Assembly: GCA_039933845.1 (NCBI GenBank)
Contig: JBDTNH010000001.1
Coordinates: forward strand, 5,426 to 69,425
Reading direction: 5' to 3'
Length of the DNA stretch: 64,000 bases
DNA from: Gemmatimonadota bacterium
Lineage (GTDB): Bacteria > Gemmatimonadota > Gemmatimonadetes > Gemmatimonadales > GWC2-71-9
Part shown: piece by piece, positions 1 to 64,000 of the stretch
Numbering within the stretch: position 1 is the first letter of the stretch
Layout of the letters: each line of letters starts with the position of its first letter
Program-made: the position numbers and the translations under genes
Notes under the pieces: model-generated
Told to the model about the DNA's origin: nothing
Seen by the model: only the letters and a program-made list of their open reading frames with translations
Database searches by the model: none

Positions 1-150
1 CAGTGTGCCGAAGAAGGTGCGATGCAGCGACCACTGCGCCAACGAGATCCGGAACGGCTCGGGGACGGTGGGGCGGGCGCTGAGCGCGCCGGGGAAGGTC
101 GACGCCGCGGTCGCCGCGGCGGCGGCTCCGATGAATGTCCGTCGGTGCAT
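1..150 (-). CDS. Partial CDS (N-terminus only, continues past window start): Tat-signal protein, sugar phosphate isomerase/epimerase-like
   Basis: Not in the ORF track because it runs off the window. The reverse complement of 1..150 reads MHRRTFIGAAAAATAASTFPGALSARPTVPEPFRISLAQWSLHRTFFGTL. It has a twin-arginine motif (RRTFI) plus an Ala-rich h-region. ISLAQWSLHR resembles N-termini of xylose-isomerase-like TIM-barrel proteins. GGGAGG lies 7 nt upstream of the ATG at 150-148. Confidence 0.5.
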   Translation of the reverse strand, partial: MHRRTFIGAAAAATAASTFPGALSARPTVPEPFRISLAQWSLHRTFFGTL

Positions 151-184
151 CACACAGCCTCCCTCGGAAGGTCATCGCCATGGC

Positions 185-691
185 TCACGGGGCACCACCT
201 GGGTCAGGGCGAGAGCGCCGCATCCGGGTAAAAGGATAGCCGCTACAGCCCGTCCGAGGATGCGCAGTGTCCGCACCGGTCGCCGCCCGTGCGGCCGCCT
301 CGCTCGGCGCATTCCAGGTGACGAGGCAGAACGCCCAGCTCCAGCCGTCCTCACCGGACAGCAGCACCCAGTCGATCCGATCGTACCGGCCTGCATCGGC
401 AACGTTCGCGGAATCATTGCGGGCGATCAGGAATCGTGATGTGGCATTCCACTCAGTCACACGGTATCGATTCGCCGTGCCGTGTCGCCAGAGGGAGTCA
501 TCGATCTGGTGGCGCGTACCATAGTCATCGACGAACCCACCGCGCAGGATGCTCGGCGCCGTGAGCTGAACGTCGCGGTGACAGGCAGCGGCGACCAGTG
601 CACCCAGCCCGATGATAACGATCGCGGGGGTGCAACGGAGTAGACTTGACGTCGAGGCGGCAATCCCCAACCGAGATCCGGGAGCGGGCAT
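185..691 (-). CDS. Hypothetical lipoprotein
   Basis: 3' part of ORF 185..1117. ATG 691 (alternative TTG 670) gives MPAPGSRLGIAASTSSLLRCTPAIVIIGLGALVAAAC, a signal peptide with a lipobox-like Cys. The upstream part of the ORF is antisense to the fucosidase gene and was discarded. No family recognised. The start is uncertain because ATG 691-689 and the fucosidase ATG 690-692 share one CATG. Confidence 0.45.
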   Translation of the reverse strand: MPAPGSRLGIAASTSSLLRCTPAIVIIGLGALVAAACHRDVQLTAPSILRGGFVDDYGTRHQIDDSLWRHGTANRYRVTEWNATSRFLIARNDSANVADAGRYDRIDWVLLSGEDGWSWAFCLVTWNAPSEAAARAATGADTAHPRTGCSGYPFTRMRRSRPDPGGAP

Positions 692-2084
692 GACCAAGAA
701 ATCTGGCGGCATCGGGCGCAGGGACAAGTGTGGACGACGTGAATTCCTGGCGACGGCCGCGGCGATGGCCGCCCTGCCCACGGTCGCCCACCTCCCGCGT
801 CGCCTGCGACCGGTCCCCACCCCCCAACAACTCGCCTGGCAGCGCGACGAGCTCGCGATGTTCATCCACTTCGGGGTCAACACCTTCAGCAATCGCGAGT
901 GGGGCGATGGCACCGAGGACCCCACGAGCTTTGCGCCGACATCCCTCGACGCGAGACAGTGGGCCCGCACGGCGCACGCGGCGGGGTTTCGCGCCATGAT
1001 CCTTACGGCCAAGCACCACGACGGCTTCTGTCTCTGGCCAACCGCGACCACGCAACATTCGGTCGCAAACTCGCCGTTCCGTGGTGGCGCAGGGGATGTG
1101 GTTGGCGAGTTCGTCACCGCCTGCCGGAGCGAGGGCCTGCGGGTCGGCCTCTATCTCTCGCCATGGGACCAGAACGCGACAAGTTACGGGGATTCTCCTC
1201 GCTACAACGATTTCTATCTCGCACAGCTGACGGAGTTGCTCACCCGCTATGGTCGGATTCACGAGGTCTGGTTCGACGGCGCCAATGGCGAGGGTCCCAA
1301 TGGCAAGCGGCAACGCTACGACTGGCCCAGCGTCTGGCGCACAGTCCGCCGGTTGCAACCCGAGGCGGTGATCTTCTCCGATGCCGGCCCCGACCTCCGC
1401 TGGATCGGCAATGAACGCGGGGCTGCCGGTGAGACCAATTGGTCGACGGTTGACCCTTCGGTGGTCACCGAGCCTGGGATGTCGGGTCAGGTGGTGATGC
1501 GGCAATTGCAGGAAGGCGACCCCACCGGCACCGTCTGGCGCCCAGGTGAGACCGACGTCTCGATCCGCCCAGGGTGGTTCTGGCATCCGGCTGAAGATGG
1601 GAAGGTTCGCTCGACGGACGACCTCGTCGACCTCTACTTCAGCTCCGTCGGGCGCAACAGCAAGTTGCTGCTCAACGTGCCCCCCACGGGGGCCGGACTG
1701 CTGCACGAGACCGATGTCACGCGGCTGCTCGCCATGCACGAGCGCCTCGGAACGATCTTCGGCACACCGTTGACCGGATCCAACATGTCGTGGCAGTCGA
1801 CCGGGGCGACGAGTGGATCTGCCCTGCTCGATGGGCTCCCGGCAGGGTCGCATATCGAGGTGATCGATCTGCAAGAGCAGATCACCATGGGTCAGCGGGT
1901 GGCGCGATACGTCGTCGAGGCGCGCGACAACGGCAAGTGGGAAGAGGTCGCGCGTGGCACGACGATTGGCTATCGTCGACTCCACCGGATCGAACCGCGC
2001 CGCGTTTCCGGACTCCGACTCCGACTCATCGAGACCGTCGACCAACCGCTACCCGTCGCGATCCGCACGTACCGAGCCGGTTAG
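690..2084 (+). CDS. Alpha-L-fucosidase (GH29), Tat/Sec-exported
   Basis: ORF 612..2084. ATG 690 is preceded by GGGAG. Signal RREFLATAAAMAALP. GH29-type motifs FIHFGVNTF, TAKHHDGFCLWPT, YLSPWD and EVWFDGA. Confidence 0.85.
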   Translation: MTKKSGGIGRRDKCGRREFLATAAAMAALPTVAHLPRRLRPVPTPQQLAWQRDELAMFIHFGVNTFSNREWGDGTEDPTSFAPTSLDARQWARTAHAAGFRAMILTAKHHDGFCLWPTATTQHSVANSPFRGGAGDVVGEFVTACRSEGLRVGLYLSPWDQNATSYGDSPRYNDFYLAQLTELLTRYGRIHEVWFDGANGEGPNGKRQRYDWPSVWRTVRRLQPEAVIFSDAGPDLRWIGNERGAAGETNWSTVDPSVVTEPGMSGQVVMRQLQEGDPTGTVWRPGETDVSIRPGWFWHPAEDGKVRSTDDLVDLYFSSVGRNSKLLLNVPPTGAGLLHETDVTRLLAMHERLGTIFGTPLTGSNMSWQSTGATSGSALLDGLPAGSHIEVIDLQEQITMGQRVARYVVEARDNGKWEEVARGTTIGYRRLHRIEPRRVSGLRLRLIETVDQPLPVAIRTYRAG

Positions 2085-2089
2085 CCGCA

Positions 2090-2299
2090 TCACTCCTCCG
2101 CATCGGTGCCGATCTGCAGCGTCTTGCACGCCTCTATCGCCGCGGCCTCCTCGTCATCCGGCACCCAGATGCTGGGGAACGGCCCGGTGGGGATCGCCAT
2201 CAGGTCACCCTGCACCACGGCGTCGATTCCGACGTTGCGGAGCTCGCTGCATACCAAGTCGGCCTCGACCTTGTTCTGTGCCACATAGACTTGCTTCAT
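2090..2299 (-). CDS. DUF2007-like small protein (putative signal-transducing protein fold)
   Basis: ORF 2090..2326, internal ATG at 2299. MKQVYVAQNKVEADLVCSELRNVGIDAVVQGD... matches the typical DUF2007 N-terminal pattern. Confidence 0.55.
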   Translation of the reverse strand: MKQVYVAQNKVEADLVCSELRNVGIDAVVQGDLMAIPTGPFPSIWVPDDEEAAAIEACKTLQIGTDAEE

Positions 2300-2353
2300 C
2301 TCGACCCCCGAATGTGTGCAGCTCAACCGCCATGACGTAAGGGATATCCCGAC

Positions 2354-3952
2354 CTAACGCACCACCCGGACACTCTGTCCCGAACCGGGGCCACGTGCTC
2401 CCTGCTCATCGAGCGCGACTCGGCCATTCACCACCACCGCGGTGATCCCGGTCGGATACTGGTAGGGCTCGGCGAACGTCGCGCGGTCGGTCACGGCCCC
2501 GGCGTCAAACACGACGACGTCGGCGGCCAGTCCGGTGGCGAGGCGCCCTCGATCCCGGATCCCGCAGCGTGCCGCCGGGAATCCCGACATCTTGTGCACG
2601 GCCTGCTCGAGTGTGATGGCGTGCCGTTCACGCACATAGCGACCGAGCACGCGCGGGAAACTGCCGATCCCACGAGGGTGGGGCGTGCCACGTCGCGTCG
2701 GACCATCGATGGCGAAGGCGCCACCGTCGCTGCAAATCATCCCCCGCGGATGGGCGAAGAGTCGGTCGAGATTGTCCTCGCTCATCGCGAATCCGACCAT
2801 CCCGATATTCGCACCATTCCGTCGGAAGAGATCCGCCGTGTAATCGTACGGTGCCATCCCCTTGGTCGCCGCGTGCGTCCCGAGCCGCTGTCCTTCGACA
2901 TCGCGATCCTCACGACCGCGCACGCTGGTCACCTGCACATTGTCCCAGCCACCGATCAGTTCGATCTTCGCGAGCACCGCCTCCTTGACGCGTGGCCCAT
3001 CGGCGGGGTCATCGATCCGACTGAGCATCGCGCTGAGGCCCCCGTCGCGACTCCAGATCGGGAAGAGGGATGTGAGGCCGGTGGAGTACGCCACATACGG
3101 GTATCGATCGAAAGCGACATCGAGGCCTTCCACATTGGCACGATCGATCGCCGCGAACGCCGCGTCGAGCTTCGACCAGTTGCGGGGACCCTGCATCTTG
3201 AGATGCGAAATCTGGAGCGCACACCCTGCGCCGCGCGCCACCGTCATCGCCTCGGCGATCGATTCGAGGACGCGGTCGTCCTCGTTGCGCATATGCGTGG
3301 CATAACAGAGCCCGGTCCCGGCGAGCGGACGACAGAGCGCCACCAACTCGGCGGTGTCCGCGAAGCCGCCCGGTGTGTATTCGAGGCCGGACGATGCGCC
3401 ACACGCCCCGGCCCGAAGTGCGACGGCCACGCGCTCGGTCATCGCCTCGAGTTGTGATGCCGTCGCCTGCTGCCGCATGGGGCCAACCTCGACACCGCGC
3501 ACCATCCCGAGCCCGACCATCGAGGCGAGGTTCGCACCTGGCCGCAACGAGTCGATGCGATCAAAGAAGGCAGCCAAGTCGCTCTCGGAATCGCCATCGG
3601 CCCCGACCACGATCGTGGTGAGACCCTGGCGAACCACCGACTCGAGTCGCGGGTCCTCGTCGACCGACCCGTCGCCGTGCGAATGGATGTCGATGAAGCC
3701 AGGCGCGACGACCTTGCCTCGTGCATCGATCTCGCGGTCACCACGATCCGTGATGCGATCGGCGATCTGCACGATCCGATCGCCGTCAATCGCAATATCG
3801 GCAAGGCGTCCCGGCGCGCCGGTGCCATCGACCAGCAGGCCGCCGCGGATGACGAGGTCGTATTGGCGACGAGCGAACACCGCGGGCGCGTGAACGAGCC
3901 CCGCGAGACCGAAGGCAGCGGAAGCCGTGAAGCTGCGACGTGTGAGGGTCAT
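2354..3952 (-). CDS. D-aminoacylase (N-acyl-D-amino-acid deacylase), amidohydrolase superfamily
   Basis: 532 aa. Signal MTLTRRSFTASAAFGLAGLV. Metal-binding motif GFIDIHSHGD. Family-typical length and C-terminal VVNGRV segment. Confidence 0.8.
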   Translation of the reverse strand: MTLTRRSFTASAAFGLAGLVHAPAVFARRQYDLVIRGGLLVDGTGAPGRLADIAIDGDRIVQIADRITDRGDREIDARGKVVAPGFIDIHSHGDGSVDEDPRLESVVRQGLTTIVVGADGDSESDLAAFFDRIDSLRPGANLASMVGLGMVRGVEVGPMRQQATASQLEAMTERVAVALRAGACGASSGLEYTPGGFADTAELVALCRPLAGTGLCYATHMRNEDDRVLESIAEAMTVARGAGCALQISHLKMQGPRNWSKLDAAFAAIDRANVEGLDVAFDRYPYVAYSTGLTSLFPIWSRDGGLSAMLSRIDDPADGPRVKEAVLAKIELIGGWDNVQVTSVRGREDRDVEGQRLGTHAATKGMAPYDYTADLFRRNGANIGMVGFAMSEDNLDRLFAHPRGMICSDGGAFAIDGPTRRGTPHPRGIGSFPRVLGRYVRERHAITLEQAVHKMSGFPAARCGIRDRGRLATGLAADVVVFDAGAVTDRATFAEPYQYPTGITAVVVNGRVALDEQGARGPGSGQSVRVVR

Positions 3953-3967
3953 GCGAGGTCCTCCAAC

Positions 3968-5605
3968 TCAGTTGGCCTGCGACGTGACGTAGTAGTTCTC
4001 GTCGACGATGAATGTCCCCTCGACGGGCAGGGCCAGCTCCTGCCAAGTGGTATTCGGGTGCAGGCGCTGCACTGTGCCCGGAGCGGTGACGACATCGACG
4101 GGCATGTCGAAGCCGGGAACCACATGCTGCCACCGATACCGGACACCGGTTGCGGTGCGTTCGTGTTCAAGTGACGGAATGTCGGTCGTCGTGAGATACT
4201 GTTCGAACACCTTCGAGAGATCGATCCCCGCGTGCGCCGAGATGTAGGCCTGGACCTCAGCACCGGTGGTGACGCGGTGACGAAAGGTCAGTTGGAGGCC
4301 GCGCAGGATCTCCCGCCACCGAGCGTCGTCCCCCACGATCTGGCGGATCGTGTGCAGCATGTTGCCGCCCTTGGGATACATGTCACCCGAGCCCTGTGCG
4401 TTCACGCCATAGGCCGGGATCACCGGACGATCGTTCCGGATCCCCTTGCGTGTTCCGATCACGTAGCGCGCACCGGCCGCTTTCCCGGACCGGCACTCCT
4501 CAAAGAGGTTCTCCGCGTAGTTCGCGAAGGACTCATGCACCCACATGTCGGCGAGATCAGGCGTCGTGATGCTGTTGCCCCACCACTCATGCGCACTCTC
4601 GTGCACGATGATGAAGTCCCACTCGAGCCCGAGCCCGGTGCCCGAGCCATCACGTCCGCCGTAGCCATTGGCGAAACCGTTCCCGTAGGTGACGGCCGAC
4701 TGGTGTTCCATGCCGGGATAGGTCACGTCGATGAGTTTGTAGCCGTCGGTGTACCACGGGTATGGCCCGAACCAATGCTCGAAGCAGGCCATCATCGGTC
4801 GGGCCTGCACCCACTGCCGGCGTGCCGCGGCCTCGTGATAGTCGAGCGGGAAGAAATCGAGGGTGAGCGGACCCGCCTCGCCATCATAGGTCTCGTGCCA
4901 GTGCACGTAGTGCCCAAGGTTGAGGGCAATCGCGTAGTTGTTGATCGGGTCGTTCACGAACCAGGTACGGGTCGTCCAGCCACCTGCGGTCGTGTCGGAC
5001 TCGAGCCGTCCCGGGCCGACGTAGGTGCCCACCTCGGCTGGCAGGTGGACCGTGACGCGCAGCGAATCGGGTTCGTCGGACTGGGTGTCCTTGTTGGGCC
5101 ACCAGATGCTGGCGCCGACACCCTGATCAGTGGTGACGACCCAAGCGCGCCCGAGCGAGTCGGTCGACCATGAAACTCCGCCGTCCCAGGGCGGACGCGG
5201 TGCGATGGTCGGATGCCCGGAATAGAAGACCGTGATCGCATCGGGCCCGGAACGATTGTTGGTCATACCCGAGACGAAATGCGCGGCACCATCGTCGCGC
5301 CATCGGAGGAGCCGCCCGGACTGGACGACGCTATCGATCTGGAGGGGGGCCTTGAGATCAATCTGCATCTCGCGGCCCGGCGCCGTGGCGCGGTAGACGA
5401 TCGTCGTGGAACCCGAGAGCGAGCTGTCGACCGGATTCACTCGCACGTCGAGATGGTAGTAGGTCACGTCCCACCAGGAGCGGCCCGGCGTGTTCCACGC
5501 CCCACGCAGGGTGTCGGCCCGGGAGAACTGGGCTTGGGAAACACCGAGTGGCAGCACAACCACTGCAACCAGGAGCGGAACCGACCAGCGTCGAATGGGA
5601 CTCAC
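3968..5605 (-). CDS. M1-family zinc metallopeptidase (aminopeptidase N-like), secreted
   Basis: Signal peptide MSPIRRWSVPLLVAVVVLPLGVSQA. Gluzincin signature HESAH-x18-E (VHESAHEWWGN...WVHESFANY). The GTG start overlaps the upstream stop (GTGA at 5602-5605). Confidence 0.85.
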   Translation of the reverse strand: MSPIRRWSVPLLVAVVVLPLGVSQAQFSRADTLRGAWNTPGRSWWDVTYYHLDVRVNPVDSSLSGSTTIVYRATAPGREMQIDLKAPLQIDSVVQSGRLLRWRDDGAAHFVSGMTNNRSGPDAITVFYSGHPTIAPRPPWDGGVSWSTDSLGRAWVVTTDQGVGASIWWPNKDTQSDEPDSLRVTVHLPAEVGTYVGPGRLESDTTAGGWTTRTWFVNDPINNYAIALNLGHYVHWHETYDGEAGPLTLDFFPLDYHEAAARRQWVQARPMMACFEHWFGPYPWYTDGYKLIDVTYPGMEHQSAVTYGNGFANGYGGRDGSGTGLGLEWDFIIVHESAHEWWGNSITTPDLADMWVHESFANYAENLFEECRSGKAAGARYVIGTRKGIRNDRPVIPAYGVNAQGSGDMYPKGGNMLHTIRQIVGDDARWREILRGLQLTFRHRVTTGAEVQAYISAHAGIDLSKVFEQYLTTTDIPSLEHERTATGVRYRWQHVVPGFDMPVDVVTAPGTVQRLHPNTTWQELALPVEGTFIVDENYYVTSQAN

Positions 5606-5895
5606 GAGAGCTCACCGGATGGAGGAAGTGTGCGATCCTTCCAGCGCCACCACTTGAGTAGCTCCGGATCAGGATCGGGGGTGCGGGCGAAATAGACCGC
5701 ACATCGAAAGACATAGAGCACGCACGGATCCTGTCGGTGCCCAGTCCTGGCCTCGAGGCGACGATACATCGTCTCGGGATCGGCCGAACAGAGCTCGGAC
5801 GGTTGGTGGTAGCCCAGCAAGCGAAGATCGCCTGCCAGCGAAGGTCCGATGCCCGGAATCACCTGAAGCGGGTCGGGAGAATGACGGCGTGGCAT
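5602..5895 (-). CDS. Helix-hairpin-helix protein, Cdd1/pathogenicity-locus-like
   Basis: 97 aa. LQVIPGIGPSLAGDLRLLGY (HhH) followed by DPCVLYVFRCAVYFA, a pattern I associate with PF11731-type proteins. Confidence 0.5.
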   Translation of the reverse strand: MPRRHSPDPLQVIPGIGPSLAGDLRLLGYHQPSELCSADPETMYRRLEARTGHRQDPCVLYVFRCAVYFARTPDPDPELLKWWRWKDRTLPPSGELS

Positions 5896-5937
5896 GCCTG
5901 AATCTACCGCGCTCGCGCTCGGACGACGCGGTCGGCC

Positions 5938-6414
5938 TTAGCGCCGCCCGAGCACAAAGAACACCCCATCCCAGGGTGCCAGAACCGTATCGGGATGGAT
6001 CACGATGAGCGAACCGCCGAACGCCGTCCAGGGTGCCCCATCGCACAGGACGTCAAGAACCGTGCTGGCCGGCTCCCGCAGTGGCAGCGTGCCGGGCGCC
6101 AGGCGAAACGACCAGCGGATCGAATCACTCTGGACCAGCGACTCGCTGTAGCTGGGTAGCGCGCACCGAGTGTCCGTTTCGACGGCGGCAGAGTCCGAGA
6201 TCGTCAGGGTCCGGCCATCCCAGGACGCGGCTTGCGCGTCGGTCATCGCGCTGATGCCGGGGATCAGGTGGCGTGCCACCACCCATGTCCCTTGCGCCCA
6301 CTCTGGAGGAGGCATGCGCATGCCGACGTCGGGAGTAGGCGGCTCCTCACGCGTATCAGCGCAGGCGCTGACAACCACGAGGACCGCGAGCGTGATCGAG
6401 CGGACCGGTCTCAC
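5938..6414 (-). CDS. Hypothetical lipoprotein
   Basis: MRPVRSITLAVLVVVSAC lipobox. The GTG start overlaps the stop of the upstream GNAT gene (GTGA 6411-6414). No family recognised. Confidence 0.5.
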   Translation of the reverse strand: MRPVRSITLAVLVVVSACADTREEPPTPDVGMRMPPPEWAQGTWVVARHLIPGISAMTDAQAASWDGRTLTISDSAAVETDTRCALPSYSESLVQSDSIRWSFRLAPGTLPLREPASTVLDVLCDGAPWTAFGGSLIVIHPDTVLAPWDGVFFVLGRR

Positions 6415-6908
6415 GGTTTGCCGTCGTGTGGCGGTGAATGTGCAAGCAGCCGTTTCATCCCGACATGCGACGCCACGAAGCCGAGTCGCTCGTAGAATCG
6501 GTGCGCGTCAATCCGACTGCGGTCGGTCGTCAGTTGGACAGTGGCGCATCCGCGAGCCTCCGCTCGTGCCACCGCCCATTCGACCAATTGCGCACCGAGC
6601 CCGAGTGACCGCGCCTGGCGCGCGATCCGGACGCCCTCGATGGTGGCCCGCCACGCGCCGCGCCGCGAAATGGAGGGAGTGAACGTGAGTTGGAGGGTCC
6701 CGATCACGGTGCCGACTGCCTGACAGGCCACCACAAGTTCGTTGTTGGCATCGGCAGAGATCGCCTCGAAGGCAGTGCGATACGCTGGAGAGACGGGGTC
6801 AGACACAACCTCGCGTGTCGCACCCAGGGGATCGTCGGCGAGCATCGCAACGATGGCCGCGAGGTCATCGAGGGTGGCTGGGCGGATCGTGATAGGGGCA
6901 ATGATCAT
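6411..6908 (-). CDS. GNAT family N-acetyltransferase
   Basis: 165 aa. GNAT motif A-like RRGAWRATIEGVRIARQARSLGLGAQLVEWAV and a C-terminal FYERLGF. Confidence 0.8.
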   Translation of the reverse strand: MIIAPITIRPATLDDLAAIVAMLADDPLGATREVVSDPVSPAYRTAFEAISADANNELVVACQAVGTVIGTLQLTFTPSISRRGAWRATIEGVRIARQARSLGLGAQLVEWAVARAEARGCATVQLTTDRSRIDAHRFYERLGFVASHVGMKRLLAHSPPHDGKP

Positions 6909-6982
6909 CAGAGAAGCATACCGCTGCGGGTGCCACCCCGGATTGGCTCCTGGGCGACACCCGCACGCAGTCGGCGCTCAGA

Positions 6983-7816
6983 TCAGCTGACCGTGATCTG
7001 CTTCGCCATCCCCTTCATCACGTGGGGTGTCCCGTCGGTCGGTGATGGCACAAAACAGACTATCGCGTAGGTGCCGGGTGTCAGGGTCACATGCCAGACA
7101 TTCGATCCTCCAACTGACAGTGCGCCGTTGCCACCCACGACCTCGCCGACCCGGTCATTCCCCGCCTTCACTTGGGCGAGGAACCCGTCGAGCGACATGC
7201 CCTCAGGCAATCGGATCATCACTGCCTCGTGGCCCTCGGTCCCGCCGTTCACGACTCGGATATTGTGGTCACCCGACGGTAGTGTATCGGGCATCTCGAA
7301 GCTAAAATCGACCAGTTTGATCTCGGCGTCGGCCTCGGGCATCACGGCGATCGTCCGCTCGCCGACAACCACGATCGGCTTCACCATGCCGAGCGCCATG
7401 TGGGGAGGGGCGTCAGGAGTGTCCTGTAGGAAGCAGGCCACGAGGTACAGCCCGGGGGTCAGATCGGAATAGGTGGAATTCTCCCCCCCGGCCATGATCG
7501 CGCCACCCCCGCCAACAGCCGTCATCCAGGCAGGCTGATAGTTCCCCTCCTTCACTGCGGCCATGTAGTCCACCATCGTCTTGCCGCTGTCGATCCGCAT
7601 CAGGATCGCGTGATGCGACTGCTTGCCGTCATCAATGATCCGGATCTTCGTGACCCCCGGGGCAACCGTATCGGGGGCCGCGAAGGTGTAGTCCGTCATA
7701 TGGATGGTGAGTTCCGCCGGCTCGGGCGGCGGCGCGGGGACATCCGGCTCGGCGGCCTTGGGAGCACAGGCGAGGACGGGCAGGATGGCGAGAAAGGTCA
7801 GGCGGCGAACGAACAC
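6983..7816 (-). CDS. Lipoprotein with two tandem cupredoxin-like domains (putative type-1 copper sites)
   Basis: Signal plus lipobox MFVRRLTFLAILPVLAC. Internal duplication: KIRIIDDGKQSHHAILMRI...GLYLVACFLQDTPDAPPHMALGMVKPIVV versus NIRVVNGGTEGHEAVMIRL...GTYAIVCFVPSPTDGTPHVMKGMAKQITV. Each copy has a His...Cys-x10-His-x4-Met pattern. Confidence 0.6.
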   Translation of the reverse strand: MFVRRLTFLAILPVLACAPKAAEPDVPAPPPEPAELTIHMTDYTFAAPDTVAPGVTKIRIIDDGKQSHHAILMRIDSGKTMVDYMAAVKEGNYQPAWMTAVGGGGAIMAGGENSTYSDLTPGLYLVACFLQDTPDAPPHMALGMVKPIVVVGERTIAVMPEADAEIKLVDFSFEMPDTLPSGDHNIRVVNGGTEGHEAVMIRLPEGMSLDGFLAQVKAGNDRVGEVVGGNGALSVGGSNVWHVTLTPGTYAIVCFVPSPTDGTPHVMKGMAKQITVS

Positions 7817-7899
7817 GGGACCTCCGAGGAATGGAGAGGGAGAAGATCATCCAAATCAACCGTTGACGATACGGGCTAGAGCCCGTCCCCGCCAGTGGG

Positions 7900-8481
7900 T
7901 CAGGTAGCTGCCTGGAGCCGAGCACGGACCGCCGGCCACTCGGACGCGAGGATGCTGTACATCACCGTGTCCCGGACCGAGCCATCACGCCGCACCTGGT
8001 GATGGCGAATCACCCCATCCCGCTGGGCGCCCAACCGTTCAATCGCCCGCTGGGATCGGAGGTTGAGCACATCGGTCCGAAGCCCGACCACCCCGCATTC
8101 CAATCCCTGGAAGGCATGATCCAGCAGGAGCAGCTTGCATGCGGTGTTCACATGAGTCCGCTGCGAGGTCGCGGCGTACCAGGTGTAGCCGATTTCCACC
8201 CGGTTGGCGGCGGGCACGATGTCGTGATACCGTGTGCTGCCCACGATCAGATCCGTAACGAGGTCGCGCACCGCCCATGGGAGCATGGTGCCTGCTGCAG
8301 CACCCGCGAGCGCGTCTTCGATGTAGCGCGTCACATCGTCCGGTCTGGGGACCGAGGTGTAGCCGAGTTCCGAGAGCGCGCCGTCGGCGCTGGCGCGCCC
8401 GAGACCTTCAGCGTGCGCCATCTCCAGCGGCTCAAGTCGGATACCACGACCTCCGAGGACAATCGGACGGAGTCGCTTCAC
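7900..8481 (-). CDS. GNAT family N-acetyltransferase (RimJ/RimL-like)
   Basis: ORF 7900..8583. GTG at 8481 overlaps the amidase stop (GTGA). IRLEPLEMAHAEGL and the C-terminal region DGVIRHHQVRRDGSVRDTVMYSIL are typical of the RimJ-like subgroup. Confidence 0.7.
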   Translation of the reverse strand: MKRLRPIVLGGRGIRLEPLEMAHAEGLGRASADGALSELGYTSVPRPDDVTRYIEDALAGAAAGTMLPWAVRDLVTDLIVGSTRYHDIVPAANRVEIGYTWYAATSQRTHVNTACKLLLLDHAFQGLECGVVGLRTDVLNLRSQRAIERLGAQRDGVIRHHQVRRDGSVRDTVMYSILASEWPAVRARLQAAT

Positions 8482-10109
8482 GGGCCGTTGGTCACCAGCG
8501 ATGGCAGAAATGTCGGTGGCCGCCGCATCTTGGTTGCCTGCTCGAACGCAAAGGCCATCGCGAGCAGCGGCCCCTCCTGCCACGCCGTACCGAAGAGCGA
8601 CATCCCCACCGGCAATCCCGAGACAAAGCCGGCAGGAATGGTGATGCTCGGATATCCCGCGCGCGCCGAGTGCCCAGATTCGCCGCCACTGTCGTGATCG
8701 CCGTTGACCACATCAGTGGTCCATGCCGGCCCGCCGGTCGGCGCCATGATCGCATCGAGTCGGTCGTGCAGGAGGGTGGCATCGATGCCATCGGCGCGGG
8801 CACCCTGCAGCATCTTGGTGCGAGCATCCAGATAATCGGCGTCGTCGATGCCGGGGCGCGCGTTCGAGGCGATCAGCGTCTCCTGCCCGAAGTACGGCAT
8901 CGCCATCGCGGCATTCGCTTCATTGAATGCGATCACATCGGCGAGCGAGCGCACCGGTGCCTTGGCTCCTCGCGCCGCGAGATAGCGGTTGACGCCATCC
9001 TTGAACTCGACCTGCAGCACCAGATGCTCCCAGGCACCGATGGTCCGGGGCGAAGTGATCTTGACCGGGTCGATGATCACCGCCCCCGCCGCGCGCATCG
9101 CCTTGATCGCCTCCTCCATGATGGCGTCGACCTTCTCGTGGAAACCGAACGCATCGCGCAGGATCCCGATCCGCTTCCCGCGAAGTCCGTCGGTGCGCAG
9201 GAAGGTGGTGTAGTCGTTCCGGGAATGTCCCGCGGAGCCAGCGGTTGCGCCGTCGCGCGGATCGGCACCGGTGAGAGCGCCGAGCAGCATGGCGACGTCG
9301 GAGACGGTGCGACCCATCGGGCCGGCGGTGTCCTGCGTGGACGAGATCGGGATGATCCCGGAGCGACTCCAGAGACCGACCGTCGGCTTGAGGCCGACGA
9401 CGCCGTTGGCGCTCGAGGGACAGACAATCGAACCATCGGTCTCGGTCCCGATCGCAACGGCACAGAAACTCGCCGACACTGCCGCGCCCGATCCCGACGA
9501 CGAACCGCACGGGTTGCGGTCGAGCACGTACGGGTTCCGTGTCTGGCCGCCGCGACTGCTCCAGCCGCTCGACGAACGGGTCGAACGGAAGTTGGCCCAC
9601 TCGCTCAGGTTGGTCTTGCCGAGCACGATCGCACCCGCCGCGCGCAGCCGTTCGACGATGAAGGCGTCGCGTGTCGCGCCGGGCCCCACCAGTGCCAGTG
9701 CGCCGGCCGTCGTCATCATCTTGTCGCCGGTGTCGATATTGTCCTTGATCAACACAGGGATCCCGTGCATGGGACCGCGCACCCGACCGGCTCGGCGTTC
9801 GGCATCCATCGTGTCGGCGATCTCGAGTGCGTCGGGGTTCCGTTCGATCACGGCATGCAGCCCACCACGCGGCGCGTCAAGCAGAGCAATCTGCCGCTGG
9901 TACCGTTCGACCAGATATCGGGACGTCCACCGCCCGGAGGCCATGCCCTCCGCGAGCTCCGCGACGGAGAGTTCGTCGAGTTCGCCACGACGGGACGCCA
10001 GGAATTCGGCGTGGGCCGGTACGTCAGCGTCAGTCCCCCCCCCATGATGTGGTAGCAGGGGGACGATGCCCCCCAGGGCGGCGGTGTGCAGGAAGTGTCG
10101 GCGTTCCAT
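8478..10109 (-). CDS. Amidase (amidase-signature family), exported
   Basis: ORF 8478..10439. ATG 10109 gives MERRHFLHTAALGGIVPLLP. Amidase-signature core GIPVLIKDNIDT...GGSSSGSGAAV. The start overlaps the MFS stop by 1 nt (TGATG). Confidence 0.85.
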   Translation of the reverse strand: MERRHFLHTAALGGIVPLLPHHGGGTDADVPAHAEFLASRRGELDELSVAELAEGMASGRWTSRYLVERYQRQIALLDAPRGGLHAVIERNPDALEIADTMDAERRAGRVRGPMHGIPVLIKDNIDTGDKMMTTAGALALVGPGATRDAFIVERLRAAGAIVLGKTNLSEWANFRSTRSSSGWSSRGGQTRNPYVLDRNPCGSSSGSGAAVSASFCAVAIGTETDGSIVCPSSANGVVGLKPTVGLWSRSGIIPISSTQDTAGPMGRTVSDVAMLLGALTGADPRDGATAGSAGHSRNDYTTFLRTDGLRGKRIGILRDAFGFHEKVDAIMEEAIKAMRAAGAVIIDPVKITSPRTIGAWEHLVLQVEFKDGVNRYLAARGAKAPVRSLADVIAFNEANAAMAMPYFGQETLIASNARPGIDDADYLDARTKMLQGARADGIDATLLHDRLDAIMAPTGGPAWTTDVVNGDHDSGGESGHSARAGYPSITIPAGFVSGLPVGMSLFGTAWQEGPLLAMAFAFEQATKMRRPPTFLPSLVTNGP

Positions 10110-11428
10110 CAGCTTGGCTCCGGAGTGGGTGAACCCGCGGCAGCGATGCCGTCGCGTTCGTCGACACGCGACAACAGGACCAGTCCAACGAGCAGGAAGA
10201 GCAGGACGGTGGCCACGCCGGCGCGCTGGGTGCCGAAGAGTTGCGAGGCGAAGCCGAGCATCAGCGGGCCCAGAAACGACGTGGCCTTCCCCGAGAAGGC
10301 GAAGAAGCCAAAGAACTCGGCTTGATGGCGCTCGGGCACGAAGCGTCCCATGAGCGACCGACTCGCCGACTGATTGGGGCCGACGAAGATGCCGATCATG
10401 ATCCCCGCAATCCAGAACCAGGTCCGATTCGGAGCCCACACCGCGAGGCCCGTCGCGATCGCCAGTGCCACCAATGTCGCCTGGATCGTGCGCTTGCCAC
10501 CAATGCGGTCGTCGACAACGCCGAACAACAACGCCCCCGCACCCGAGGCGATGTTGAGCACCACGCCGAACATGATCACCTCGGCGAGTGTCATCCCGAA
10601 CGTGCCGGCCGCGTAGATCCCGCCGAAGGCGAAGATCGTCACGAGGCCGTCGTTGTAGATCAGCCGCGCGAGAAGGAATCGCAACATCTCCTTGTAGCGG
10701 CGAATGTTGCCGATGGTCTGCCTGAGGTCGCGGTAGACGCCCGCGATCTCGAAGCGCCCGCCGGTGCGGGGTCGTTCACGAATGATGATGAAAATGGGCA
10801 GCGAGAAGAGCAGGAACCAGCCGGCAACCAACAGGTTGGTGGCTCGAATGTTCCAGCCGTTCGCGGTCGACATCCCGAACCATGGCACCTCGGGCCGGAC
10901 GAAGCCGACCAGCGCGACACCCATGCACGCCATCCCGCCGACGTAACCCAGTCCCCAACCGTAGCCAGAAATCCGTCCGATCCGCGCCGGCGAGGCGATC
11001 ATCGGCAGGAAGGCATTGTAGAACACCCCCCCCACCTCGAACGCCACATTCGCGATCACGAAGATCGCGAGTGCGAGCATCGCGTTCCGGCTCGAACCCG
11101 GCGGTACGAACGCCAGCGCCACCGTGCCCGTGATGCAGGTCGCGGTGGTGAACATCAGCCAGCGCTTCCGGGTCCCGGTCCGATCTGCGGCCGCACCGAG
11201 CACTGGCGAGAGGACGGCGATCAGCACGGCGGAGAGCGCCACCGCGCGCGACCACCACGCCGTGCCGGTCACCTCGTCGGGCGCCATCGCCTTGGTGAAG
11301 TAGGTCCCATAGATGAAGGTGACCACCAGGGTGGTGAATGCCGAATTGGCCCAGTCGTAGAACGCCCAGGACCAGATCGTCTTCGGATCATCGCGTGGGG
11401 TGGCGACGTGCGACATCGGCTGGTCCAT
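10109..11428 (-). CDS. MFS transporter, UMF1/Atg22-like family
   Basis: 439 aa polytopic protein. The N-terminal WSWAFYDWANSAFTTLVVTFIYGTYF is characteristic of the UMF1 family. Confidence 0.8.
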   Translation of the reverse strand: MDQPMSHVATPRDDPKTIWSWAFYDWANSAFTTLVVTFIYGTYFTKAMAPDEVTGTAWWSRAVALSAVLIAVLSPVLGAAADRTGTRKRWLMFTTATCITGTVALAFVPPGSSRNAMLALAIFVIANVAFEVGGVFYNAFLPMIASPARIGRISGYGWGLGYVGGMACMGVALVGFVRPEVPWFGMSTANGWNIRATNLLVAGWFLLFSLPIFIIIRERPRTGGRFEIAGVYRDLRQTIGNIRRYKEMLRFLLARLIYNDGLVTIFAFGGIYAAGTFGMTLAEVIMFGVVLNIASGAGALLFGVVDDRIGGKRTIQATLVALAIATGLAVWAPNRTWFWIAGIMIGIFVGPNQSASRSLMGRFVPERHQAEFFGFFAFSGKATSFLGPLMLGFASQLFGTQRAGVATVLLFLLVGLVLLSRVDERDGIAAAGSPTPEPS

Positions 11429-12759
11429 CAGGGCTCCTCGACGGCGGGATATCGCAGCAGGAAGTGCTCAAGGTGGGCGGCCAGTTCACGCTGTCGCAGC
11501 CCAAGCGATGCCACCAAGCTACGCCGGGAGCGGACCAGCAGGAATCGTCGGGCGTCCTGCCACGCGCCGCCCCAGCGTTCGCGGATGATCAACCCAACCA
11601 CTCCGATGACCGGAAGCCCGACCAGGACGATAAGCGCCAACGGCCAACCGGAGTATCGCCACACGAGTGCCGTCAGTGCCATCATCCAGATCAGATAGAT
11701 CGCGGAGCCGAGCAATGCCTTCCATGTCGACCGGATATCCTCGGCGAGATGGAGGCGCCTCGTCACGAATCCTGTGAGTTGATACGGCACCAGGAACGCG
11801 AGCCAGCTCGCGACCGCAACGGCCAGGGAGAGCGGCAGCAGCATCGGCAAGACGCTGAGTGCTCGGAGTGATCCGCGCTTCGACCCTGGACCGGAGGCAA
11901 GATCGGCCGGACGCAATCGGAGCCGGTCCAGCCGCCGAGCGTGGGTGGCCAGCTCCTCGACGATGGTCTGCACCTCGGGATCCGAGACGTCCCGTGCCTG
12001 TTCCAGCATGCGAGCGGCTTCCCCGATCCGGAGCACCCGCCCGCCGCCATCGGGCAGGACCCGCTGTTCGGCCTCCCAGATCCTGACCGCCATCTCGACG
12101 GCGGGCTGGTCCTGCCAGGAGAGGAGGTTGATGGTCTGGCGCCGGAGCGATGCCTCGATCCGACCGGTGAGCTCCCGGACTGCGTCGACGTCATCGGTGC
12201 GGCGTTCCGCGAGATCGGACCACGCGACTGGCTCGCCTCGCAGCACAAGCGCTCGGGACCGGAAGGTGTCCTTGGACCGGAAGACGAGCCCAACCGGGAC
12301 AATGGGGAACGCCCCGCCGATTTGTCGGGCGGCGCCGAGCGCGATGCGCGCGGCGCCGGTCTTGAGCGGGGCGAGGGATGCGCCGCTGTGCGAGACACCC
12401 TCCGGAAACAATCCGATCGCGTCACCCGCCAGGAGTGCCGCGTGGACCGATGCGAACATCGCGTCATTCTGGACGGCACCCATGGCCGCATCCTGACGCC
12501 GGTGGACCGGGATCGCGCCGCCGAGTCGGACGAACCATCCGGTCAGCGGGTCATCGAAGAGGGGGGCCTTGGCGAGAAATCGCACCGGACGCCGGGCGGC
12601 GGCGAGGACCAGCACGGGGTCGAGCAGCGAATTGGGGTGGTTGGCGACGAGGAGCACGCTACCTTCGGGTGGAATCAAGTTCCCCGAGTAGCGCACTCGG
12701 AAATACAGCGCGGCACCGAGCCGCGCGACCCACGTGATCGGACGCCTGGCAATCGTCAC
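11428..12759 (-). CDS. Lysophospholipid/1-acyl-glycerol-3-phosphate acyltransferase family protein with C-terminal TM segments
   Basis: ORF 11428..12873. Acyltransferase box LLVANHPNSLLDP and FPEGVSHSG. Start chosen at GTG 12759 to leave a divergent intergenic region before asnB. ATG 12873 would overlap the asnB start. Confidence 0.7.
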   Translation of the reverse strand: MTIARRPITWVARLGAALYFRVRYSGNLIPPEGSVLLVANHPNSLLDPVLVLAAARRPVRFLAKAPLFDDPLTGWFVRLGGAIPVHRRQDAAMGAVQNDAMFASVHAALLAGDAIGLFPEGVSHSGASLAPLKTGAARIALGAARQIGGAFPIVPVGLVFRSKDTFRSRALVLRGEPVAWSDLAERRTDDVDAVRELTGRIEASLRRQTINLLSWQDQPAVEMAVRIWEAEQRVLPDGGGRVLRIGEAARMLEQARDVSDPEVQTIVEELATHARRLDRLRLRPADLASGPGSKRGSLRALSVLPMLLPLSLAVAVASWLAFLVPYQLTGFVTRRLHLAEDIRSTWKALLGSAIYLIWMMALTALVWRYSGWPLALIVLVGLPVIGVVGLIIRERWGGAWQDARRFLLVRSRRSLVASLGLRQRELAAHLEHFLLRYPAVEEP

Positions 12760-12871
12760 GTGGGCCTGCGTGAAGTTATTGGGCTCGAACCCGAGTGCCG
12801 AGCGGTGCCGGTCGGGGATTTGGATGCCTCGGACAGCGGTGCCACGTGCGCACTCCTCCCATGGGGGAAGC

Positions 12872-14776
12872 ATGTGTGGACTCGCGGGTTTTCTGCGTCA
12901 CGACGGCGCCACAGCCGACGCATCCATCGTTGTGCGGATGCTGGATCGTCAGGCCCATCGAGGCCCGGACGACCGAGGCATCTGGTCGCATGGCCCCGTG
13001 GCGCTGGGTCTCGACCGGTTGAGCATACTCGACCTCACGGCGTCTGGCCACCAACCCTTCGTGATGCCAGACGGTACCAGCACCCTCTCCTACAACGGCG
13101 AAGTCTATAACTGGCAAGCACTCCGCATGGAGCTCGAGCGTGAGGGAGTGCAGTTCCGGTCGAACACGGACACCGAAGTGGTCCTGCATGCCCTCAGCAG
13201 GTGGGGGCCGGAGGCCGCCGTTCCCCGATTCAACGGGATGTTCGCGCTCGCCTGGTTCGATCTCACGACCGAGACACTCTGGCTTGCCCGCGACCGGACC
13301 GGCATCAAGCCGTTGTACTGGGCCGCGACATCCGACACGCTGGCGTTCGCCTCGGAAGCCAAGGCGCTGTTCGCTCACCCCTCGATAGCGTGTCGACCCG
13401 ACATGCACGCACTCGTCACCAATCTCTATCTGGACCGGCTCTCGGGTGACTGGACGGCGTTCGAGGGCGTGCGTCACCTCGAGCCGGGGACACTCATGCG
13501 CTGCGACGGCGCCGACCGACAGATTCACGCATGGTTCGACATCGAACGGGACATCGACGTCCCGCGCATTGTCGCTGGGGCTGACGAGTCGTTCGAGAAC
13601 CATGTCGCCCAGTTCCGGGGATTGTTCGAGCGCAGCGTCGCGATGCATCTCCAGAGCGACGCGCCGCTTGCGGTGATGTGCAGCGGTGGCGTGGACTCTT
13701 CGCTGACGACGGCCATCGCAAAACGGCACCGTGCCGATCTGGTCACTTATGTTGCCGAAGCAGAGGGGCTCAAGAATTCGGAGGCCGACAAGGCGCAGAT
13801 CGTGGCGGACCATGTCGGTGTCGAGCTTCGTCGCATCCCAATCCTCGACAGCGATTACCCCCGGCTGTTGGCCCTGGCCGCCTGGCACAGCGATGACCCG
13901 ATCTTCTTCCAACAGAATCCGCTGGCGCTCCGCGTCAGCGAGGCGGTGCGCGCCGACGGATTCAAGGTGCTCTTGACCGGTGAGGGAGCCGACGAGCTGT
14001 TCTCCGGGTATCCCTGGATCGAGGAGACGGGTCGGATGTGGCGACAGCGCGCCTGGCATGGGCGCCTGATTCCGGATCGCCGGCCGTTCCGCCTGTTGGG
14101 ACGTCTCCTCGGCCATTTGGCACCCTTTTCGGTGGCGAAGTTGGCCGAAGAGCCGTTCGAGCGAAGGGCGACCTGGCTTCAAGGCCCACCCTCAGCCGAA
14201 TTGTCGATCGACGGTGGCCAACGCCGCCGACGAGCCCGCGACCTCTTTGCCAAACTCGAGCCGATCCGAAACGTCGGTGATCGTGCGGCGACCGTCCGTG
14301 CGCTCGAGGACATGTACACCCATCTGCGAGAATTATTGGTGGCCAACGACAACCGGAGCATGGCTGCCTCCATCGAAGCACGGGTGCCGTTTCTGGAATC
14401 GGACCTGATTGATTTCGCTCTCCACCTCCCCTACCGATCAAAGATCCATCGTGGGGTCCGCAAGCGCGTAGTACGGAGCATGGCGCAGGACCACCTGCCG
14501 CGTGGCATCATCGACGCGCCGAAGGTGGGCTTCGCCGTGCCGGATGGGATGCGGGCAGGCTACACCGCGATCCTGCAAGGAGGGATTATCGCAGGGTTGT
14601 TCAAGTGGGGCCACCGGGAAGCGGACCGGATCCGCGACGTGATTGCGGGCCACCCACACACCGGCGAACGGCTGGTGACCATGGAGCTCTGGGCCCAACT
14701 GCACTTCAATGGCCAGTCGCCCGAACAAATGACGGAACGACTCCGCGCGGTCCGGACGACGTCCAGATCACGGTGA
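12872..14776 (+). CDS. asnB: Asparagine synthase (glutamine-hydrolysing), AsnB family
   Basis: ORF 12734..14776. ATG 12872 gives MCGLAGFL (Ntn Cys2). PP-loop region VMCSGGVDSS. Confidence 0.85.
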   Translation: MCGLAGFLRHDGATADASIVVRMLDRQAHRGPDDRGIWSHGPVALGLDRLSILDLTASGHQPFVMPDGTSTLSYNGEVYNWQALRMELEREGVQFRSNTDTEVVLHALSRWGPEAAVPRFNGMFALAWFDLTTETLWLARDRTGIKPLYWAATSDTLAFASEAKALFAHPSIACRPDMHALVTNLYLDRLSGDWTAFEGVRHLEPGTLMRCDGADRQIHAWFDIERDIDVPRIVAGADESFENHVAQFRGLFERSVAMHLQSDAPLAVMCSGGVDSSLTTAIAKRHRADLVTYVAEAEGLKNSEADKAQIVADHVGVELRRIPILDSDYPRLLALAAWHSDDPIFFQQNPLALRVSEAVRADGFKVLLTGEGADELFSGYPWIEETGRMWRQRAWHGRLIPDRRPFRLLGRLLGHLAPFSVAKLAEEPFERRATWLQGPPSAELSIDGGQRRRRARDLFAKLEPIRNVGDRAATVRALEDMYTHLRELLVANDNRSMAASIEARVPFLESDLIDFALHLPYRSKIHRGVRKRVVRSMAQDHLPRGIIDAPKVGFAVPDGMRAGYTAILQGGIIAGLFKWGHREADRIRDVIAGHPHTGERLVTMELWAQLHFNGQSPEQMTERLRAVRTTSRSR

Positions 14777-16165
14777 CTCAGGCGCCAGCGGCGCCGCGCG
14801 CGACCGCCGACCACGCCGGAGCGCCAGGACCCCGAGCGTGAGATTCAGCGCCAGCGACCCGAGTACCGTAAGGTAGAAACCGCGTGGATTCTCGACCCCC
14901 TCACCGGGCAGCATCGCCAGCAGTACCGAACCGGCCGTGACCACCAGCCCCAGCCCGCCGACGAGGATCGCCCCGGGCGACCCACCCGGCACCCTGCGAT
15001 GCACTGGGTGGACCGGCTCATGCCGGAGCTTGACGAGGGCTCCGAAGATGTACAGGAACGGCAAAAGGAAGATCACGATCTCGAGCGCCACCAGCATCCG
15101 GTAGACCTGTTCGACCGGACCGCCCGCGACCGAGAGCACCACCAGGATTGCCGCCGGGATGGCCATCGTCAGGATTGCGATGTGCGGGGTGTGCCAACGG
15201 GGATGGACCGCGCCGAACCGAGCCGGCAGGTAGCGATCGAGTCCGACGACAAACGGCAACCGTGCGGCCGCCGCGAGCCAGACGCTGAGCGTGCCCACCG
15301 ACATGATCGCCAGCAACAGCGAGACCAATGACGTTCCCACCGCCGCGGCCCGTGGTCCCCCGACCGCCTCCGCGCCAAGCCGCACCACGTCGGAGAAGCC
15401 GTGTAGCCCACTGAGCGCTGAACCCGGCAGGATCACCAACATCGCGACCGAGGTGACCACATACAGGACCGTGATGAGCCCCCCGGCCGCAAGCACCGCC
15501 CGCGGCACCGTGCGGCGGGCATCGCGCACCTCGTCGCCGAGCAACGACCCGGATTCGAAACCGGCGAACATGTAGGCGAGTGTCGAGAGGAAGAGGAGGC
15601 CCTCGAGTCCACCAAGCCGCGGTCGCATCGACACGACCGTGAACGTCGTCGCCGATCCGGTCCGGATCGCGACCACAGTGGCGAGAACCGCCAGACCCGC
15701 CACGGTGACCAGCGACGCGATAACCGATACCGTGGTGACCCGAGCTGCTCGTCGGAGTCCCAGCAGGTTGACCGCCGTGATCAGCCCCAGGAGCACCAGC
15801 GACGTGGCCCCCTGAAAGCGCGGATCGCCGGCCAGTCCAGCCGTAGCGGGGAGGATCCCCGCGACCTGCGCGCTCGCGAACATCAGGACGCTGGGTAGAT
15901 AGACAACCGTCGAGGTCCAGTAGGCCCAGCCCGCCAGGAAGGCATGGGTGTCACCGAAGGCACGACGAACCCAGAGATAGAGACCCCCTTCGCCGGGCTC
16001 CCTCGAGGCGAGGTCGATCACCGTGAGCGCCAGCGGGAGGAAAAAGCAGACGAGGCTGATCGCCCACCAGCCGACGATTGATGGGCCGACGGCGGCGGCG
16101 ACCGGCACAAGGCGGATCACGAAGATCGCCGCCACGTAGAACCAGACCAGGTCCCGGAACCGCAA
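14768..16165 (-). CDS. APC-family amino acid permease
   Basis: ORF 14768..16330, about 12 TM helices. The upstream part overlaps gpx, so the start is placed at TTG 16165 (LRFRDLVWFYVAAIF...). Start uncertain. The 3' end overlaps asnB convergently by 9 bp. Confidence 0.7.
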   Translation of the reverse strand: MRFRDLVWFYVAAIFVIRLVPVAAAVGPSIVGWWAISLVCFFLPLALTVIDLASREPGEGGLYLWVRRAFGDTHAFLAGWAYWTSTVVYLPSVLMFASAQVAGILPATAGLAGDPRFQGATSLVLLGLITAVNLLGLRRAARVTTVSVIASLVTVAGLAVLATVVAIRTGSATTFTVVSMRPRLGGLEGLLFLSTLAYMFAGFESGSLLGDEVRDARRTVPRAVLAAGGLITVLYVVTSVAMLVILPGSALSGLHGFSDVVRLGAEAVGGPRAAAVGTSLVSLLLAIMSVGTLSVWLAAAARLPFVVGLDRYLPARFGAVHPRWHTPHIAILTMAIPAAILVVLSVAGGPVEQVYRMLVALEIVIFLLPFLYIFGALVKLRHEPVHPVHRRVPGGSPGAILVGGLGLVVTAGSVLLAMLPGEGVENPRGFYLTVLGSLALNLTLGVLALRRGRRSRAAPLAPESP

Positions 16166-16188
16166 GACCGCTGGGAGGCCACTACGGC

Positions 16189-16728
16189 TCAGCGCAGGTG
16201 CTCCGCTCGTGGCGCTTCGAGCGCCGCCCGGAACGCCCGACTGGCAACCAGCGCCTCGGGAGTCGTCCGGGACGCGAAGCGTTCGCGCACCATACCGTCG
16301 CGGCCGACCAGGAACTTGGTGAAGTTCCACTTGATCGACCGACTCCCCAGAATGCCTCGCTCTTCGTCTTCGAGCCAGGTAAACAGCGGGTGGGCCTCCG
16401 GGCCGTTGACCTTCACCTTGGAGAACATCGGGAAGCTGACGTCGTAGCTGGTCTGGCAGAAGGTGGCGATCGTCGCCTCGTCGCCCGATTCCTGAGACCC
16501 GAATTGGTCACACGGGAAGCCCAGCACCGCCAGCCCATCGTCCCGGTAGAGGCGATAGATCGCCTCCAATCCCCGATACTGGGGCGTGAAGCCGCAGGTG
16601 CTGGCAACATTCACCACGATGACGACCTGACCGCGGAAGTCGGCCAGCCGGAGGGGCTCCCCCGAAATGGTGGTGGCCTCGAAGTCGTACAGGGTCTGGG
16701 GCTGTGCGGGCGCGTCTGGAGTAGGCAT
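16189..16728 (-). CDS. gpx: Glutathione peroxidase (Cys-type)
   Basis: ORF 16189..16797, ATG 16728. Motifs VVNVASTCGFTPQY, LGFPCDQFGSQE and WNFTKFLV. The catalytic residue is encoded by TGC, not TGA. Confidence 0.85.
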   Translation of the reverse strand: MPTPDAPAQPQTLYDFEATTISGEPLRLADFRGQVVIVVNVASTCGFTPQYRGLEAIYRLYRDDGLAVLGFPCDQFGSQESGDEATIATFCQTSYDVSFPMFSKVKVNGPEAHPLFTWLEDEERGILGSRSIKWNFTKFLVGRDGMVRERFASRTTPEALVASRAFRAALEAPRAEHLR

Positions 16729-16748
16729 GGAGGGAATCTCCCTTGGGG

Positions 16749-16776
16749 CCCCCCGACCCGCCACCCCCCACCACCC
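16749..16776 (-). other. G-quadruplex-capable G-tract in the gpx leader
   Basis: The minus strand reads GGGTGGTGGGGGGTGGCGGGTCGGGGGG, with at least four G3+ tracts and 1-3 nt loops. It lies 21-48 nt upstream of the gpx ATG. Confidence 0.4.
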
Positions 16777-16810
16777 TTGCCACTTGCCACTTGCCACTTG
16801 CCACTTGCCG
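16776..16810. repeat. Heptanucleotide tandem repeat, CTTGCCA x5 (last unit CTTGCCG)
   Basis: Direct read: cttgcca at 16776, 16783, 16790 and 16797, and cttgccg at 16804. Upstream of gpx (sense TGGCAAG). Confidence 0.9.
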
Positions 16811-16873
16811 GACCCGGTGGTACCTTGATTGCACGGTTAGTGTGCCAGAAGACGATCGAGTGTGCTTGACGTC

Positions 16874-16904
16874 AGGGGCCCAGATATGACTTGGGTCCCT
16901 TTTT
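16874..16904 (+). terminator. Orphan intrinsic-terminator-like hairpin plus T6, about 140 nt upstream of the csp ATG
   Basis: GGGGCCCA (16874-81) pairs with TGGGTCCC (16891-98): 8 bp including one G-U, 9-nt loop, followed by TTTTTT (16899-16904). There is no plus-strand gene upstream for about 2 kb. Confidence 0.4.
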
Positions 16905-17041
16905 TCTTGGTGCGACGATCGTGAGCAGCAATGGGCGAGTGCCCCGGCTGTGGCAGGACCCAACTCCGCGGGGCCAATCGCGGAGAACAGTCGGAACTGG
17001 CGGCCTTGCCGCTCAACGACACAGCATCAAAGGATAGACCA

Positions 17042-17248
17042 ATGCGTACAACCGGCACCGTGAAGTGGTTCAACGACGCCAAGGGCTTCGGCTTCATCAC
17101 CCCCGAGAATGGCGAAAAGGATTGTTTCGTCCATCACTCGGCGATCCAGGGCAGCGGCTTCAAGTCGTTGGCCGAGGGCGAGCGGGTGGAGTTCGATATC
17201 GTCCAGGGCGCCAAGGGCCCGGCCGCTGAGAGCGTCGTCAAGCTCTAA
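17042..17248 (+). CDS. cspA: Cold-shock protein, CspA family
   Basis: ORF 16931..17248, ATG 17042. [35 protein letters not shown] contains the RNP1 (KGFGFI) and RNP2 (VFVHH-like CFVHH) motifs. Confidence 0.9.
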
Positions 17249-17282
17249 GCAGTTCGCCCCTTCGGGGGCACACGGAGCACAG

Positions 17283-17318
17283 CAGCCCGTCCGGCATCAC
17301 GCCGGGCGGGCTGTTTCG
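17283..17318 (+). terminator. Rho-independent terminator of csp
   Basis: CAGCCCGTCCGGC (17283-95), loop ATCAC, GCCGGGCGGGCTG (17301-13). This is a 13-bp stem with one G-U, followed by a short TTTCG. A small GCCCC-TTCG-GGGGC hairpin precedes it at 17256-69. Confidence 0.6.
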
Positions 17319-17329
17319 CGCTCGGGCCA

Positions 17330-17425
17330 GCGGCTGAGAGCCGCTTCTCGGCACTGAGGGCGGGTAAACCCGCCTTGTCCCGAGGAATATCCCCATTTGA
17401 GGCTTGAGCCTCTTTCAGTGCCGAG
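17330..17425. ncRNA. Structured intergenic element (hairpin plus three-way junction); strand and function unknown
   Basis: Hairpin GCGGCT-GAG-AGCCGC (17330-44). A perfect 11-bp outer stem, CTCGGCACTGA (17347-57) with TCAGTGCCGAG (17415-25), encloses hairpins GGCGGG-TAAA-CCCGCC (17359-74) and GAGGC-TTGA-GCCTC (17399-412). Confidence 0.3.
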
Positions 17426-17464
17426 CCCAGGCTTCAGCCTGTGGACGGCTCGTGGGCTCCCGCT

Positions 17465-18013
17465 TTACAGCGAATCGAACGTGATCCTAGTACCCGCGCC
17501 CGTGGCATCCCCACCGCCATCCGCCGGCTGACCATCCTTGTCGAACGAATCGTAGTGCACGGTGGAGGTGTAGCTGTTCCCATCGGCCGAGAGCGTGATG
17601 TGCTCCGTGAGCACGCCGTGACCGGCCGGCAGCCAGCCACCGGCGGCTCCCTCGCCATCGGCGGGTCCTGGCGCCCGCGTCTGATAGAAGACGTATCGGG
17701 TCTCGAACTGGCGCGGCCCCGTCTTCCGCCACACCCCATACGCCGGCGGGGAGGAGTTCGCGGCCTCGTCGTAGTTCGACGACTCCGTCATCGTCCCACC
17801 GACGTTGTAGGCGTACAGGAATTCGAGGTCGGTGACGCCTGACAACACGCCCTTGTCGAACTGGATCTTCGAGCGCCAGGCCCCCGTCAGCTCACTGCCC
17901 GGTACGACGACTGCCGCACCACCTTGAGCCTGCGGCAACCGCTGGAGCTCACAGCCGGAAAGCGTCACCATCACCAGGAACGTCACCAGCCCGGTGCGGA
18001 ATTGGTCCGTCAT
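17465..18013 (-). CDS. Hypothetical lipoprotein
   Basis: ORF 17465..18040, ATG 18013. MTDQFRTGLVTFLVMVTLSGC lipobox. No family recognised. Confidence 0.5.
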   Translation of the reverse strand: MTDQFRTGLVTFLVMVTLSGCELQRLPQAQGGAAVVVPGSELTGAWRSKIQFDKGVLSGVTDLEFLYAYNVGGTMTESSNYDEAANSSPPAYGVWRKTGPRQFETRYVFYQTRAPGPADGEGAAGGWLPAGHGVLTEHITLSADGNSYTSTVHYDSFDKDGQPADGGGDATGAGTRITFDSL

Positions 18014-18036
18014 GCGATGTCCTTGATACCGGCCGC

Positions 18037-19173
18037 TCACCGGTGTGGCAGGTTGGGAATGATCCGCTCGGCGTTACCCTGGTAGAGCTTCTTGAGCACC
18101 ACATCCGGAAGGTCCAGACCGTAGAGCTTCCAGAACGCGTGGTAGTCGCGGTAGTAGTCGAAGTATTCGTCGGCCGTCTCGAAGACGCGCCAGTAGTAGG
18201 GATATTCCGATGGTTGGAACGAGTCCTTCCCGAACAGGATGCGATCCTGGTACATCACGAAGAAGTCGTGCGCGGTGCGCGGCTGACGCCCGAGGTCGTA
18301 GAGAATCGCGCCGACCTCCGCGTTCACGTTGGGATACTTGTCGAACAACCGACCAAGCTTGGCCAGATCGTCGGCGTACCAACCCATATGCGCCAGGATC
18401 CAGGTGGTCCGCGGGTGTTTCGCGATCATCCGCTCCCGCTCGGCCATCAGTGTATCGAAGGTTGGAAACCGCGAACGATCGTTGAACCGCCGGCTCGGGA
18501 ACAGCGCCATCTCCAGCCAACGCTCGTTGGTGAAGTCGAGCGGCTCGAAGAACGCCGCGGGATCGGCCGTGTGAATGAACACCGGGACCCCGAGATCGGC
18601 CGCCGTCTCCCAGACGATGTCGAGCTCCGGGTCGTCGAGATGCAGACGCGCACCATCGGCACCACGCGCCGAGAGACCGAACCCCTTGTTGAGCTCGCCG
18701 ATGCCGACCGCTCCTGCTGCGACATCGCGCTTGAGTTGCTCGGCGAGCTTCACGCCGTCGCCCTGCTTCACGACGCCGAGGTCGAGCGTCGTGAAGAAGA
18801 CGAAGCGATCACTCAGGCCGGCTGCCTTCACTGCGGCGATCTGCCCGGTGAGACGCTCACCGGATGTTCCGTTCGCCTGGACCATGACGCCGATGTTGAG
18901 CGAGTCCATCGCGGCCAACACCGTCCGGATCGTGGCGGCATTGTCGAGCCGCGGCGGATGACCATGCACATCGACCGCCGGATACTTGGCGCGCGGCACG
19001 GGGTGCTGGGGCACCACAAGGCGACTGCGCGGATGGTACTCCACGATGGTCGGTGGTGGGATCGTGGGTTGTCGATCCTGGGCGGTGAGCTTCGGCGAGC
19101 AGAAGATCACCGCAAGCGTGGTCGCGGTGATGCTGGTACGGATGGCGAAGGAGCGAACTGGGGGTAAAATCAT
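18037..19173 (-). CDS. Amidohydrolase-family metal-dependent hydrolase (amidohydrolase_2-like), exported
   Basis: ORF 18037..19176 (GTG 19176 or ATG 19173). Signal-like N-terminus. AVDVHGHP metal motif, ...FIHTADP..., ILAHMG. The start overlaps the vapC stop. Confidence 0.7.
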   Translation of the reverse strand: MILPPVRSFAIRTSITATTLAVIFCSPKLTAQDRQPTIPPPTIVEYHPRSRLVVPQHPVPRAKYPAVDVHGHPPRLDNAATIRTVLAAMDSLNIGVMVQANGTSGERLTGQIAAVKAAGLSDRFVFFTTLDLGVVKQGDGVKLAEQLKRDVAAGAVGIGELNKGFGLSARGADGARLHLDDPELDIVWETAADLGVPVFIHTADPAAFFEPLDFTNERWLEMALFPSRRFNDRSRFPTFDTLMAERERMIAKHPRTTWILAHMGWYADDLAKLGRLFDKYPNVNAEVGAILYDLGRQPRTAHDFFVMYQDRILFGKDSFQPSEYPYYWRVFETADEYFDYYRDYHAFWKLYGLDLPDVVLKKLYQGNAERIIPNLPHR

Positions 19174-19583
19174 CACGGCGCTTCCCGTCGGGGTGGAGAT
19201 AGTGGCGTCCGGAATCCCAGGTGAGCTGCGACCTCGCGTTGGCGGGCATCGAGGGTCAGGAAATCAAAATCGGACGGGTGGTTCGCAACATACAGGGCAG
19301 TCGCCAGATGCCAGCAATCGGCTCCGCCGACGTACCCGGCCCCCAAGACGCGAATGATCTCGGGCTGAAGCCCCCGGCTCGGGATTATCCACTGCACTGC
19401 ACTCAGCCACTCCTCATTGACCAATACGTGATCTCGACGGGCTGCGGCCCGGACCTCTGCCTCCAACAGCGGAGCCGACAGCACGTCGGTGTACGTCCGC
19501 AACCGGCTGACCCAGTCGGCCGCCCTCGCCTCATTGAATGCGATCGCGACAATGACGGAACTGTCGACGTACGCGCTGCTCAA
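19173..19583 (-). CDS. vapC: Type II toxin VapC (PIN-domain ribonuclease)
   Basis: 136 aa. The N-terminal AYVDSSVIVAI carries the PIN acidic residue. Size and position directly after the antitoxin fit. The TTG start overlaps the antitoxin stop (TTGA 19580-83). Confidence 0.75.
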   Translation of the reverse strand: MSSAYVDSSVIVAIAFNEARAADWVSRLRTYTDVLSAPLLEAEVRAAARRDHVLVNEEWLSAVQWIIPSRGLQPEIIRVLGAGYVGGADCWHLATALYVANHPSDFDFLTLDARQREVAAHLGFRTPLSPPRREAP

Positions 19584-19867
19584 TCGCGGTCGTCCAGGAA
19601 CCGTTGCAGGGCACCAGGTACAGCTTTCCCGACAGGGAATGCCTTGGGGTCAGATGGGGAGCGACGGGCCGGAGTGATCTGGCCCGATGCGGTCATTTCC
19701 TTGAGCCGACGTTCAAGGCTGTTCCCCTCGACGGCCACCTCGATCGGCCGCAGTTCCGCGACCGGCTCACCATGGACGGTGATGACGAAGCTGCGACCCT
19801 CCCGGACCTGGCGGACGAGGGCGGAGAGCTTGGCCTTGGCATCGTAGATCGAGTATTCGTCAGGCAT
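19580..19867 (-). CDS. vapB: Type II antitoxin, Phd/YefM family
   Basis: 95 aa. YSIYDAKAKLSALVRQVREGRSFVITVHGEPVAELRP is the classic Phd/YefM N-terminal fold signature. Confidence 0.8.
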   Translation of the reverse strand: MPDEYSIYDAKAKLSALVRQVREGRSFVITVHGEPVAELRPIEVAVEGNSLERRLKEMTASGQITPARRSPSDPKAFPVGKAVPGALQRFLDDRD

Positions 19868-19872
19868 CGCTT

Positions 19873-19901
19873 ATGATAATTGGACTAGTCAGACTAGTCA
19901 A
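19873..19901 (-). promoter_or_regulatory. Sigma70-type promoter of vapBC with tandem palindromic operator; probably leaderless
   Basis: The minus strand reads TTGACT (19901-19896), a 17-nt spacer, TATCAT (19878-19873), AAGCG, then ATG (19867). The spacer contains two tandem copies of the 8-bp palindrome GACTAGTC (plus strand 19883-19890 and 19892-19899). This is a local AT-rich island in GC-rich DNA. Confidence 0.55.
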
Positions 19902-19941
19902 TTTCATTCCGGGAGTTGACACTCAATGCGGTAGGCCTGAT

Positions 19942-20424
19942 CTATGGCACAGATCGCCTCAGCAGATCATTCCTTGGAACCGCGCAGATGGGGCAGTTGG
20001 CCATGGTCGGCTCGACTCCCAACGTCACGGTCACGGGCCCAAGTGCCACAATCCTCTTCTCCACCGTGTCGTTCACTGCAATGGCAAGCGTGAGTCGCCG
20101 CCCGATCACCTGACCGCTGAACTGCGCTGGCAGGGATGGACCCACGAGGACGGGATAGGCGCGCAGCACATAGCTGCCATCGACGGTGAACCGGCCATCG
20201 GCGTCGAGCGTGACGCCCGGTGGCATGTCACCAAAGGTGCATCCGACATGCACGTGCACCACGGAGTCGGTCACCATGACGGCGGCCTCGTGCGCGCCCC
20301 AAGTGCCGAGGGCGAGCTCACCTGGCCCGGAGCCCGACGGCGACGAGGTGCAGCCCGCGCCGGCCAGCATGCTGAGCAGCCGGGTGACCGGAATCAGGTG
20401 TGAACTGCGAAGGGTCGTACGCAT
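19942..20424 (-). CDS. Hypothetical lipoprotein
   Basis: ORF 19942..20478, ATG 20424. MRTTLRSSHLIPVTRLLSMLAGAGC lipobox. No family recognised. Confidence 0.5.
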   Translation of the reverse strand: MRTTLRSSHLIPVTRLLSMLAGAGCTSSPSGSGPGELALGTWGAHEAAVMVTDSVVHVHVGCTFGDMPPGVTLDADGRFTVDGSYVLRAYPVLVGPSLPAQFSGQVIGRRLTLAIAVNDTVEKRIVALGPVTVTLGVEPTMANCPICAVPRNDLLRRSVP

Positions 20425-20474
20425 CTTTCGGCTCCAGGTCTTGTCACCGGGAGACCTTCCTCGGACTGCCGGGG

Positions 20475-22664
20475 TCACTCCGGCCGGTAGACCCGCTCGG
20501 TGTGGCCGACGAGTTGTCCGGGATAGAAGTACACCGGCCTGAGCTCGCCACTGGCATAGCGTGCGGCCTGATCATTGAAATGCGGCGAGTTGACGTCGCC
20601 GCTCTCGCCACCCGCGGTCACGGCACGTGCCCGGACACTATCACGTCCGAACTCGACCACGGCCACGAAACTGTTGCCGCTCGTGCCGTACCACCGCTTC
20701 GTGTTGGGATATTGCTGCGCACCATACGACGCCAGCGAGCCCCACGTGGCCGATGCGAACGGCACCGGGATGCTCGCCTTGCTGTCATCGAAGTGGGAGA
20801 CGATCTGGTCGTCGAGCCGCTGGAAGCGATTGATCTCACCCCACGGCGTCGCCCACTTCCCGAAGTCGGTGGTCAACTTGTCACTCGCTGCCGTCAGTGC
20901 CGCGAGCAGATCGGCGGGTGCCGCGCGTTCGGCGATGAATTGTTCGAAGCCAAGCCCTACCCGCCGAGCCGCACCCATCTGGCGCCGCTGCAATTCGGTT
21001 CCCCAATAAATCGCCACTGACGTGGCGACCGATGTCGCCGACCACCGGTAGTCCCAGTCACGCAACATGCCCACCTGACCCGCGAGCTTGGCACGCATCG
21101 GATCAGCGGCGGGGAGTCCGTCGTAGGCCCGAATCAGCGCCGGCATCATGATCCCGAACGCGGGCATATAACTGTCGAACGCGGTGTTGCGGAGCGATGT
21201 CATCGTGACACTACGCAAGTCGGGTAGCAGGCCGAGCAGATGGAGGCCCCGCATGCTCTCGGCGTCTCCTCGTTCGACATAGCTCGGAAACGCCGAGCGG
21301 GCGGGGCTGTCTGCACCGGCCGTCGACCAGGGCCAGTTGTTGACGTTGTACGCCCAGCCCGACGCCGGATTGATCGCGTTGGGCGTCTCATCGAGCGCAA
21401 GCACGCCGTGCCACTCGGTGGCCGACATGCTGCCATCGACCGGACGACTCCAGTCAAAGGTGGTGTCACGACGCGGAATGAAGTTCGAGTGCAGGTAGGC
21501 GATGTTCCCCTCGGCGTCGGCGAACAGGGTGTTGTTCGACGAGTTGGTGTGCAACTCCATCACCTTCAGGTACTCGGTGAGGTTCCTCGCCTTGGTCCGG
21601 TCGTACGACTGCATCAACGCATGCATCGGATCGTTCATGAGTGCGGTGGTCACCCACTTGCCATCCGCAGACCGCACCACCGGACCATGCGGGGTGAAGT
21701 ACGCCGTGAACCGTCGTGTGGCCATCTGATCGGCCGACCGATAGGGGACGACAATCTCGCGACTCACCATCGGGTGCCAGGTACCGTCGTGCAGGTACAT
21801 CAAGCGGCCATCACGGCGCTCGACAGTCTCGAGATACTCGTCGATGTTGTCGACGCCGCTCGAGGTGTGCATCCAGCCCGCCGTCGGGTTGAATCCCTGA
21901 TAGATGAAGAACTGTCCCCAGGTCACGGCCCCGTAGGCGTTGAGTCCCTCGTCGCTGGTCATCTGCAGTTCAGAGCGGAAGTAGAAGGAGGTGTGCGGAT
22001 TGATCCAGAGGAGCGCCCGACCGTTGGCGCTGCGGGACGGTGCAATCGCGATGCCGTTGGAGCCGCCGGGCTCACGGGGGAGCGCCGATTCACTTTCGGC
22101 CTCGTCATCTCCACCCGGAGCGCCCTGCCCCGCACCACCGTAGAACGCACGCAGCCCACCGAGGCTCACGCGCTCGATATCGCCGCCGATACTGCCCTCA
22201 CTGAACGCCAGCGCCATCCACGGCTCGAACTTGTGGATGACCTTGGGGTGCACCTCGGGATGCTTCTGCAGGTAGTAGTTGAGGCCGTCGGCCCAGCTAT
22301 CCATCAGCGCCACCAGCGGCTTCGGGCTCTGGCGGTAGAGCACGCGCAGCGTGTCGGGATCGATGAAGAGCTTCATCCGCAGGTCGCTCCAGATCGCCGA
22401 CTCCCCCTCGGCCTCCGCCAAGCGCCCGAGTGCATTCAGGTAGTTCGTCTCGACCCGATTGAAGTCGTCCTCCGCCTGCGCATAGATCATCCCAAACACC
22501 GCGTCGGCGTCGCTCCGTCCGTGTACGTGGGCAATCCCCCAATCATCGCGCGTGATCGTCACGCGAGACGCAGTCGCCTCCCAGCGAGTGATGCCGGCGG
22601 GGGATTGGGCGGACAAGCAGGGTGCGATCATGAACACCAACGCAACAATTCGATCAGACTTCAT
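20475..22664 (-). CDS. Penicillin acylase-family Ntn hydrolase (penicillin/AHL acylase-like), secreted
   Basis: ORF 20475..22724, ATG 22664. Signal MKSDRIVALVFMIAPCLSAQ. Likely processing site ...PGGSNGIAIAPSRSANG (Ser nucleophile). About 730 aa with the family-typical layout. Confidence 0.8.
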   Translation of the reverse strand: MKSDRIVALVFMIAPCLSAQSPAGITRWEATASRVTITRDDWGIAHVHGRSDADAVFGMIYAQAEDDFNRVETNYLNALGRLAEAEGESAIWSDLRMKLFIDPDTLRVLYRQSPKPLVALMDSWADGLNYYLQKHPEVHPKVIHKFEPWMALAFSEGSIGGDIERVSLGGLRAFYGGAGQGAPGGDDEAESESALPREPGGSNGIAIAPSRSANGRALLWINPHTSFYFRSELQMTSDEGLNAYGAVTWGQFFIYQGFNPTAGWMHTSSGVDNIDEYLETVERRDGRLMYLHDGTWHPMVSREIVVPYRSADQMATRRFTAYFTPHGPVVRSADGKWVTTALMNDPMHALMQSYDRTKARNLTEYLKVMELHTNSSNNTLFADAEGNIAYLHSNFIPRRDTTFDWSRPVDGSMSATEWHGVLALDETPNAINPASGWAYNVNNWPWSTAGADSPARSAFPSYVERGDAESMRGLHLLGLLPDLRSVTMTSLRNTAFDSYMPAFGIMMPALIRAYDGLPAADPMRAKLAGQVGMLRDWDYRWSATSVATSVAIYWGTELQRRQMGAARRVGLGFEQFIAERAAPADLLAALTAASDKLTTDFGKWATPWGEINRFQRLDDQIVSHFDDSKASIPVPFASATWGSLASYGAQQYPNTKRWYGTSGNSFVAVVEFGRDSVRARAVTAGGESGDVNSPHFNDQAARYASGELRPVYFYPGQLVGHTERVYRPE

Positions 22665-22862
22665 CGAGACTCTCCGCGATTGTCGAGTGAAACGTTGAGG
22701 GCAACAATTCTCACGATCCGTCAACCCGCTTCATCGGTTGACGCGTCCGGACCGCCGAATTCGTGACCGCACTCACCTGCGATGGGGCGGCGGATTCATG
22801 GACGACAAGTGCAGAGCCGTCCCGGGTCACGTCGTCGTTGGGGTGCAGGTTGCTTGAGTAGC

Positions 22863-24788
22863 CTAGTTCAGGTGTGCCCGCTGGGCGAGCTCCAGAAATC
22901 GGGGATCGTCGCGGTACGGGGCGAACATCGAAAGGTACTTCAGAAAGAACAAGCCCCAGTTGTGACCCTCAACGGCACGATCGAGCCAGCGGTACATGTC
23001 CTCGGGTCGGGCCAGACTGCCATAGACCATCGCGATGGCCAACGGATCGACATATCCGTGGTTTGCGCCGACGCGTTCGAGGCTGTCGGCAACGCCGACC
23101 GCCGCAGCGCGCCGCCCGCACATCGCCCAGGTGGCGGCGACGACACCGCGCGTATATTGGTCCGTGATCTTGGGGCTCTGCAGCGAACGATGGCGATCCA
23201 GCCAATCTGCCGCGGCGAGGGCCTCGCCGCACTGCCCCCTGGCCAGTTCGAGATCGACTCGCTCGGCCCGCGCAAGTTCCTGCAATGAATCGCGCTCCAG
23301 GACTTCGCTCAGTGCACGATCGGCGGCGTCGAAACGTCCGTCAAGTCGATAGACTGTCGCCATGCGGACGCCGACAATCGCCGCCACCGGCGCCAGCTGC
23401 TTGGCACGGCCGATCGATCCGATGGCGGAATCGATCTCCCCGCGGGCCAGATGGACCCAAACCCTGAACAACCACGGCTCGAACCGTGTGGAATCGATCG
23501 CCGAGGCACGATTGAACTCCTGCTCGGCACCATCCCAATCCTGATCATTGAACAGTCGGGCCATTCCCCGCGCGATGTACGCGGTGGTGGCCCGAGGGTC
23601 GAGGGAGATGGCCTTGTCGGCCGCGTTCGCGGCGGCCTGGAATTCCGACCGCGGGTTCTGGGTACCGAACAGGGCACACGTCGCACGCGCCATCGCCAGT
23701 CCCGCAAACGCCTCCGTGTAGAGGGAATCACGAAACGCGGCATCGGAATACTCCTCAACGGCACGTGCACAATCTTGCCGACGCAACACCAGGTCGGCGG
23801 CATCGGCAACCAGTCGCGTGGCCGCGGAGTCCGGCACATGGGATCTGATCGGTTGGGCCGCCTGGTTCGGTCGTGTTGTCAGCATGACCGCCGCGGCGAT
23901 GCCCGAGAGGCCGATCGCGATCGCAGCTGCAGGCCACCAACGGGGCCGCGCTGGTGCCAACGCGCTCTCCATCAGCGCGACTCGGAATGCCGCCGCCGTC
24001 TCGAATCGCCGCTCCGGCGCCTTTTCGATGGCCGTCATCACGGCACGATCGATGTACGCCGGAATCTCTCGTCGCCGTCGCGACGGTGGCGCCGGCTTCT
24101 CAGTGATCACCTTGGCGACGATCGCCTGGGCCGTGGGTCCGGTAAACGGGGTTGTACCGGTCAGCGCCTCGTACAGCGTGACGCCGAGGGCGTAGATATC
24201 GGTGCGGGCATCGAGCACACGCTCACCGAGTGCCTGTTCCGGGCTCATGTATTGCGGGGTACCAATCGAGATGCCCGTTCCCGTGAGCCGACTGCCGGCG
24301 GTCACTTGGTCGATGGCGATTCCGAAATCGGCGACCAGCGCCTGACCATCCTGGAGGAGAATGTTTTCGGGCTTGATGTCCCGGTGGACGACGCCGTGGC
24401 GATGTGCGTGGTCGAGTGCCGAGGCGACATCGCTGGCGATGCGGACGGCGTCCGCGATCGGCAACCGCTGCTCGCGTGTGATGCGCTCGCGAAGCGACTC
24501 GCCTTCGACCACCGGCATCACGAAATAGAGCAGTCCGTCGGCCTCCCCGGAATCGAAGAGCTGGAGGATATGGGGATGGTGCAGACCGGCCGTGGTCTTG
24601 ATCTCAGCCAGGAACCGTTCGGCACCGATCGCTGCCGCGAGTTCGGGACGCAGCACCTTGATCGCGACATCGCGATCGTGCTTGATGTCATGCGCGAGGT
24701 ACACCGTCGCCATGCCACCCTGGCCAAGCTCGCGCTCGATGGTGTACCTGTCCGCCAGCGCTGTGCGGAGCCGATCGAGCGCACTCAC
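22863..24788 (-). CDS. Hanks-type Ser/Thr protein kinase with TM segment and C-terminal TPR-like region
   Basis: GQGGMATVYLAHD, VAIKVL, HRDIKPENILL, VADFGIA, GTPQYMSPE. TM segment WWPAAAIAIGLSGIAAAVML. The GTG start overlaps the upstream kinase stop (GTGA 24785-88). Confidence 0.85.
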   Translation of the reverse strand: MSALDRLRTALADRYTIERELGQGGMATVYLAHDIKHDRDVAIKVLRPELAAAIGAERFLAEIKTTAGLHHPHILQLFDSGEADGLLYFVMPVVEGESLRERITREQRLPIADAVRIASDVASALDHAHRHGVVHRDIKPENILLQDGQALVADFGIAIDQVTAGSRLTGTGISIGTPQYMSPEQALGERVLDARTDIYALGVTLYEALTGTTPFTGPTAQAIVAKVITEKPAPPSRRRREIPAYIDRAVMTAIEKAPERRFETAAAFRVALMESALAPARPRWWPAAAIAIGLSGIAAAVMLTTRPNQAAQPIRSHVPDSAATRLVADAADLVLRRQDCARAVEEYSDAAFRDSLYTEAFAGLAMARATCALFGTQNPRSEFQAAANAADKAISLDPRATTAYIARGMARLFNDQDWDGAEQEFNRASAIDSTRFEPWLFRVWVHLARGEIDSAIGSIGRAKQLAPVAAIVGVRMATVYRLDGRFDAADRALSEVLERDSLQELARAERVDLELARGQCGEALAAADWLDRHRSLQSPKITDQYTRGVVAATWAMCGRRAAAVGVADSLERVGANHGYVDPLAIAMVYGSLARPEDMYRWLDRAVEGHNWGLFFLKYLSMFAPYRDDPRFLELAQRAHLN

Positions 24789-27043
24789 CTCTCCTCCCCC
24801 GCATCAGCAAGCCCGACGCGCTCAACCATCGGCCAATACCGCGGGTCGTCCCGGATCGGATCGAGTCGCGGATGCGTGCGAAGGAACATCAATCCTGAAG
24901 CCTTCTCGGCAATCGCCGTCTCGAGCCAATCGAACGCAGCGTCGATGTCACCGAGTGCCGCGTGCAACGCACCGATACCCCACGCCGAAACGACACGACT
25001 GCCCCGTGCCGCCGTCAGCTCCGCCAGAATCCGCCGTGCCTCGGCTTCGTTGCCAGATGCGGCCTCGAGGTGGGCAAGACCGAATGAGGGTCCCGCGATC
25101 CCGCCCGCGAGGCGGCGCCCGTCTTCGTAGGCGGCCCGTGCCTCGTCGAAGCGCCCCAGAGCCTCGAGACTTCGTGCCATGTCAGTGTGCGCGCCGTCGA
25201 AGCGCGGATCCAACTCAATCGCCATCTTGTAGTGGAACACCGACTTCTGAAATTCGCGTGCATAGTAGAGCGCGTCGCCGATGCCGGTGCGAATGAGCGA
25301 GGAGAGCGGGTCGAGTTCGATCGCGCGATTTGCCGCGGCAACCGACTCGTCGATGCGCCCGACTGCCGAGAGTGCCCGCGACATCATGGCGTGAGCCCAC
25401 GCATGCCCGGGGTTGAGCTCGACCCCCTTCTGCAACAACTCCATGCCACCGACGACGTCGCCACTGACCGAGGCGATGAAACCAAGCGAGGACCAGGCAT
25501 CGGCTAGCTCGGGGTCCAGCTCGCGGGCGCGTTGCGCCGCCGTGGTCGCCTCCGCTCCAGCCTCGGCTGGCGAGGCCATACCGCGCACGGCCCGGATGAT
25601 CTGGCAGTCGGCCAGCGCCGACCACGCCAACGCGTACGTCGGGTCCAGCTCGAGTGCACGCCGAGCGTGACGCAGCGCCATGTCCAGCGCGTCCTTGGTG
25701 CCGGCGAACATCGAGTGCCTCGCCTTCAACACTTCGAGGTGTGCCTCAGCATTGACGACCTGTCGCCGTGCCAGCTGCCCAGCTTCGGCCGGCGTCAGCT
25801 GCACCGCGATCTCGCGCGCCACCATCGCTGCCAATTCACTCTGGAGCGTCAACACATCAACCAGATCGCGATCATAGCGATCCGCCCAGAGGGTCTCGTC
25901 CCTGCGAGCAGCAATCAGCTGCACGCTCACCCTGACCCGATCACCGACCAGGTGGGCCGATCCCTCGAGCACCGCGTCGACGTTCAGCTCGCGCGCGATC
26001 TCGGGAAGGGACTTGGTCGAGCCCTTGTATTGCATCGCGGAGGTTCGCGAGATGACCCGCAATGCCTTGATGCGAGACAGGTCGGAGATGATCGCCTCGG
26101 TCATGCCATCGACGAAGTACTCCTGCGTCGGATCACCCGACGTGTTCCGGAGTGGCAGCACGGCAATCGAACCGATCCGATCCATGGCGGGCGCGGGCAC
26201 AGCAGGGGTGAGCGACGAGGAGGTGCTGCCACCGCGCAAGGCAGTGGCAACGGCTGCCGCACTGGTGGGCCGAGCCGAGGGTTCCTTGCTGAGGCATGCC
26301 ATCACCAGTCGGTCGAGGTCGTCTGGCGTGTCCGGCCGGAGCGACTGCACGGTGGGCGGCGCGCTTCCGAAAATCTCGAACATCAGCGCTTCGGCTCGTT
26401 CCTTCACGAACGGACGGCGACTGGTACACATCTCGAAGAGCAGCACCCCGAGTGCGTAGACATCGGTCAGCGGCGAGTCTGCGTCGCCGGTCAACTGTTC
26501 CGGTGCCATGTAGGGCAACGAGCCGAGGATCATCCCGGTGCGGGTGAGCTTGTTGGCGCCCGCATCGTTCAGGAGCATCGCGATCCCGAAGTCGAGGATC
26601 TTCGGCTGGCCGGTCGGCGTCAACATGATGTTGCCAGGCTTCAGGTCGCGGTGAACAATGTTGTGGGTGTGTGCATCGTGCAATGCGTCGGCGATGGCAG
26701 CGCCGACGATGCGGACCTCAGCAAGCGGTATCGGTCCCATGGCCATGCGTGCCTCGAGGTCGCCACCCGTGACCAGCTCCATCACCAGGTACGGCGTCCC
26801 CTCGTGCGCATCAAAGTCGAACACCGTGGCGATGCCGGGATGGGAGAGCCGCGAAAGGGCCAGCGCTTCGCGGCGGAATCGCGCCTGCGTGTCGGCGTCG
26901 GCGATGGTGCCTGGGGCGAGCAACTTGATCGCGACCTCACGGTCGAGATTCGCATCGTGCGCACGCCACACCTCACCCATCCCGCCGACACCGAGTTGCG
27001 TACGGAGGTGGTAGCGACCGAGGGTCGTGCCGGCGCGGGTCAT
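24785..27043 (-). CDS. Hanks-type Ser/Thr protein kinase + TolB-N-like module + TPR repeats
   Basis: GVGGMGEVWRAHD, VAIKLL, HRDLKPGNIML, ILDFGIA, GSLPYMAPE. Then IAVLPLRNTSGDPTQEYFVDGMTEAIISDLSRI, and TPR-like repeats to the C-terminus. Confidence 0.85.
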   Translation of the reverse strand: MTRAGTTLGRYHLRTQLGVGGMGEVWRAHDANLDREVAIKLLAPGTIADADTQARFRREALALSRLSHPGIATVFDFDAHEGTPYLVMELVTGGDLEARMAMGPIPLAEVRIVGAAIADALHDAHTHNIVHRDLKPGNIMLTPTGQPKILDFGIAMLLNDAGANKLTRTGMILGSLPYMAPEQLTGDADSPLTDVYALGVLLFEMCTSRRPFVKERAEALMFEIFGSAPPTVQSLRPDTPDDLDRLVMACLSKEPSARPTSAAAVATALRGGSTSSSLTPAVPAPAMDRIGSIAVLPLRNTSGDPTQEYFVDGMTEAIISDLSRIKALRVISRTSAMQYKGSTKSLPEIARELNVDAVLEGSAHLVGDRVRVSVQLIAARRDETLWADRYDRDLVDVLTLQSELAAMVAREIAVQLTPAEAGQLARRQVVNAEAHLEVLKARHSMFAGTKDALDMALRHARRALELDPTYALAWSALADCQIIRAVRGMASPAEAGAEATTAAQRARELDPELADAWSSLGFIASVSGDVVGGMELLQKGVELNPGHAWAHAMMSRALSAVGRIDESVAAANRAIELDPLSSLIRTGIGDALYYAREFQKSVFHYKMAIELDPRFDGAHTDMARSLEALGRFDEARAAYEDGRRLAGGIAGPSFGLAHLEAASGNEAEARRILAELTAARGSRVVSAWGIGALHAALGDIDAAFDWLETAIAEKASGLMFLRTHPRLDPIRDDPRYWPMVERVGLADAGEER

Positions 27044-27091
27044 TGGGGGGTGCTCATAGGTCGCTGCCGAGGAATCCCAGGTCGACGGTGG

Positions 27092-27946
27092 TCAAGGAAT
27101 CGGGGCACGGCCGGCAATCATCGTGATGTTGTCGCTACCACCGCGTTCGAGCGTCACGTCGAGTAGCGAGCGGCAGAGTTGCTCGGATGATGTCATCGTC
27201 TTGATCTGCTCCGCGATTTCTGCATCGCTCACATGCTTGGTGAGTCCATCGGTGGTCAGGAAGACGACACAACCACGCGGGATCTCGATGCGACTGACGA
27301 CCGGCACGGCTTCGTCGCTGCCGATGGCGCTCGACAGGATGTTGCTCAATGGCGACCTGCTGGCGCGATCGGCGGTCAGGATGCCCTGATCGACCAGCCC
27401 CTGCGCAATCGTTTGGTCGCGGGTAATCTGCGTCAGTGTGCCCTCCCTGTAGACATAGCAACGGCTGTCGCCCACCTGGGTCACGTACATCCACGGGAAT
27501 ACCGCGACGGCGAGCGTCAGGGTGGTGGCCATCTTGGCGTCGGGCTGGAGCAATTGCTGCTTTTTCACCGCCGCGTGTGCCTCCATCGCCGCCCCGGTCA
27601 ATGCCTTGTGAAATTCGGTGCCCGTCGCCTCACCGGCGTCGTGATACGATTGCATCGACGTGGTGACGTACTGCGTGATGGTGGCGAGTGCCACCTCGCT
27701 CGCCTTGCCACCGCCCGATCCGCTGCCGACCCCGTCGGCCACCAGCATGTAGGTCGCGATTCGTTCGCCCCGGAGTGGCAGCGAATCAGGTTCAGGAAGC
27801 GAGGTGCCATGCACCACCACCTGCTGGTGCACGGTGCAGAGCATGAAATGATCCTGGTTCTCCTTGCGCACCCGGCCGATGTGGGTAAGGCCAAACAGGT
27901 CCAGCTCGACATCGTGCGGCCGTGCCCACTGCAATTCAGTTGGCAT
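27092..27946 (-). CDS. PP2C-family Ser/Thr protein phosphatase
   Basis: 284 aa. GLTHIGRVRKENQDHF, VADGVGSG, ...LTTDGLTKHVSD..., GGSDNITMI (PPM motifs). Confidence 0.85.
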   Translation of the reverse strand: MPTELQWARPHDVELDLFGLTHIGRVRKENQDHFMLCTVHQQVVVHGTSLPEPDSLPLRGERIATYMLVADGVGSGSGGGKASEVALATITQYVTTSMQSYHDAGEATGTEFHKALTGAAMEAHAAVKKQQLLQPDAKMATTLTLAVAVFPWMYVTQVGDSRCYVYREGTLTQITRDQTIAQGLVDQGILTADRASRSPLSNILSSAIGSDEAVPVVSRIEIPRGCVVFLTTDGLTKHVSDAEIAEQIKTMTSSEQLCRSLLDVTLERGGSDNITMIAGRAPIP

Positions 27947-28160
27947 CCATCTTCGCTTTCAGCTCCTGAAGCCGGTTCTCCACCACGATCAGGGATTGGC
28001 CTGCCGCCTCGGGCCGGTCGGGGTGCAGTGCCTTGATAGCCACCGTGCGGTGGTGTGTGATGTCCTTGGCGAGCAACACCGTCGCCATGCCACCGTGCCC
28101 AAGCTCGCGCTCGATGGTGTAGCGGTCGGCGAGTGCAGCCTTGAGCGATTCGATACTCAC
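27936..28160 (-). CDS. 74-aa kinase N-lobe fragment (Gly-loop + VAIK, ends after the alpha-C-equivalent region): microprotein or pseudogene remnant
   Basis: MSIESLKAALADRYTIERELGHGGMATVLLAKDITHHRTVAIKALHPD... aligns with the first ~45 residues of the neighbouring kinases and then terminates. Good GC3 codon usage. The GTG start overlaps the upstream kinase stop (GTGA 28157-60), and the 3' end overlaps the PP2C start by 11 nt. Confidence 0.45.
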   Translation of the reverse strand: MSIESLKAALADRYTIERELGHGGMATVLLAKDITHHRTVAIKALHPDRPEAAGQSLIVVENRLQELKAKMDAN

Positions 28161-31144
28161 GGCTTGAGTCCCGGCTGTGGCACCACATCACCATTCTTCG
28201 TGCCGGCCACGACCCGACGCGCCTCGGCGATCATTGGCTGCTGGCTCGGAGCCGGCTGATCAACAGCGTCAAGGAACCCGGTGAGTTGTCGCACCGCTCC
28301 GGCGTGATCGCCGGCCTCCTCAAGCGCCATGCCGCGTTCGAACATGACTGTCGGCCCAAGAGCAAACTTGGGCCCGAACGTTCTCGGCGCATTCAATGCC
28401 CCATCGATCCACATCAAGTAGCGCTCGACCTCCGCCGGTTTGCCCTTAGCCCGGAGTGCCCGGGCAATCACCAGCCGATTGACCATTTCGGCCGCGAACC
28501 CGAAATCGCCATCGCGCATCGCGGCGTCGCTGATCGCACGCACCGAGTCGGCGGCACTTGGCACACCCTGTTTCACCTGCCAGAGCGCATTGAGCGATCG
28601 CGCGACATGCAGCGCCCTGGGACTCGACTCGCGTCCCAATGCTGAGATCACCTCACGTAGCTTCGGCTCGTCGTTGCTGACAATCGCCATCAAGCCGTCG
28701 AACCAGCGCAGTTCGATCCGGTCGCGCGGCAGCTCCTCGGCGCCGGGCATCGCCTGCGCGCGCTGCACCGCATCGGCGGCCGTCGCCGGAGCGACCGTAC
28801 CGAGCCAGGCACCGATCGTCGCAATCCGCGCGGTACTGAATCGGTTCTCTACCGTGGTGTTTGCCGACTCGTTCCGCTGCAACGCCGCCAGGCCGCCGGT
28901 CCAATCCCCGCGCGCCGTCTTGAGCAGCCCCTCGCCGAGGTACGATTCGGTCAACGCCTCACCGGAGTAGATCCCTTCTGCGCGCGCCCGTTCGACCACT
29001 GCCATGCGCTCCGGGAGCCGAAGCTTCGAGAATCCCATCAGCCCCGACCACGCCAGCGTCGGATTGCCGATCGGAAGGTCGCCAAAAGCGCGCGCCAAAG
29101 CGATTCCGTCTTCTGCAGGGAGCTTCACAGTGCTGTCGAGCATCGATTGGTTGAGATCGGCCTGCCACGTCATCACTCGGCTGAACACTCCCCCAGCGAG
29201 CGCGGCACCACTCCGGAAGGATTTCACCGCCTGTTCCTGCGCTCCGAGTGCCTCTTCGACCACCGCCTTGTGGAACCAGACGTCGGAGTTGTCGGGCGTC
29301 AGCTTGGCGAGTCGGTCGAGGATCGGCACCGTCTCGGCGAGGCTGATACCGTACACGGGACCGCTGTGGATGATGTCGTCGACCCCCGACATCAGGATCG
29401 GGGGATAGTCGGGGTAGCGTTGGATCAACGCACGCCATGCTGCGGCTTGAGCTGGGAGCGGCGTCGTCATGCCGGTTGCTTCGAGCCAGAGCCGCTCGCG
29501 CTCGGGCAACTTGTGGGCGAGCAGCAGCAGCCGCGCGTGCGCCGTTTCATCGACAGCTTGCAGGTTCCAGCTACGCGCAAAATCGTAACGCAGATATGCC
29601 TGGACAAAGTTGCTGTCGAGTTCGAAGGCACGACGGTACTTCTGGAGCGCAGCCTCGACTTCGAGCTTGTAAAAGTGGCGCTCGCCGTCGAGGAAGGTGC
29701 GCAGCGCCTCGAACGATTGGGTGGTGAGCCCGGTCAGTACCGGCGAGGGCGCCTCGCCGCGCCGCCATACCTGCCTGAGCACTTGCCAGGTGAGTGAATC
29801 GGTGAGTGCTGCGATGTCGCCGACCGGCGCCAGTGCACTCGCCTTGGCGATCGCGGTATCAGAACCGATCGGATAGAGCGCCACCGATGCCCGTACCTGG
29901 CCCGATTCGCCGATCAACGTTCCGGTAAGCACACTGCCGGCGCCGAGCCGCGTGGCGATTTCCCGTGCCTGGGCGAGTGGCAATGGCGAGGGAGCGTCTC
30001 TCGTATTGAGCAATAGCGTCGCTGCATCGACTGTGCTGAGTACGCCGACGCCATCGAGCGTGGTGCTGAGCGTCACGACCAGATCCTGACCGAGCCGGCT
30101 GAGTGAGGTATCGGAGACGGCTGAGAGCGGCATCACCGCGATGCGTTCGGCGCCCTCCGCCACAGTGGGCGCTGAGGAACTGCCCCGACCGATTCCCCAC
30201 CAGATAGCGCCGGCAACACCCAGGACGGCAGCGGTCGCGAGCAATGCCATGGTCCGTCCACTCATGCGGGATGTGGGCAACGCCTGCGCACTGTCAGCGA
30301 GCCGCGCGGCGAGCGATGCAGCATCCGGGCGCTGATCGGGGCTCTTCGCGAGACACGCCGCGATGAGATCGGTGAGCACACGCGGGACATCGCCACGGAC
30401 CGTGGTCACCGATGGTGCCGGCGTGGTGACGTGTGCAGCAATCACCTGCTGAGCGCTGGCGCCCGTGAAGGGCGGGTGACCCGCCAGCATCTCGAAGAGC
30501 ACGCAACCCACCGCATAGACGTCCGACCGACCATCGAGCTCCGACGCGGCGGTGGCCTGTTCCGGACTCATGTAGGCCGGGGTACCGATCGACGTCCCCG
30601 ACTGGGTCAGGGCCTGCGATCCCGTGGCGTCCATCGCGCGGGCAATGCCGAAGTCGGCCACGACCGCATGGCCGCCATCGAGCAGGATGTTCTCCGGCTT
30701 GATGTCGCGGTGGATCACACCCTTCGCATGCGCATGGGCCAGGGCGTCGGCGACCTCGCGGGCGATCTGCCGGGCTTCGTCGATCGGCAACTGGCGATCC
30801 CGGCCAAGTCGCTCACGAAGGGACTCGCCCTCAACCAAGGGCATGACATAGTAGAGGAAGGAGTGCGGCCCCTCGCGGCCTTCGGCCTGCTCGACGAACA
30901 CCTCGCCCGAGTCGTGCAGCGGCAGGATGTGTGGGTGCCGAAGATTGGCTGTCGTCCGAATCTCGACCAGGAATCGCTCGGCCCCGACCGCTGCGGCCAA
31001 CTCCGGGCGGAGCACCTTGATCGCCACATCACGGTCGTGCTTGAGGTCGTGCGCCAAGTAGACGGTCGCCATGCCACCTTCACCAATCTCGCGCTCGAGG
31101 GTGTAGCGGTCGGCGAGTGCGCTTCGGAGACGGTCGATGGTCAA
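28157..31144 (-). CDS. Hanks-type Ser/Thr protein kinase with TM segment and ~650-aa extracytoplasmic/helical-repeat region
   Basis: ORF 28157..31234. TTG 31144 with AGGAG 5 nt upstream gives (M)TIDRLRSALADRYTLEREIGEGGMATVYLAHD, matching the paralog N-termini. VAIKVL, HRDIKPENILL, VADFGIA, GTPAYMSPE. TM segment MALLATAAVLGVAGAIWW. Confidence 0.8.
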   Translation of the reverse strand: MTIDRLRSALADRYTLEREIGEGGMATVYLAHDLKHDRDVAIKVLRPELAAAVGAERFLVEIRTTANLRHPHILPLHDSGEVFVEQAEGREGPHSFLYYVMPLVEGESLRERLGRDRQLPIDEARQIAREVADALAHAHAKGVIHRDIKPENILLDGGHAVVADFGIARAMDATGSQALTQSGTSIGTPAYMSPEQATAASELDGRSDVYAVGCVLFEMLAGHPPFTGASAQQVIAAHVTTPAPSVTTVRGDVPRVLTDLIAACLAKSPDQRPDAASLAARLADSAQALPTSRMSGRTMALLATAAVLGVAGAIWWGIGRGSSSAPTVAEGAERIAVMPLSAVSDTSLSRLGQDLVVTLSTTLDGVGVLSTVDAATLLLNTRDAPSPLPLAQAREIATRLGAGSVLTGTLIGESGQVRASVALYPIGSDTAIAKASALAPVGDIAALTDSLTWQVLRQVWRRGEAPSPVLTGLTTQSFEALRTFLDGERHFYKLEVEAALQKYRRAFELDSNFVQAYLRYDFARSWNLQAVDETAHARLLLLAHKLPERERLWLEATGMTTPLPAQAAAWRALIQRYPDYPPILMSGVDDIIHSGPVYGISLAETVPILDRLAKLTPDNSDVWFHKAVVEEALGAQEQAVKSFRSGAALAGGVFSRVMTWQADLNQSMLDSTVKLPAEDGIALARAFGDLPIGNPTLAWSGLMGFSKLRLPERMAVVERARAEGIYSGEALTESYLGEGLLKTARGDWTGGLAALQRNESANTTVENRFSTARIATIGAWLGTVAPATAADAVQRAQAMPGAEELPRDRIELRWFDGLMAIVSNDEPKLREVISALGRESSPRALHVARSLNALWQVKQGVPSAADSVRAISDAAMRDGDFGFAAEMVNRLVIARALRAKGKPAEVERYLMWIDGALNAPRTFGPKFALGPTVMFERGMALEEAGDHAGAVRQLTGFLDAVDQPAPSQQPMIAEARRVVAGTKNGDVVPQPGLKP

Positions 31145-31291
31145 GAAGACTCCTGCTGGAGACCGCAGAGTGGGAGGGAGTAACCCCTTATGATACGAGT
31201 ATCCGCCGAGGGCGACCAGTCCGGACTCCAACAACCTGCTGCCATCTTCGGAGAGCTGGCCGTCCCTCTGGTGAATTCATGGAGGTCATGC

Positions 31292-33298
31292 ATGCCGCGC
31301 CACCTCGTCCTGCTGCTCACCATCGCTACCGCAATCACCGGCCTGTCGGCACAGTCGGTCCCGGCCCCTTGGCTCGACCCCGCCGCCACGGCGTCGATCG
31401 GCCGCCCGATTCCGGGGCCGGTATTCGAGTCGCCGGAGTTCACCCGGGCGGTCACGGCGGGGACGCGGACCCGCACCGGCGTTCCGGGGCCGCGCAACTG
31501 GGTCCAGCACGCCCGCTACGACATCGCGGCCACCCTTGATCCCGTGTCCGGGCGAGTGTCAGGCACCGAGTCGGTGACCTATCTCAATCGGTCACCAGAC
31601 ACGCTCGACGTCCTCTTCGTCTATCTGCGCCAGAATGTCTATGCGTCGGGCTCGCCGCGCCGCGAGACGTTGCCGATCACCGGTGGAGTGACGCTCACTC
31701 GGGTCACGGTTGGCGGGCAGATACGCTCCGCCCCGGATACCACCGCGGGTCGGCGTGGCCGCAACACTCCGGACAGCTATCAGGTGCAGGGAACGGTCAT
31801 GTTGTTGCCGCTCGCTACCCCGCTGCTGCCGGGCGACAGCGTACCGCTGGCATTCGCGTGGTCGTACGCCCCTGCGCCGACGCCGTCGGATGGCCGTCAA
31901 GGACGCGACGGCAACGTCTTCTTCATGGGCTACTGGTATCCGCAAATCGCGGTCTACGACGACGTCAACGACTGGGTGATCGATCCGTATATCAGTGGCG
32001 CCGAGTTCTACATGGACCCGGCCGACTACGATGTGCGACTCACGGTGCCGTACGGTTGGACGGTGGGCGCCACCGGAAGTCTTCAAAACCCGGGTGATAT
32101 GTTCACCGCGGCGGCGCGCGACTCACTCGCTGCGGCACGGATCAGCGGACGCGTGGTTCGGATGTTCGAGCCCGGGCGCGATCCGAACGCGGTGTTCCGG
32201 AAGACCGGTCCAACCAGCACCTGGCATTTCGTCGCGAAGGACGTGCGGGACTTTGCCTGGGGTGCCAGCAACCAACAGGCGTGGGACGCGACCCGCGCGC
32301 TGGTGGAGCGCTCAGGGAGTGCGCCCGACACCGTCGACATCCACTCGTTCTTCCGGCTCAGCAGCCGAGCCGCCGCGTGGAATCTGGGTGGCGCGCGGTT
32401 CACCCGAGACGCGATCGCGACCCTCTCGACCACGCTCTGGCCCTACCCGTGGCCGACGATGAGTTCGATGGAGGGGGTGCTCACCGGCGGTGGGATGGAA
32501 TATCCGATGATGACCCTCATGCAGCCGTGGAGCGACACCCTTTCACTGGCCGGCGACCTGATGCACGAGACGGGGCACATGTGGTTCCCGATGCAAGTCG
32601 GCTCCAACGAGACTCGGCATGTCTGGATGGACGAGGGACTCACCCAATACGATGTGGCGCAGGCGATGAAGCTGATCTACGGCGCCCCGCGCAGCGGTGG
32701 CCGTCCGAACGACTCCGAGGAGGGCCAGCGTGAGCAGTATCTGATGCTCGCCCGGGATGGCCTGGACAACTCGTTGATGATCGACGGCAATGAGTACCCG
32801 CAATACCTCTACGCGCTCAACTACAACAAGACCGCGCAGGTGCTGGTGGCGCTCCGGAGCATCATCGGCGCAGACCGGTTCCACGAGGCGCTGGTGGCCT
32901 ACGGCCACGCCTGGGCCGGCAGGCATCCCGAGCCATTCGATTTCTTCAATGCGATGAGTCAGGCGGCGGGACAGGATCTTTCATGGTTCTGGTCGAGCTG
33001 GTTCTACCACGGCTGGCCGCTCAACCAGGCGATCGAGAGCGTCACGGCGGTTGGCGACACGACCACGATCACCGTGGTCGATCGCGGCATGGCGCCGATG
33101 CCGGTGAGGCTCCGGGTGACACACGCTGATGGCTCCGTGGAGAACGTCGAGTTGTCGGTACAGGTGTGGCTCAACGGGTCGCGGCGAGCGGTGACCACAG
33201 TGGTAGCACCGTCGAAGGTCACCCGGGTGGAGATCGATGCGGCCGGTGACTTTCCCGACATGGACCGGAGTGACCAGGTGTGGTCGCGAGAGCACTAG
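31292..33298 (+). CDS. M1-like zinc metallopeptidase, secreted
   Basis: ORF 31190..33298. ATG 31292 has GGAGG 6 nt upstream. Signal MPRHLVLLLTIATAITGLSAQS. HETGH-x18-E (MHETGHMWFP...WMDEGLTQY). Confidence 0.8.
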   Translation: MPRHLVLLLTIATAITGLSAQSVPAPWLDPAATASIGRPIPGPVFESPEFTRAVTAGTRTRTGVPGPRNWVQHARYDIAATLDPVSGRVSGTESVTYLNRSPDTLDVLFVYLRQNVYASGSPRRETLPITGGVTLTRVTVGGQIRSAPDTTAGRRGRNTPDSYQVQGTVMLLPLATPLLPGDSVPLAFAWSYAPAPTPSDGRQGRDGNVFFMGYWYPQIAVYDDVNDWVIDPYISGAEFYMDPADYDVRLTVPYGWTVGATGSLQNPGDMFTAAARDSLAAARISGRVVRMFEPGRDPNAVFRKTGPTSTWHFVAKDVRDFAWGASNQQAWDATRALVERSGSAPDTVDIHSFFRLSSRAAAWNLGGARFTRDAIATLSTTLWPYPWPTMSSMEGVLTGGGMEYPMMTLMQPWSDTLSLAGDLMHETGHMWFPMQVGSNETRHVWMDEGLTQYDVAQAMKLIYGAPRSGGRPNDSEEGQREQYLMLARDGLDNSLMIDGNEYPQYLYALNYNKTAQVLVALRSIIGADRFHEALVAYGHAWAGRHPEPFDFFNAMSQAAGQDLSWFWSSWFYHGWPLNQAIESVTAVGDTTTITVVDRGMAPMPVRLRVTHADGSVENVELSVQVWLNGSRRAVTTVVAPSKVTRVEIDAAGDFPDMDRSDQVWSREH

Positions 33299-33326
33299 GC
33301 GATTCACATTCCGCTGCAGTCGGCTT

Positions 33327-33821
33327 TCACACCGCTGGAGCCCCGAGACGCTTCCGCATCACAAGCATGTGTGCCGGTCGCTTCAACTTGTAGGCATCGT
33401 AGAATGGGCGTTGTCCGACGAGGGCGAACCCCAGCCGCCGGTAGAACTCTGGCAACTCCTCCCGAAGATTCACCACCTCGATCTCGATCAGCTCGATGTG
33501 AGCGTCACCGCATCGCCGTTCGACTGCCTCGAGCAATGCACGTGCATGTCCTCGTCCTTGTGCCGCGGGATCTACTGAAAGCAAGCCGAACCAGACATGA
33601 TCGACCCGCAACTCAACGTACACGACGGCAACGAGCGTCGCACCCTGAGGATCATCAACCACCAGAATCGTCGCCTCGGGGCGAGCTAGCCGAGCCACGA
33701 TATCCTCGGCGTTGGTCCGATCCCCCTCGAGGAAGAAGTCCTCGACCCGATAGGCGAGGTTTACGACCCGCACGATCTCCGCGACATCAGCCTCCGACGC
33801 TCGCCTTGGCTTGTCGGTCAC
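33327..33821 (-). CDS. GNAT family N-acetyltransferase
   Basis: 164 aa, GTG start. VDPAAQGRGHARALLEAVE (motif A) and FYRRLGF. Confidence 0.75.
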   Translation of the reverse strand: MTDKPRRASEADVAEIVRVVNLAYRVEDFFLEGDRTNAEDIVARLARPEATILVVDDPQGATLVAVVYVELRVDHVWFGLLSVDPAAQGRGHARALLEAVERRCGDAHIELIEIEVVNLREELPEFYRRLGFALVGQRPFYDAYKLKRPAHMLVMRKRLGAPAV

Positions 33822-33830
33822 GCCACGGGC

Positions 33831-33917
33831 CTCGCTTCTCGCTTCTCACTTCTCGCTTCTCGCCTCTCGCTTCTCGCTTCTCGTTTCTCGGTTCTCACTT
33901 CTCACTTCTCACTTCTT
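33831..33917. repeat. Heptanucleotide tandem array, 12.4 units of CTCRCTT (sense on minus strand: AAGYGAG)
   Basis: Direct read from 33831: ctcgctt x2, ctcactt, ctcgctt, ctcgcct, ctcgctt x2, ctcgttt, ctcggtt, ctcactt x3, ctt. It overlaps the last 6 codons and stop of ORF 33895..35100. Confidence 0.95.
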
Positions 33918-35100
33918 GCGGCAACGCCGCCAGCACCCGACCAATCACTCCATCCAGCTCCCGATTGCCGCTGATCCAGCGCACCACGATCACCAGGTCG
34001 TGTTCCTGATCAACATACACCGCGTTGGTCCCGTTGCCCAGGAACATCACCGCGCTGGCCGGCGCAGAGGGCAGCATCTTCCGGTCGGAATTCAGGAACC
34101 AGTTCATGTAGCCGTAGCCGGGGTTGTCAGGCCCAGGGGCGCACGCCAGCGCGATCCATGATTCCGGGATGATCTGGCGGGCCTGCCAGTGGCCGTCGTG
34201 CAGATAGAGATAGCCCAGGCGCGCCATGTCCCACGCGTTGATGAACATCCCCCCGCCCCAATGCCCTCCCCCGGAGACCGACTGCATCCGGAGCCCGTCG
34301 AGCTCGACCCAGGAGTTGTCGTATCCTTCCCAACGCCAGGTGCTCGACGCACCGATCGGATCCATCACCTCGCGGCGGAGCACCACCGGCAGTGGCTCGC
34401 GCAGCACCTCGAGCGCGGCCAGCGCCAGCACATTGACGCGGACATCGTTGTACTTGAAGTGTGTGCCGGGCGTGTAGAGGGTCCGGGACTCCCATCCCTC
34501 CCGCGGTCCACTTGGTCGGTCGGCCCAGTCGGGTTTGTCCCAGAGCGTTCCCTGCCAATCGCTGGTCTGCCGGAGCAGGTCGTCCCACGTGATGCCTCGG
34601 TTGTGCGAGGCCTCGAACAGGTCGACTCCTCTTGGCATGTATCCGCGCACGGTGTCGCGCACATCACCAATTCGGCCATCGCGAACCGCGACGCCGAGCA
34701 CACTCGAGAGGAAGGTCTTGGTGACGCTGTGCGTCATGTCAACCCGGTCGACCGGTCCCCATTCGGCGATCACCCCGCCACGATAGATCACCAAGCCACT
34801 TGGATCGCCACGCTCCTGCATCGGTCCAACAATCTCCGCATGTGGCTCATGGGCACCGAACGAGCCCAGCTGGGCCTCGGCCTGATCGCGTGGCGCCCGC
34901 GTCTCGTTGGCAATCGCGAAGGCCACGGCCGAATCGATCCCGGTTTGATCGACACCGAGCACGACCGCCGACTGATGGAGCCAGCCACCCCGGGGCGGGT
35001 AGTACACCGACTGGGCGACGAGCGGCACCGTGACCACCAGCAGCAGCGACGCCCGCAACGCGACGATCGCGTATCGGCGTACCAATCCCTTAGCCCGCAT
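33895..35100 (-). CDS. Serine hydrolase, beta-lactamase/transpeptidase-like (class C-like)
   Basis: 401 aa. Signal-like N-terminus. SxxK motif in MTHSVTKTF. The C-terminal QEVRSEK and the stop are encoded by the heptamer array. Confidence 0.8.
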   Translation of the reverse strand: MRAKGLVRRYAIVALRASLLLVVTVPLVAQSVYYPPRGGWLHQSAVVLGVDQTGIDSAVAFAIANETRAPRDQAEAQLGSFGAHEPHAEIVGPMQERGDPSGLVIYRGGVIAEWGPVDRVDMTHSVTKTFLSSVLGVAVRDGRIGDVRDTVRGYMPRGVDLFEASHNRGITWDDLLRQTSDWQGTLWDKPDWADRPSGPREGWESRTLYTPGTHFKYNDVRVNVLALAALEVLREPLPVVLRREVMDPIGASSTWRWEGYDNSWVELDGLRMQSVSGGGHWGGGMFINAWDMARLGYLYLHDGHWQARQIIPESWIALACAPGPDNPGYGYMNWFLNSDRKMLPSAPASAVMFLGNGTNAVYVDQEHDLVIVVRWISGNRELDGVIGRVLAALPQEVRSEK

Positions 35101-36712
35101 GGGTCATCCAATCCTCGACCACCCGACCGTCGTTCGGGCCGAATGCGACACCGTGCATTGCCATCAAGGTGGGTGCCATGTCGACACAGTTCACCACCCG
35201 TGACGAGTGCCCCGGTTCAATGCCCGGACCGGTCGTGATGATCATCCCCTCCAGTCGGTGGGCACCGGTGCGCCCGCCACCGTTCGGGTGCTCGACGCTA
35301 CCGATCCGGTCGGAGTAGCCGCGCCACACGCTGCCTTCGCCGTTGCCGACAATCGTGTTTCCTCGTCCGACATCGTATTCCCACTCGACCAGGAGGTCAG
35401 GCAATTCGTGGAGCAGCCTTCCCTGATGGATGTCGGCCGTACGAACCACTCGCCGGACCAGCGGCCTACCGGTTTCCGGGTTGACGGTGGCGAGGAGTTC
35501 CCGTTGGAGCAGCTCGGTCAGTTCGCGTTCGCCCTCACCCGGCTCGACAATCCCCTCCGGTTCGCGTCCCTTCAGGTTGAATCGGATGCCCGAGTAGGTC
35601 GACCCCGCACCGAATCCCATCTGGAAGGCCTTGGTACGCGACGGATCAATGTCGATCGGTTCACCGGTGTGGAGCACCTGCTTGTTGAACCATTGCCGCA
35701 CCGCGTACAGCCGAAGCCGAATACCCTCGGGGACCAGGGTACGCGCCAGACCCTTGAGGCCGCGTCCCTTCCCCACCGGCACGATCGGCGCGTCGACCGG
35801 TCGGACGTCGGCCAGGCTGCGCCCCGTCGCCGTCGCGCACACGCCCAGTCGTTCGAGCATCGCCGGCAGGAGGAGGCTCGATCCGCACGTGTGCTCCATG
35901 CTGTGCAGCGTCATGAGGATGACGGTGGTGTCCGGACCGACCTGCTCCATCAGCGCGCCGATCTCGCGGTCCGTGGCGATGTACACGTCGCGAAGCAGGT
36001 CGCCGTCGCGGGCCACCGTCGCGGCATCGTGTGCCGGATGCGTCGGATCGTGATAGTGCCAGAAGATGTGCCCCGAGCAGTGGATCTCGTTGAAACACTG
36101 CAGCGCGAAGTCCCACTCATGGGTCGCGAGCAAATCACGGGTCATCTGCCCCCGGAGTTCCACGCCGCGCACCATCTTGTCCCGCAGCTCTCGGTGGCCA
36201 GCAGCGTCGAGGCGATCGGTATCGCACGTCGTGGGCGGTGGGTGAATCCCATACCGTGCTCGAAGCGATGCCGCGAGTGATGCCGGGGTCGTCCTGTAAC
36301 CGAACGCCCCATCGTGCACGCCCCATTCAACGACGTGCACGCCATTCAGTCGTGGCGCCAGTGGTGCGAAGGGAATGTCGAGCACGATGACGCGCTTGCC
36401 GGCATCGGAGAGGCGTTCCCAGAACGGCGTGATCCCGGCGAAGTCGCGTGGGTTGAGTCGCAGTTGACGGTAGGTGCCTGGAATGACCCGGTCGGACCAA
36501 CAGATGCCGTGACCAGCCGGGTTGAGCCCAGTGTAGAACGAGGGCCACGTCGATCCGACCTCCATGCCTTCCACGCCCATGGCCGGCGACACGAGCCCAT
36601 TGGCCATCGCGTTGGCTATGTTCGGGAGCGTGCCATCAGCAGTCCACCGCTCAAGGAGTGCCGGTGTGGCGGCATCGAGGGCGAGGACCAGGATCTTTCG
36701 CGTGGTGGGCAT
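35090..36712 (-). CDS. Alkaline-phosphatase-superfamily protein (type I phosphodiesterase/nucleotide pyrophosphatase-like)
   Basis: ORF 35090..36817, ATG 36712. MPTTRKILVLALDAATPALLERW..GTLPNIANAM and the later HSMEHTCG and GAHRLEGM segments fit the AlkP-core metal-site layout. Assignment by pattern only. Confidence 0.6.
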   Translation of the reverse strand: MPTTRKILVLALDAATPALLERWTADGTLPNIANAMANGLVSPAMGVEGMEVGSTWPSFYTGLNPAGHGICWSDRVIPGTYRQLRLNPRDFAGITPFWERLSDAGKRVIVLDIPFAPLAPRLNGVHVVEWGVHDGAFGYRTTPASLAASLRARYGIHPPPTTCDTDRLDAAGHRELRDKMVRGVELRGQMTRDLLATHEWDFALQCFNEIHCSGHIFWHYHDPTHPAHDAATVARDGDLLRDVYIATDREIGALMEQVGPDTTVILMTLHSMEHTCGSSLLLPAMLERLGVCATATGRSLADVRPVDAPIVPVGKGRGLKGLARTLVPEGIRLRLYAVRQWFNKQVLHTGEPIDIDPSRTKAFQMGFGAGSTYSGIRFNLKGREPEGIVEPGEGERELTELLQRELLATVNPETGRPLVRRVVRTADIHQGRLLHELPDLLVEWEYDVGRGNTIVGNGEGSVWRGYSDRIGSVEHPNGGGRTGAHRLEGMIITTGPGIEPGHSSRVVNCVDMAPTLMAMHGVAFGPNDGRVVEDWMTHAG

Positions 36713-36736
36713 GAGACATCTCCAGAAAGGGCGTGC

Positions 36737-38140
36737 ATGGGAACGACTTCCCATCGGACAATCGAGTGCGACGTGTGCATCGTCGGAGCCGGGCCAGCCG
36801 GGCTCGCGCTGGCGCAAGCCCTTGATCGCGCCGGCACCACGACGGTAGTGCTCGAACGTGGGAATGCTCCTGCATGCGGCACGCCCCCGCCGATGGAAGT
36901 CACCAGTGAGCCGGAGCTAGGTGACCTGTCCACAACCCGGGCGTCCGCCCTGGGTGGTACGGCGACCATCTGGAACACGATACGCGCTGGGGAGGCCGGC
37001 GCCAAGTACGTCGCCCTCGACCCCATCGACTTCGCATCGCGCACCATTACGGCCCACGGTGGCTGGCCCATCGACTGGGCGACGCTTGAACCATGGTATT
37101 GCGAGGCGTATCGCTGGCTAGGCCTCCGCGAGAATCAGGTCCCAGACGGACCAACTTTTCCGTTTTTCCCAGATGGTCTCACAAGCAACCACTACCATTG
37201 GGGATCCGCCCGTCTGTTCACTGATCGGGTACCTGCGATGCTCCAGGCATCGAAACGTTCCACCCTGCTCTCATCCACACGCGTAACCGAGCTTGTCGCA
37301 ACTCCTGATGGCGCCGGGGTCCAGTCCGTGGAGTGGCGCAACACCGATGGTGGAACAGGGTCGGTGACCGCGAAACACGTCATCCTGGCGGCCGGTGCCA
37401 TCGAGAACGCGCGGATGCTGATGGTCTTCACCTCACGCCAAGGGCGTATCCCACCCGACTGGCTTGGGCGGGGATTCATGGAACACCCCATCGATCGGTC
37501 GCTCACTCTCTACACTCGTCATCCTGCAGCATCCCCAGTACCGGGATACTACGACTTCCGGGGCACAACCATCGGCCGGATAGGGCTCTCCGCAGGACTG
37601 ATGCAGACACACGAGCTCCGGAATGCATCGCTGCGGCTGTTCGTCGTCCGTCGTTCGCGACCACTGCAGGCGCTCCGCCACCTCTCGCACGTGGTCGGGC
37701 GCACGCCGCGCACGACGTACCGTGTGCTGCTCGACCTCGAGCAGGCACCACATCCCGACAACCGACTCATCCTGACCGACCGTCGTGATGGATTCGACAT
37801 GCCCGAAGTCAGACTACTCTGGGAATGGCGGCCCGAGGACGAGGCGTTCCGACAGAAACTCCGGCCCGTCCTCCAGGAGGAATTCCGACGGAGCAACGCC
37901 GGCGAGCTCACCCTCGGACCGATCACACCGGTCGACGGCAACGTCCACCATCATGCCGGCACCACCCGCATGCACCGGGAGCCCGAAGGCGGAGTGGTCG
38001 ACGCCGACCTGCGGGTGCACACGATGCGCAATCTTCACATCGTCGGAGCGTCGGTCTTCCCCTCATGCGGTGTCGGCAATCCGACCCTCACCATCCTGGC
38101 CCTGTCGCTCCGATTGGCGGCACGGCTCAACCATCCCTGA
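36737..38140 (+). CDS. GMC-family FAD-dependent oxidoreductase
   Basis: ORF 36314..38140, ATG 36737. Rossmann motif CDVCIVGAGPAGLALA. C-terminal GMC motif NVHHHAGTTRM...VDADLRVH...NLHIVGASVFPS. Confidence 0.8.
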   Translation: MGTTSHRTIECDVCIVGAGPAGLALAQALDRAGTTTVVLERGNAPACGTPPPMEVTSEPELGDLSTTRASALGGTATIWNTIRAGEAGAKYVALDPIDFASRTITAHGGWPIDWATLEPWYCEAYRWLGLRENQVPDGPTFPFFPDGLTSNHYHWGSARLFTDRVPAMLQASKRSTLLSSTRVTELVATPDGAGVQSVEWRNTDGGTGSVTAKHVILAAGAIENARMLMVFTSRQGRIPPDWLGRGFMEHPIDRSLTLYTRHPAASPVPGYYDFRGTTIGRIGLSAGLMQTHELRNASLRLFVVRRSRPLQALRHLSHVVGRTPRTTYRVLLDLEQAPHPDNRLILTDRRDGFDMPEVRLLWEWRPEDEAFRQKLRPVLQEEFRRSNAGELTLGPITPVDGNVHHHAGTTRMHREPEGGVVDADLRVHTMRNLHIVGASVFPSCGVGNPTLTILALSLRLAARLNHP

Positions 38141-38978
38141 GTGGCGGTCCGAGCAAGCGGGCCGCCCCGTGCAGAAACCGTCGTGAGGCGCCTCGTCGCC
38201 GATCGGCTCGGTCAGCGAGCGCCTGGGCAAATCTCCGACGCGCGGAACCAGCACCGAACTGCGCCTCGATCGTCTCATGCATCAGTCGGACCGTGAGGTA
38301 CCACCGACGCAGGGTGAACCAATCCCGGGAATTGATCGAACCGGGATTCCCGACGGCGTAATCAATGGCTATCTCCGGAGCGAACACCAGTGGTCCCGCC
38401 TGAGCAATCAGTCGAACGATCAAGACCCAATCCTCAATCAGCATCCGCTCGGGGGGCCACCCACCGGCCGCCTCGAGTGGCGCTCGGCGAAACAACATCG
38501 CACTCGGAATGGTGTGACTCCGGACGATTGCCTCCCGAAGCGTGAGCAGCGACGGTTTGGTGGCTAAGGTGTCGCGCGGACCATCAGGCCAACACCTCGT
38601 GATCGCGGAATAGACCGCTGGAGCCTGAGCACATGCGACAAGTCGCGCCGACATGGCCTCCAGGAAATTGGGGGGCCAGCCGTCATCGGCATCCAGGAAT
38701 GCGATGAGTGGAGTGGGCATCGCGGCCATCCCCACACGACGAGCTTCTCCCACACCCGCATTGCGGGGCAACCGAATCAGTTCCACTCCGTCCGGCAGTG
38801 CCGCCAACGATCGTGACTCCCCATCAGGGCTGCCGTCGTCCACCACCACAATCCGGTCCGGCCGCCTGGTCTGCGCCAGCACGCTGGCCAATGTCGCCGG
38901 AAAAGTCCGGTCAGCCCTGTAAAAGGGGATCACTACCCCGATCTCGGGGGGCAGGTGGGAGTGACGTTCTGGGGACAT
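38127..38978 (-). CDS. Glycosyltransferase family 2
   Basis: VVIPFYRADRTFPATLASVLAQT...IVVVDDGSPD...AFLDADD (GT2 DxD). Confidence 0.8.
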   Translation of the reverse strand: MSPERHSHLPPEIGVVIPFYRADRTFPATLASVLAQTRRPDRIVVVDDGSPDGESRSLAALPDGVELIRLPRNAGVGEARRVGMAAMPTPLIAFLDADDGWPPNFLEAMSARLVACAQAPAVYSAITRCWPDGPRDTLATKPSLLTLREAIVRSHTIPSAMLFRRAPLEAAGGWPPERMLIEDWVLIVRLIAQAGPLVFAPEIAIDYAVGNPGSINSRDWFTLRRWYLTVRLMHETIEAQFGAGSARRRFAQALADRADRRRGASRRFLHGAARLLGPPLRDG

Positions 38979-39088
38979 GATGACCGGAAGATGGCAAGAA
39001 GTCGGCCGACCGGTTGAGATTGACGCAGTACCTGCTTCGGGATATGTTCGGTGTCACCGCCCAAACATGCCCGAAAGCCGGCCACCAG

Positions 39089-39283
39089 ATGATCGCCACG
39101 CTCCCCATCCTCGCTGCCACCCGCCAGCTTGCTACTGCCATCGCGGCATCTGGCGTCTGCCTCCACGACGACGAAGTCCCTCTGCCGCCGCCCTCACCCT
39201 CCTGCCCTGACTGCGGCACGATCCTCTTCCGCGCCTCGGCGTGCATCACCTGTCCCGGGTGTGGGTGGGGCAAGTGCAACTGA
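39089..39283 (+). CDS. Small zinc-ribbon protein (hypothetical)
   Basis: ORF 39014..39283 (TTG). The ATG at 39089 gives 64 aa ending CPDCGTILFRASACITCPGCGWGKCN (CxxC...CxxC). GC3-rich codons. The TGA is followed immediately by the heptamer array. Confidence 0.4.
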   Translation: MIATLPILAATRQLATAIAASGVCLHDDEVPLPPPSPSCPDCGTILFRASACITCPGCGWGKCN

Positions 39284-40308
39284 AAGCGAGAAGCGAGAGG
39301 CGAGAAGCGAGGTCCTCGTCAGACTGGCTCACCCTCCACCGCACCACTCGCGGCACCGAGTTCATCGGCATCGTCCCGACCCGGGTCCTCAACCCTCCCG
39401 GTGCCACCGGCATGCGGTTCTGGTCGCTCAATCCGTATGTCGGCTGCGAGTTTGGCTGCTCGTACTGCTATGCGCGTGAGACCCACCAATGGACCGTCGA
39501 ACGTGCCGCCAACCAACGCGATGCGCCCGCTGCCGCACGCGAGGCCGCGACACTCCCGATCGCCACAGGTTTCGAGCGACGGATCCTGGTCAAGGAGTCG
39601 GCACCCGAGATCCTCGCTCGCACCCTCGACCCCGTCAGGCTCGGCGACACACCGGTCGTGATCGGTTCGGCAACCGATCCGTATCAACCAGCCGAGCGGA
39701 GATTCGAGGTCACCAGGCGAATGCTTGAAGTGTTCCTGAAGTACGAGGGGCTGCACATCGGGATCATCACCAAGTCGGCACTGATTGCGCGCGACACTGC
39801 GCTGCTCGCGATGCTCGCGCGTCGTCATGATGTCTCGGTGCACTTCTCGATCGGTTCACTCGATGGCGCGTTGCTGAGACAACTCGAACCGCGCAGTGCG
39901 GCTCCAGCGGCCAGGCTCCGGGTCTTGCGCAAGCTGACCGATGCCGGTGTGCGCTGTGACGTATTGATCATGCCGATCCTGCCGGGGTTGACCGATGGCG
40001 AGCCTGAACTGCGCGAGGTGGTCAATGGCGCCAAGTCCGCGGGAGCGACCTCCGTGGCCGGCGGTGCGGTCCGGATGGGGCCTGCCACGCGCAACACGCT
40101 GCTGCCCTGGCTGGACCAACACCGGCCCGCACTCGCGGCGCGGTATCGATCACACTTCCGTGAACGTCAGTATGTCTCGAAGCGGTACGGCAAGGCGCTC
40201 CACGCGCGGCTGGAAAGATTGCAACGGGAGGGAGGGTTTGTCGGTCGAGCACGCGTGACTGGTACCGGCGAGGCGAAACGAATGCAAGGCGATTTGTTTG
40301 CTGGATGA
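39241..40308 (+). CDS. Radical SAM protein, SplB/COG1533-like (PA0069-type)
   Basis: SLNPYVGCEFGCSYCYAR (CxxxCxxC cluster), with the preceding VPTRVLNP region typical of this family. The start is uncertain. GTG 39241/39259/39265/39274 all lie 5' of the heptamer array, and the next ATG is 39412. Confidence 0.7.
   Translation: MHHLSRVWVGQVQLKARSERREARSSSDWLTLHRTTRGTEFIGIVPTRVLNPPGATGMRFWSLNPYVGCEFGCSYCYARETHQWTVERAANQRDAPAAAREAATLPIATGFERRILVKESAPEILARTLDPVRLGDTPVVIGSATDPYQPAERRFEVTRRMLEVFLKYEGLHIGIITKSALIARDTALLAMLARRHDVSVHFSIGSLDGALLRQLEPRSAAPAARLRVLRKLTDAGVRCDVLIMPILPGLTDGEPELREVVNGAKSAGATSVAGGAVRMGPATRNTLLPWLDQHRPALAARYRSHFRERQYVSKRYGKALHARLERLQREGGFVGRARVTGTGEAKRMQGDLFAG
39284..39311. repeat. 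Heptanucleotide tandem array, 4 units AAGCGAG/AGGCGAG (same family as 33831, opposite orientation)
   Basis: Direct read: aagcgag, aagcgag, aggcgag, aagcgag. Confidence 0.9.
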
Positions 40309-40311
40309 GGC

Positions 40312-40351
40312 CACTTCTCACTTCTCACTTCTCACTTCTCACTTCTCACTT
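40312..40351. repeat. Heptanucleotide tandem array, 5.7 units CTCACTT
   Basis: Direct read: cactt + ctcactt x5. It fills the 41-bp gap between the convergent stops TGA 40306-08 (+) and TAA 40350-52 (-). Confidence 0.95.
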
Positions 40352-43091
40352 AATCGACCGGCCGGTTGATGCCACCCACCACCAGCGCCTCGAAGCGCGG
40401 GTTCCCCTTGAGCGGCTTGAAGAGCGGGTCGGCGCGCAGATAGCCGCGCGTCACGTAGTACTGCCGGTTCACCAGCTGTTCCAACCCATCGAGTGCCTTG
40501 TTGGTCTCGCCGATCGCCATCTGAGCCCGGATCCATTGCTGCAGGACATAGTTGGCGTTGTTGGCGCTGGACCCGACTGTGTCAGCAAGTGCCCGATCGG
40601 CCTCACGCGCCGCGTCGGCCTTCCGCCCGACGTAGCCGAGCATCACGGCATTGAGCATCCTGAGCTGTGGGTCGGTCGGGTTGGCATCGATCTGCTGTTG
40701 AGCGGTCACAAGCGAAGAATCCGCGAACGCGCGAGCCCGGGCCATGTCGCCCTCTTGCATCGCGGTCATCGCGATCGCCTGGCCCCACCATGCCCGATCG
40801 TTGTCAAACGCCGCTGGCGTCATCCGATAGAGCAATTCGCGCTCCTTGGGGCCGAGCACGAAGCCCATTTCCTGATAGCCTGCGAAGTAGGTCACGAAAT
40901 CGGTGACCGGCACCCGCTTGAGCAGCTCCTGAACCACGCGTCGCGCGCCGGTCGTGTCGCCATTGACCAGGTGCGCGTTGACGATCCACTGCATCTGATC
41001 GTAGGCCGTCGGCTCGAGCGCCATCAGCTCCTCGCTGGTGGCCTGTGCCTCGGTATGCTGCCCAAGGTAGATCTGGGCCCGGATCAGGTTCGTGAGCACG
41101 CCCGTCGCGCGCGGGTTGAGTTCGCGCGCCTTCGAAAGCTTCTCGAACATCGGTCGGTAGTTGCCTTGGAGCAAATCGGCCTGTGCGGACGACGTCAGCG
41201 CCCAGATACTCTTCGGGTCGAGCTCGAGTGCCCGCTCGGTTTCCCGCCGTGCCGCGGCCTGATCGCGAGTGACGTCAGTGTAGAAGGAGGCGGCGATCAT
41301 GTGTGCCCCGGAGCTGTCGGGTGCCAACTGCATCACCTTCTCCATCGCCTCCTTGGCACGCCGACCGATCACGGGATCACGGGTCCCATTCGCATAGGCA
41401 ATCGTGAGATTGAACGCCAGCGAACCCCACGCCCAGACGAAGTTCGAGTCGAGCGCCACCGCCTGCTCATACAGCGCTGCTCGCGCTTTCGCGGCGCCAG
41501 GCGTACCGCCCTTGATGGCCTGTGCCCGCAGGAAGATGTCGTACGCCTCGTCGTTCTGGGTCGGCCGAGCGGCCAGGTCCTTGGTCTGATCGGCTCGGAG
41601 CGCCAGTCCGAGCGCACCCGCCACCCGCGTCGCGATGCGGCCCTGGATCTCGAATGCGTCGGTCATGTCGGCATCGAAACTGTCACGCCACGTGACCTTG
41701 CCCGTCTCGCCGTTGACCAGCTCCGTGGTCACCCGGACTTGTCGGACACCGTTTGCGCCGGTCGCCCAGCGCACCTTCCCCATCAGCACCTGATCGACGC
41801 GCAGCTCACCGGCGATCTCGGTGGCCGTCTTGGTCGTCTCGCGGTACTGATCGGAGCTCGCCGAGGCGATGACGGTGAGCGAGTCGAGGCGGGCGAGCTT
41901 GTCGCGCAGCTCGTCGACGATGCCGTCGGCGAAGTAGGCGTCCTCGGCCGCGCCCTGGTTCTCGAATGGCAGCACCGCGACGCTCCGGATCGGCGAGCTG
42001 GCGTTGCCGCCAACACCGAACGCCTTCCAGCCCAGCGCGCCGACCAGCAGCACCCCGGCGGCCATCGCCACGTATTGCCATTTCTTGAAACCTTGGGCAG
42101 GCATCGCCGCCGTCGCACCCGAGCCGGTCCGTGCCATATCCTCGGCGGTGGTGAGTGCGGTGGCCATTTCGCCGGCGGTGGTATAGCGGTCGGCCGGCGC
42201 CTTGGCGAGTGCCCGCATCACGGCGCTGTCGACCACCGGTGGCAGCGATTCGCGCGTCAACGTGAGCGCACGCGGCTTCTCGGTGATGCTCCGCGTGATG
42301 ATCGCCTGCGCAGTGGGCCCCGTGAACGGCGGTTCGCCGGCCAGCATCTCATAGAGTACGCAACCGAGCGCGTAGATGTCGCTCCGGCCGTCGAGGTTCG
42401 GATCGCCACTCGCCTGCTCAGGGCTCATGTATTGCGGCGTGCCGATGGCGAGGCCGGTCTGGGTCAGCGCCTTCGCATCGCCACTACTCGTCGCGCGCGC
42501 GATCCCGAAGTCGGCCACGAGCGCGTGACCCGCACTCATCAAAATATTGGCCGGCTTGATGTCGCGGTGCACGATCCCCCGTGCATGCGCATACGCCAGT
42601 GCCTCCGCGACCTCACGAGCAATCCGGAGTGCCTCACCGACCGGCAGCTGCTTCTCGCGCTTGAGACGGGCCGGCAGTGAGTCGCCTTCGACCACCGGCA
42701 TCACGTAGTAGAGCACGCCCTGGGCGCTGCCGGAGTCGTAGACCGGCAGGATATTCGGATGGCTCAGCTTCGCCGCGATCTCGACCTCGCGCAGGAACCG
42801 CTCTGACCCGAGCGTCTCCGCGAGCTCGGGCCGCATCACCTTGACCGCCACCTTGCGGCGATGCTTCAGGTCTTCGGCCAAGTAAACCGTCGCCATGCCG
42901 CCTTCGCCCAGCACACCCTCGATCTTGTAGCGATCGGCGAGTGCAGCGCGGATCCGCGACACCTCGATCGCACCGGTCGGCATGGTGCGCTCAGGCACTC
43001 CGGGTTCGGTCGGGGTGGGGTTGCCGCAGTTGGGGCAGAAGTGCACTCCGGCATGCAGCTCGGTCTGGCAGGATGGGCAGGTCATGGTCAT
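40350..43091 (-). CDS. Ser/Thr protein kinase with N-terminal zinc ribbon, TM, TolB-N-like module and TPR repeats
   Basis: MTMTCPSCQTELHAGVHFCPNCG. GEGGMATVYLAED, VAVKVM, HRDIKPANILM, VADFGIA, GTPQYMSPE. TM segment YVAMAAGVLLVGALGW. VAVLPFENQGAAEDAYFADGIVDELR. ATG 43091 overlaps the upstream stop by 1 nt. Confidence 0.85.
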   Translation of the reverse strand: MTMTCPSCQTELHAGVHFCPNCGNPTPTEPGVPERTMPTGAIEVSRIRAALADRYKIEGVLGEGGMATVYLAEDLKHRRKVAVKVMRPELAETLGSERFLREVEIAAKLSHPNILPVYDSGSAQGVLYYVMPVVEGDSLPARLKREKQLPVGEALRIAREVAEALAYAHARGIVHRDIKPANILMSAGHALVADFGIARATSSGDAKALTQTGLAIGTPQYMSPEQASGDPNLDGRSDIYALGCVLYEMLAGEPPFTGPTAQAIITRSITEKPRALTLTRESLPPVVDSAVMRALAKAPADRYTTAGEMATALTTAEDMARTGSGATAAMPAQGFKKWQYVAMAAGVLLVGALGWKAFGVGGNASSPIRSVAVLPFENQGAAEDAYFADGIVDELRDKLARLDSLTVIASASSDQYRETTKTATEIAGELRVDQVLMGKVRWATGANGVRQVRVTTELVNGETGKVTWRDSFDADMTDAFEIQGRIATRVAGALGLALRADQTKDLAARPTQNDEAYDIFLRAQAIKGGTPGAAKARAALYEQAVALDSNFVWAWGSLAFNLTIAYANGTRDPVIGRRAKEAMEKVMQLAPDSSGAHMIAASFYTDVTRDQAAARRETERALELDPKSIWALTSSAQADLLQGNYRPMFEKLSKARELNPRATGVLTNLIRAQIYLGQHTEAQATSEELMALEPTAYDQMQWIVNAHLVNGDTTGARRVVQELLKRVPVTDFVTYFAGYQEMGFVLGPKERELLYRMTPAAFDNDRAWWGQAIAMTAMQEGDMARARAFADSSLVTAQQQIDANPTDPQLRMLNAVMLGYVGRKADAAREADRALADTVGSSANNANYVLQQWIRAQMAIGETNKALDGLEQLVNRQYYVTRGYLRADPLFKPLKGNPRFEALVVGGINRPVD

Positions 43092-45838
43092 CAATCTACC
43101 GGCCTCAGGATCTTGCCGGCGAGCATTCGCGTGAATGCCGGATCATTGCGGAGCGGGTCGAACAACGGATCGACCTTGATGTAGCCCGCACCGATGAAGT
43201 ACTGGAACCCCAGCAACTCCTCGGTCGCGGCAACCGCCTCTGACGTGTGCCCTCCGGCGAGCAATACCCTGAGCCGCTGCATCCGGGCGTAGGGAGCGTC
43301 ATTGTTACTGGCACGGGGAGCATCGGCCACCGCCTGATCGGCCTGGCGCATCGCCTCGTCGCTCTTCCCCGCGAATGCCAGCATCACCGCGTAGAGCGCC
43401 CGTAGTTGCGGATCCTTCGGATTCGCGTCGCTCTGCTGCTTCGAGGTGGCGAGCGAGGAGTCTGCGTACGCCCGAGCCCGCACCATATCGCCCTGTTGAT
43501 GCGCAGCGATCGCGAGGGACTGGCCCCACCACGCGCGGTCGTTGTCGAATGCGGCGGGCGAGAGGCGGAACAGCAGGTCGCGATCCTTCTGGTCCAGCAC
43601 GAATGCCATCTCCTGGTACCCGGCGAAGTAGGCGACGAGCTCGGTCGGAGGGATCCGTGTCAACGCCTCGCGGGTGACGCCACGTGCGCCTTCGAGATCT
43701 CCGGCTCCCAGGAACGCCGTTACGACGGCCGAGATGGCGGTCGGACTGGTGGGTGCCAGTGCCATCAGCTCCCGTCCTGTCTTGATCGCCTCATCCGATC
43801 GACCGAGATAGGTCAGCGAGTTGACGAGGTTGCGAAGCACATTGACCGAGAGCGGATCGAGCGCGCGTGCGCGCGACAGCTTCTCGAACGCCGACGCATA
43901 GTTCTCGGCGCCGTAGTCGTCGTTGGCAGAGGAGGCGAGGATATCGGCATTGTTCGGATCGAGTGCCAAGGCCCGGTCCGTCTCGCGCCGAGAGGCCTCG
44001 GCATCCCTAAGTACAAAGCTGTAGTAGAGCGCGGCCGCGTTGTGGGGAAAGCTCTCACCGGCGGCGAGAGCCAAGGCCCGATCGACCGCCTCCTTGGCAC
44101 GGCGGCCGACATCCGGGTCACGAGTACCGTTCGTGTAGACCAGGGTCAGACTGGCACCGAGGCGCGCCCAGGCCCTCGCAAAGGTCGAGTCGAGCGCGAC
44201 CGCCTGCGCGTAGTACCCCGCCGCCTCGCGCATCGTGCCGGCCGACGCGTTGTTGATCGCGTTCCCCTTCAGATAGAGGTCATACGCGACGGCGTTCTTC
44301 GTCGGCCGGGCCTCCAGCTCCGCGGCATCATCCCGCCGGAGCACCGTTCCGAGTGCGGCCGCCACCCGCGTGGCGAGCTGCGCCTGGATTTCGAAGACAT
44401 CGGTCACGTCGGCATCGAAGGTGTCCTGCCACGTGGTGGCCCCGGTCTCTCCGTTCACCAGCTCGGCGGTCACCTGCACCCGACGTCCCCCCCCCGTGGC
44501 AGCCGCCCAACGGACCTTGCCCATCAACACCTGGTCGACATGCAACTCCTTGGCGATTTCGGGTCCAGTCTTGGTCGTCTCGCGGTATTGGTTGGCACTT
44601 GCCGAGGCGATCACGGTGAGGTTGCCGACCTTGGCGAGCTTGCCACGCACCTCGTCGACGATGCCGTCGGCGAAGTAGGCGTCATCGGCGCTGCCCTGGT
44701 TCTCGAACGGCAGCACCGCGACACTCCGGGCCACCGTCGTGGCTGGCCCGCCGCCACCGAACGCCTTCCAACCGAGTGCACCGAACGCCAGCACGACCAG
44801 TGCGGCGGCAACCAGCTGCCACGGACGGAACCCCCGGATGGGCACAACGGCGGTAGCGCCCGACCCGGTGCGGGTCTGGTCTTCGGCCGCGACGATCGCC
44901 GTCACCATGGCACCCGCGTTGGCATAGCGATCGGCCGGTGCCTTGGCGAGTGCCCGCATCACGGTGCTGTTGACCGCCGGTGCCAGCGATTGCCTGGTGC
45001 TCGTGAGCGCCCGCGGCATCTCGGTGATGCTCCGGGTGATGATCGCCTGCGCCGTGGGCCCTGTGAACGGCGGCTCGCCGGCGAGCATCTCGTACAGCAC
45101 ACAGCCCAGGGCGTAGATGTCGGTCCGGCCATCGACATTCGGATCGCCGCTCGCCTGCTCGGGGCTCATGTACTGCGGCGTGCCGATCGCGAGGCCCGTC
45201 TGGGTGAGCGCCCGTGTGTCGCCCTCGGTGGCGCGCGCGATCCCGAAGTCGGCAACCAGGGCATGGCCATCGCTCAGCAGAATATTGGCGGGCTTGATGT
45301 CGCGGTGCACGAATCCTTGTCGATGCGCGTAGGCCAGCGCCTCGGCCACCTCGCGCGCAAGGCGCAGGGCATCTTCGACCGGGAGCTGCTTCTCACGGGC
45401 AAGCTTGGCCGGAAGCGACTCACCCTCGACCACCGGCATGACATAGTAGAGGATGCCGTCTGCGGCGCCCGAGTCGTAGACCGGCAGGATATGCGGATGA
45501 CTCAGCTTCGCCGCGATATCGACCTCGCGCAGGAACCGCTCCGACCCAAGCGTCTCGGCGAGTTCCGGCCGCATCACCTTGACGGCCACCTTGCGGCGAT
45601 GCTTCAGGTCCAGAGCCAGATAAACCGTCGCCATCCCGCCTTCGCCCAACACCCGCTCGATCTGGTAGCGATCGGCCAAGGCACTCCGGATCCGTGACAC
45701 CTCGATGGCCCCGGTCGGCATGGTGCGCGCAGGCACCCCGGGCTCTGTCGGAGTCGGCGTCCCGCAATTGAGGCAAAAATGTGCCTCAACCGGCAGCGGT
45801 GTGCTGCACGTTGGACAGGTGCGGGGGTCTGGCGTCAC
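43091..45838 (-). CDS. Ser/Thr protein kinase, tandem paralog of 40350..43091 (zinc ribbon + kinase + TM + TolB-N-like + TPR)
   Basis: ORF 43091..46345, but its first ~140 codons overlap a better small ORF. Start placed at GTG 45838 ((M)TPDPRTCPTCSTPLPVEAHFCLNCG), with alternatives TTG 45889 and GTG 45901. Kinase motifs HRDIKPANILL, VADFGIA, GTPQYMSPE. Confidence 0.8.
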   Translation of the reverse strand: MTPDPRTCPTCSTPLPVEAHFCLNCGTPTPTEPGVPARTMPTGAIEVSRIRSALADRYQIERVLGEGGMATVYLALDLKHRRKVAVKVMRPELAETLGSERFLREVDIAAKLSHPHILPVYDSGAADGILYYVMPVVEGESLPAKLAREKQLPVEDALRLAREVAEALAYAHRQGFVHRDIKPANILLSDGHALVADFGIARATEGDTRALTQTGLAIGTPQYMSPEQASGDPNVDGRTDIYALGCVLYEMLAGEPPFTGPTAQAIITRSITEMPRALTSTRQSLAPAVNSTVMRALAKAPADRYANAGAMVTAIVAAEDQTRTGSGATAVVPIRGFRPWQLVAAALVVLAFGALGWKAFGGGGPATTVARSVAVLPFENQGSADDAYFADGIVDEVRGKLAKVGNLTVIASASANQYRETTKTGPEIAKELHVDQVLMGKVRWAAATGGGRRVQVTAELVNGETGATTWQDTFDADVTDVFEIQAQLATRVAAALGTVLRRDDAAELEARPTKNAVAYDLYLKGNAINNASAGTMREAAGYYAQAVALDSTFARAWARLGASLTLVYTNGTRDPDVGRRAKEAVDRALALAAGESFPHNAAALYYSFVLRDAEASRRETDRALALDPNNADILASSANDDYGAENYASAFEKLSRARALDPLSVNVLRNLVNSLTYLGRSDEAIKTGRELMALAPTSPTAISAVVTAFLGAGDLEGARGVTREALTRIPPTELVAYFAGYQEMAFVLDQKDRDLLFRLSPAAFDNDRAWWGQSLAIAAHQQGDMVRARAYADSSLATSKQQSDANPKDPQLRALYAVMLAFAGKSDEAMRQADQAVADAPRASNNDAPYARMQRLRVLLAGGHTSEAVAATEELLGFQYFIGAGYIKVDPLFDPLRNDPAFTRMLAGKILRPVD

Positions 45839-45921
45839 TGGCGTCCCGGTCGGAGGAATCTGGCGTGGGAAGCCCTGAAGAAACGCCAAAATCGCGGCCA
45901 CCGCAAGGCGGAGGCGAACCC

Positions 45922-46110
45922 CTAGCGCTTCGCTCCCCGAATAGCCACCGCCAGCCCAAGGGCCGCGCCTATGGCGACCCCGATGACCAATCCGCGAGTG
46001 ATGTTGAGACTCACAAGCCCAGCTGCGAAGCCGAGTCCCGCCCCGATCGCGGCACCCATGGCCATGGCGGAGTAAGGCTTGAAGTGTCGCTGACGTGGCT
46101 TGGAAGACAT
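45922..46110 (-). CDS. Small membrane protein (62 aa), glycine-zipper-like
   Basis: Internal ATG of ORF 45922..46314. MSSKPRQRHFKPYSAMAMGAAIGAGLGFAAGLVSLNITRGLVIGVAIGAALGLAVAIRGAKR has two GxxxG-rich TM helices. AGGGG lies 6 nt upstream. Confidence 0.45.
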   Translation of the reverse strand: MSSKPRQRHFKPYSAMAMGAAIGAGLGFAAGLVSLNITRGLVIGVAIGAALGLAVAIRGAKR

Positions 46111-46220
46111 GGGAACCCCTGGAAAGGTGGCCGCAGACGGTGCCTGTGGGAGTCGATCGTGTTGGCCGGACCCCGTACGATACCCCGGGAAGTGCGGCTG
46201 GGCGAGGTGGAGCTTTCTGA

Positions 46221-47657
46221 TCACCGTTCTCCGTCTGGCCGGTCCGCGGCGTGCGCGATGCCTCGCAGCATCCCGGCGAACACGAGCTGATGGAGCGGAT
46301 AGAGGGCATACCAATAGAGCCGACCGAACAGGCCGACCGGATCAAATGTCGCCGTCTGCCGGATCGTCGACCCGGCGTCGTCGCCGGTGACCTCGAATTC
46401 CAACCATGCGCGTCCCGGCACCTTCATCTCGGCCACGAGGCGGAGTCGCCGGGATTCCACCGCTTCCACCCGCCACCAATCGACGGTATCACCGACGGTG
46501 AGGTCCGTCGCCGACCGCCGCCCGCGACGGACGCCGACACCGCCGATCAGCAGGTCCAGAAATCCGCGCACTCGCCAGAGCCAGTTCCACGCGTACCATC
46601 CCGTTTCACCCCCGATCCGTAGTATCGGAACGAACGCGGCCGCGGGCGGCACGTCGACCGTGAGGGTCCGCGAATCGACCAATCGCGTCCCGAATGCTAC
46701 CCCGCCCCATGAGTGCATTTCTCCTGATGATGACAATGCATCAGACCACCTCGTGGCCGCGAACGCCTGATCCTCGTGCACAATGGCCGCTGCGATGGCA
46801 GCCTCGACTCCCATAGGCCGAATCGCGAATGCAACCCCCGCCGACGGGTCACGAACCACGGTGCTGTGCACGATACTCTCGATCAATTTCCGCCCGATCC
46901 TGGCATACAGCGGGGTGATGAGGCCGAGCCACAGGCTCGAGACGTAGGGAGAAAGCCAAGGGACAGCGACCACGCGCAAGCGCAGGCCACGCTGGTCAGC
47001 GTAGGCGCGCATGATCCCCTCGTAGGAGACCTGATCAGCGCCACCAATCTCATGGATCCGATATCCGGAGGCAGGCACGTCGAGCGCTGCCATCAGATAC
47101 GCAAGCACGTCGTCGATGGCGATGGGCTGGGCCGGCACCCGCACCCACTTCGGCGCGATCATGATCGGCAACCGCTCGACGAGCGAGCGGATCAGCTCGA
47201 ACGACAGGCTACCGGAACCGATGATGATCGAGGCCCGGAACTCGAGCGTTGGAATTCCTGATGCGCGCAGGATCTCGCCCACCACCTGTCGGCTCCGCAA
47301 GTGGGGGGAGAGTTCATCCTCGTCCGATCCGAGGCCGCCGAGATAGATGAGTCGCTGCACACCAGCCGCCTTGGTGGCCGCGGCAAATGTCTCCGCCGCT
47401 TGTCGGTCAGTGCGCTCGAACGCATCCGACGACCCCATCGAGTGGACCAGGTAGTAGGCGACGTCAACACCCTCGAGCGCAGCATCGAGACTCTCGCGGT
47501 CGAGAACATCGCCGCCGACCACCTCGGTCAGTGGCCCAACCCTGGCTATGAGGGTTTCTGGCCGTCGTGTGAGACAGCGCACTCGATGTCCCGCAGCTTC
47601 GAGCCGCCCGAGCAGGCGGCCACCGACGTAGCCAGTGGCACCGGTGAGGAGAATCAC
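46221..47657 (-). CDS. NAD(P)-binding SDR/NmrA-like protein with C-terminal DUF2867-like domain
   Basis: (M)ILLTGATGYVGGRL Rossmann motif. C-terminal WRVEAVE..RLRLVAEMKVPGRAWLEFEV. GTG 47657 overlaps the methyltransferase stop (GTGA). Confidence 0.75.
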   Translation of the reverse strand: MILLTGATGYVGGRLLGRLEAAGHRVRCLTRRPETLIARVGPLTEVVGGDVLDRESLDAALEGVDVAYYLVHSMGSSDAFERTDRQAAETFAAATKAAGVQRLIYLGGLGSDEDELSPHLRSRQVVGEILRASGIPTLEFRASIIIGSGSLSFELIRSLVERLPIMIAPKWVRVPAQPIAIDDVLAYLMAALDVPASGYRIHEIGGADQVSYEGIMRAYADQRGLRLRVVAVPWLSPYVSSLWLGLITPLYARIGRKLIESIVHSTVVRDPSAGVAFAIRPMGVEAAIAAAIVHEDQAFAATRWSDALSSSGEMHSWGGVAFGTRLVDSRTLTVDVPPAAAFVPILRIGGETGWYAWNWLWRVRGFLDLLIGGVGVRRGRRSATDLTVGDTVDWWRVEAVESRRLRLVAEMKVPGRAWLEFEVTGDDAGSTIRQTATFDPVGLFGRLYWYALYPLHQLVFAGMLRGIAHAADRPDGER

Positions 47658-48277
47658 GCCGAATTCCCCTTCCGCACGACCCACGTGGTCATGCACCGCT
47701 GGTCCTGCACGATCGTGGTCTTGAGCGGATCAAGCAGATCGCCACCCAACTCTCGGGTCAGGCGCATCAGCATCGCCTCGTCCACGAGAAACCGTTCCGA
47801 CCCATCTGGCAATTGATAGCGTCGGCCCGCGACCTGTTTGACACGAGACTCCATCCCGATCGATGAGGCCAATCGGCAGAAGAACAGTCCACCCGGAGCG
47901 AGCACGCGCCAGCTCCCGTGCAGCATGCGCATGAAGTGCTGCTCGTCCGTGGCGAAGTGCAGCACAGCGCTGCTCACCACCACGTCGGCGTGCCCGGCCG
48001 GGAAGGACATCTGCTCGACCGATTCGACGCGGAAGTGGTCGAGCGGCAGATGTGGTGCGAGGCGACTGGCCAAGTCCCACACAGCCGCGATCGCTCGCGG
48101 ATCACTGTCCACTCCCGAGACATCGAATCCGCTCGCCAGTAAATAGTGCAGGTTGCGCCCGCGCCCGCATCCCGCGTCGAGCACGCGCATCCCCGACGTG
48201 ATCCGGCCACGCAGGATCTGATCGAAGAGGTAGATGTCGATCGGCCCACACAGGGCGGGCAGATCAGCCGTGGACAT
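47654..48277 (-). CDS. Class I SAM-dependent methyltransferase
   Basis: Motif I: RVLDAGCGRGRN. Post-I: DVSGVD. 207 aa. Confidence 0.75.
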   Translation of the reverse strand: MSTADLPALCGPIDIYLFDQILRGRITSGMRVLDAGCGRGRNLHYLLASGFDVSGVDSDPRAIAAVWDLASRLAPHLPLDHFRVESVEQMSFPAGHADVVVSSAVLHFATDEQHFMRMLHGSWRVLAPGGLFFCRLASSIGMESRVKQVAGRRYQLPDGSERFLVDEAMLMRLTRELGGDLLDPLKTTIVQDQRCMTTWVVRKGNSA

Positions 48278-48316
48278 CAGGGCGCATTCGGGCTTCCGGG
48301 AGAGAGGTCCCGAAGT

Positions 48317-49243
48317 CTAGCGCCTCGGAAGATTTTCGAGGAAGCGAGCGATCTCGGCATTCGCCGAGATGTCACGACTGGTCGGGCCGAACAGTTCCGG
48401 CGCGGGAAACACGCTACCAGGCCACGCATGGCCGCCACCCACGATGCTGTCGACTTCCGTGCGCGTGGCATCCTTGCAGAAGAAGTATTGACCCCGGTAC
48501 ACGGTCGTCCCATCATCCTCGTGATCGGGCAAGGCGGAGCGGAGGCGGGTGCCGCTGCACCTATTCGTTCCCGCCCAATAGCCCACCGTGTTGTCGGTGG
48601 AGAGGACCGTGCTGCTCCCAGCCACAGGGAAGAATCCATCGACGGTCCCCAGGATATAAAGCGCACTGATCGGTCGACTCGGTGTGCACTCCGCGGCCAT
48701 GAGTCGAGGCATGCTGGCCGCAACCGAGACGAAGCCGGCGATCCGATCCGTCAGCTTGCATCCCAACTGTTGCGAAAACACCCCGCCATTCGACAGCCCA
48801 ACGGCAATGATCCGGTGTCGGTCAATCACGTTGGAGCGACCGACGCGGTCGATCACCTCCCGGACATACCCGACCTCATCCAATCCCAGAAAACCAAGGT
48901 CATCAAACACATCCCACGAACCCATCGCGGCCTGGAGATAGACGACGATGAACCCTTCACGGTCAGCGGCGGCATCGAGGCCGGTCAGCGCACGCAGGCC
49001 CGCCGCATCCTGGCCCGTACCGTGAAAGGCCAGCACCAACGGCGCCGCCGGTCCGAGCTCCCGGCGCTCCGGGACATGGACCGAGAAGATCCGGACGAAG
49101 TTCGCCTGCATGAAGCTCTCATCGCGGTCTTCGGCCTGGTAGCTGGACATGACCGGTGAGGGGCCGCATCCGGACGCCGCCAAGGTCGCCAGCGCGAGGA
49201 CCTTGGTCAGAAAGGGTGTGACATTCCGCGGTGCTCGGATCAT
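48317..49243 (-). CDS. Esterase, PHB-depolymerase/LpqC-like (alpha/beta hydrolase) lipoprotein
   Basis: Lipobox LATLAASGC. PLVLAFHGTGQDAAG. Nucleophile elbow GLSNGG. Confidence 0.7.
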   Translation of the reverse strand: MIRAPRNVTPFLTKVLALATLAASGCGPSPVMSSYQAEDRDESFMQANFVRIFSVHVPERRELGPAAPLVLAFHGTGQDAAGLRALTGLDAAADREGFIVVYLQAAMGSWDVFDDLGFLGLDEVGYVREVIDRVGRSNVIDRHRIIAVGLSNGGVFSQQLGCKLTDRIAGFVSVAASMPRLMAAECTPSRPISALYILGTVDGFFPVAGSSTVLSTDNTVGYWAGTNRCSGTRLRSALPDHEDDGTTVYRGQYFFCKDATRTEVDSIVGGGHAWPGSVFPAPELFGPTSRDISANAEIARFLENLPRR

Positions 49244-49375
49244 CGTGTGGGCGCCCGTGTTGGAGGTCGGAGGGTGAGCCTTCGCCAGGAAGACCCTGCC
49301 CGACCCGCGCCCGTCGTCAGAACTGTGTCAGGCGGGCGGGGGAGAGTCGACGCAATGGGCAACGACGGCTCGCCT

Positions 49376-51286
49376 TCAGTCGTTGATCGCTGCGTGGACC
49401 CGCTCGAGCCGTTTCGCGATTTGAGCCTCCAGACGCCGTCGGTGTCCCGGTGTCATCATCTCCGTCTGGATCAGTCTCCGCTTGGCGCGCGCCATAAACG
49501 AATAGCCGCGCGCATCAGAGACCAACCAACGCTCGCGCTCAAGGGTGTCGAGGCACCGGTCAGTCACCGCCGGATCGCTGATTTCCGCCAAGAGTCCGAG
49601 AGCGGTGCCCGCAAACGGCTCCTCCAGCAGTGCCGCAATGTGCGCCACCTTCTGTGTCTCGTCGTCGAGGCGGCGAAAAGAAAGACGTACCGCCGCGACG
49701 AGCGGTTCCGGCAGCGTCACTGGGAGCGTCGCGTCGAAGGTCTGGTCCAGCGCCGGCCATTCCTCGATGGTCTCCAAAGACATCCCGCGCTGCACCGCCA
49801 GCAGGACTTCGGTTGCAATGCCACACAGCCCACCGGATTCGGCATGCAATCGCCGAGTGAGGCGCTCACGTGAGGCGTCCGTCCAGGTCGGTACCGCCCA
49901 ATCGACCAACCCCGCGAGCACGGCGACGGAGACCGGTTCCAGAGAACACACCACGCCAGGAAACTCACGGCCGGCAGCGCGAATCATCTCGTCAATCGCG
50001 GCTGATGCATCCCCGAGCGTGGCCGTCACGAGCAGGACAATGTCGTGTCCGGCGACGTTGCGCAGCAGGGCCAGCAGCCATCGGAGTTCGTCGGGATGAA
50101 GCCGATCGACATCATCGATGGCCAGGAGCAACGGGCGTTCACCCGAGAGCGCGACCACCAGTTGTGCGAATGCCTCACGGAGCGCGAGCGGTTCTGCAGC
50201 CGGCATCTCGGCGAATCGTTCCTGCCAGAGCGTGCTGTGCGCCACCAAGCTGGCGATGGCTCGAGGGGGTGCAGTCGCCACGCCCGGCGCTGAGGCAAGG
50301 CCTGCGTTGGCCAGGCCAAGAGTGGCCGCATCCAGATGATCACCGTCCGCGGGAACGGCACGGAGCATCGCCACGGTGATGCTGGCGAGCTCGGCACGTG
50401 CGACACACTCTTCAAGCAGTCGAGAACGGCCGCTGCCGGGTGACCCAGTGATAACCGCCAAGCGGGCGCCATCCAAGCCATCTGGTCTCAGGAGCGCTCG
50501 AAGTTCGTCGTGATAGCCAACCAGGGGGGGGCGCGCGGTCGGCTGACCCGTGGCGCGCGACGCTGCCGAGCGTCGATCACGGCCGATTTGTGAGAGCAGC
50601 TCAGTAGTCTCAAGGTCGGGTGGCAGGCCGAGATCGTGCCGCAGGTGCGTTGCGAAAGCGGTTCCGGCCGCGAAGGCCGCGGCACGGTCGCCGGCGAGCC
50701 AGAGCGAGCGTATCAGTGCTCGCACGGCGACGTTACTATGCGGATCCACCGCCACGGCCCGTCGAGCGAGGGACGAGGCGGCATCGGCATCCCCGCGGTC
50801 CTCCCGTTCCCGTGCGGCGCGCACCACCACGTCGACCATCCTGCCACGCCAGCGCGTCCGTTCGGCATCGAGCCAGCCGTCGAAATCGGGAGCGTCATCA
50901 AGGACGAGGCCCTCGCAGTAGGCCCCCGCCACCAGTATGGCGGCCGCTTCCGGGTCGTGCCGTTCCAGGCGAGCAAAGAGATCGGTATCGAGTTCGGGCG
51001 GTTCGGTCCACGACACCATGCTGCCGGTCGATTCGAGCGATTCAGCCCCAAACCCGCGGCGGATGACTCGCAGCGCTTCGTTGAGCGAGTGACGCGCGGC
51101 GGATTCACTCCGGTCTGCCCAGAGCAGGGACAGCAGACGCTCCCGTGGCGCGCGGCGTCCGGGAGCGTTCCAGAGGATCAGGCAGAGCGCCAGGTTCTTT
51201 CGCCACAACAGGTCCGCCGGTGCCGGCGCGCCGTCGATGCGGATCTCCGGAGGCCCGAGCAACCGGGCGGTGACTACCGCCGACAT
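49376..51286 (-). CDS. SARP-type regulator: winged-helix + BTAD + AAA(STAND-like) ATPase
   Basis: LLGPPEIRIDGAPAP...LLSLLWADRSESAARHSLNEALRVIRR (OmpR/SARP wHTH). BTAD region ...DPHSNVAVRALIRSLWLAGDRAAA. Walker A ITGSPGSGRSRLL and Walker B LLLAIDDVD. Confidence 0.8.
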   Translation of the reverse strand: MSAVVTARLLGPPEIRIDGAPAPADLLWRKNLALCLILWNAPGRRAPRERLLSLLWADRSESAARHSLNEALRVIRRGFGAESLESTGSMVSWTEPPELDTDLFARLERHDPEAAAILVAGAYCEGLVLDDAPDFDGWLDAERTRWRGRMVDVVVRAAREREDRGDADAASSLARRAVAVDPHSNVAVRALIRSLWLAGDRAAAFAAGTAFATHLRHDLGLPPDLETTELLSQIGRDRRSAASRATGQPTARPPLVGYHDELRALLRPDGLDGARLAVITGSPGSGRSRLLEECVARAELASITVAMLRAVPADGDHLDAATLGLANAGLASAPGVATAPPRAIASLVAHSTLWQERFAEMPAAEPLALREAFAQLVVALSGERPLLLAIDDVDRLHPDELRWLLALLRNVAGHDIVLLVTATLGDASAAIDEMIRAAGREFPGVVCSLEPVSVAVLAGLVDWAVPTWTDASRERLTRRLHAESGGLCGIATEVLLAVQRGMSLETIEEWPALDQTFDATLPVTLPEPLVAAVRLSFRRLDDETQKVAHIAALLEEPFAGTALGLLAEISDPAVTDRCLDTLERERWLVSDARGYSFMARAKRRLIQTEMMTPGHRRRLEAQIAKRLERVHAAIND

Positions 51287-54066
51287 GCCTGGCGCCCCGT
51301 GCGCACACGGTCTCGCAACGCCGACATCGGCGGTTCACTCTCGTGCCACAACTCCTCGACACGATCGAGGAGACGACAACCATACGCGCCACGATCGATG
51401 GCCGGGAGATTCTCGGCCCTGAGCAGCCTGGCAACACCCGAGAGAGCGGCGTCGATCTCACCCTGCTCCGGTTCGCCCCGCGGCTTGCTGGCGAGATCGT
51501 TGTTCTCATGCCAGAGCCATTCGCGTTCGGCACCAGCGGCGTCGCCGTCGCGCTGGCGCCACCTGCCGCGATAGAGATACATGAGCCCCCGCACCAGAGG
51601 ACTTCGCAACCGGGTCTCGCTACTCGGTGGAATCGAGTGGATCCGGTTCGATAGTGCGAGCGCACTGTCGGTCAGGCCACGACTTCCCAGTTGGATCGCG
51701 AGTGCGTACGCGTGCAGGTCGGCAACCCACCGTTCCGATGCATGCGCTTGAAGCAAGGTCAGGAGGCTGTCGGCTGTCCGATCATGCCGCGTCGCGATCG
51801 CGTCCAGCGTCAACGCCCACACCGCACGTGGCCAAAGTGAATCCGTCGGCGCGACTTCGCGGAGCATCAGCCGACCGCGCTCGCGGATACGTTCGTCGAG
51901 CGCGATGGATGCGCCTGGAATCACCGGGAGGAGCACACGCCATTCCGCCGGCTGCATGCGATACCCGGCATCGTGCGGGTCGACGGCCGCACCGCGATCG
52001 AGCGCCTGGAGGCCAGCGAGCGGACGCCCGAGCAGCAGCAAGGCGGTAGCCTGTGCGGCGAGCGCGCTGGCACGTTGCTCGTCGCTGGTCGCCTTCCGCT
52101 CCAGGAATCTGGCGATCGCGTCTTGGTCGAATGGGTCGTCGACACCGAGGCCCATCCGCACGGCGCGGTGAAGGGTGATGACCTTTGCGGAATCAGCGAA
52201 CCGCAACATCAGTTCACGCGCTGGGGCGGCCACCCAGCGTCGGAATCGACCGTTGACGGCCAGCCACAGTATCCCGGTCCACGGATCACCCTTCGCCGAG
52301 GGACGCCGCGATAGCTGCTCCCGCGCCAGGGATTCCTCTCCGAGCCGGGCAGCGCCCCAGATCGTCTGCGTGTAGGTGGTGGCCTGGTCGAGGTCGGGGA
52401 TGTCCAGGGCAGAGCGGCGGAACGCATCAACCCCCTCAGTCAGCGGATGTCCCACCAGCGGACCGCGGCCGAACAGCTCGTTCGCGGCCATCTGCCGAAC
52501 CGTGGCGTCATCGGGAAAGTCATCGACCAATTCCTCATACAGTTGCAGGCGCTTCTCGAGATCCGGTTCGAGCTGGGCCTGCAGCAGGCGTGGAAACGGC
52601 TGGGGCATCGGTGTCTTTCGAGCCGCGAGCTTGACCAGACCCTCCGTGTATGGCAGGCCCTGCCATTGGCGTGCGATCATTCGCTGCCAGGAGGCCTGTA
52701 CCAGACCGCTGTCGATCCGTTCTGCCGTGGCGAACTTTTCCTCCGCCTCATGCCAGTGCCCGCTCTGGAAGAGTTCCTTTCCCCTGGTGTAGGCGTCGAG
52801 CGCGAACCTGTTGGGATACGTGCCGGCCAGCTGTCGGAATTCCGACAGCTGGATCGGGAGCAGCCGGCTCACGAGCGAGTCAGCTGCCGCACGTCCCCAG
52901 GACACGAGGTCGGCAGGATCGCCGGGAACGTGGAAATCCTGCAGCAGCACACCAGCACTGTCATACACTTGAAGCTCGAGTTCACCGACGGTTGCACTTT
53001 TTCGGTGCACCGTTCCAGTCGTCACCATTGCCGAAACCTTGCGTGCCGAGTCGAAGCTGATCACCCTCGCGTGCCGGAACGGGAGCGACCTGACAGGCAG
53101 CCACTCGATCGGCGTCGATGTGAGACGGGCCAGTTGCGTGCCCACGGAATCGTCGCCGGCGAAGGGCAAGATGGCCAGCGATGCTGGGCTGGCAGCGACG
53201 GCCGTGGCGCGGCTGGCTCCAATGATCGCGGCGCCACCGAGCCCAATCAGCCCGATCGCCGCCAGTGCCAGGATCGGTGTTGACATCAGCTTCGGTCGAC
53301 GGAGCGCGCGGCGAAAGGAAGTCGCATCGGGCCAGCGCTCGGCGGGTTGATAGGCGACCGCGCGACGGATCGGACCGCGGATGATCCGAGGAACTGTGCG
53401 CCAGGCACCCTTGACCGAGTGCGGAGTCCACCGACGACCGGTCGCCGCTTCGAACAAGGTGATTCCCACGGAATAGATGTCACTCTGCGGGGTCGCTTCT
53501 TCCCCGATCCGCTGCTCCGGCGCCATGTACCGTGCCGTGCCGACCACCTCATTGGTGCTGGTCAGCGTGTCGTCACCGCCCGTGTCGAGAAGCGCCACGC
53601 CAAAGTCCGCGAGCACGGCGCGGCCGTCCTCGAGAAAGATGTTCGACGGCTTGACGTCGCGATGGATCACTCCTTGGGCGTGCGCGTGTGCCAGCGCTGA
53701 GAGCACATCGAGCCCGAGCCGCCGGACCTCGCGCCACGGCATGGATCCCTTGAGGAGCCGAGTGGCGAGGGTATCGCCGCGGATGAGTGGCATCACGAAC
53801 CACAGCAAGTCACCCCGATGCTGGGCGTCGAGAATGGGGACGATGTTCGGGTGGGCGAGCTTGGCAAGCAGGCGAGCCTCGCGCAGGAAGCGCTCGACCG
53901 CGACAGCGTTGGCGTGTTCGGGCGGCAACACCTTGATCGCGACCGCGCGTCCCAGGATAGGGTCGTGTCCGAGGAAGACACGCCCCATCCCGCCAGCGGC
54001 AAGCTCCCGTTCGACCAGATACCGGGGAGCCAACGCCGCGGCCAGCCCGTCCAGGAGATCTGGCAT
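51274..54066 (-). CDS. Hanks-type Ser/Thr protein kinase with TM and ~640-aa C-terminal helical-repeat region
   Basis: AAGGMGRVFLGHD, VAIKVL, HRDVKPSNIFL, LADFGVA, GTARYMAPE. TM segment ILALAAIGLIGLGGAAII. The 3' end overlaps the SARP-ATPase start by 13 nt. Confidence 0.8.
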   Translation of the reverse strand: MPDLLDGLAAALAPRYLVERELAAGGMGRVFLGHDPILGRAVAIKVLPPEHANAVAVERFLREARLLAKLAHPNIVPILDAQHRGDLLWFVMPLIRGDTLATRLLKGSMPWREVRRLGLDVLSALAHAHAQGVIHRDVKPSNIFLEDGRAVLADFGVALLDTGGDDTLTSTNEVVGTARYMAPEQRIGEEATPQSDIYSVGITLFEAATGRRWTPHSVKGAWRTVPRIIRGPIRRAVAYQPAERWPDATSFRRALRRPKLMSTPILALAAIGLIGLGGAAIIGASRATAVAASPASLAILPFAGDDSVGTQLARLTSTPIEWLPVRSLPFRHARVISFDSARKVSAMVTTGTVHRKSATVGELELQVYDSAGVLLQDFHVPGDPADLVSWGRAAADSLVSRLLPIQLSEFRQLAGTYPNRFALDAYTRGKELFQSGHWHEAEEKFATAERIDSGLVQASWQRMIARQWQGLPYTEGLVKLAARKTPMPQPFPRLLQAQLEPDLEKRLQLYEELVDDFPDDATVRQMAANELFGRGPLVGHPLTEGVDAFRRSALDIPDLDQATTYTQTIWGAARLGEESLAREQLSRRPSAKGDPWTGILWLAVNGRFRRWVAAPARELMLRFADSAKVITLHRAVRMGLGVDDPFDQDAIARFLERKATSDEQRASALAAQATALLLLGRPLAGLQALDRGAAVDPHDAGYRMQPAEWRVLLPVIPGASIALDERIRERGRLMLREVAPTDSLWPRAVWALTLDAIATRHDRTADSLLTLLQAHASERWVADLHAYALAIQLGSRGLTDSALALSNRIHSIPPSSETRLRSPLVRGLMYLYRGRWRQRDGDAAGAEREWLWHENNDLASKPRGEPEQGEIDAALSGVARLLRAENLPAIDRGAYGCRLLDRVEELWHESEPPMSALRDRVRTGRQACRR

Positions 54067-54209
54067 CGACGACCTCGGCTGAGGACCCTGCCACGCTACT
54101 GATGGGCCAAGTATACGGCCGAATCGGAGACCCTGCTTGACGGCGTCTTGACTGCCGCGTCCTACCCTTCAGACGCGTAACCAGCCCCTCACCGACAGGA
54201 GCATGAGCT

Positions 54210-55784
54210 ATGTCCCGACTCCCTGGTGCCCGCGCACGTGTACTGCTGCTCTCCACCGGCTTGCTCTTCGTTCTGGAGACCACGGGGTGTACCTCGTGGC
54301 AGGCCAGTCCGATGCCCCAGCCCGAAAAATCAGTCGGGGCCGGGAGAGAATATGAAGTGAAGACTGCAGATGGGGGTGTCTGGCATCTCGTGCACGTGAT
54401 GATCCGCAATGATTCCCTGATCGGCGAGCGCGTCGATCTGGGCGGTCGTCAAATCGGCATACCGACCATGTCCATTACCACCGTGAAGACGCGCCAGTTC
54501 AACGCCGGTGGAACCATCCTGATGGGCGTTCTGGCACTGGGAATAGTGGGCATGGTTGCCCTTGCGAGTGAGGACAGCTTTGGGTACTCGGGTGGTGGTC
54601 TCCTCGGTGACTCCAATGGGAATGTCAGCTGCCCGCTCATTTACAGTTGGGACGGCAGAGGATATCGACTCGATTCCGGTACCTTCGGTGGCGCAATCAC
54701 CCCGGCGCTTGCCCGCACCGATCTCGACAACCTCCTCCATGTCCGTCCGGTGCATGACACGCTGCGTTTCCTGATGACCGATGAAGCCGACGAGACCGAA
54801 CACGTCGATGCGTTCCACGTCCTCGCGGTCGACCACCCGGTCGGGACCGAGGCCGTTCCGGATGCCCTGGCGAACGGGACGTTTCACCTCGTTGGTCAGC
54901 CCGTCGCCCCGATCACCGCACGCGATCAGTTGGGACGGGATGCACTCCAACAGGTTCGCGCGGCCGATCAGTATGCCTGGGAGTCCCGCCTCGACGGTCG
55001 CGACCCCGAGAACCCGGCGCACCTGCGCGATGGCCTCGAAATGACCTTCCGTCGACCCGCCGGAATGGATCAGGCCGAGCTGGTGGTCGAGGGGCAAAAC
55101 ACCGCCTGGGCGGCCTACCTGATGGGCGAACTGGTGCGCGCCTCCGGGCGAGCCACCCGCGCATGGTATGACACCAGCACCTCGGCCGCCGCCTCGCGCC
55201 CGATGGCGAAGGCGCAACATGAGGAGGGGTTCCTGCAGGCGTCGATTTGGGATGGCGCGGCCTGGCGGCCGGCCGGCGAGATGTGGGAGGCCGGCCCCGA
55301 GGTCGCCAAGCGCCAGACGCTTCGGCTTGACCTACGTGGAACCCCGGTCGGGATCGTGCGGGTCCGACTCGAATCGGCACCCGCAATGTGGAACATCGAT
55401 CAGGTCGTCCTCGCGGCCGTGACGGGTGCACCTGCAATCGCGCGGATACTGTCCCCGGTCACCGCTAGCATCCCAACGGTTCGTGATGCGCTCGCTCCCT
55501 TGCTGGCGAAGGATGGTCGATACCTCGATCTCGAGCGGGGCGATACCGTGCGGATTGCATTCACCGACGCGGCCCCACCGCCGGCCCGGGGGATGGTGCG
55601 CTCCTACCTCGCACAGACGAGCGGCTGGTATCGGGTCCATAGCCAGGATGATGCGGCTCCCGACTTGGCGACCCTTGGGGAGATGGCGTCACACCGCCAT
55701 GGAGCTGCCCGGGTGGCGGTCCGCCGACTCAATGAGCGCCTCGCGGCGATGACACGGGAGGCTGGTCGTGCCAACCTCCGCTGA
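54210..55784 (+). CDS. Hypothetical lipoprotein with one additional TM segment
   Basis: AGGAG 8 nt upstream. Lipobox LLLSTGLLFVLETTGC. TM segment GGTILMGVLALGIVGMVALA. No family recognised. Confidence 0.55.
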   Translation: MSRLPGARARVLLLSTGLLFVLETTGCTSWQASPMPQPEKSVGAGREYEVKTADGGVWHLVHVMIRNDSLIGERVDLGGRQIGIPTMSITTVKTRQFNAGGTILMGVLALGIVGMVALASEDSFGYSGGGLLGDSNGNVSCPLIYSWDGRGYRLDSGTFGGAITPALARTDLDNLLHVRPVHDTLRFLMTDEADETEHVDAFHVLAVDHPVGTEAVPDALANGTFHLVGQPVAPITARDQLGRDALQQVRAADQYAWESRLDGRDPENPAHLRDGLEMTFRRPAGMDQAELVVEGQNTAWAAYLMGELVRASGRATRAWYDTSTSAAASRPMAKAQHEEGFLQASIWDGAAWRPAGEMWEAGPEVAKRQTLRLDLRGTPVGIVRVRLESAPAMWNIDQVVLAAVTGAPAIARILSPVTASIPTVRDALAPLLAKDGRYLDLERGDTVRIAFTDAAPPPARGMVRSYLAQTSGWYRVHSQDDAAPDLATLGEMASHRHGAARVAVRRLNERLAAMTREAGRANLR

Positions 55785-56961
55785 GGTATGGATCACGGGG
55801 CTCGGGGCGCACACCGCTGCGGGCGTGGGGGCCGCGGCGCTCCGCGCGGCGCTCACGCAGCGGACACCACCCGCTTCAGCCGACTCCATCCTCGGTGGTC
55901 AGTGGGTCGCCAGGGCGCCCGACCCGATGGTGGACCGCGCCACCGGTCGACTCGATCGAAGTGGTCAGTTCTTTGTCGTCGCGGCCCGGGAGGCCTGGCA
56001 ACACGCCGACCTCGCCCGCGCGACGCTCGACCCGGATCGGATCGCAGTCATCGAGGGTTCCTCGCTAGGTCCGATGAGTGACCTGCTCGCGATCGAACGC
56101 GAGCGGGTCCGGGACGGCTTCCCGGCGAAAGTATCGCCGCGCCACTTGGTGCGCATGATGTTCGGCGCCGGGGGAGCGCAGTTCGCGCAGGAGATCGGGG
56201 CGCACGGCGCGGTCTTCGCCTTGTCGGCGGGGAGCACCTCCGGTGCGATGGCCATCGCCGAAGGGTGGGCAAAGATCTGTTCGGGTCTGGCAGAGGTGGT
56301 GATCGCTGGAGGGGCAGATGCGCCTCTCGATCCGGAGATCATCGCGGCCTTCCGGACCGCAGGCATTCTCGCGCCCCCCTCAGGAGACGCACCCTGTCGA
56401 CCGTTCGACGTGTCGCGGTGCGGCACGATGCTCGGCGAAGGGGCGGGAGTGGTGGTGCTCGAGGCGGCGGCTCATGCGCGTCGGCGTGGCGCCGTACCGC
56501 TCGCCATACTCGAGGGCACCGGCGTCAGTGGCGAAGATGGCTCGATGACGGCTCCCGATGCATTAGGGGGGGGGATACGTCGCGCCACCCGGTCGGCTCT
56601 GGTCGACACGGACCCTCGCCGAATCGGCTGGATCAAGGCACATGGCACCGGGACACGTCTCAACGATGCTGCGGAATGTTGCGGACTCGACGGTGATTTG
56701 GTCGATGTCCCGGCGAGCTCACTCAAGCCACTCCTCGGCCATTGTCTGGGAGCGAGCGGTGCAGTGGAACTGATCGCGGCCGTGCTGGCCATGGGCGATG
56801 GTGTGATTCCGATGACTTTGACCACGACCCAGGTCGATCCGGCCTTGGGATCGCGTCGCATTGTGCTGGAGCCGGAGGCGTTGCTCCGGCCGGCGGCCCT
56901 GCTGTTGTCGCAGAGCCTCGGTGGTCGATCTGCGGCATTGGTCATCGGGCGCGCTGCATGA
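55768..56961 (+). CDS. Beta-ketoacyl-ACP synthase (KAS I/II, FabF-like) homolog with active-site Cys replaced by Ser
   Basis: GTG start with GGGAGG 7 nt upstream. VWITGLGAHTAAG. The active-site region reads ALSAGSTSGAMAI, with Ser codon AGC at 56233-35 where KAS enzymes have Cys. Both catalytic His motifs are retained (KAHGTGTRLND, LLGHCLGASG). Confidence 0.75.
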   Translation: MPTSAEVWITGLGAHTAAGVGAAALRAALTQRTPPASADSILGGQWVARAPDPMVDRATGRLDRSGQFFVVAAREAWQHADLARATLDPDRIAVIEGSSLGPMSDLLAIERERVRDGFPAKVSPRHLVRMMFGAGGAQFAQEIGAHGAVFALSAGSTSGAMAIAEGWAKICSGLAEVVIAGGADAPLDPEIIAAFRTAGILAPPSGDAPCRPFDVSRCGTMLGEGAGVVVLEAAAHARRRGAVPLAILEGTGVSGEDGSMTAPDALGGGIRRATRSALVDTDPRRIGWIKAHGTGTRLNDAAECCGLDGDLVDVPASSLKPLLGHCLGASGAVELIAAVLAMGDGVIPMTLTTTQVDPALGSRRIVLEPEALLRPAALLLSQSLGGRSAALVIGRAA

Positions 56962-57033
56962 GGAGGATTCAACCCAGCCAGCAGTCGGATTGTCGCCCAT
57001 ACTCCTCCCCCCCCCAATGCGGCCCGGCGCGCG

Positions 57034-58611
57034 CTAGGGAGCGGCCTCCTCTGTTCCGGCCACCGCCGTCGGCTCGGGAAAGACGTACCGTCGCGCGATC
57101 ACGTCGTCGATCCAGATCTGCAGCCCAGCGGGCACCACATACTTGTAGAAGCCGATGCTCCCCGACGTCAACTCGGTGAGCGATGCGGCTTCCCGCACGG
57201 CGGCCCCGTTGACGAAGACGCGGTACGTCGTTCCCGCCATCGCGGTGCCGATCCGCATCCAGCTGTTCGGGACCGGGTTCCCGCCGGGCGACGCAATATC
57301 GGTGTACACGCCGTTGTGGTACCTCGCGATGTTCCAGCCCACCGAGGGGCCGAGACAGAGGCAGAGCAGAGAGTAGTATCTATTGGAGGCGCCGCTCGCC
57401 TGGCGAAGGCCCTGCGCCACGTTCCAGAGCGTCGAACTTCCGTTGATATTCCACCAAGCGTCGACATAGACGTCGGCAACGTCCAGAGCCTTCGCGATGA
57501 TGTTGGACCCTGCCGCACCCTGGGCCGGATAGCTGACCGAGGCCGAACCGCCGTGAGCTCGGGTATGGTTGATGTTCCAGAGGGAGCCGCCACTGACCAG
57601 CCATTTGTCGAGAGTGCCTGACTCGAAGTCCTCGACAAAGAGAAAGACGTTGCCGGCATTCGCGGGGGCAGCCGCGGCGACTGGATTGCCATAATAGACG
57701 TAATACGTCATGTCCGAAGTGTTGGCATTGATCGCCGCCTGAGTCTTGAACCAGATCGTCGTCGCCCCTGAGTTCCAGACTGAGCCTTTATCGAGCACCC
57801 GGTCGAGCTCGACCCATTGCGTCCCGGTCCAGTGGGCGACGCGCAAGTCATTGCCGGAAGCAAGCGCTCGCCCCGCCCCCACCATCGCCGCATGATTCAC
57901 CGGCACCGCCACCGAATAGTCGGCCGGGACGCTCGCTGTCCCAGCGGAGACCGTCACGCGTTGCCGCCACATCCACGCCGTGTTGAAGCTCGGCAGGGCA
58001 ACCGTGATGCTCGCGGTTCCGGTGACTCCCTCGCTCGTCGCCGAGATGGTGACCGTGCCCCCGACCGTGCCGGCGGTGACGAGGCCATTCACTCCCACGG
58101 AGGCGATGGCCGTGGCCGAGGATGCCCAGGTGATCGAGCGTCCGGTGAGCAGCGTGCCAGCAGTGCTCCTGGCGGTCGCGGTCAAGGCCACGGTACCGTT
58201 CACCGCGAGGAGGGACGTTGGCGGCGTCACCATTATGGTGGCGATCGCTGGCGGTGTGACCGTGACCACGACACTGGCGGACTTGCCTTCGCTAGTGGCC
58301 GTCATGCTCACCGGTCCGCCGGGGCTCAGCGCGGTTACGAGTCCATCGGATCCCACCATGGCAACGGCCTGATCGGAGGATGACCAGATGAAGGTCTTGC
58401 CCGAGAGCGTCGCGCCGGCTGAGCTGGTTGCCAGCGCAACCAGTTGGCGGGTCGCCCCCACGGGGAGCGAAACCGGTCCCGCGGGCGTGACCGTCACCTT
58501 GTCTACCGGTACCGGGCCGGAAGGACCGGCCGTCGACTTGCCGCAACTGGCCGAGAGGGCGAGCAGGATGAGCATCGTCGGGATGGTGCCGTGGTGCCGG
58601 GTGCGGGACAT
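57034..58611 (-). CDS. Lipoprotein with three Big_2 (bacterial Ig-like) domains, a DUF2341-like region and a LamG/concanavalin-like C-terminal domain
   Basis: Lipobox LILLALSASC. Three repeats of the type VTVTP..VSLPVGATRQLVA...SSSDQAVAMVGSDGLVTA. C-terminal FVEDFESGTLDKW...RVFVNG segment. Confidence 0.6.
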   Translation of the reverse strand: MSRTRHHGTIPTMLILLALSASCGKSTAGPSGPVPVDKVTVTPAGPVSLPVGATRQLVALATSSAGATLSGKTFIWSSSDQAVAMVGSDGLVTALSPGGPVSMTATSEGKSASVVVTVTPPAIATIMVTPPTSLLAVNGTVALTATARSTAGTLLTGRSITWASSATAIASVGVNGLVTAGTVGGTVTISATSEGVTGTASITVALPSFNTAWMWRQRVTVSAGTASVPADYSVAVPVNHAAMVGAGRALASGNDLRVAHWTGTQWVELDRVLDKGSVWNSGATTIWFKTQAAINANTSDMTYYVYYGNPVAAAAPANAGNVFLFVEDFESGTLDKWLVSGGSLWNINHTRAHGGSASVSYPAQGAAGSNIIAKALDVADVYVDAWWNINGSSTLWNVAQGLRQASGASNRYYSLLCLCLGPSVGWNIARYHNGVYTDIASPGGNPVPNSWMRIGTAMAGTTYRVFVNGAAVREAASLTELTSGSIGFYKYVVPAGLQIWIDDVIARRYVFPEPTAVAGTEEAAP

Positions 58612-58850
58612 GGTAGCTCGCTTGAAGGGTCTACTGAAGTCACGCGGAATTTCCTGGGTCCAGGGCTCAGCCGGCAGGCAGGTCCCGGGCGCTGCGATGC
58701 GCGGATCCGCCCGAATCGGGACAGCCAGTCTTACCGAAGTCGGCGATCGAGCGCATATTGAGAAGATCCTTCGGTACCTCGCACCGATCGGGGCATCGCT
58801 CGTCCCACAACCGGTTTGCCTGCCAGTCGGAAATCTTGGTGGGAGCTTCG

Positions 58851-59426
58851 ATGGCCGAGCCCGGACCCACGCCTGACATCACCACTCTTCTGGAGTTGGC
58901 CACTGGCGGCGACCCGGCGGCCGCCGACCGCCTGTATCACCACGTCTATGGTGAGATGCGCGCACTCGCCCGCAGTCATCTCAGGCGCGAGAACGACTCG
59001 GTCACGATGGAACCCACGGCGCTGATCCACGAAGCCTGGCTCCGACTCATCGACCAACGCACCCCCCTGATCAATCGAGGCCATTTCTTCGGTATCGCGG
59101 CACAGGCGATGCGCCGGGTCCTTGTCGACCAAGCTCGAGCGCGTCGCGCCGGCAAACGACCCCGGCGGGCCATCACGCTCGACGACGCCATGCAGAGCGA
59201 GGAGACGCGGCTTGACCTCCTGCTCGCCGTCGATGAGGCAGTCGATCGACTGGCCCAGATCGCACCCCGCCAGGCACGGGTGGTCGAGTTGCGGTGGTTT
59301 GCCGACCTGGAAGTCAACGAGGTGGCCGACATTCTCCAGATCTCCCCCGCCACGGTGAAGCGAGAATGGACTGCGGCTCGCGCCTGGCTGCACCGGGCCT
59401 TGGCCGAGTCGGCGAGTGAGCCGTGA
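58851..59426 (+). CDS. ECF-type sigma-70 family factor (Sigma70_ECF/PF07638-like)
   Basis: ORF 58758..59426. ATG 58851 has GGGAG 6 nt upstream. ITTLLELATGGDPAAADRLYHHVYGEMRALARSHLRRE..TMEPTALIHEAWLRL (region 2). C-terminal VVELRWFADLEVNEVADILQISPATVKREW (region 4 HTH). Confidence 0.8.
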   Translation: MAEPGPTPDITTLLELATGGDPAAADRLYHHVYGEMRALARSHLRRENDSVTMEPTALIHEAWLRLIDQRTPLINRGHFFGIAAQAMRRVLVDQARARRAGKRPRRAITLDDAMQSEETRLDLLLAVDEAVDRLAQIAPRQARVVELRWFADLEVNEVADILQISPATVKREWTAARAWLHRALAESASEP

Positions 59427-59453
59427 CCAGTCTGCGACACGCGTGAACAGTCA

Positions 59454-61988
59454 ATGACCGATCACGACTTCCCCGCCACCATTTGGCAACGCCTGAGTGA
59501 CCTGCTCGAGGAATCGCAGGGAGTAGCGGTCAAGGACCGTGTGGCCTGGCTCGACCAGCTTCCGGCCGCTGACGCAGGGTTGCGGCAGGAACTTGAGCGG
59601 CTGCTCGAGACGCTGCCGGAGGTCGATCCACTTTTCGATGCGCCCGCCCATGCACTCCTCCCCGCCGATCTTGCGGTGTCCAGTCTCGCCGCGGGCCACC
59701 GATTCGGCGCATGGTCGCTGGTGCGCGAGATTGCCAGGGGGGGGATGGGCACCGTGTGGGAAGCGGTCCGAGTCGATGGCGAGTTCGAGCAGCGCGCCGC
59801 GCTCAAGGTGGTGCGTGCTGCGCTGGACTCCGCCGCCGCGCGCCAGCGCTTTCGGCGCGAGCGCCAACTGCTCGCTCGCCTTCAGCACCGCAACATTGCG
59901 ACGCTCCTGGACGGTGGCGTGACGGCAGAGGGTACCCCGTGGTTCGTGATGGAGTTGGTGGCCGGCGAGCCGATCACCACCTGGTCGGATGCGCGCCATC
60001 TCACCGTGCGCGCAAGGCTCGAACTCTTCCGACAGGTCTGTGGTGCAGTACAACACGCGCACCGCGCCCTCGTGGTGCATCGGGATCTCAAGCCCGGGAA
60101 CATCCTCGTGACCCCCGATGGTACGGTCAAGTTGCTCGACTTCGGCATCGCCAAGGTGCTCGACGATACCGAGTCGGCCGACGAAGCGGCCACCCGTCCC
60201 GGATCGACGCCCGGCACTCCCGTGTATCTCGCCCCCGAGTTATTGCGCGGAGAGCCGGTGTCGACCGCCGCCGACGTCTATGCCCTCGGCGTGGTGGGTT
60301 TCGAGCTGCTCTCGGGTCGTGTCCCGTTTCCAGCCACGGGGCGGCCGTCGGACGAATGGCGCCGCACGGTGCTTGGACATGAGGCGCCATCGTTGACATC
60401 GGTCCTGGTCGACGCGGTGACGGCGACCCGCGGCGAACGATCACTCGCCGCGCTCCAGCGCACCGTGTCTGGCGATGTGGAGCGGATCGTGGCCATGGCG
60501 TTGCGTCAGGAACCGGATCGTCGATATTCCTCGGCCGAACAGTTCAGCGATGATCTTCGCCGCTGGCTGGCCAACCTGCCGGTGTCAGCACAACCGGATT
60601 CGCTTCGCTATCGCACCATCAAGTATGTGCGTCGCAACCGACTGACATCAGCCGCGCTGCTGATGGCAACCGTCGCCCTGTTGTCAGGGCTCATCGCGAC
60701 CACCTGGCAAGCGCGTGTCGCCGATCGGGAACGCGATCGTGCCAGGCTCGAGGCGGCAAAGGCGACGCGCGTCGGTCAGTTCATGGAGGAGACCTTCCGC
60801 GCCGCAGATCCACGCACCGAGGGGAAGGATGTCACGGTGGCCCAAGCGTTGGCCACGGCGCGTGAGCACGCGATCGTCGAGCTCGCAGCTGAACCTGCGA
60901 TTCTTGCCGGTGTCCTGTCGAGCATCGGCCGCACCTATCTCGGCCTTGGTCGATACGACGAGGCCGACAGCGCCTTGCGGCCGGCGCTGGCGCTCGAGCG
61001 CTCGCGGCATGATGGCTCGAGAACCGGTCTGCTCGACGCCCTGCACAACCTGGCCACCCTCGACGCCGAGCGCGGCCGGATCGCTTCCGCAGAATCACTG
61101 TTCACCGAGGCACTCACGCTGGCGCGCCAGGCGCCGGCCGATTCCCTCAGACTCGGCACCGACCTGGATGGCTACGGGTCGCTGTTGCTCGACAAGGGGG
61201 ACTTTACCTCTGCAGAACGGACGCTCCGGGAGGCGGTCGCCGTCCGCCATCGAGTGGATGTTGACCAGCCCGAGGAAATCGCTGGCACACTCAACAATCT
61301 GGGGGTCGCCCTGGGACAGCAACATCGTTGGTCGGAGGCCATCCCTCTTCACCGCGAGGCGCTCGGCCTGATGCGTCGCGCGCGCGGACCGGAGCATCCC
61401 GACGTGGCCACCGCCCTGAACACACTGGCGAACGCCTACACCATCACTGGCGACTACCGCGCCGCCGACACCCTATTCCAGCAAGCCATGGCACAACGGA
61501 TCCGTCTGCTCGGCCGTCATCATCCGGAGGTGGCGTGGACCCACTACAGCTATGCCGATATGCTCCGGCTGTCCGGTGATTTTCCGCGCGCCTTGGTCGA
61601 AGCGCGCGCCGTGCTGGCGGAACGCGGTCGGACGCTCCCCGAGACCCATCCGATGATTTCCAGCGCCCTGCACGTCTACGGCCGGAGTCTGTTGGCCACC
61701 GGCCGGAGCCGTGAAGCGGAGGCGGCGCTAAGGGAGAGTCTCCGATTGCGCAGGCTGGCGTACTCGCCCGGGCATTGGCTGATCGCGAGCGCAGTCGGGG
61801 CCGTCGGCGAATGTCTGCTGGCGGAGCGGAAGTACTCGGCTGCGGAGGGGATGCTGCTCGAAGCCTACCAGACGCTGCAGGACTCAAAGGGCCGCGCGGA
61901 CCAGCGGACCCGCGAGGTCGGCGCGGCGCTGGATCGCCTCCACCACGAAACCGGACGCTCCGAGCTGACCGCGACACACCGCAAGTGA
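59454..61988 (+). CDS. Hanks-type Ser/Thr protein kinase with TM and TPR repeats (ECF-sigma-associated type)
   Basis: N-terminal WQRLSDLLEE...WLDQL....LRQELERLLE extension. RGGMGTVWEAV, AALKVV, HRDLKPGNILV, LLDFGIA, GTPVYLAPE. TM segment AALLMATVALLSGLIAT. TPR_12-like repeats (TLNNLGVAL, ALNTLANAY). Confidence 0.85.
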   Translation: MTDHDFPATIWQRLSDLLEESQGVAVKDRVAWLDQLPAADAGLRQELERLLETLPEVDPLFDAPAHALLPADLAVSSLAAGHRFGAWSLVREIARGGMGTVWEAVRVDGEFEQRAALKVVRAALDSAAARQRFRRERQLLARLQHRNIATLLDGGVTAEGTPWFVMELVAGEPITTWSDARHLTVRARLELFRQVCGAVQHAHRALVVHRDLKPGNILVTPDGTVKLLDFGIAKVLDDTESADEAATRPGSTPGTPVYLAPELLRGEPVSTAADVYALGVVGFELLSGRVPFPATGRPSDEWRRTVLGHEAPSLTSVLVDAVTATRGERSLAALQRTVSGDVERIVAMALRQEPDRRYSSAEQFSDDLRRWLANLPVSAQPDSLRYRTIKYVRRNRLTSAALLMATVALLSGLIATTWQARVADRERDRARLEAAKATRVGQFMEETFRAADPRTEGKDVTVAQALATAREHAIVELAAEPAILAGVLSSIGRTYLGLGRYDEADSALRPALALERSRHDGSRTGLLDALHNLATLDAERGRIASAESLFTEALTLARQAPADSLRLGTDLDGYGSLLLDKGDFTSAERTLREAVAVRHRVDVDQPEEIAGTLNNLGVALGQQHRWSEAIPLHREALGLMRRARGPEHPDVATALNTLANAYTITGDYRAADTLFQQAMAQRIRLLGRHHPEVAWTHYSYADMLRLSGDFPRALVEARAVLAERGRTLPETHPMISSALHVYGRSLLATGRSREAEAALRESLRLRRLAYSPGHWLIASAVGAVGECLLAERKYSAAEGMLLEAYQTLQDSKGRADQRTREVGAALDRLHHETGRSELTATHRK

Positions 61989-62020
61989 GCGGCCAGTGAG
62001 CGAAGCTGGCTGACCCCCGC

Positions 62021-62524
62021 CTACAGCTCCTTGCCGTAGAAGTGGTTGCAGCGACTGTGACCGGTGTTACCCATCGGGCCCGGCAGAGGCACGTATTGCA
62101 TCCGCTCGTACAACCTCGCCGCTTCACGCATCGTGTCGAGCGTCTCTAGGTAGATCGTTCGAAACCCACGGTCGCGCGCGGCGGCCTCGAGTGCGGTCAT
62201 CAGCTCGCGGCCCAATCCGAGTCCGCGCGCCTCGGGCAGGAAGTACATCTTCTTGAGTTCGCAGGTGTCCGGGTCGCCGCCCTCGAGCGGCGCGATCCCA
62301 CCACAGCCGATCGGCTGCCCCGTACCGTCATCGACAACAAGGAGCAGCGACCGCGGCGCCGTGTACGTCTCGTGCATCTGGTCCACCTCGGCGTCCTCGA
62401 TCGAGAAGCCTGGACCCACTGCACCGTACGACGTCATCACGGTGCGGATGACCGCCGCGAGGGCGATGTCGTCGGCGGGGTGACTGGGACGAAGATGCGG
62501 CATGCGAGGTTGGATGTCTGGCAC
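62021..62524 (-). CDS. GNAT family N-acetyltransferase
   Basis: KKMYFLPEARGLGLGRELMTALE (motif A), LYERMQY. Start is GTG 62524 or ATG 62503. Confidence 0.8.
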   Translation of the reverse strand: MPDIQPRMPHLRPSHPADDIALAAVIRTVMTSYGAVGPGFSIEDAEVDQMHETYTAPRSLLLVVDDGTGQPIGCGGIAPLEGGDPDTCELKKMYFLPEARGLGLGRELMTALEAAARDRGFRTIYLETLDTMREAARLYERMQYVPLPGPMGNTGHSRCNHFYGKEL

Positions 62525-62527
62525 GAA

Positions 62528-62932
62528 CTACGCGTCCTTGTTCTTGTCGTCCCATGCCATCGGTTCCCAGAGCTCGACCTTGTTGCCCTCCGGATCCATG
62601 ATCCAGGCGAACTTGCCGTTCTCGTGTGACTCCGGTCCGCTCACGACCTCCACTCCGGCGTCGCGTAGCTGCGCGAGTAGCTCGCTGAGATTATCGACCC
62701 GATAGTTGATCATGAACGACGACTCGCTCGGGCTGAACCACTTGCTCTCCTTGGCGGCGAGACTCCAGACCGTGAGCCCGCCATCATCGGCCGTGTCATC
62801 CGGCCACTTCAAGATTGCCCCGCCGAAAGCCTCGAGAGGTAACCCGAGGTGCTCTTGGTACCACGCCGCCAGCGCCTTGCTATCGTCCTTGCTCTTGAAG
62901 AAGACGCCGCCAATGCCGGTAACCTTTGCCAT
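62528..62932 (-). CDS. VOC-family (glyoxalase/bleomycin-resistance fold) protein
   Basis: 134 aa. MAKVTGIGGVFFKSKD... and ...GKFAWIMDPEGNKVELWEP are typical VOC beta-alpha-beta-beta-beta module ends. Confidence 0.8.
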   Translation of the reverse strand: MAKVTGIGGVFFKSKDDSKALAAWYQEHLGLPLEAFGGAILKWPDDTADDGGLTVWSLAAKESKWFSPSESSFMINYRVDNLSELLAQLRDAGVEVVSGPESHENGKFAWIMDPEGNKVELWEPMAWDDKNKDA

Positions 62933-62989
62933 GGAGATCTCCTGATGGTAGTGTCGCGTGATGCCTCTGTATTCTGGTGCAACGGGCGG

Positions 62990-63571
62990 CTAGGCGCCAT
63001 CCGCCAGCGCAATTCTCTCCGCCGCGAGATCCCGATCGATACGCGGTGCCACGTCCTCATCCGTGAGGGCCAGAGCATCCATCGCTCGTTGCACGACAGA
63101 CTCCCCACCCGGGACCAGCTTGCCGAACTCGATTTCGGCGCGTCGGCAGAAACGCTCTTCCCGCGCACGATCGGCAAATGCCATCTCGGACCCGAGCGCG
63201 TGAAGCCGAGCATGCATTCCCTCGTGCAGGATGGTGGACGCGACCTGTGCCAATGCGATCTCGGGGTTCACGCAAAAGGTGAGTTCCACGAGGCACGTTC
63301 GTGATGCCGGGAAGTACGCCCCGCGGCAGGCATACCGTGTCACGAGGATGCCGGCGAAATCTCGCCGGAGATGGCGGCCGTAGTGCGGCGTGTATCGATC
63401 GATCAGGTCCATCGCGAGCCCAAGCCGACTGAGAACCGCGGAAGTCTCGATCTCCGGCCGCGTATTCTCAACGGTCACCCGGAAACCGCGAACATCGTAC
63501 CGACGCGGAAAGAGGTGACGTCCCAGGGTGTGAAGCGTGTCTCGGAGTGTTCCCAAAGGTTCCTCACACAT
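62990..63571 (-). CDS. Hypothetical protein with HExxH motif (possible zinc metalloprotease-like)
   Basis: ORF 62990..63880, ATG 63571 (MCEEPLGTLRDTL...). It contains ILHEGMHARLH. The upstream part of the ORF is Arg/Pro-rich, looks non-coding, and overlaps a plus-strand membrane ORF. Confidence 0.4.
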   Translation of the reverse strand: MCEEPLGTLRDTLHTLGRHLFPRRYDVRGFRVTVENTRPEIETSAVLSRLGLAMDLIDRYTPHYGRHLRRDFAGILVTRYACRGAYFPASRTCLVELTFCVNPEIALAQVASTILHEGMHARLHALGSEMAFADRAREERFCRRAEIEFGKLVPGGESVVQRAMDALALTDEDVAPRIDRDLAAERIALADGA

Positions 63572-63710
63572 GTGACGCGGTGGGCGTGATGGGCACTGCC
63601 GCCTTGACGCACGAGCCCGACGACCGCCACTATCCAAGCTACGCCGACGAGCCTGTCGGGCAAGCGCACGACCATGATTCCCTCGACCCGGATGGAACGT
63701 GAGCAACCAA

Positions 63711-64000
63711 ATGATCGTGGTGACGATCTGGCTGACAGTGGCCATCCATGCCGCGGTCGGCCTCATCACGTGGCGCCGTCCCGGGGGACCACCCCTCGTG
63801 CCGCTCGTCAATCTCGCGATAGGGGCCGCGATTCTCGTGTACTGGGTCCAGGAATGGTACGGATACCTGACGCGAGGCATCCACTGGTACTGGATCGATC
63901 AACTGGTGCCACTCTATGCGATCGTGATCGTGATCCTCGCGTTCCTGGCGCTCTCCGGTCGCTACCCCGGCACCATACTCAACCGCGTGATCTTCGGCGT
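63711..64000 (+). CDS. Partial CDS (continues past window end): integral membrane protein, unknown family
   Basis: Not in the ORF track (no stop in window). From ATG 63711: MIVVTIWLTVAIHAAVGLITWRRPGGPPLVPLVNLAIGAAILVYWVQEWYGYLTRGIHWYWIDQLVPLYAIVIVILAFLALSG... It shows strong GC3 bias and three hydrophobic helices. Confidence 0.45.
   Translation, partial: MIVVTIWLTVAIHAAVGLITWRRPGGPPLVPLVNLAIGAAILVYWVQEWYGYLTRGIHWYWIDQLVPLYAIVIVILAFLALSGRYPGTILNRVIFG

What the first reader, a model, noticed from the sequence alone, without database searches (positions are those of the whole stretch)
49376..54066. AfsK/AfsR-like pair encoded as one overlap-coupled operon: receptor kinase then SARP-AAA ATPase regulator
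What the sequence shows:
- The 930-aa kinase (TM plus a long C-terminal helical-repeat region) ends 13 nt inside the start of a 636-aa protein.
- That protein has a SARP winged helix, a BTAD domain and a P-loop ATPase (GSPGSGRS; LLLAIDDVD).

Established knowledge: in Streptomyces, the Hanks kinase AfsK phosphorylates AfsR, a SARP-NB-ARC-TPR regulator.

Inference:
- Here the two functions appear hard-wired in a bicistron in a non-actinobacterial-looking genome.
- The domain distribution differs. The helical-repeat portion is on the kinase, and the regulator lacks an obvious TPR tail.
- This would be a direct kinase-to-transcription-factor pathway with a STAND-like switch.
Basis: partly seen in the sequence, partly recalled or inferred. 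Interest (0 to 1): 0.6.

Follow-up and report, generated by a model that had tools for sequence, protein, structure and literature searches.

The report
Kinase–SARP regulator cassette with its own promoter box
A membrane receptor kinase and a DNA-binding ATPase regulator are encoded as one overlapping gene pair that is conserved across Gemmatimonadota, together with a distinctive promoter motif next to it, giving a compact and testable one-kinase, one-regulator, one-promoter signalling unit outside the actinobacteria.

Summary
On the minus strand, a 930-aa Hanks kinase (51274-54066) ends 13 nt inside a 636-aa protein (49376-51286). That protein is a SARP DNA-binding domain fused to a STAND-type ATPase module with no TPR tail.

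- **Organism:** Gemmatimonadota.
- **Adjacency is conserved:** 51 of 56 homologous loci have a same-strand kinase upstream. In 32 the genes overlap at a fixed stop, mostly as NTGA.
- **Contrast:** four TPR-bearing relatives from other phyla have no adjacent kinase.
- **New cis-element:** the cassette carries a direct repeat, CTTGAC-N5-CTTGAC-N10-nAnnnT. Its geometry matches SARP-dependent promoters. It clusters at the cassette, and a motif-first metagenome scan recovers the regulator. In the window the single box (54136-54152) faces the divergent lipoprotein-plus-KAS operon (54210-56961).

- These are not AfsK/AfsR orthologues. The closest precedent for the gene organisation is embR-pknH.
- The kinase's helical repeats lie after its only TM segment, so they are probably extracytoplasmic. 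They cannot stand in for AfsR's cytoplasmic TPR.
- The Walker A lysine is arginine here.

Phosphorylation and DNA binding are inferred, not shown. I rate it a new variant of a known kind, of moderate interest.

The parts
51274..54066 (-). Receptor-type Hanks Ser/Thr kinase gene (930 aa)
   Evidence: ORF. Pkinase E=1.2e-40. VAIK, HRD, DFG and APE motifs are present and nearly invariant among homologues. A 100% identical protein is named 'MAG: serine/threonine-protein kinase [Gemmatimonadota bacterium]'.
53302..54024 (-). Cytoplasmic kinase catalytic domain (aa ~15-255)
   Evidence: Pfam/NCBIfam matches aa 11-215. The C-lobe continues to about aa 255 by sequence.
53215..53283 (-). Single predicted transmembrane segment (aa ~262-284), preceded by RRALRRPK
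   Evidence: It is the only Kyte-Doolittle peak above 1.6 in the protein. The basic stretch on the N-terminal side suggests an N-in, C-out topology (inference).
52861..53184 (-). Membrane-proximal alpha/beta subdomain of the C-terminal region (aa ~295-402), starting SLAILPFAG
   Evidence: AlphaFold secondary structure beta-alpha-beta3-alpha, pLDDT 76-93.
51277..52860 (-). TPR-like alpha-solenoid of about 26 helices (aa ~403-930), probably extracytoplasmic, with two nearly invariant C-terminal cysteines
   Evidence: AlphaFold model pLDDT 81. Foldseek matches are TPR superhelices such as IFT-A, Ski3, DdvA and LbcA. Conserved C897 and C928.
51274..51286 (-). 13-nt overlap of the kinase stop (TAG) with the regulator start (ATG)
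   Evidence: Sequence. The stop sits at the same position in 52 loci. 43 of these have NTGA 4-nt overlaps, and 8 (the window's clade) have only the 13-nt form.
49376..51286 (-). SARP-NOD regulator gene (636 aa)
   Evidence: ORF. About 95 full-length homologues of ~630 aa. 409 relatives in species genomes, and the best 80 are all Gemmatimonadota apart from one bin labelled Acidimicrobiia and one 'uncultured bacterium'.
50579..51286 (-). SARP domain: winged-helix DNA-binding domain (aa 1-~100) plus BTAD (aa ~101-236). The recognition helix ARHSLNEALRVIRR carries invariant residues R65, S67, L68, A71 and R76.
   Evidence: BTAD above its Pfam cut-off. Profile match to EmbR E=6e-13 and AfsR E=3e-7. 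Foldseek to AfsR 8k60_I TMt 0.71 and EmbR 2ff4. Invariant columns.
49379..50521 (-). STAND-type NOD (aa ~256-636): P-loop NBD, helical domain, winged-helix domain, terminal helix; no TPR
   Evidence: AAA_16 above cut-off. AlphaFold pLDDT 89.5, pTM 0.87. Foldseek to Apaf-1 (3shf), MalT (8bob_C), CED-4, plant NLRs and PAB2304.
50423..50446 (-). Walker A GSPGSGRS with Arg287 in place of the canonical Lys
   Evidence: Alignment. Across loci, a regex tally that includes a few spurious matches gives K in about 50 and R in about 19, the R cases including the whole window clade.
50111..50131 (-). Walker B LLLAIDD (D391 and D392 invariant)
49709..49759 (-). Conserved WP-x-P-xx-T-LDQ-T-LP-xx-LP loop (aa 510-526). 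It is low-confidence in the model. T516 is 99% conserved and position 520 is S/T in 95%. Candidate phospho-acceptor or docking loop (inference).
   Evidence: pLDDT below 50 for residues 508-522. Column conservation over 79 regulators.
54136..54152 (+). Candidate SARP box: direct repeat CTTGAC-GGCGT-CTTGAC (11-bp period)
   Evidence: It is the only match in the 64-kb window, where 0.03 is expected. The same repeat occurs 82 times in 1.27 Mb of loci at an 11-bp period, against 0-10 at other spacings. It is concentrated at the cassette.
54163..54168 (+). -10-like hexamer TACCCT, 10 nt after the 3' repeat, with no properly spaced -35
   Evidence: 72 of 81 boxes carry nAnnnT at exactly this offset. 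Sequence.
54210..55784 (+). Predicted target gene 1: 524-aa lipoprotein-like protein of unknown family (signal peptide with Cys27, one further hydrophobic segment)
   Evidence: Translation. No Pfam or NCBIfam match. SD GGAG at 54197-54200. Found together with the KAS and preceded by a box in L001, L005, L006, L010 and L061.
55768..56961 (+). Predicted target gene 2: divergent FabF-like beta-ketoacyl synthase, overlapping gene 1 by 17 nt
   Evidence: Pfam ketoacyl-synt N and C domains. NCBIfam fabF 209 bits, below the 494 cut-off.
54110..54115 (-). -10-like TATACT facing the kinase, 20 nt from the box, inside the conserved GGCCGTATACT; possible kinase-operon promoter
   Evidence: The arrangement is conserved in L001, L004, L005 and L036, and is similar in L071, 75-93 nt upstream of the kinase ATG.

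Best explanation
This is a self-contained signalling cassette of Gemmatimonadota.

Shown:
- The two genes and their domain architecture.
- A conserved, overlapping (translationally coupled) bicistron.
- A cassette-associated promoter motif with SARP geometry.

Inferred mechanism:
1. The kinase is a single-pass receptor. Its C-terminal alpha/beta-plus-TPR-like region lies outside the cytoplasm and senses an envelope or periplasmic cue.
2. Its cytoplasmic Hanks domain then acts on the co-translated regulator, most likely by Ser/Thr phosphorylation. Candidate sites are the conserved T516/T520 loop between the helical and winged-helix subdomains, or the Walker A serine S288, which is equivalent to AfsR T337.
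3. The regulator has no sensor domain of its own. Two SARP domains bind side by side to the two 11-bp repeats CTTGACnnnnn-CTTGACnnnnn, which occupy roughly -39 to -18 of promoters lacking a usable -35. This recruits RNA polymerase as AfsR does at the afs box.
4. In this window the box drives the divergent lipoprotein-plus-KAS-like operon. In other lineages the same box drives different adjacent genes, several of which look exported.
5. In this copy the NOD may bind nucleotide without hydrolysing it (Walker A Arg), so the kinase rather than ATP turnover may set the switch.
For: - Architecture.
- Linkage: 51 of 56 loci with at least 3.3 kb upstream carry a same-strand Hanks kinase within 5 kb, and in 32 the kinase stop overlaps the regulator start.
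- Junction: it is NTGATC in most loci, and 51 of 52 have an overlapping start.
- Ectodomain: homologues of the kinase's C-terminal region are found almost only directly upstream of the regulator.
- Specificity: 0 of 4 TPR-bearing BTAD-AAA_16 relatives from other phyla have an adjacent Pkinase gene.
- No other conserved neighbour exists.
- Box spacing: 82 pairs at the 11-bp period against 0-10 at other spacings.
- Box location: 68 of 82 are intergenic. Density is 5.3 per 10 kb in the 500 nt upstream of the cassette and 2.4 per 10 kb in the 500 nt downstream, against 0-0.3 beyond 5 kb.
- Box coverage: 35 of 52 loci with both flanks have a cassette-adjacent site with at most one mismatch.
- Fixed -10: 72 of 81 boxes carry nAnnnT at exactly the same offset.
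- Window: exactly one box in 64 kb, beside the cassette, where 0.03 is expected.
- Motif-first scan: it returned 120 hits, and 4 carry the regulator family right at the box, where about 4e-4 would be expected.
- Geometry: it matches published SARP promoters, with repeats 11 bp apart, the 3' repeat about 8 bp from the -10, and the afs box at -40 to -19 bound by a side-by-side dimer (PMC10936776).
- Co-conservation: the recognition helix and the CTTGA core are both invariant across the family.
- Precedents for kinase-to-SARP signalling: AfsK-AfsR and PknH-EmbR.
Against: - No phosphorylation, DNA-binding or expression data exist for any member.
- The regulator has no FHA or other known phospho-dependent docking domain.
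- In AfsR, phosphorylation has only a small effect on activation (PMC10936776). EmbR was not found phosphorylated in vivo under normal growth (PMC9239209).
- The Walker A lysine is arginine in the window's clade, so a canonical ATP-driven STAND switch is doubtful here.
- About 19 loci have a 0.5-1.8 kb gap, a different kinase type, or frameshifted kinases. Of the five loci without a kinase within 5 kb, three (L009, L012, L043) have none within 10 kb upstream, and L016 and L049 have one about 6 kb upstream.
- Only 35 of 52 loci show a cassette-adjacent box.
- The box points away from the kinase operon, so autoregulation is not supported.
- T516, T520 and T612 could be conserved for structural reasons; T612 is a helix N-cap.
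- The topology rests on hydropathy and the positive-inside rule only.
Confidence: 0.6

Rival explanations
1. Sequestration rather than phosphorylation. The kinase holds the sensor-less STAND regulator at the membrane by direct binding, much as the MalT-MalK complex does, and releases it on signal. Kinase activity would serve autophosphorylation or other substrates.
For: The strict 1:1 translational coupling suits a stoichiometric complex. The NOD resembles MalT, whose structural match here (8bob) is the entry titled 'Structural basis for negative regulation of the maltose system'. That this entry is the MalT-MalK complex is from my own knowledge. The regulator has no FHA or known phospho-docking domain. 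AfsR and EmbR phosphorylation have weak or undetected in vivo effects.
Against: The catalytic motifs of the kinase are nearly invariant across homologues, which argues that catalysis matters. The cytoplasmic part of the kinase is essentially only the catalytic domain (aa 1-258), with no obvious docking module. The regulator has conserved Thr/Ser in a flexible loop.
Confidence: 0.2
2. The two genes are co-expressed but act in separate pathways. The regulator is controlled only by nucleotide or an unknown ligand, and the kinase has other substrates.
For: Hanks kinases are usually pleiotropic, and this window alone encodes four. Three loci (L009, L012, L043) have no kinase within 10 kb upstream of the regulator.
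Against: The pairing holds in 51 of 56 loci over 33-82% identity, with a fixed overlapping junction. Kinase adjacency persists even where the kinase type changes (cluster 7). It is absent from TPR-bearing relatives. The regulator lacks any sensor domain.
Confidence: 0.1
3. The CTTGAC-N5-CTTGAC-N10-nAnnnT element is not the regulator's site. It would be the promoter type of another factor, such as an alternative sigma factor or an OmpR-type response regulator, that happens to sit near the cassette.
For: Binding was not tested. Some boxes lie 3-9 kb from the cassette. Many GC-rich metagenome hits show no regulator on the mostly short contig. TTGAC resembles a -35 hexamer.
Against: Neither TTGAC is at a usable distance from the -10: the spacers are 9 and 20 nt. 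Density falls more than tenfold within 5 kb of the cassette. The window has one site in 64 kb. The SARP is the only conserved DNA-binding protein in the neighbourhood. The geometry equals the afs box within 1 bp. The motif-first scan retrieves the regulator.
Confidence: 0.15
4. An anti-phage defence pair: a STAND NTPase plus a kinase.
For: Both STAND ATPases and Ser/Thr kinases occur in defence systems. The kinase domain matches PADLOC kinase models such as PD-T4-6 and mad6.
Against: Those PADLOC hits cover only the generic kinase domain. The regulator has no meaningful PADLOC hit, the best being E=0.006 over 28 residues. It carries a DNA-binding SARP domain and no effector domain. The cassette is spread widely and mostly in single copy across one order, with promoter boxes driving ordinary neighbouring genes.
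Confidence: 0.03

Closest known systems
PknH-EmbR of Mycobacterium tuberculosis (Rv1266c/Rv1267c)
   Same: A SARP-family regulator (winged helix plus BTAD) and a single-pass receptor Hanks kinase with an extracytoplasmic sensor domain are encoded in one operon, and the kinase phosphorylates the regulator in vitro (PMC9239209). EmbR is the best solved-structure sequence match to the regulator's N-terminal 250 residues.
   Different: The gene order is reversed, with embR upstream of pknH. EmbR's third domain is an FHA phosphopeptide-binding domain, whereas here it is a STAND NOD ATPase module with no FHA. The kinase ectodomains are unrelated in type, being alpha/beta plus a TPR-like solenoid here. 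The phylum also differs.
AfsK-AfsR of Streptomyces coelicolor (a 'large' SARP)
   Same: The regulator is a SARP domain followed by a STAND NOD. A Hanks kinase encoded nearby phosphorylates it, including on the last Walker A residue (PMC10936776). The target promoters have two 11-bp direct repeats overlapping the -35 region, and the box found here has that geometry within 1 bp.
   Different: AfsR has a C-terminal TPR sensor and this protein has none. AfsK is separated from afsR by two genes rather than being an overlapping bicistron. AfsK equivalog model: 86 bits, cut-off 1300. From my own knowledge, AfsK lacks a TM-plus-ectodomain. Walker A is GK[ST] in AfsR and GRS here.
Small cluster-situated SARPs (ActII-ORF4, DnrI, RedD)
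   Same: They activate adjacent genes from promoters with direct repeats spaced 11 or 22 bp apart, the 3' repeat lying about 8 bp from the -10 (PMC10936776). Here too the boxes sit next to the regulator gene and drive neighbouring genes.
   Different: Those proteins consist of the SARP domain alone, have no dedicated kinase, and occur in actinobacterial antibiotic clusters. Here the neighbours are variable and several look exported, not an obvious biosynthetic cluster.
MalT-type bacterial STAND transcription factors
   Same: NBD-HD-WHD module coupled to a DNA-binding domain. Foldseek match to MalT over 379 columns.
   Different: From my own knowledge, MalT has a C-terminal LuxR-type DNA-binding domain and a sensor domain that binds maltotriose. 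Here the DNA-binding domain is N-terminal and SARP-type, and no sensor domain exists.

Membership tests
SARP family transcriptional activators | N-terminal OmpR/PhoB-type winged-helix DNA-binding domain | tested here: met
   Pfam Trans_reg_C alone is subthreshold (E=0.045, 14.3 bits against 26.2). However, the family profile aligns to EmbR residues 15-275 (E=6e-13) and to AfsR (E=3e-7). The AlphaFold model superposes on the AfsR SARP domain (TMt 0.71, rmsd 4.1) and on EmbR.
SARP family transcriptional activators | Bacterial transcriptional activation domain (BTAD) following the winged helix | tested here: met
   PF03704 at 38.8 bits against a cut-off of 22.1, aa 107-234.
SARP family transcriptional activators | Target promoters with direct repeats 11 or 22 bp apart, the 3' repeat about 8 bp from the -10 | tested here: inconclusive
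   Sites of exactly this geometry are strongly associated with the gene: CTTGAC-N5-CTTGAC-N10-nAnnnT. Binding by this protein was not, and cannot be, tested here.
STAND / NOD ATPases ('large' SARPs of the AfsR type) | P-loop NBD with a canonical Walker A, GxxxxGK[ST] | tested here: not met
   The window protein has GSPGSGRS, with Arg287 in place of Lys. In a regex tally over the loci that includes a few spurious matches, about 50 homologues have K and about 19 have R.
STAND / NOD ATPases ('large' SARPs of the AfsR type) | Walker B hhhhDD, with the NBD followed by helical and winged-helix subdomains | tested here: met
   LLLAIDD with invariant D391 and D392. AAA_16 above cut-off. Foldseek to Apaf-1, CED-4, MalT, plant NLRs and PAB2304 over 370-400 columns.
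STAND / NOD ATPases ('large' SARPs of the AfsR type) | C-terminal sensor or repeat domain (TPR in AfsR) | tested here: not met
   The protein ends at aa 636 after the winged-helix subdomain and one long helix. There is no TPR hit beyond the BTAD. All ~95 close homologues are about 630 aa.
AfsK (Streptomyces) orthologues | Full-length match to the AfsK equivalog model | tested here: not met
   NF053615 scores 86 bits against a cut-off of 1300, on the kinase domain only.
Hanks-type (eukaryote-like) Ser/Thr kinases | Catalytic domain with the Gly-rich loop, VAIK Lys, HRD, DFG and APE motifs | tested here: met
   Pkinase 140 bits. The motifs are visible in the sequence and nearly invariant in 17 homologues.
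PknH-EmbR-type kinase/SARP operon | SARP regulator and receptor kinase co-encoded in one operon | tested here: met
   13-nt overlap in the window. Conserved in 51 of 56 loci.
PknH-EmbR-type kinase/SARP operon | FHA domain on the regulator mediating phospho-dependent docking | tested here: not met
   No FHA match in Pfam even at E up to 1. The model shows a NOD instead.
PknH-EmbR-type kinase/SARP operon | Phosphorylation of the regulator by the kinase | not testable with these tools
   This needs an in vitro kinase assay or phosphoproteomics.
Anti-phage defence systems with STAND or kinase components | Match of the components to known defence-system models | tested here: not met
   PADLOC matches the kinase only through generic kinase-domain models. 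The regulator's best hit is E=0.006 over 28 residues.

The most novel reading that the evidence does not exclude
Gemmatimonadota may have built an orthogonal signalling system around a Hanks kinase, analogous to a two-component system. A receptor Ser/Thr kinase would have replaced the built-in TPR sensor of a STAND-SARP activator, giving a dedicated one-to-one kinase/transcription-factor pair. The pair would have its own 22-bp operator and a swappable, locally encoded target gene. In the window's clade the ATPase switch has degenerated (Walker A Lys to Arg), so phosphorylation of a conserved inter-subdomain loop (T516/T520) would be what opens the STAND module.
Probability: 0.25. Interest if true: 0.65.

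Novelty: new variant of a known kind. Interest (0 to 1): 0.5.

Why it matters
Bacterial Hanks kinases rarely have a clearly assigned cognate transcription factor and promoter. Even the model pairs AfsK-AfsR and PknH-EmbR remain mechanistically unclear.

This cassette offers all three parts in about 5 kb: receptor kinase, sensor-less SARP-STAND regulator, and a predicted 22-bp operator with an adjacent target. It comes with hundreds of natural variants, including natural Walker A K/R variants.

That makes three questions directly testable in a reconstituted system:
- How does Ser/Thr phosphorylation talk to a STAND switch?
- How does a SARP activate promoters that lack a -35?
- Is ATP hydrolysis needed?

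It also extends SARP-type promoter architecture outside the Actinobacteria, and gives a first regulatory handle in the poorly studied phylum Gemmatimonadota.

Tried and rejected
- **Defence-system reading.** Rejected. PADLOC matches only the generic kinase domain and gives nothing meaningful for the regulator.
- **AfsK orthology.** Rejected: 86 bits against a cut-off of 1300.
- **The box as a general Gemmatimonadales promoter or a tandem -35.** Considered because TTGAC resembles a -35 and boxes occur at several intergenic sites. Rejected because of the 9- and 20-nt spacers to the -10, the steep fall-off in density with distance from the cassette, and the single site in the 64-kb window.
- **Autoregulation of the kinase operon from the box.** Not supported. 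The box's productive orientation points to the divergent or downstream gene. A conserved TATACT 20 nt on the kinase side is noted but unexplained.
- **T612 (TPGQRRR) as a phospho-site.** Down-weighted, since the model places it as the N-cap of the last helix.
- **Other conserved partners (phosphatase, FHA protein, third gene).** None found. Beyond the pair, no neighbour is shared by more than 17 of 80 loci.
- **Sigma-70 promoter and terminator scan of 48200-54400.** Uninformative, with counts no higher than in shuffles.
- **Sequence link between the kinase ectodomain and the membrane SARP fusion P0103.** Not significant by BLASTP. Only the short SLA(V/I)LPFA motif is shared.
- **Look-up of the window's own contig via P0121.** Returned nothing.
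- **Literature searches.** No paper was found describing this pair or SARPs in Gemmatimonadota.
Full report
**1. The observation**

Two long ORFs lie head to tail on the minus strand: 51274-54066 (930 aa) and 49376-51286 (636 aa). The downstream ATG (51286) lies 13 nt before the end of the upstream TAG (51276-51274).

Kinase:
- It has a complete Hanks catalytic domain (Pkinase E=1.2e-40; VAIK, HRD, DFG and APE present).
- It has a single hydrophobic segment at aa ~262-284, preceded by RRALRRPK.
- It has a 645-aa C-terminal region. AlphaFold (17-sequence alignment, pLDDT 81) folds this as a small alpha/beta domain followed by about 26 helices. The Foldseek matches of this model are generic TPR superhelices. 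Pfam sees TPR only below threshold.

Regulator:
- BTAD and AAA_16 score above their Pfam cut-offs. Trans_reg_C is only at E=0.045.
- A profile of 33 family members matches EmbR residues 15-275 (E=6e-13) and the AfsR SARP domain (E=3e-7).
- The AlphaFold model is confident (pLDDT 89.5, pTM 0.87).
- Its first 250 residues superpose on the AfsR SARP domain (TMt 0.71) and on EmbR.
- The rest matches NBD-HD-WHD modules of Apaf-1, CED-4, MalT, plant NLRs and PAB2304.
- There is no TPR tail.

One caveat applies: in GSPGSGRS the Walker A lysine position is an arginine.

**2. Source and family**

An identical kinase is on record as 'MAG: serine/threonine-protein kinase [Gemmatimonadota bacterium]'. The regulator has about 95 full-length homologues of ~630 aa, at 33-99% identity, in the protein database. 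It has 409 relatives in the species-genome collection. The best 80 are from Gemmatimonadales/Gemmatimonadota MAGs, apart from one bin labelled Acidimicrobiia and one 'uncultured bacterium'.

**3. Is the pairing real?**

In the 56 homologous loci with at least 3.3 kb of upstream sequence:
- 51 carry a Hanks kinase on the same strand within 5 kb.
- In 32 the kinase stop overlaps the regulator start.
- Of the other five, L009, L012 and L043 show no kinase within 10 kb upstream. L016 and L049 have one about 6 kb upstream, ending about 3 kb before the regulator.

The junction itself is conserved. The upstream ORF's stop codon sits at the same place relative to the regulator's N-terminus in 52 loci. 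43 of these have an NTGA 4-nt overlap (ATGA, GTGA or TTGA followed by TC). Eight, the window's clade, keep the stop but use an ATG or GTG 9 nt further up, which gives the 13-nt overlap seen here.

Homologues of the kinase's C-terminal region occur almost only directly upstream of the regulator. About 15 loci have a different kinase type (zinc ribbon, kinase, Ig-like repeats, ~1040 aa) separated by 0.5-0.9 kb, so adjacency survives a change of kinase type. No third gene is conserved; the next most frequent neighbour is present in only 17 of 80 loci.

By contrast, four more distant relatives that keep a TPR tail (950-1090 aa, other phyla) have no Pkinase gene within 6 kb. Kinase coupling therefore goes with absence of the built-in sensor. 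This contrast rests on only four cases.

**4. A cassette-specific promoter box**

*The element in the window.* The 143-nt region between the kinase and the divergent ORF at 54210 contains CTTGACGGCGTCTTGAC (54136-54152, plus strand). It is the only such repeat in the 64-kb window, where 0.03 is expected.

*Abundance and position across the 80 loci plus the window (1.27 Mb).*
- Pairs of TCAAG/CTTGA occur 82 times at an 11-bp period, against 0-10 times at any other spacing from 5 to 20.
- 68 of 82 are intergenic, although 86% of the sequence is coding.
- Density is 5.3 per 10 kb in the 500 nt upstream of the cassette and 2.4 per 10 kb in the 500 nt downstream. It is 0-0.3 per 10 kb beyond 5 kb.
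- Allowing one mismatch, 35 of 52 loci with both flanks have a cassette-adjacent site.

*Geometry.* Read as CTTGAC-N5-CTTGAC, 72 of 81 instances carry nAnnnT exactly 10 nt after the second repeat (A 93%, T 91%). A start codon follows, most often 40-95 nt further on. Neither TTGAC is at a workable -35 distance; the spacers are 9 and 20 nt. If the hexamer is the -10, the two 11-bp repeats span about -39 to -18.

The AfsR paper describes SARP targets as direct repeats 11 or 22 bp apart, with the 3' repeat 8 bp from the -10. [quoted passage not shown] The match is within 1 bp.

*Further support.*
- The regulator's recognition helix (ARHSLNEALRVIRR, five invariant residues) is as invariant across the family as the CTTGA core.
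- A motif-first scan of metagenome contigs with the 14-base composite returned 120 hits. About half are from low-GC contigs that are probably unrelated. Four carry the regulator family (hmmsearch E no greater than 4e-40) immediately beside the box, where about 4e-4 would be expected from the family's frequency.

I therefore assign the box to this SARP as an inference. Binding has not been shown.

**5. What the box drives**

*In the window.* The box, TACCCT (54163-54168), GGAG (54197-54200) and ATG 54210 line up on the plus strand. The predicted target is a 524-aa lipoprotein-like protein of no known family, followed after a 17-nt overlap by a divergent FabF-like ketoacyl synthase. This gene pair recurs next to the cassette in five other loci, either divergent from the kinase or downstream of the regulator. 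Each time it is preceded by a box.

*Elsewhere.* The box-driven neighbour differs:
- An endonuclease/exonuclease/phosphatase-family protein with a signal-like N-terminus neighbours the cassette in 17 loci, with a box upstream where inspected.
- Other loci have a 400-aa protein of no Pfam family.
- In gap-type loci, small ORFs lie between the kinase and the regulator.

Several of these start with signal-peptide-like sequences by eye; this was not formally tested.

*The kinase operon.* The box does not point into it. A conserved GGCCGTATACT lies 20 nt on the kinase side in the window's clade and may be that operon's own -10. No box lies between the regulator and the downstream PHA-depolymerase-like esterase.

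**6. Mechanism**

Best supported:
1. A receptor kinase senses an extracytoplasmic cue through its alpha/beta-plus-solenoid region.
2. Its catalytic domain acts on the stoichiometrically co-translated, sensor-less SARP-NOD regulator.
3. The regulator activates -35-less promoters through the 22-bp box.

What is shown and what is inferred:
- Shown: the architecture, the conserved coupling, and the motif association.
- Inferred: topology, phosphorylation, DNA binding, and activation rather than repression.

Candidate acceptor sites:
- S288, the last Walker A residue. Its counterpart T337 is phosphorylated in AfsR by AfsK.
- The conserved loop W510-P-x-P-xx-T516-LDQ-T520-LP-xx-LP, between the helical and winged-helix subdomains. 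It is the only long low-confidence stretch inside the NOD (pLDDT below 50). T516 is 99% conserved and position 520 is S/T in 95% of sequences.

Known precedents counsel caution. AfsR phosphorylation raises ATPase activity but barely changes activation. EmbR was not phosphorylated in vivo under standard growth. The recurrent natural Lys/Arg variation at the Walker A position suggests that hydrolysis may be dispensable in some lineages, including this one.

The main rival is membrane sequestration of the regulator by the kinase, analogous to MalT-MalK.

**7. Comparison and novelty**

The system works like AfsK-AfsR and PknH-EmbR, but it is a member of neither:
- The AfsK model fails.
- There is no TPR and no FHA.
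- The kinase's repeats are on the other side of the membrane from where AfsR's TPR acts.

A SARP plus receptor kinase in one operon is already known from embR-pknH (PMC9239209), so the bicistron is not new in principle. What I found no description of:
- the TPR-less SARP-NOD architecture tied to a dedicated kinase across Gemmatimonadota;
- the conserved overlapping junction;
- the associated SARP-type promoter box outside the Actinobacteria.

I rate it a new variant of a known kind, with moderate interest (0.5).

Noticed in passing
window 40350-46345 (-) and 59454-61988 (+): Three more Hanks kinases lie within 22 kb. Two are tandem zinc-ribbon/Pkinase/TPR genes (40350-43094 and 43091-46345), whose listed ORFs overlap by 4 nt. 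The third is a Pkinase with strong TPR_12/TPR_10 repeats (59454-61988). None has an adjacent SARP gene. The first two are related to the kinases of loci L055 and L070 that do sit upstream of a regulator.
   Followed up: partly
window 50423-50446 (regulator aa 281-288); loci L001-L007, L009, L014, L030, L034, L039, L056, L059, L071, L080: The Walker A lysine is naturally replaced by arginine (GxGRS/T) in several separate clades of the regulator family. Walker B and the rest of the NOD stay conserved. This is unusual for a P-loop protein and unexplained.
   Followed up: partly
window 54210-56961 (+): A 524-aa lipoprotein-like protein with no family assignment is overlap-coupled (17 nt) to a divergent FabF-like ketoacyl synthase (209 bits against a cut-off of 494). 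The pair travels with the cassette in six loci, in two different arrangements. Its function is unknown.
   Followed up: partly
window 54105-54120 (-); L001, L004, L005, L036, L071: A conserved GGCCGTATACT lies 20 nt from the box on the kinase side. It is a likely -10 for the kinase operon, which would put the box at about -49 to -33 in the reverse orientation. Whether the bound regulator represses or helps this promoter is unknown.
   Followed up: no
L061 4318-10007: Two tandem paralogous kinases with homologous C-terminal regions lie upstream of one regulator.
   Followed up: no
L203 6001-12909 (Chloroflexota MAG, P0107): A TPR-bearing BTAD-AAA_16 relative overlaps a downstream PAS/GAF histidine kinase gene by 26 nt, followed by an OmpR-type response regulator. 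This may be a different way of wiring a large SARP to a sensor kinase.
   Followed up: no
P0103 (847 aa, JGI metagenome): This protein is named by JGI as TolB-like/SARP/TPR. It has a SARP domain, then a hydrophobic segment, then SLAVLPFAD and TPR repeats. The kinase's membrane-proximal domain starts with the same short motif (SLAILPFAG). This suggests a one-component membrane SARP with a similar outer module, but the similarity is not significant by BLASTP.
   Followed up: partly
L065 11947-17933; L019 6853-21345; L013 5839-18891: Some loci carry 4-6 boxes spread over several kb next to the cassette, mostly downstream of the regulator. In L065 three consecutive small paralogous genes start MRPIIPALAL.../MRPINLV... 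This hints at larger local regulons.
   Followed up: no
window 48317-49243 (-): The gene directly downstream of the regulator resembles extracellular short-chain PHA depolymerase / PHB-depolymerase-family esterases (112 bits against a cut-off of 150). It has no box upstream and is not conserved next to the cassette elsewhere.
   Followed up: partly
kinase aa 897 and 928 (window 51283-51378): Two nearly invariant cysteines lie in the last 35 residues of the kinase. This would fit a disulfide in an extracytoplasmic domain, but it was not checked in the model.
   Followed up: no
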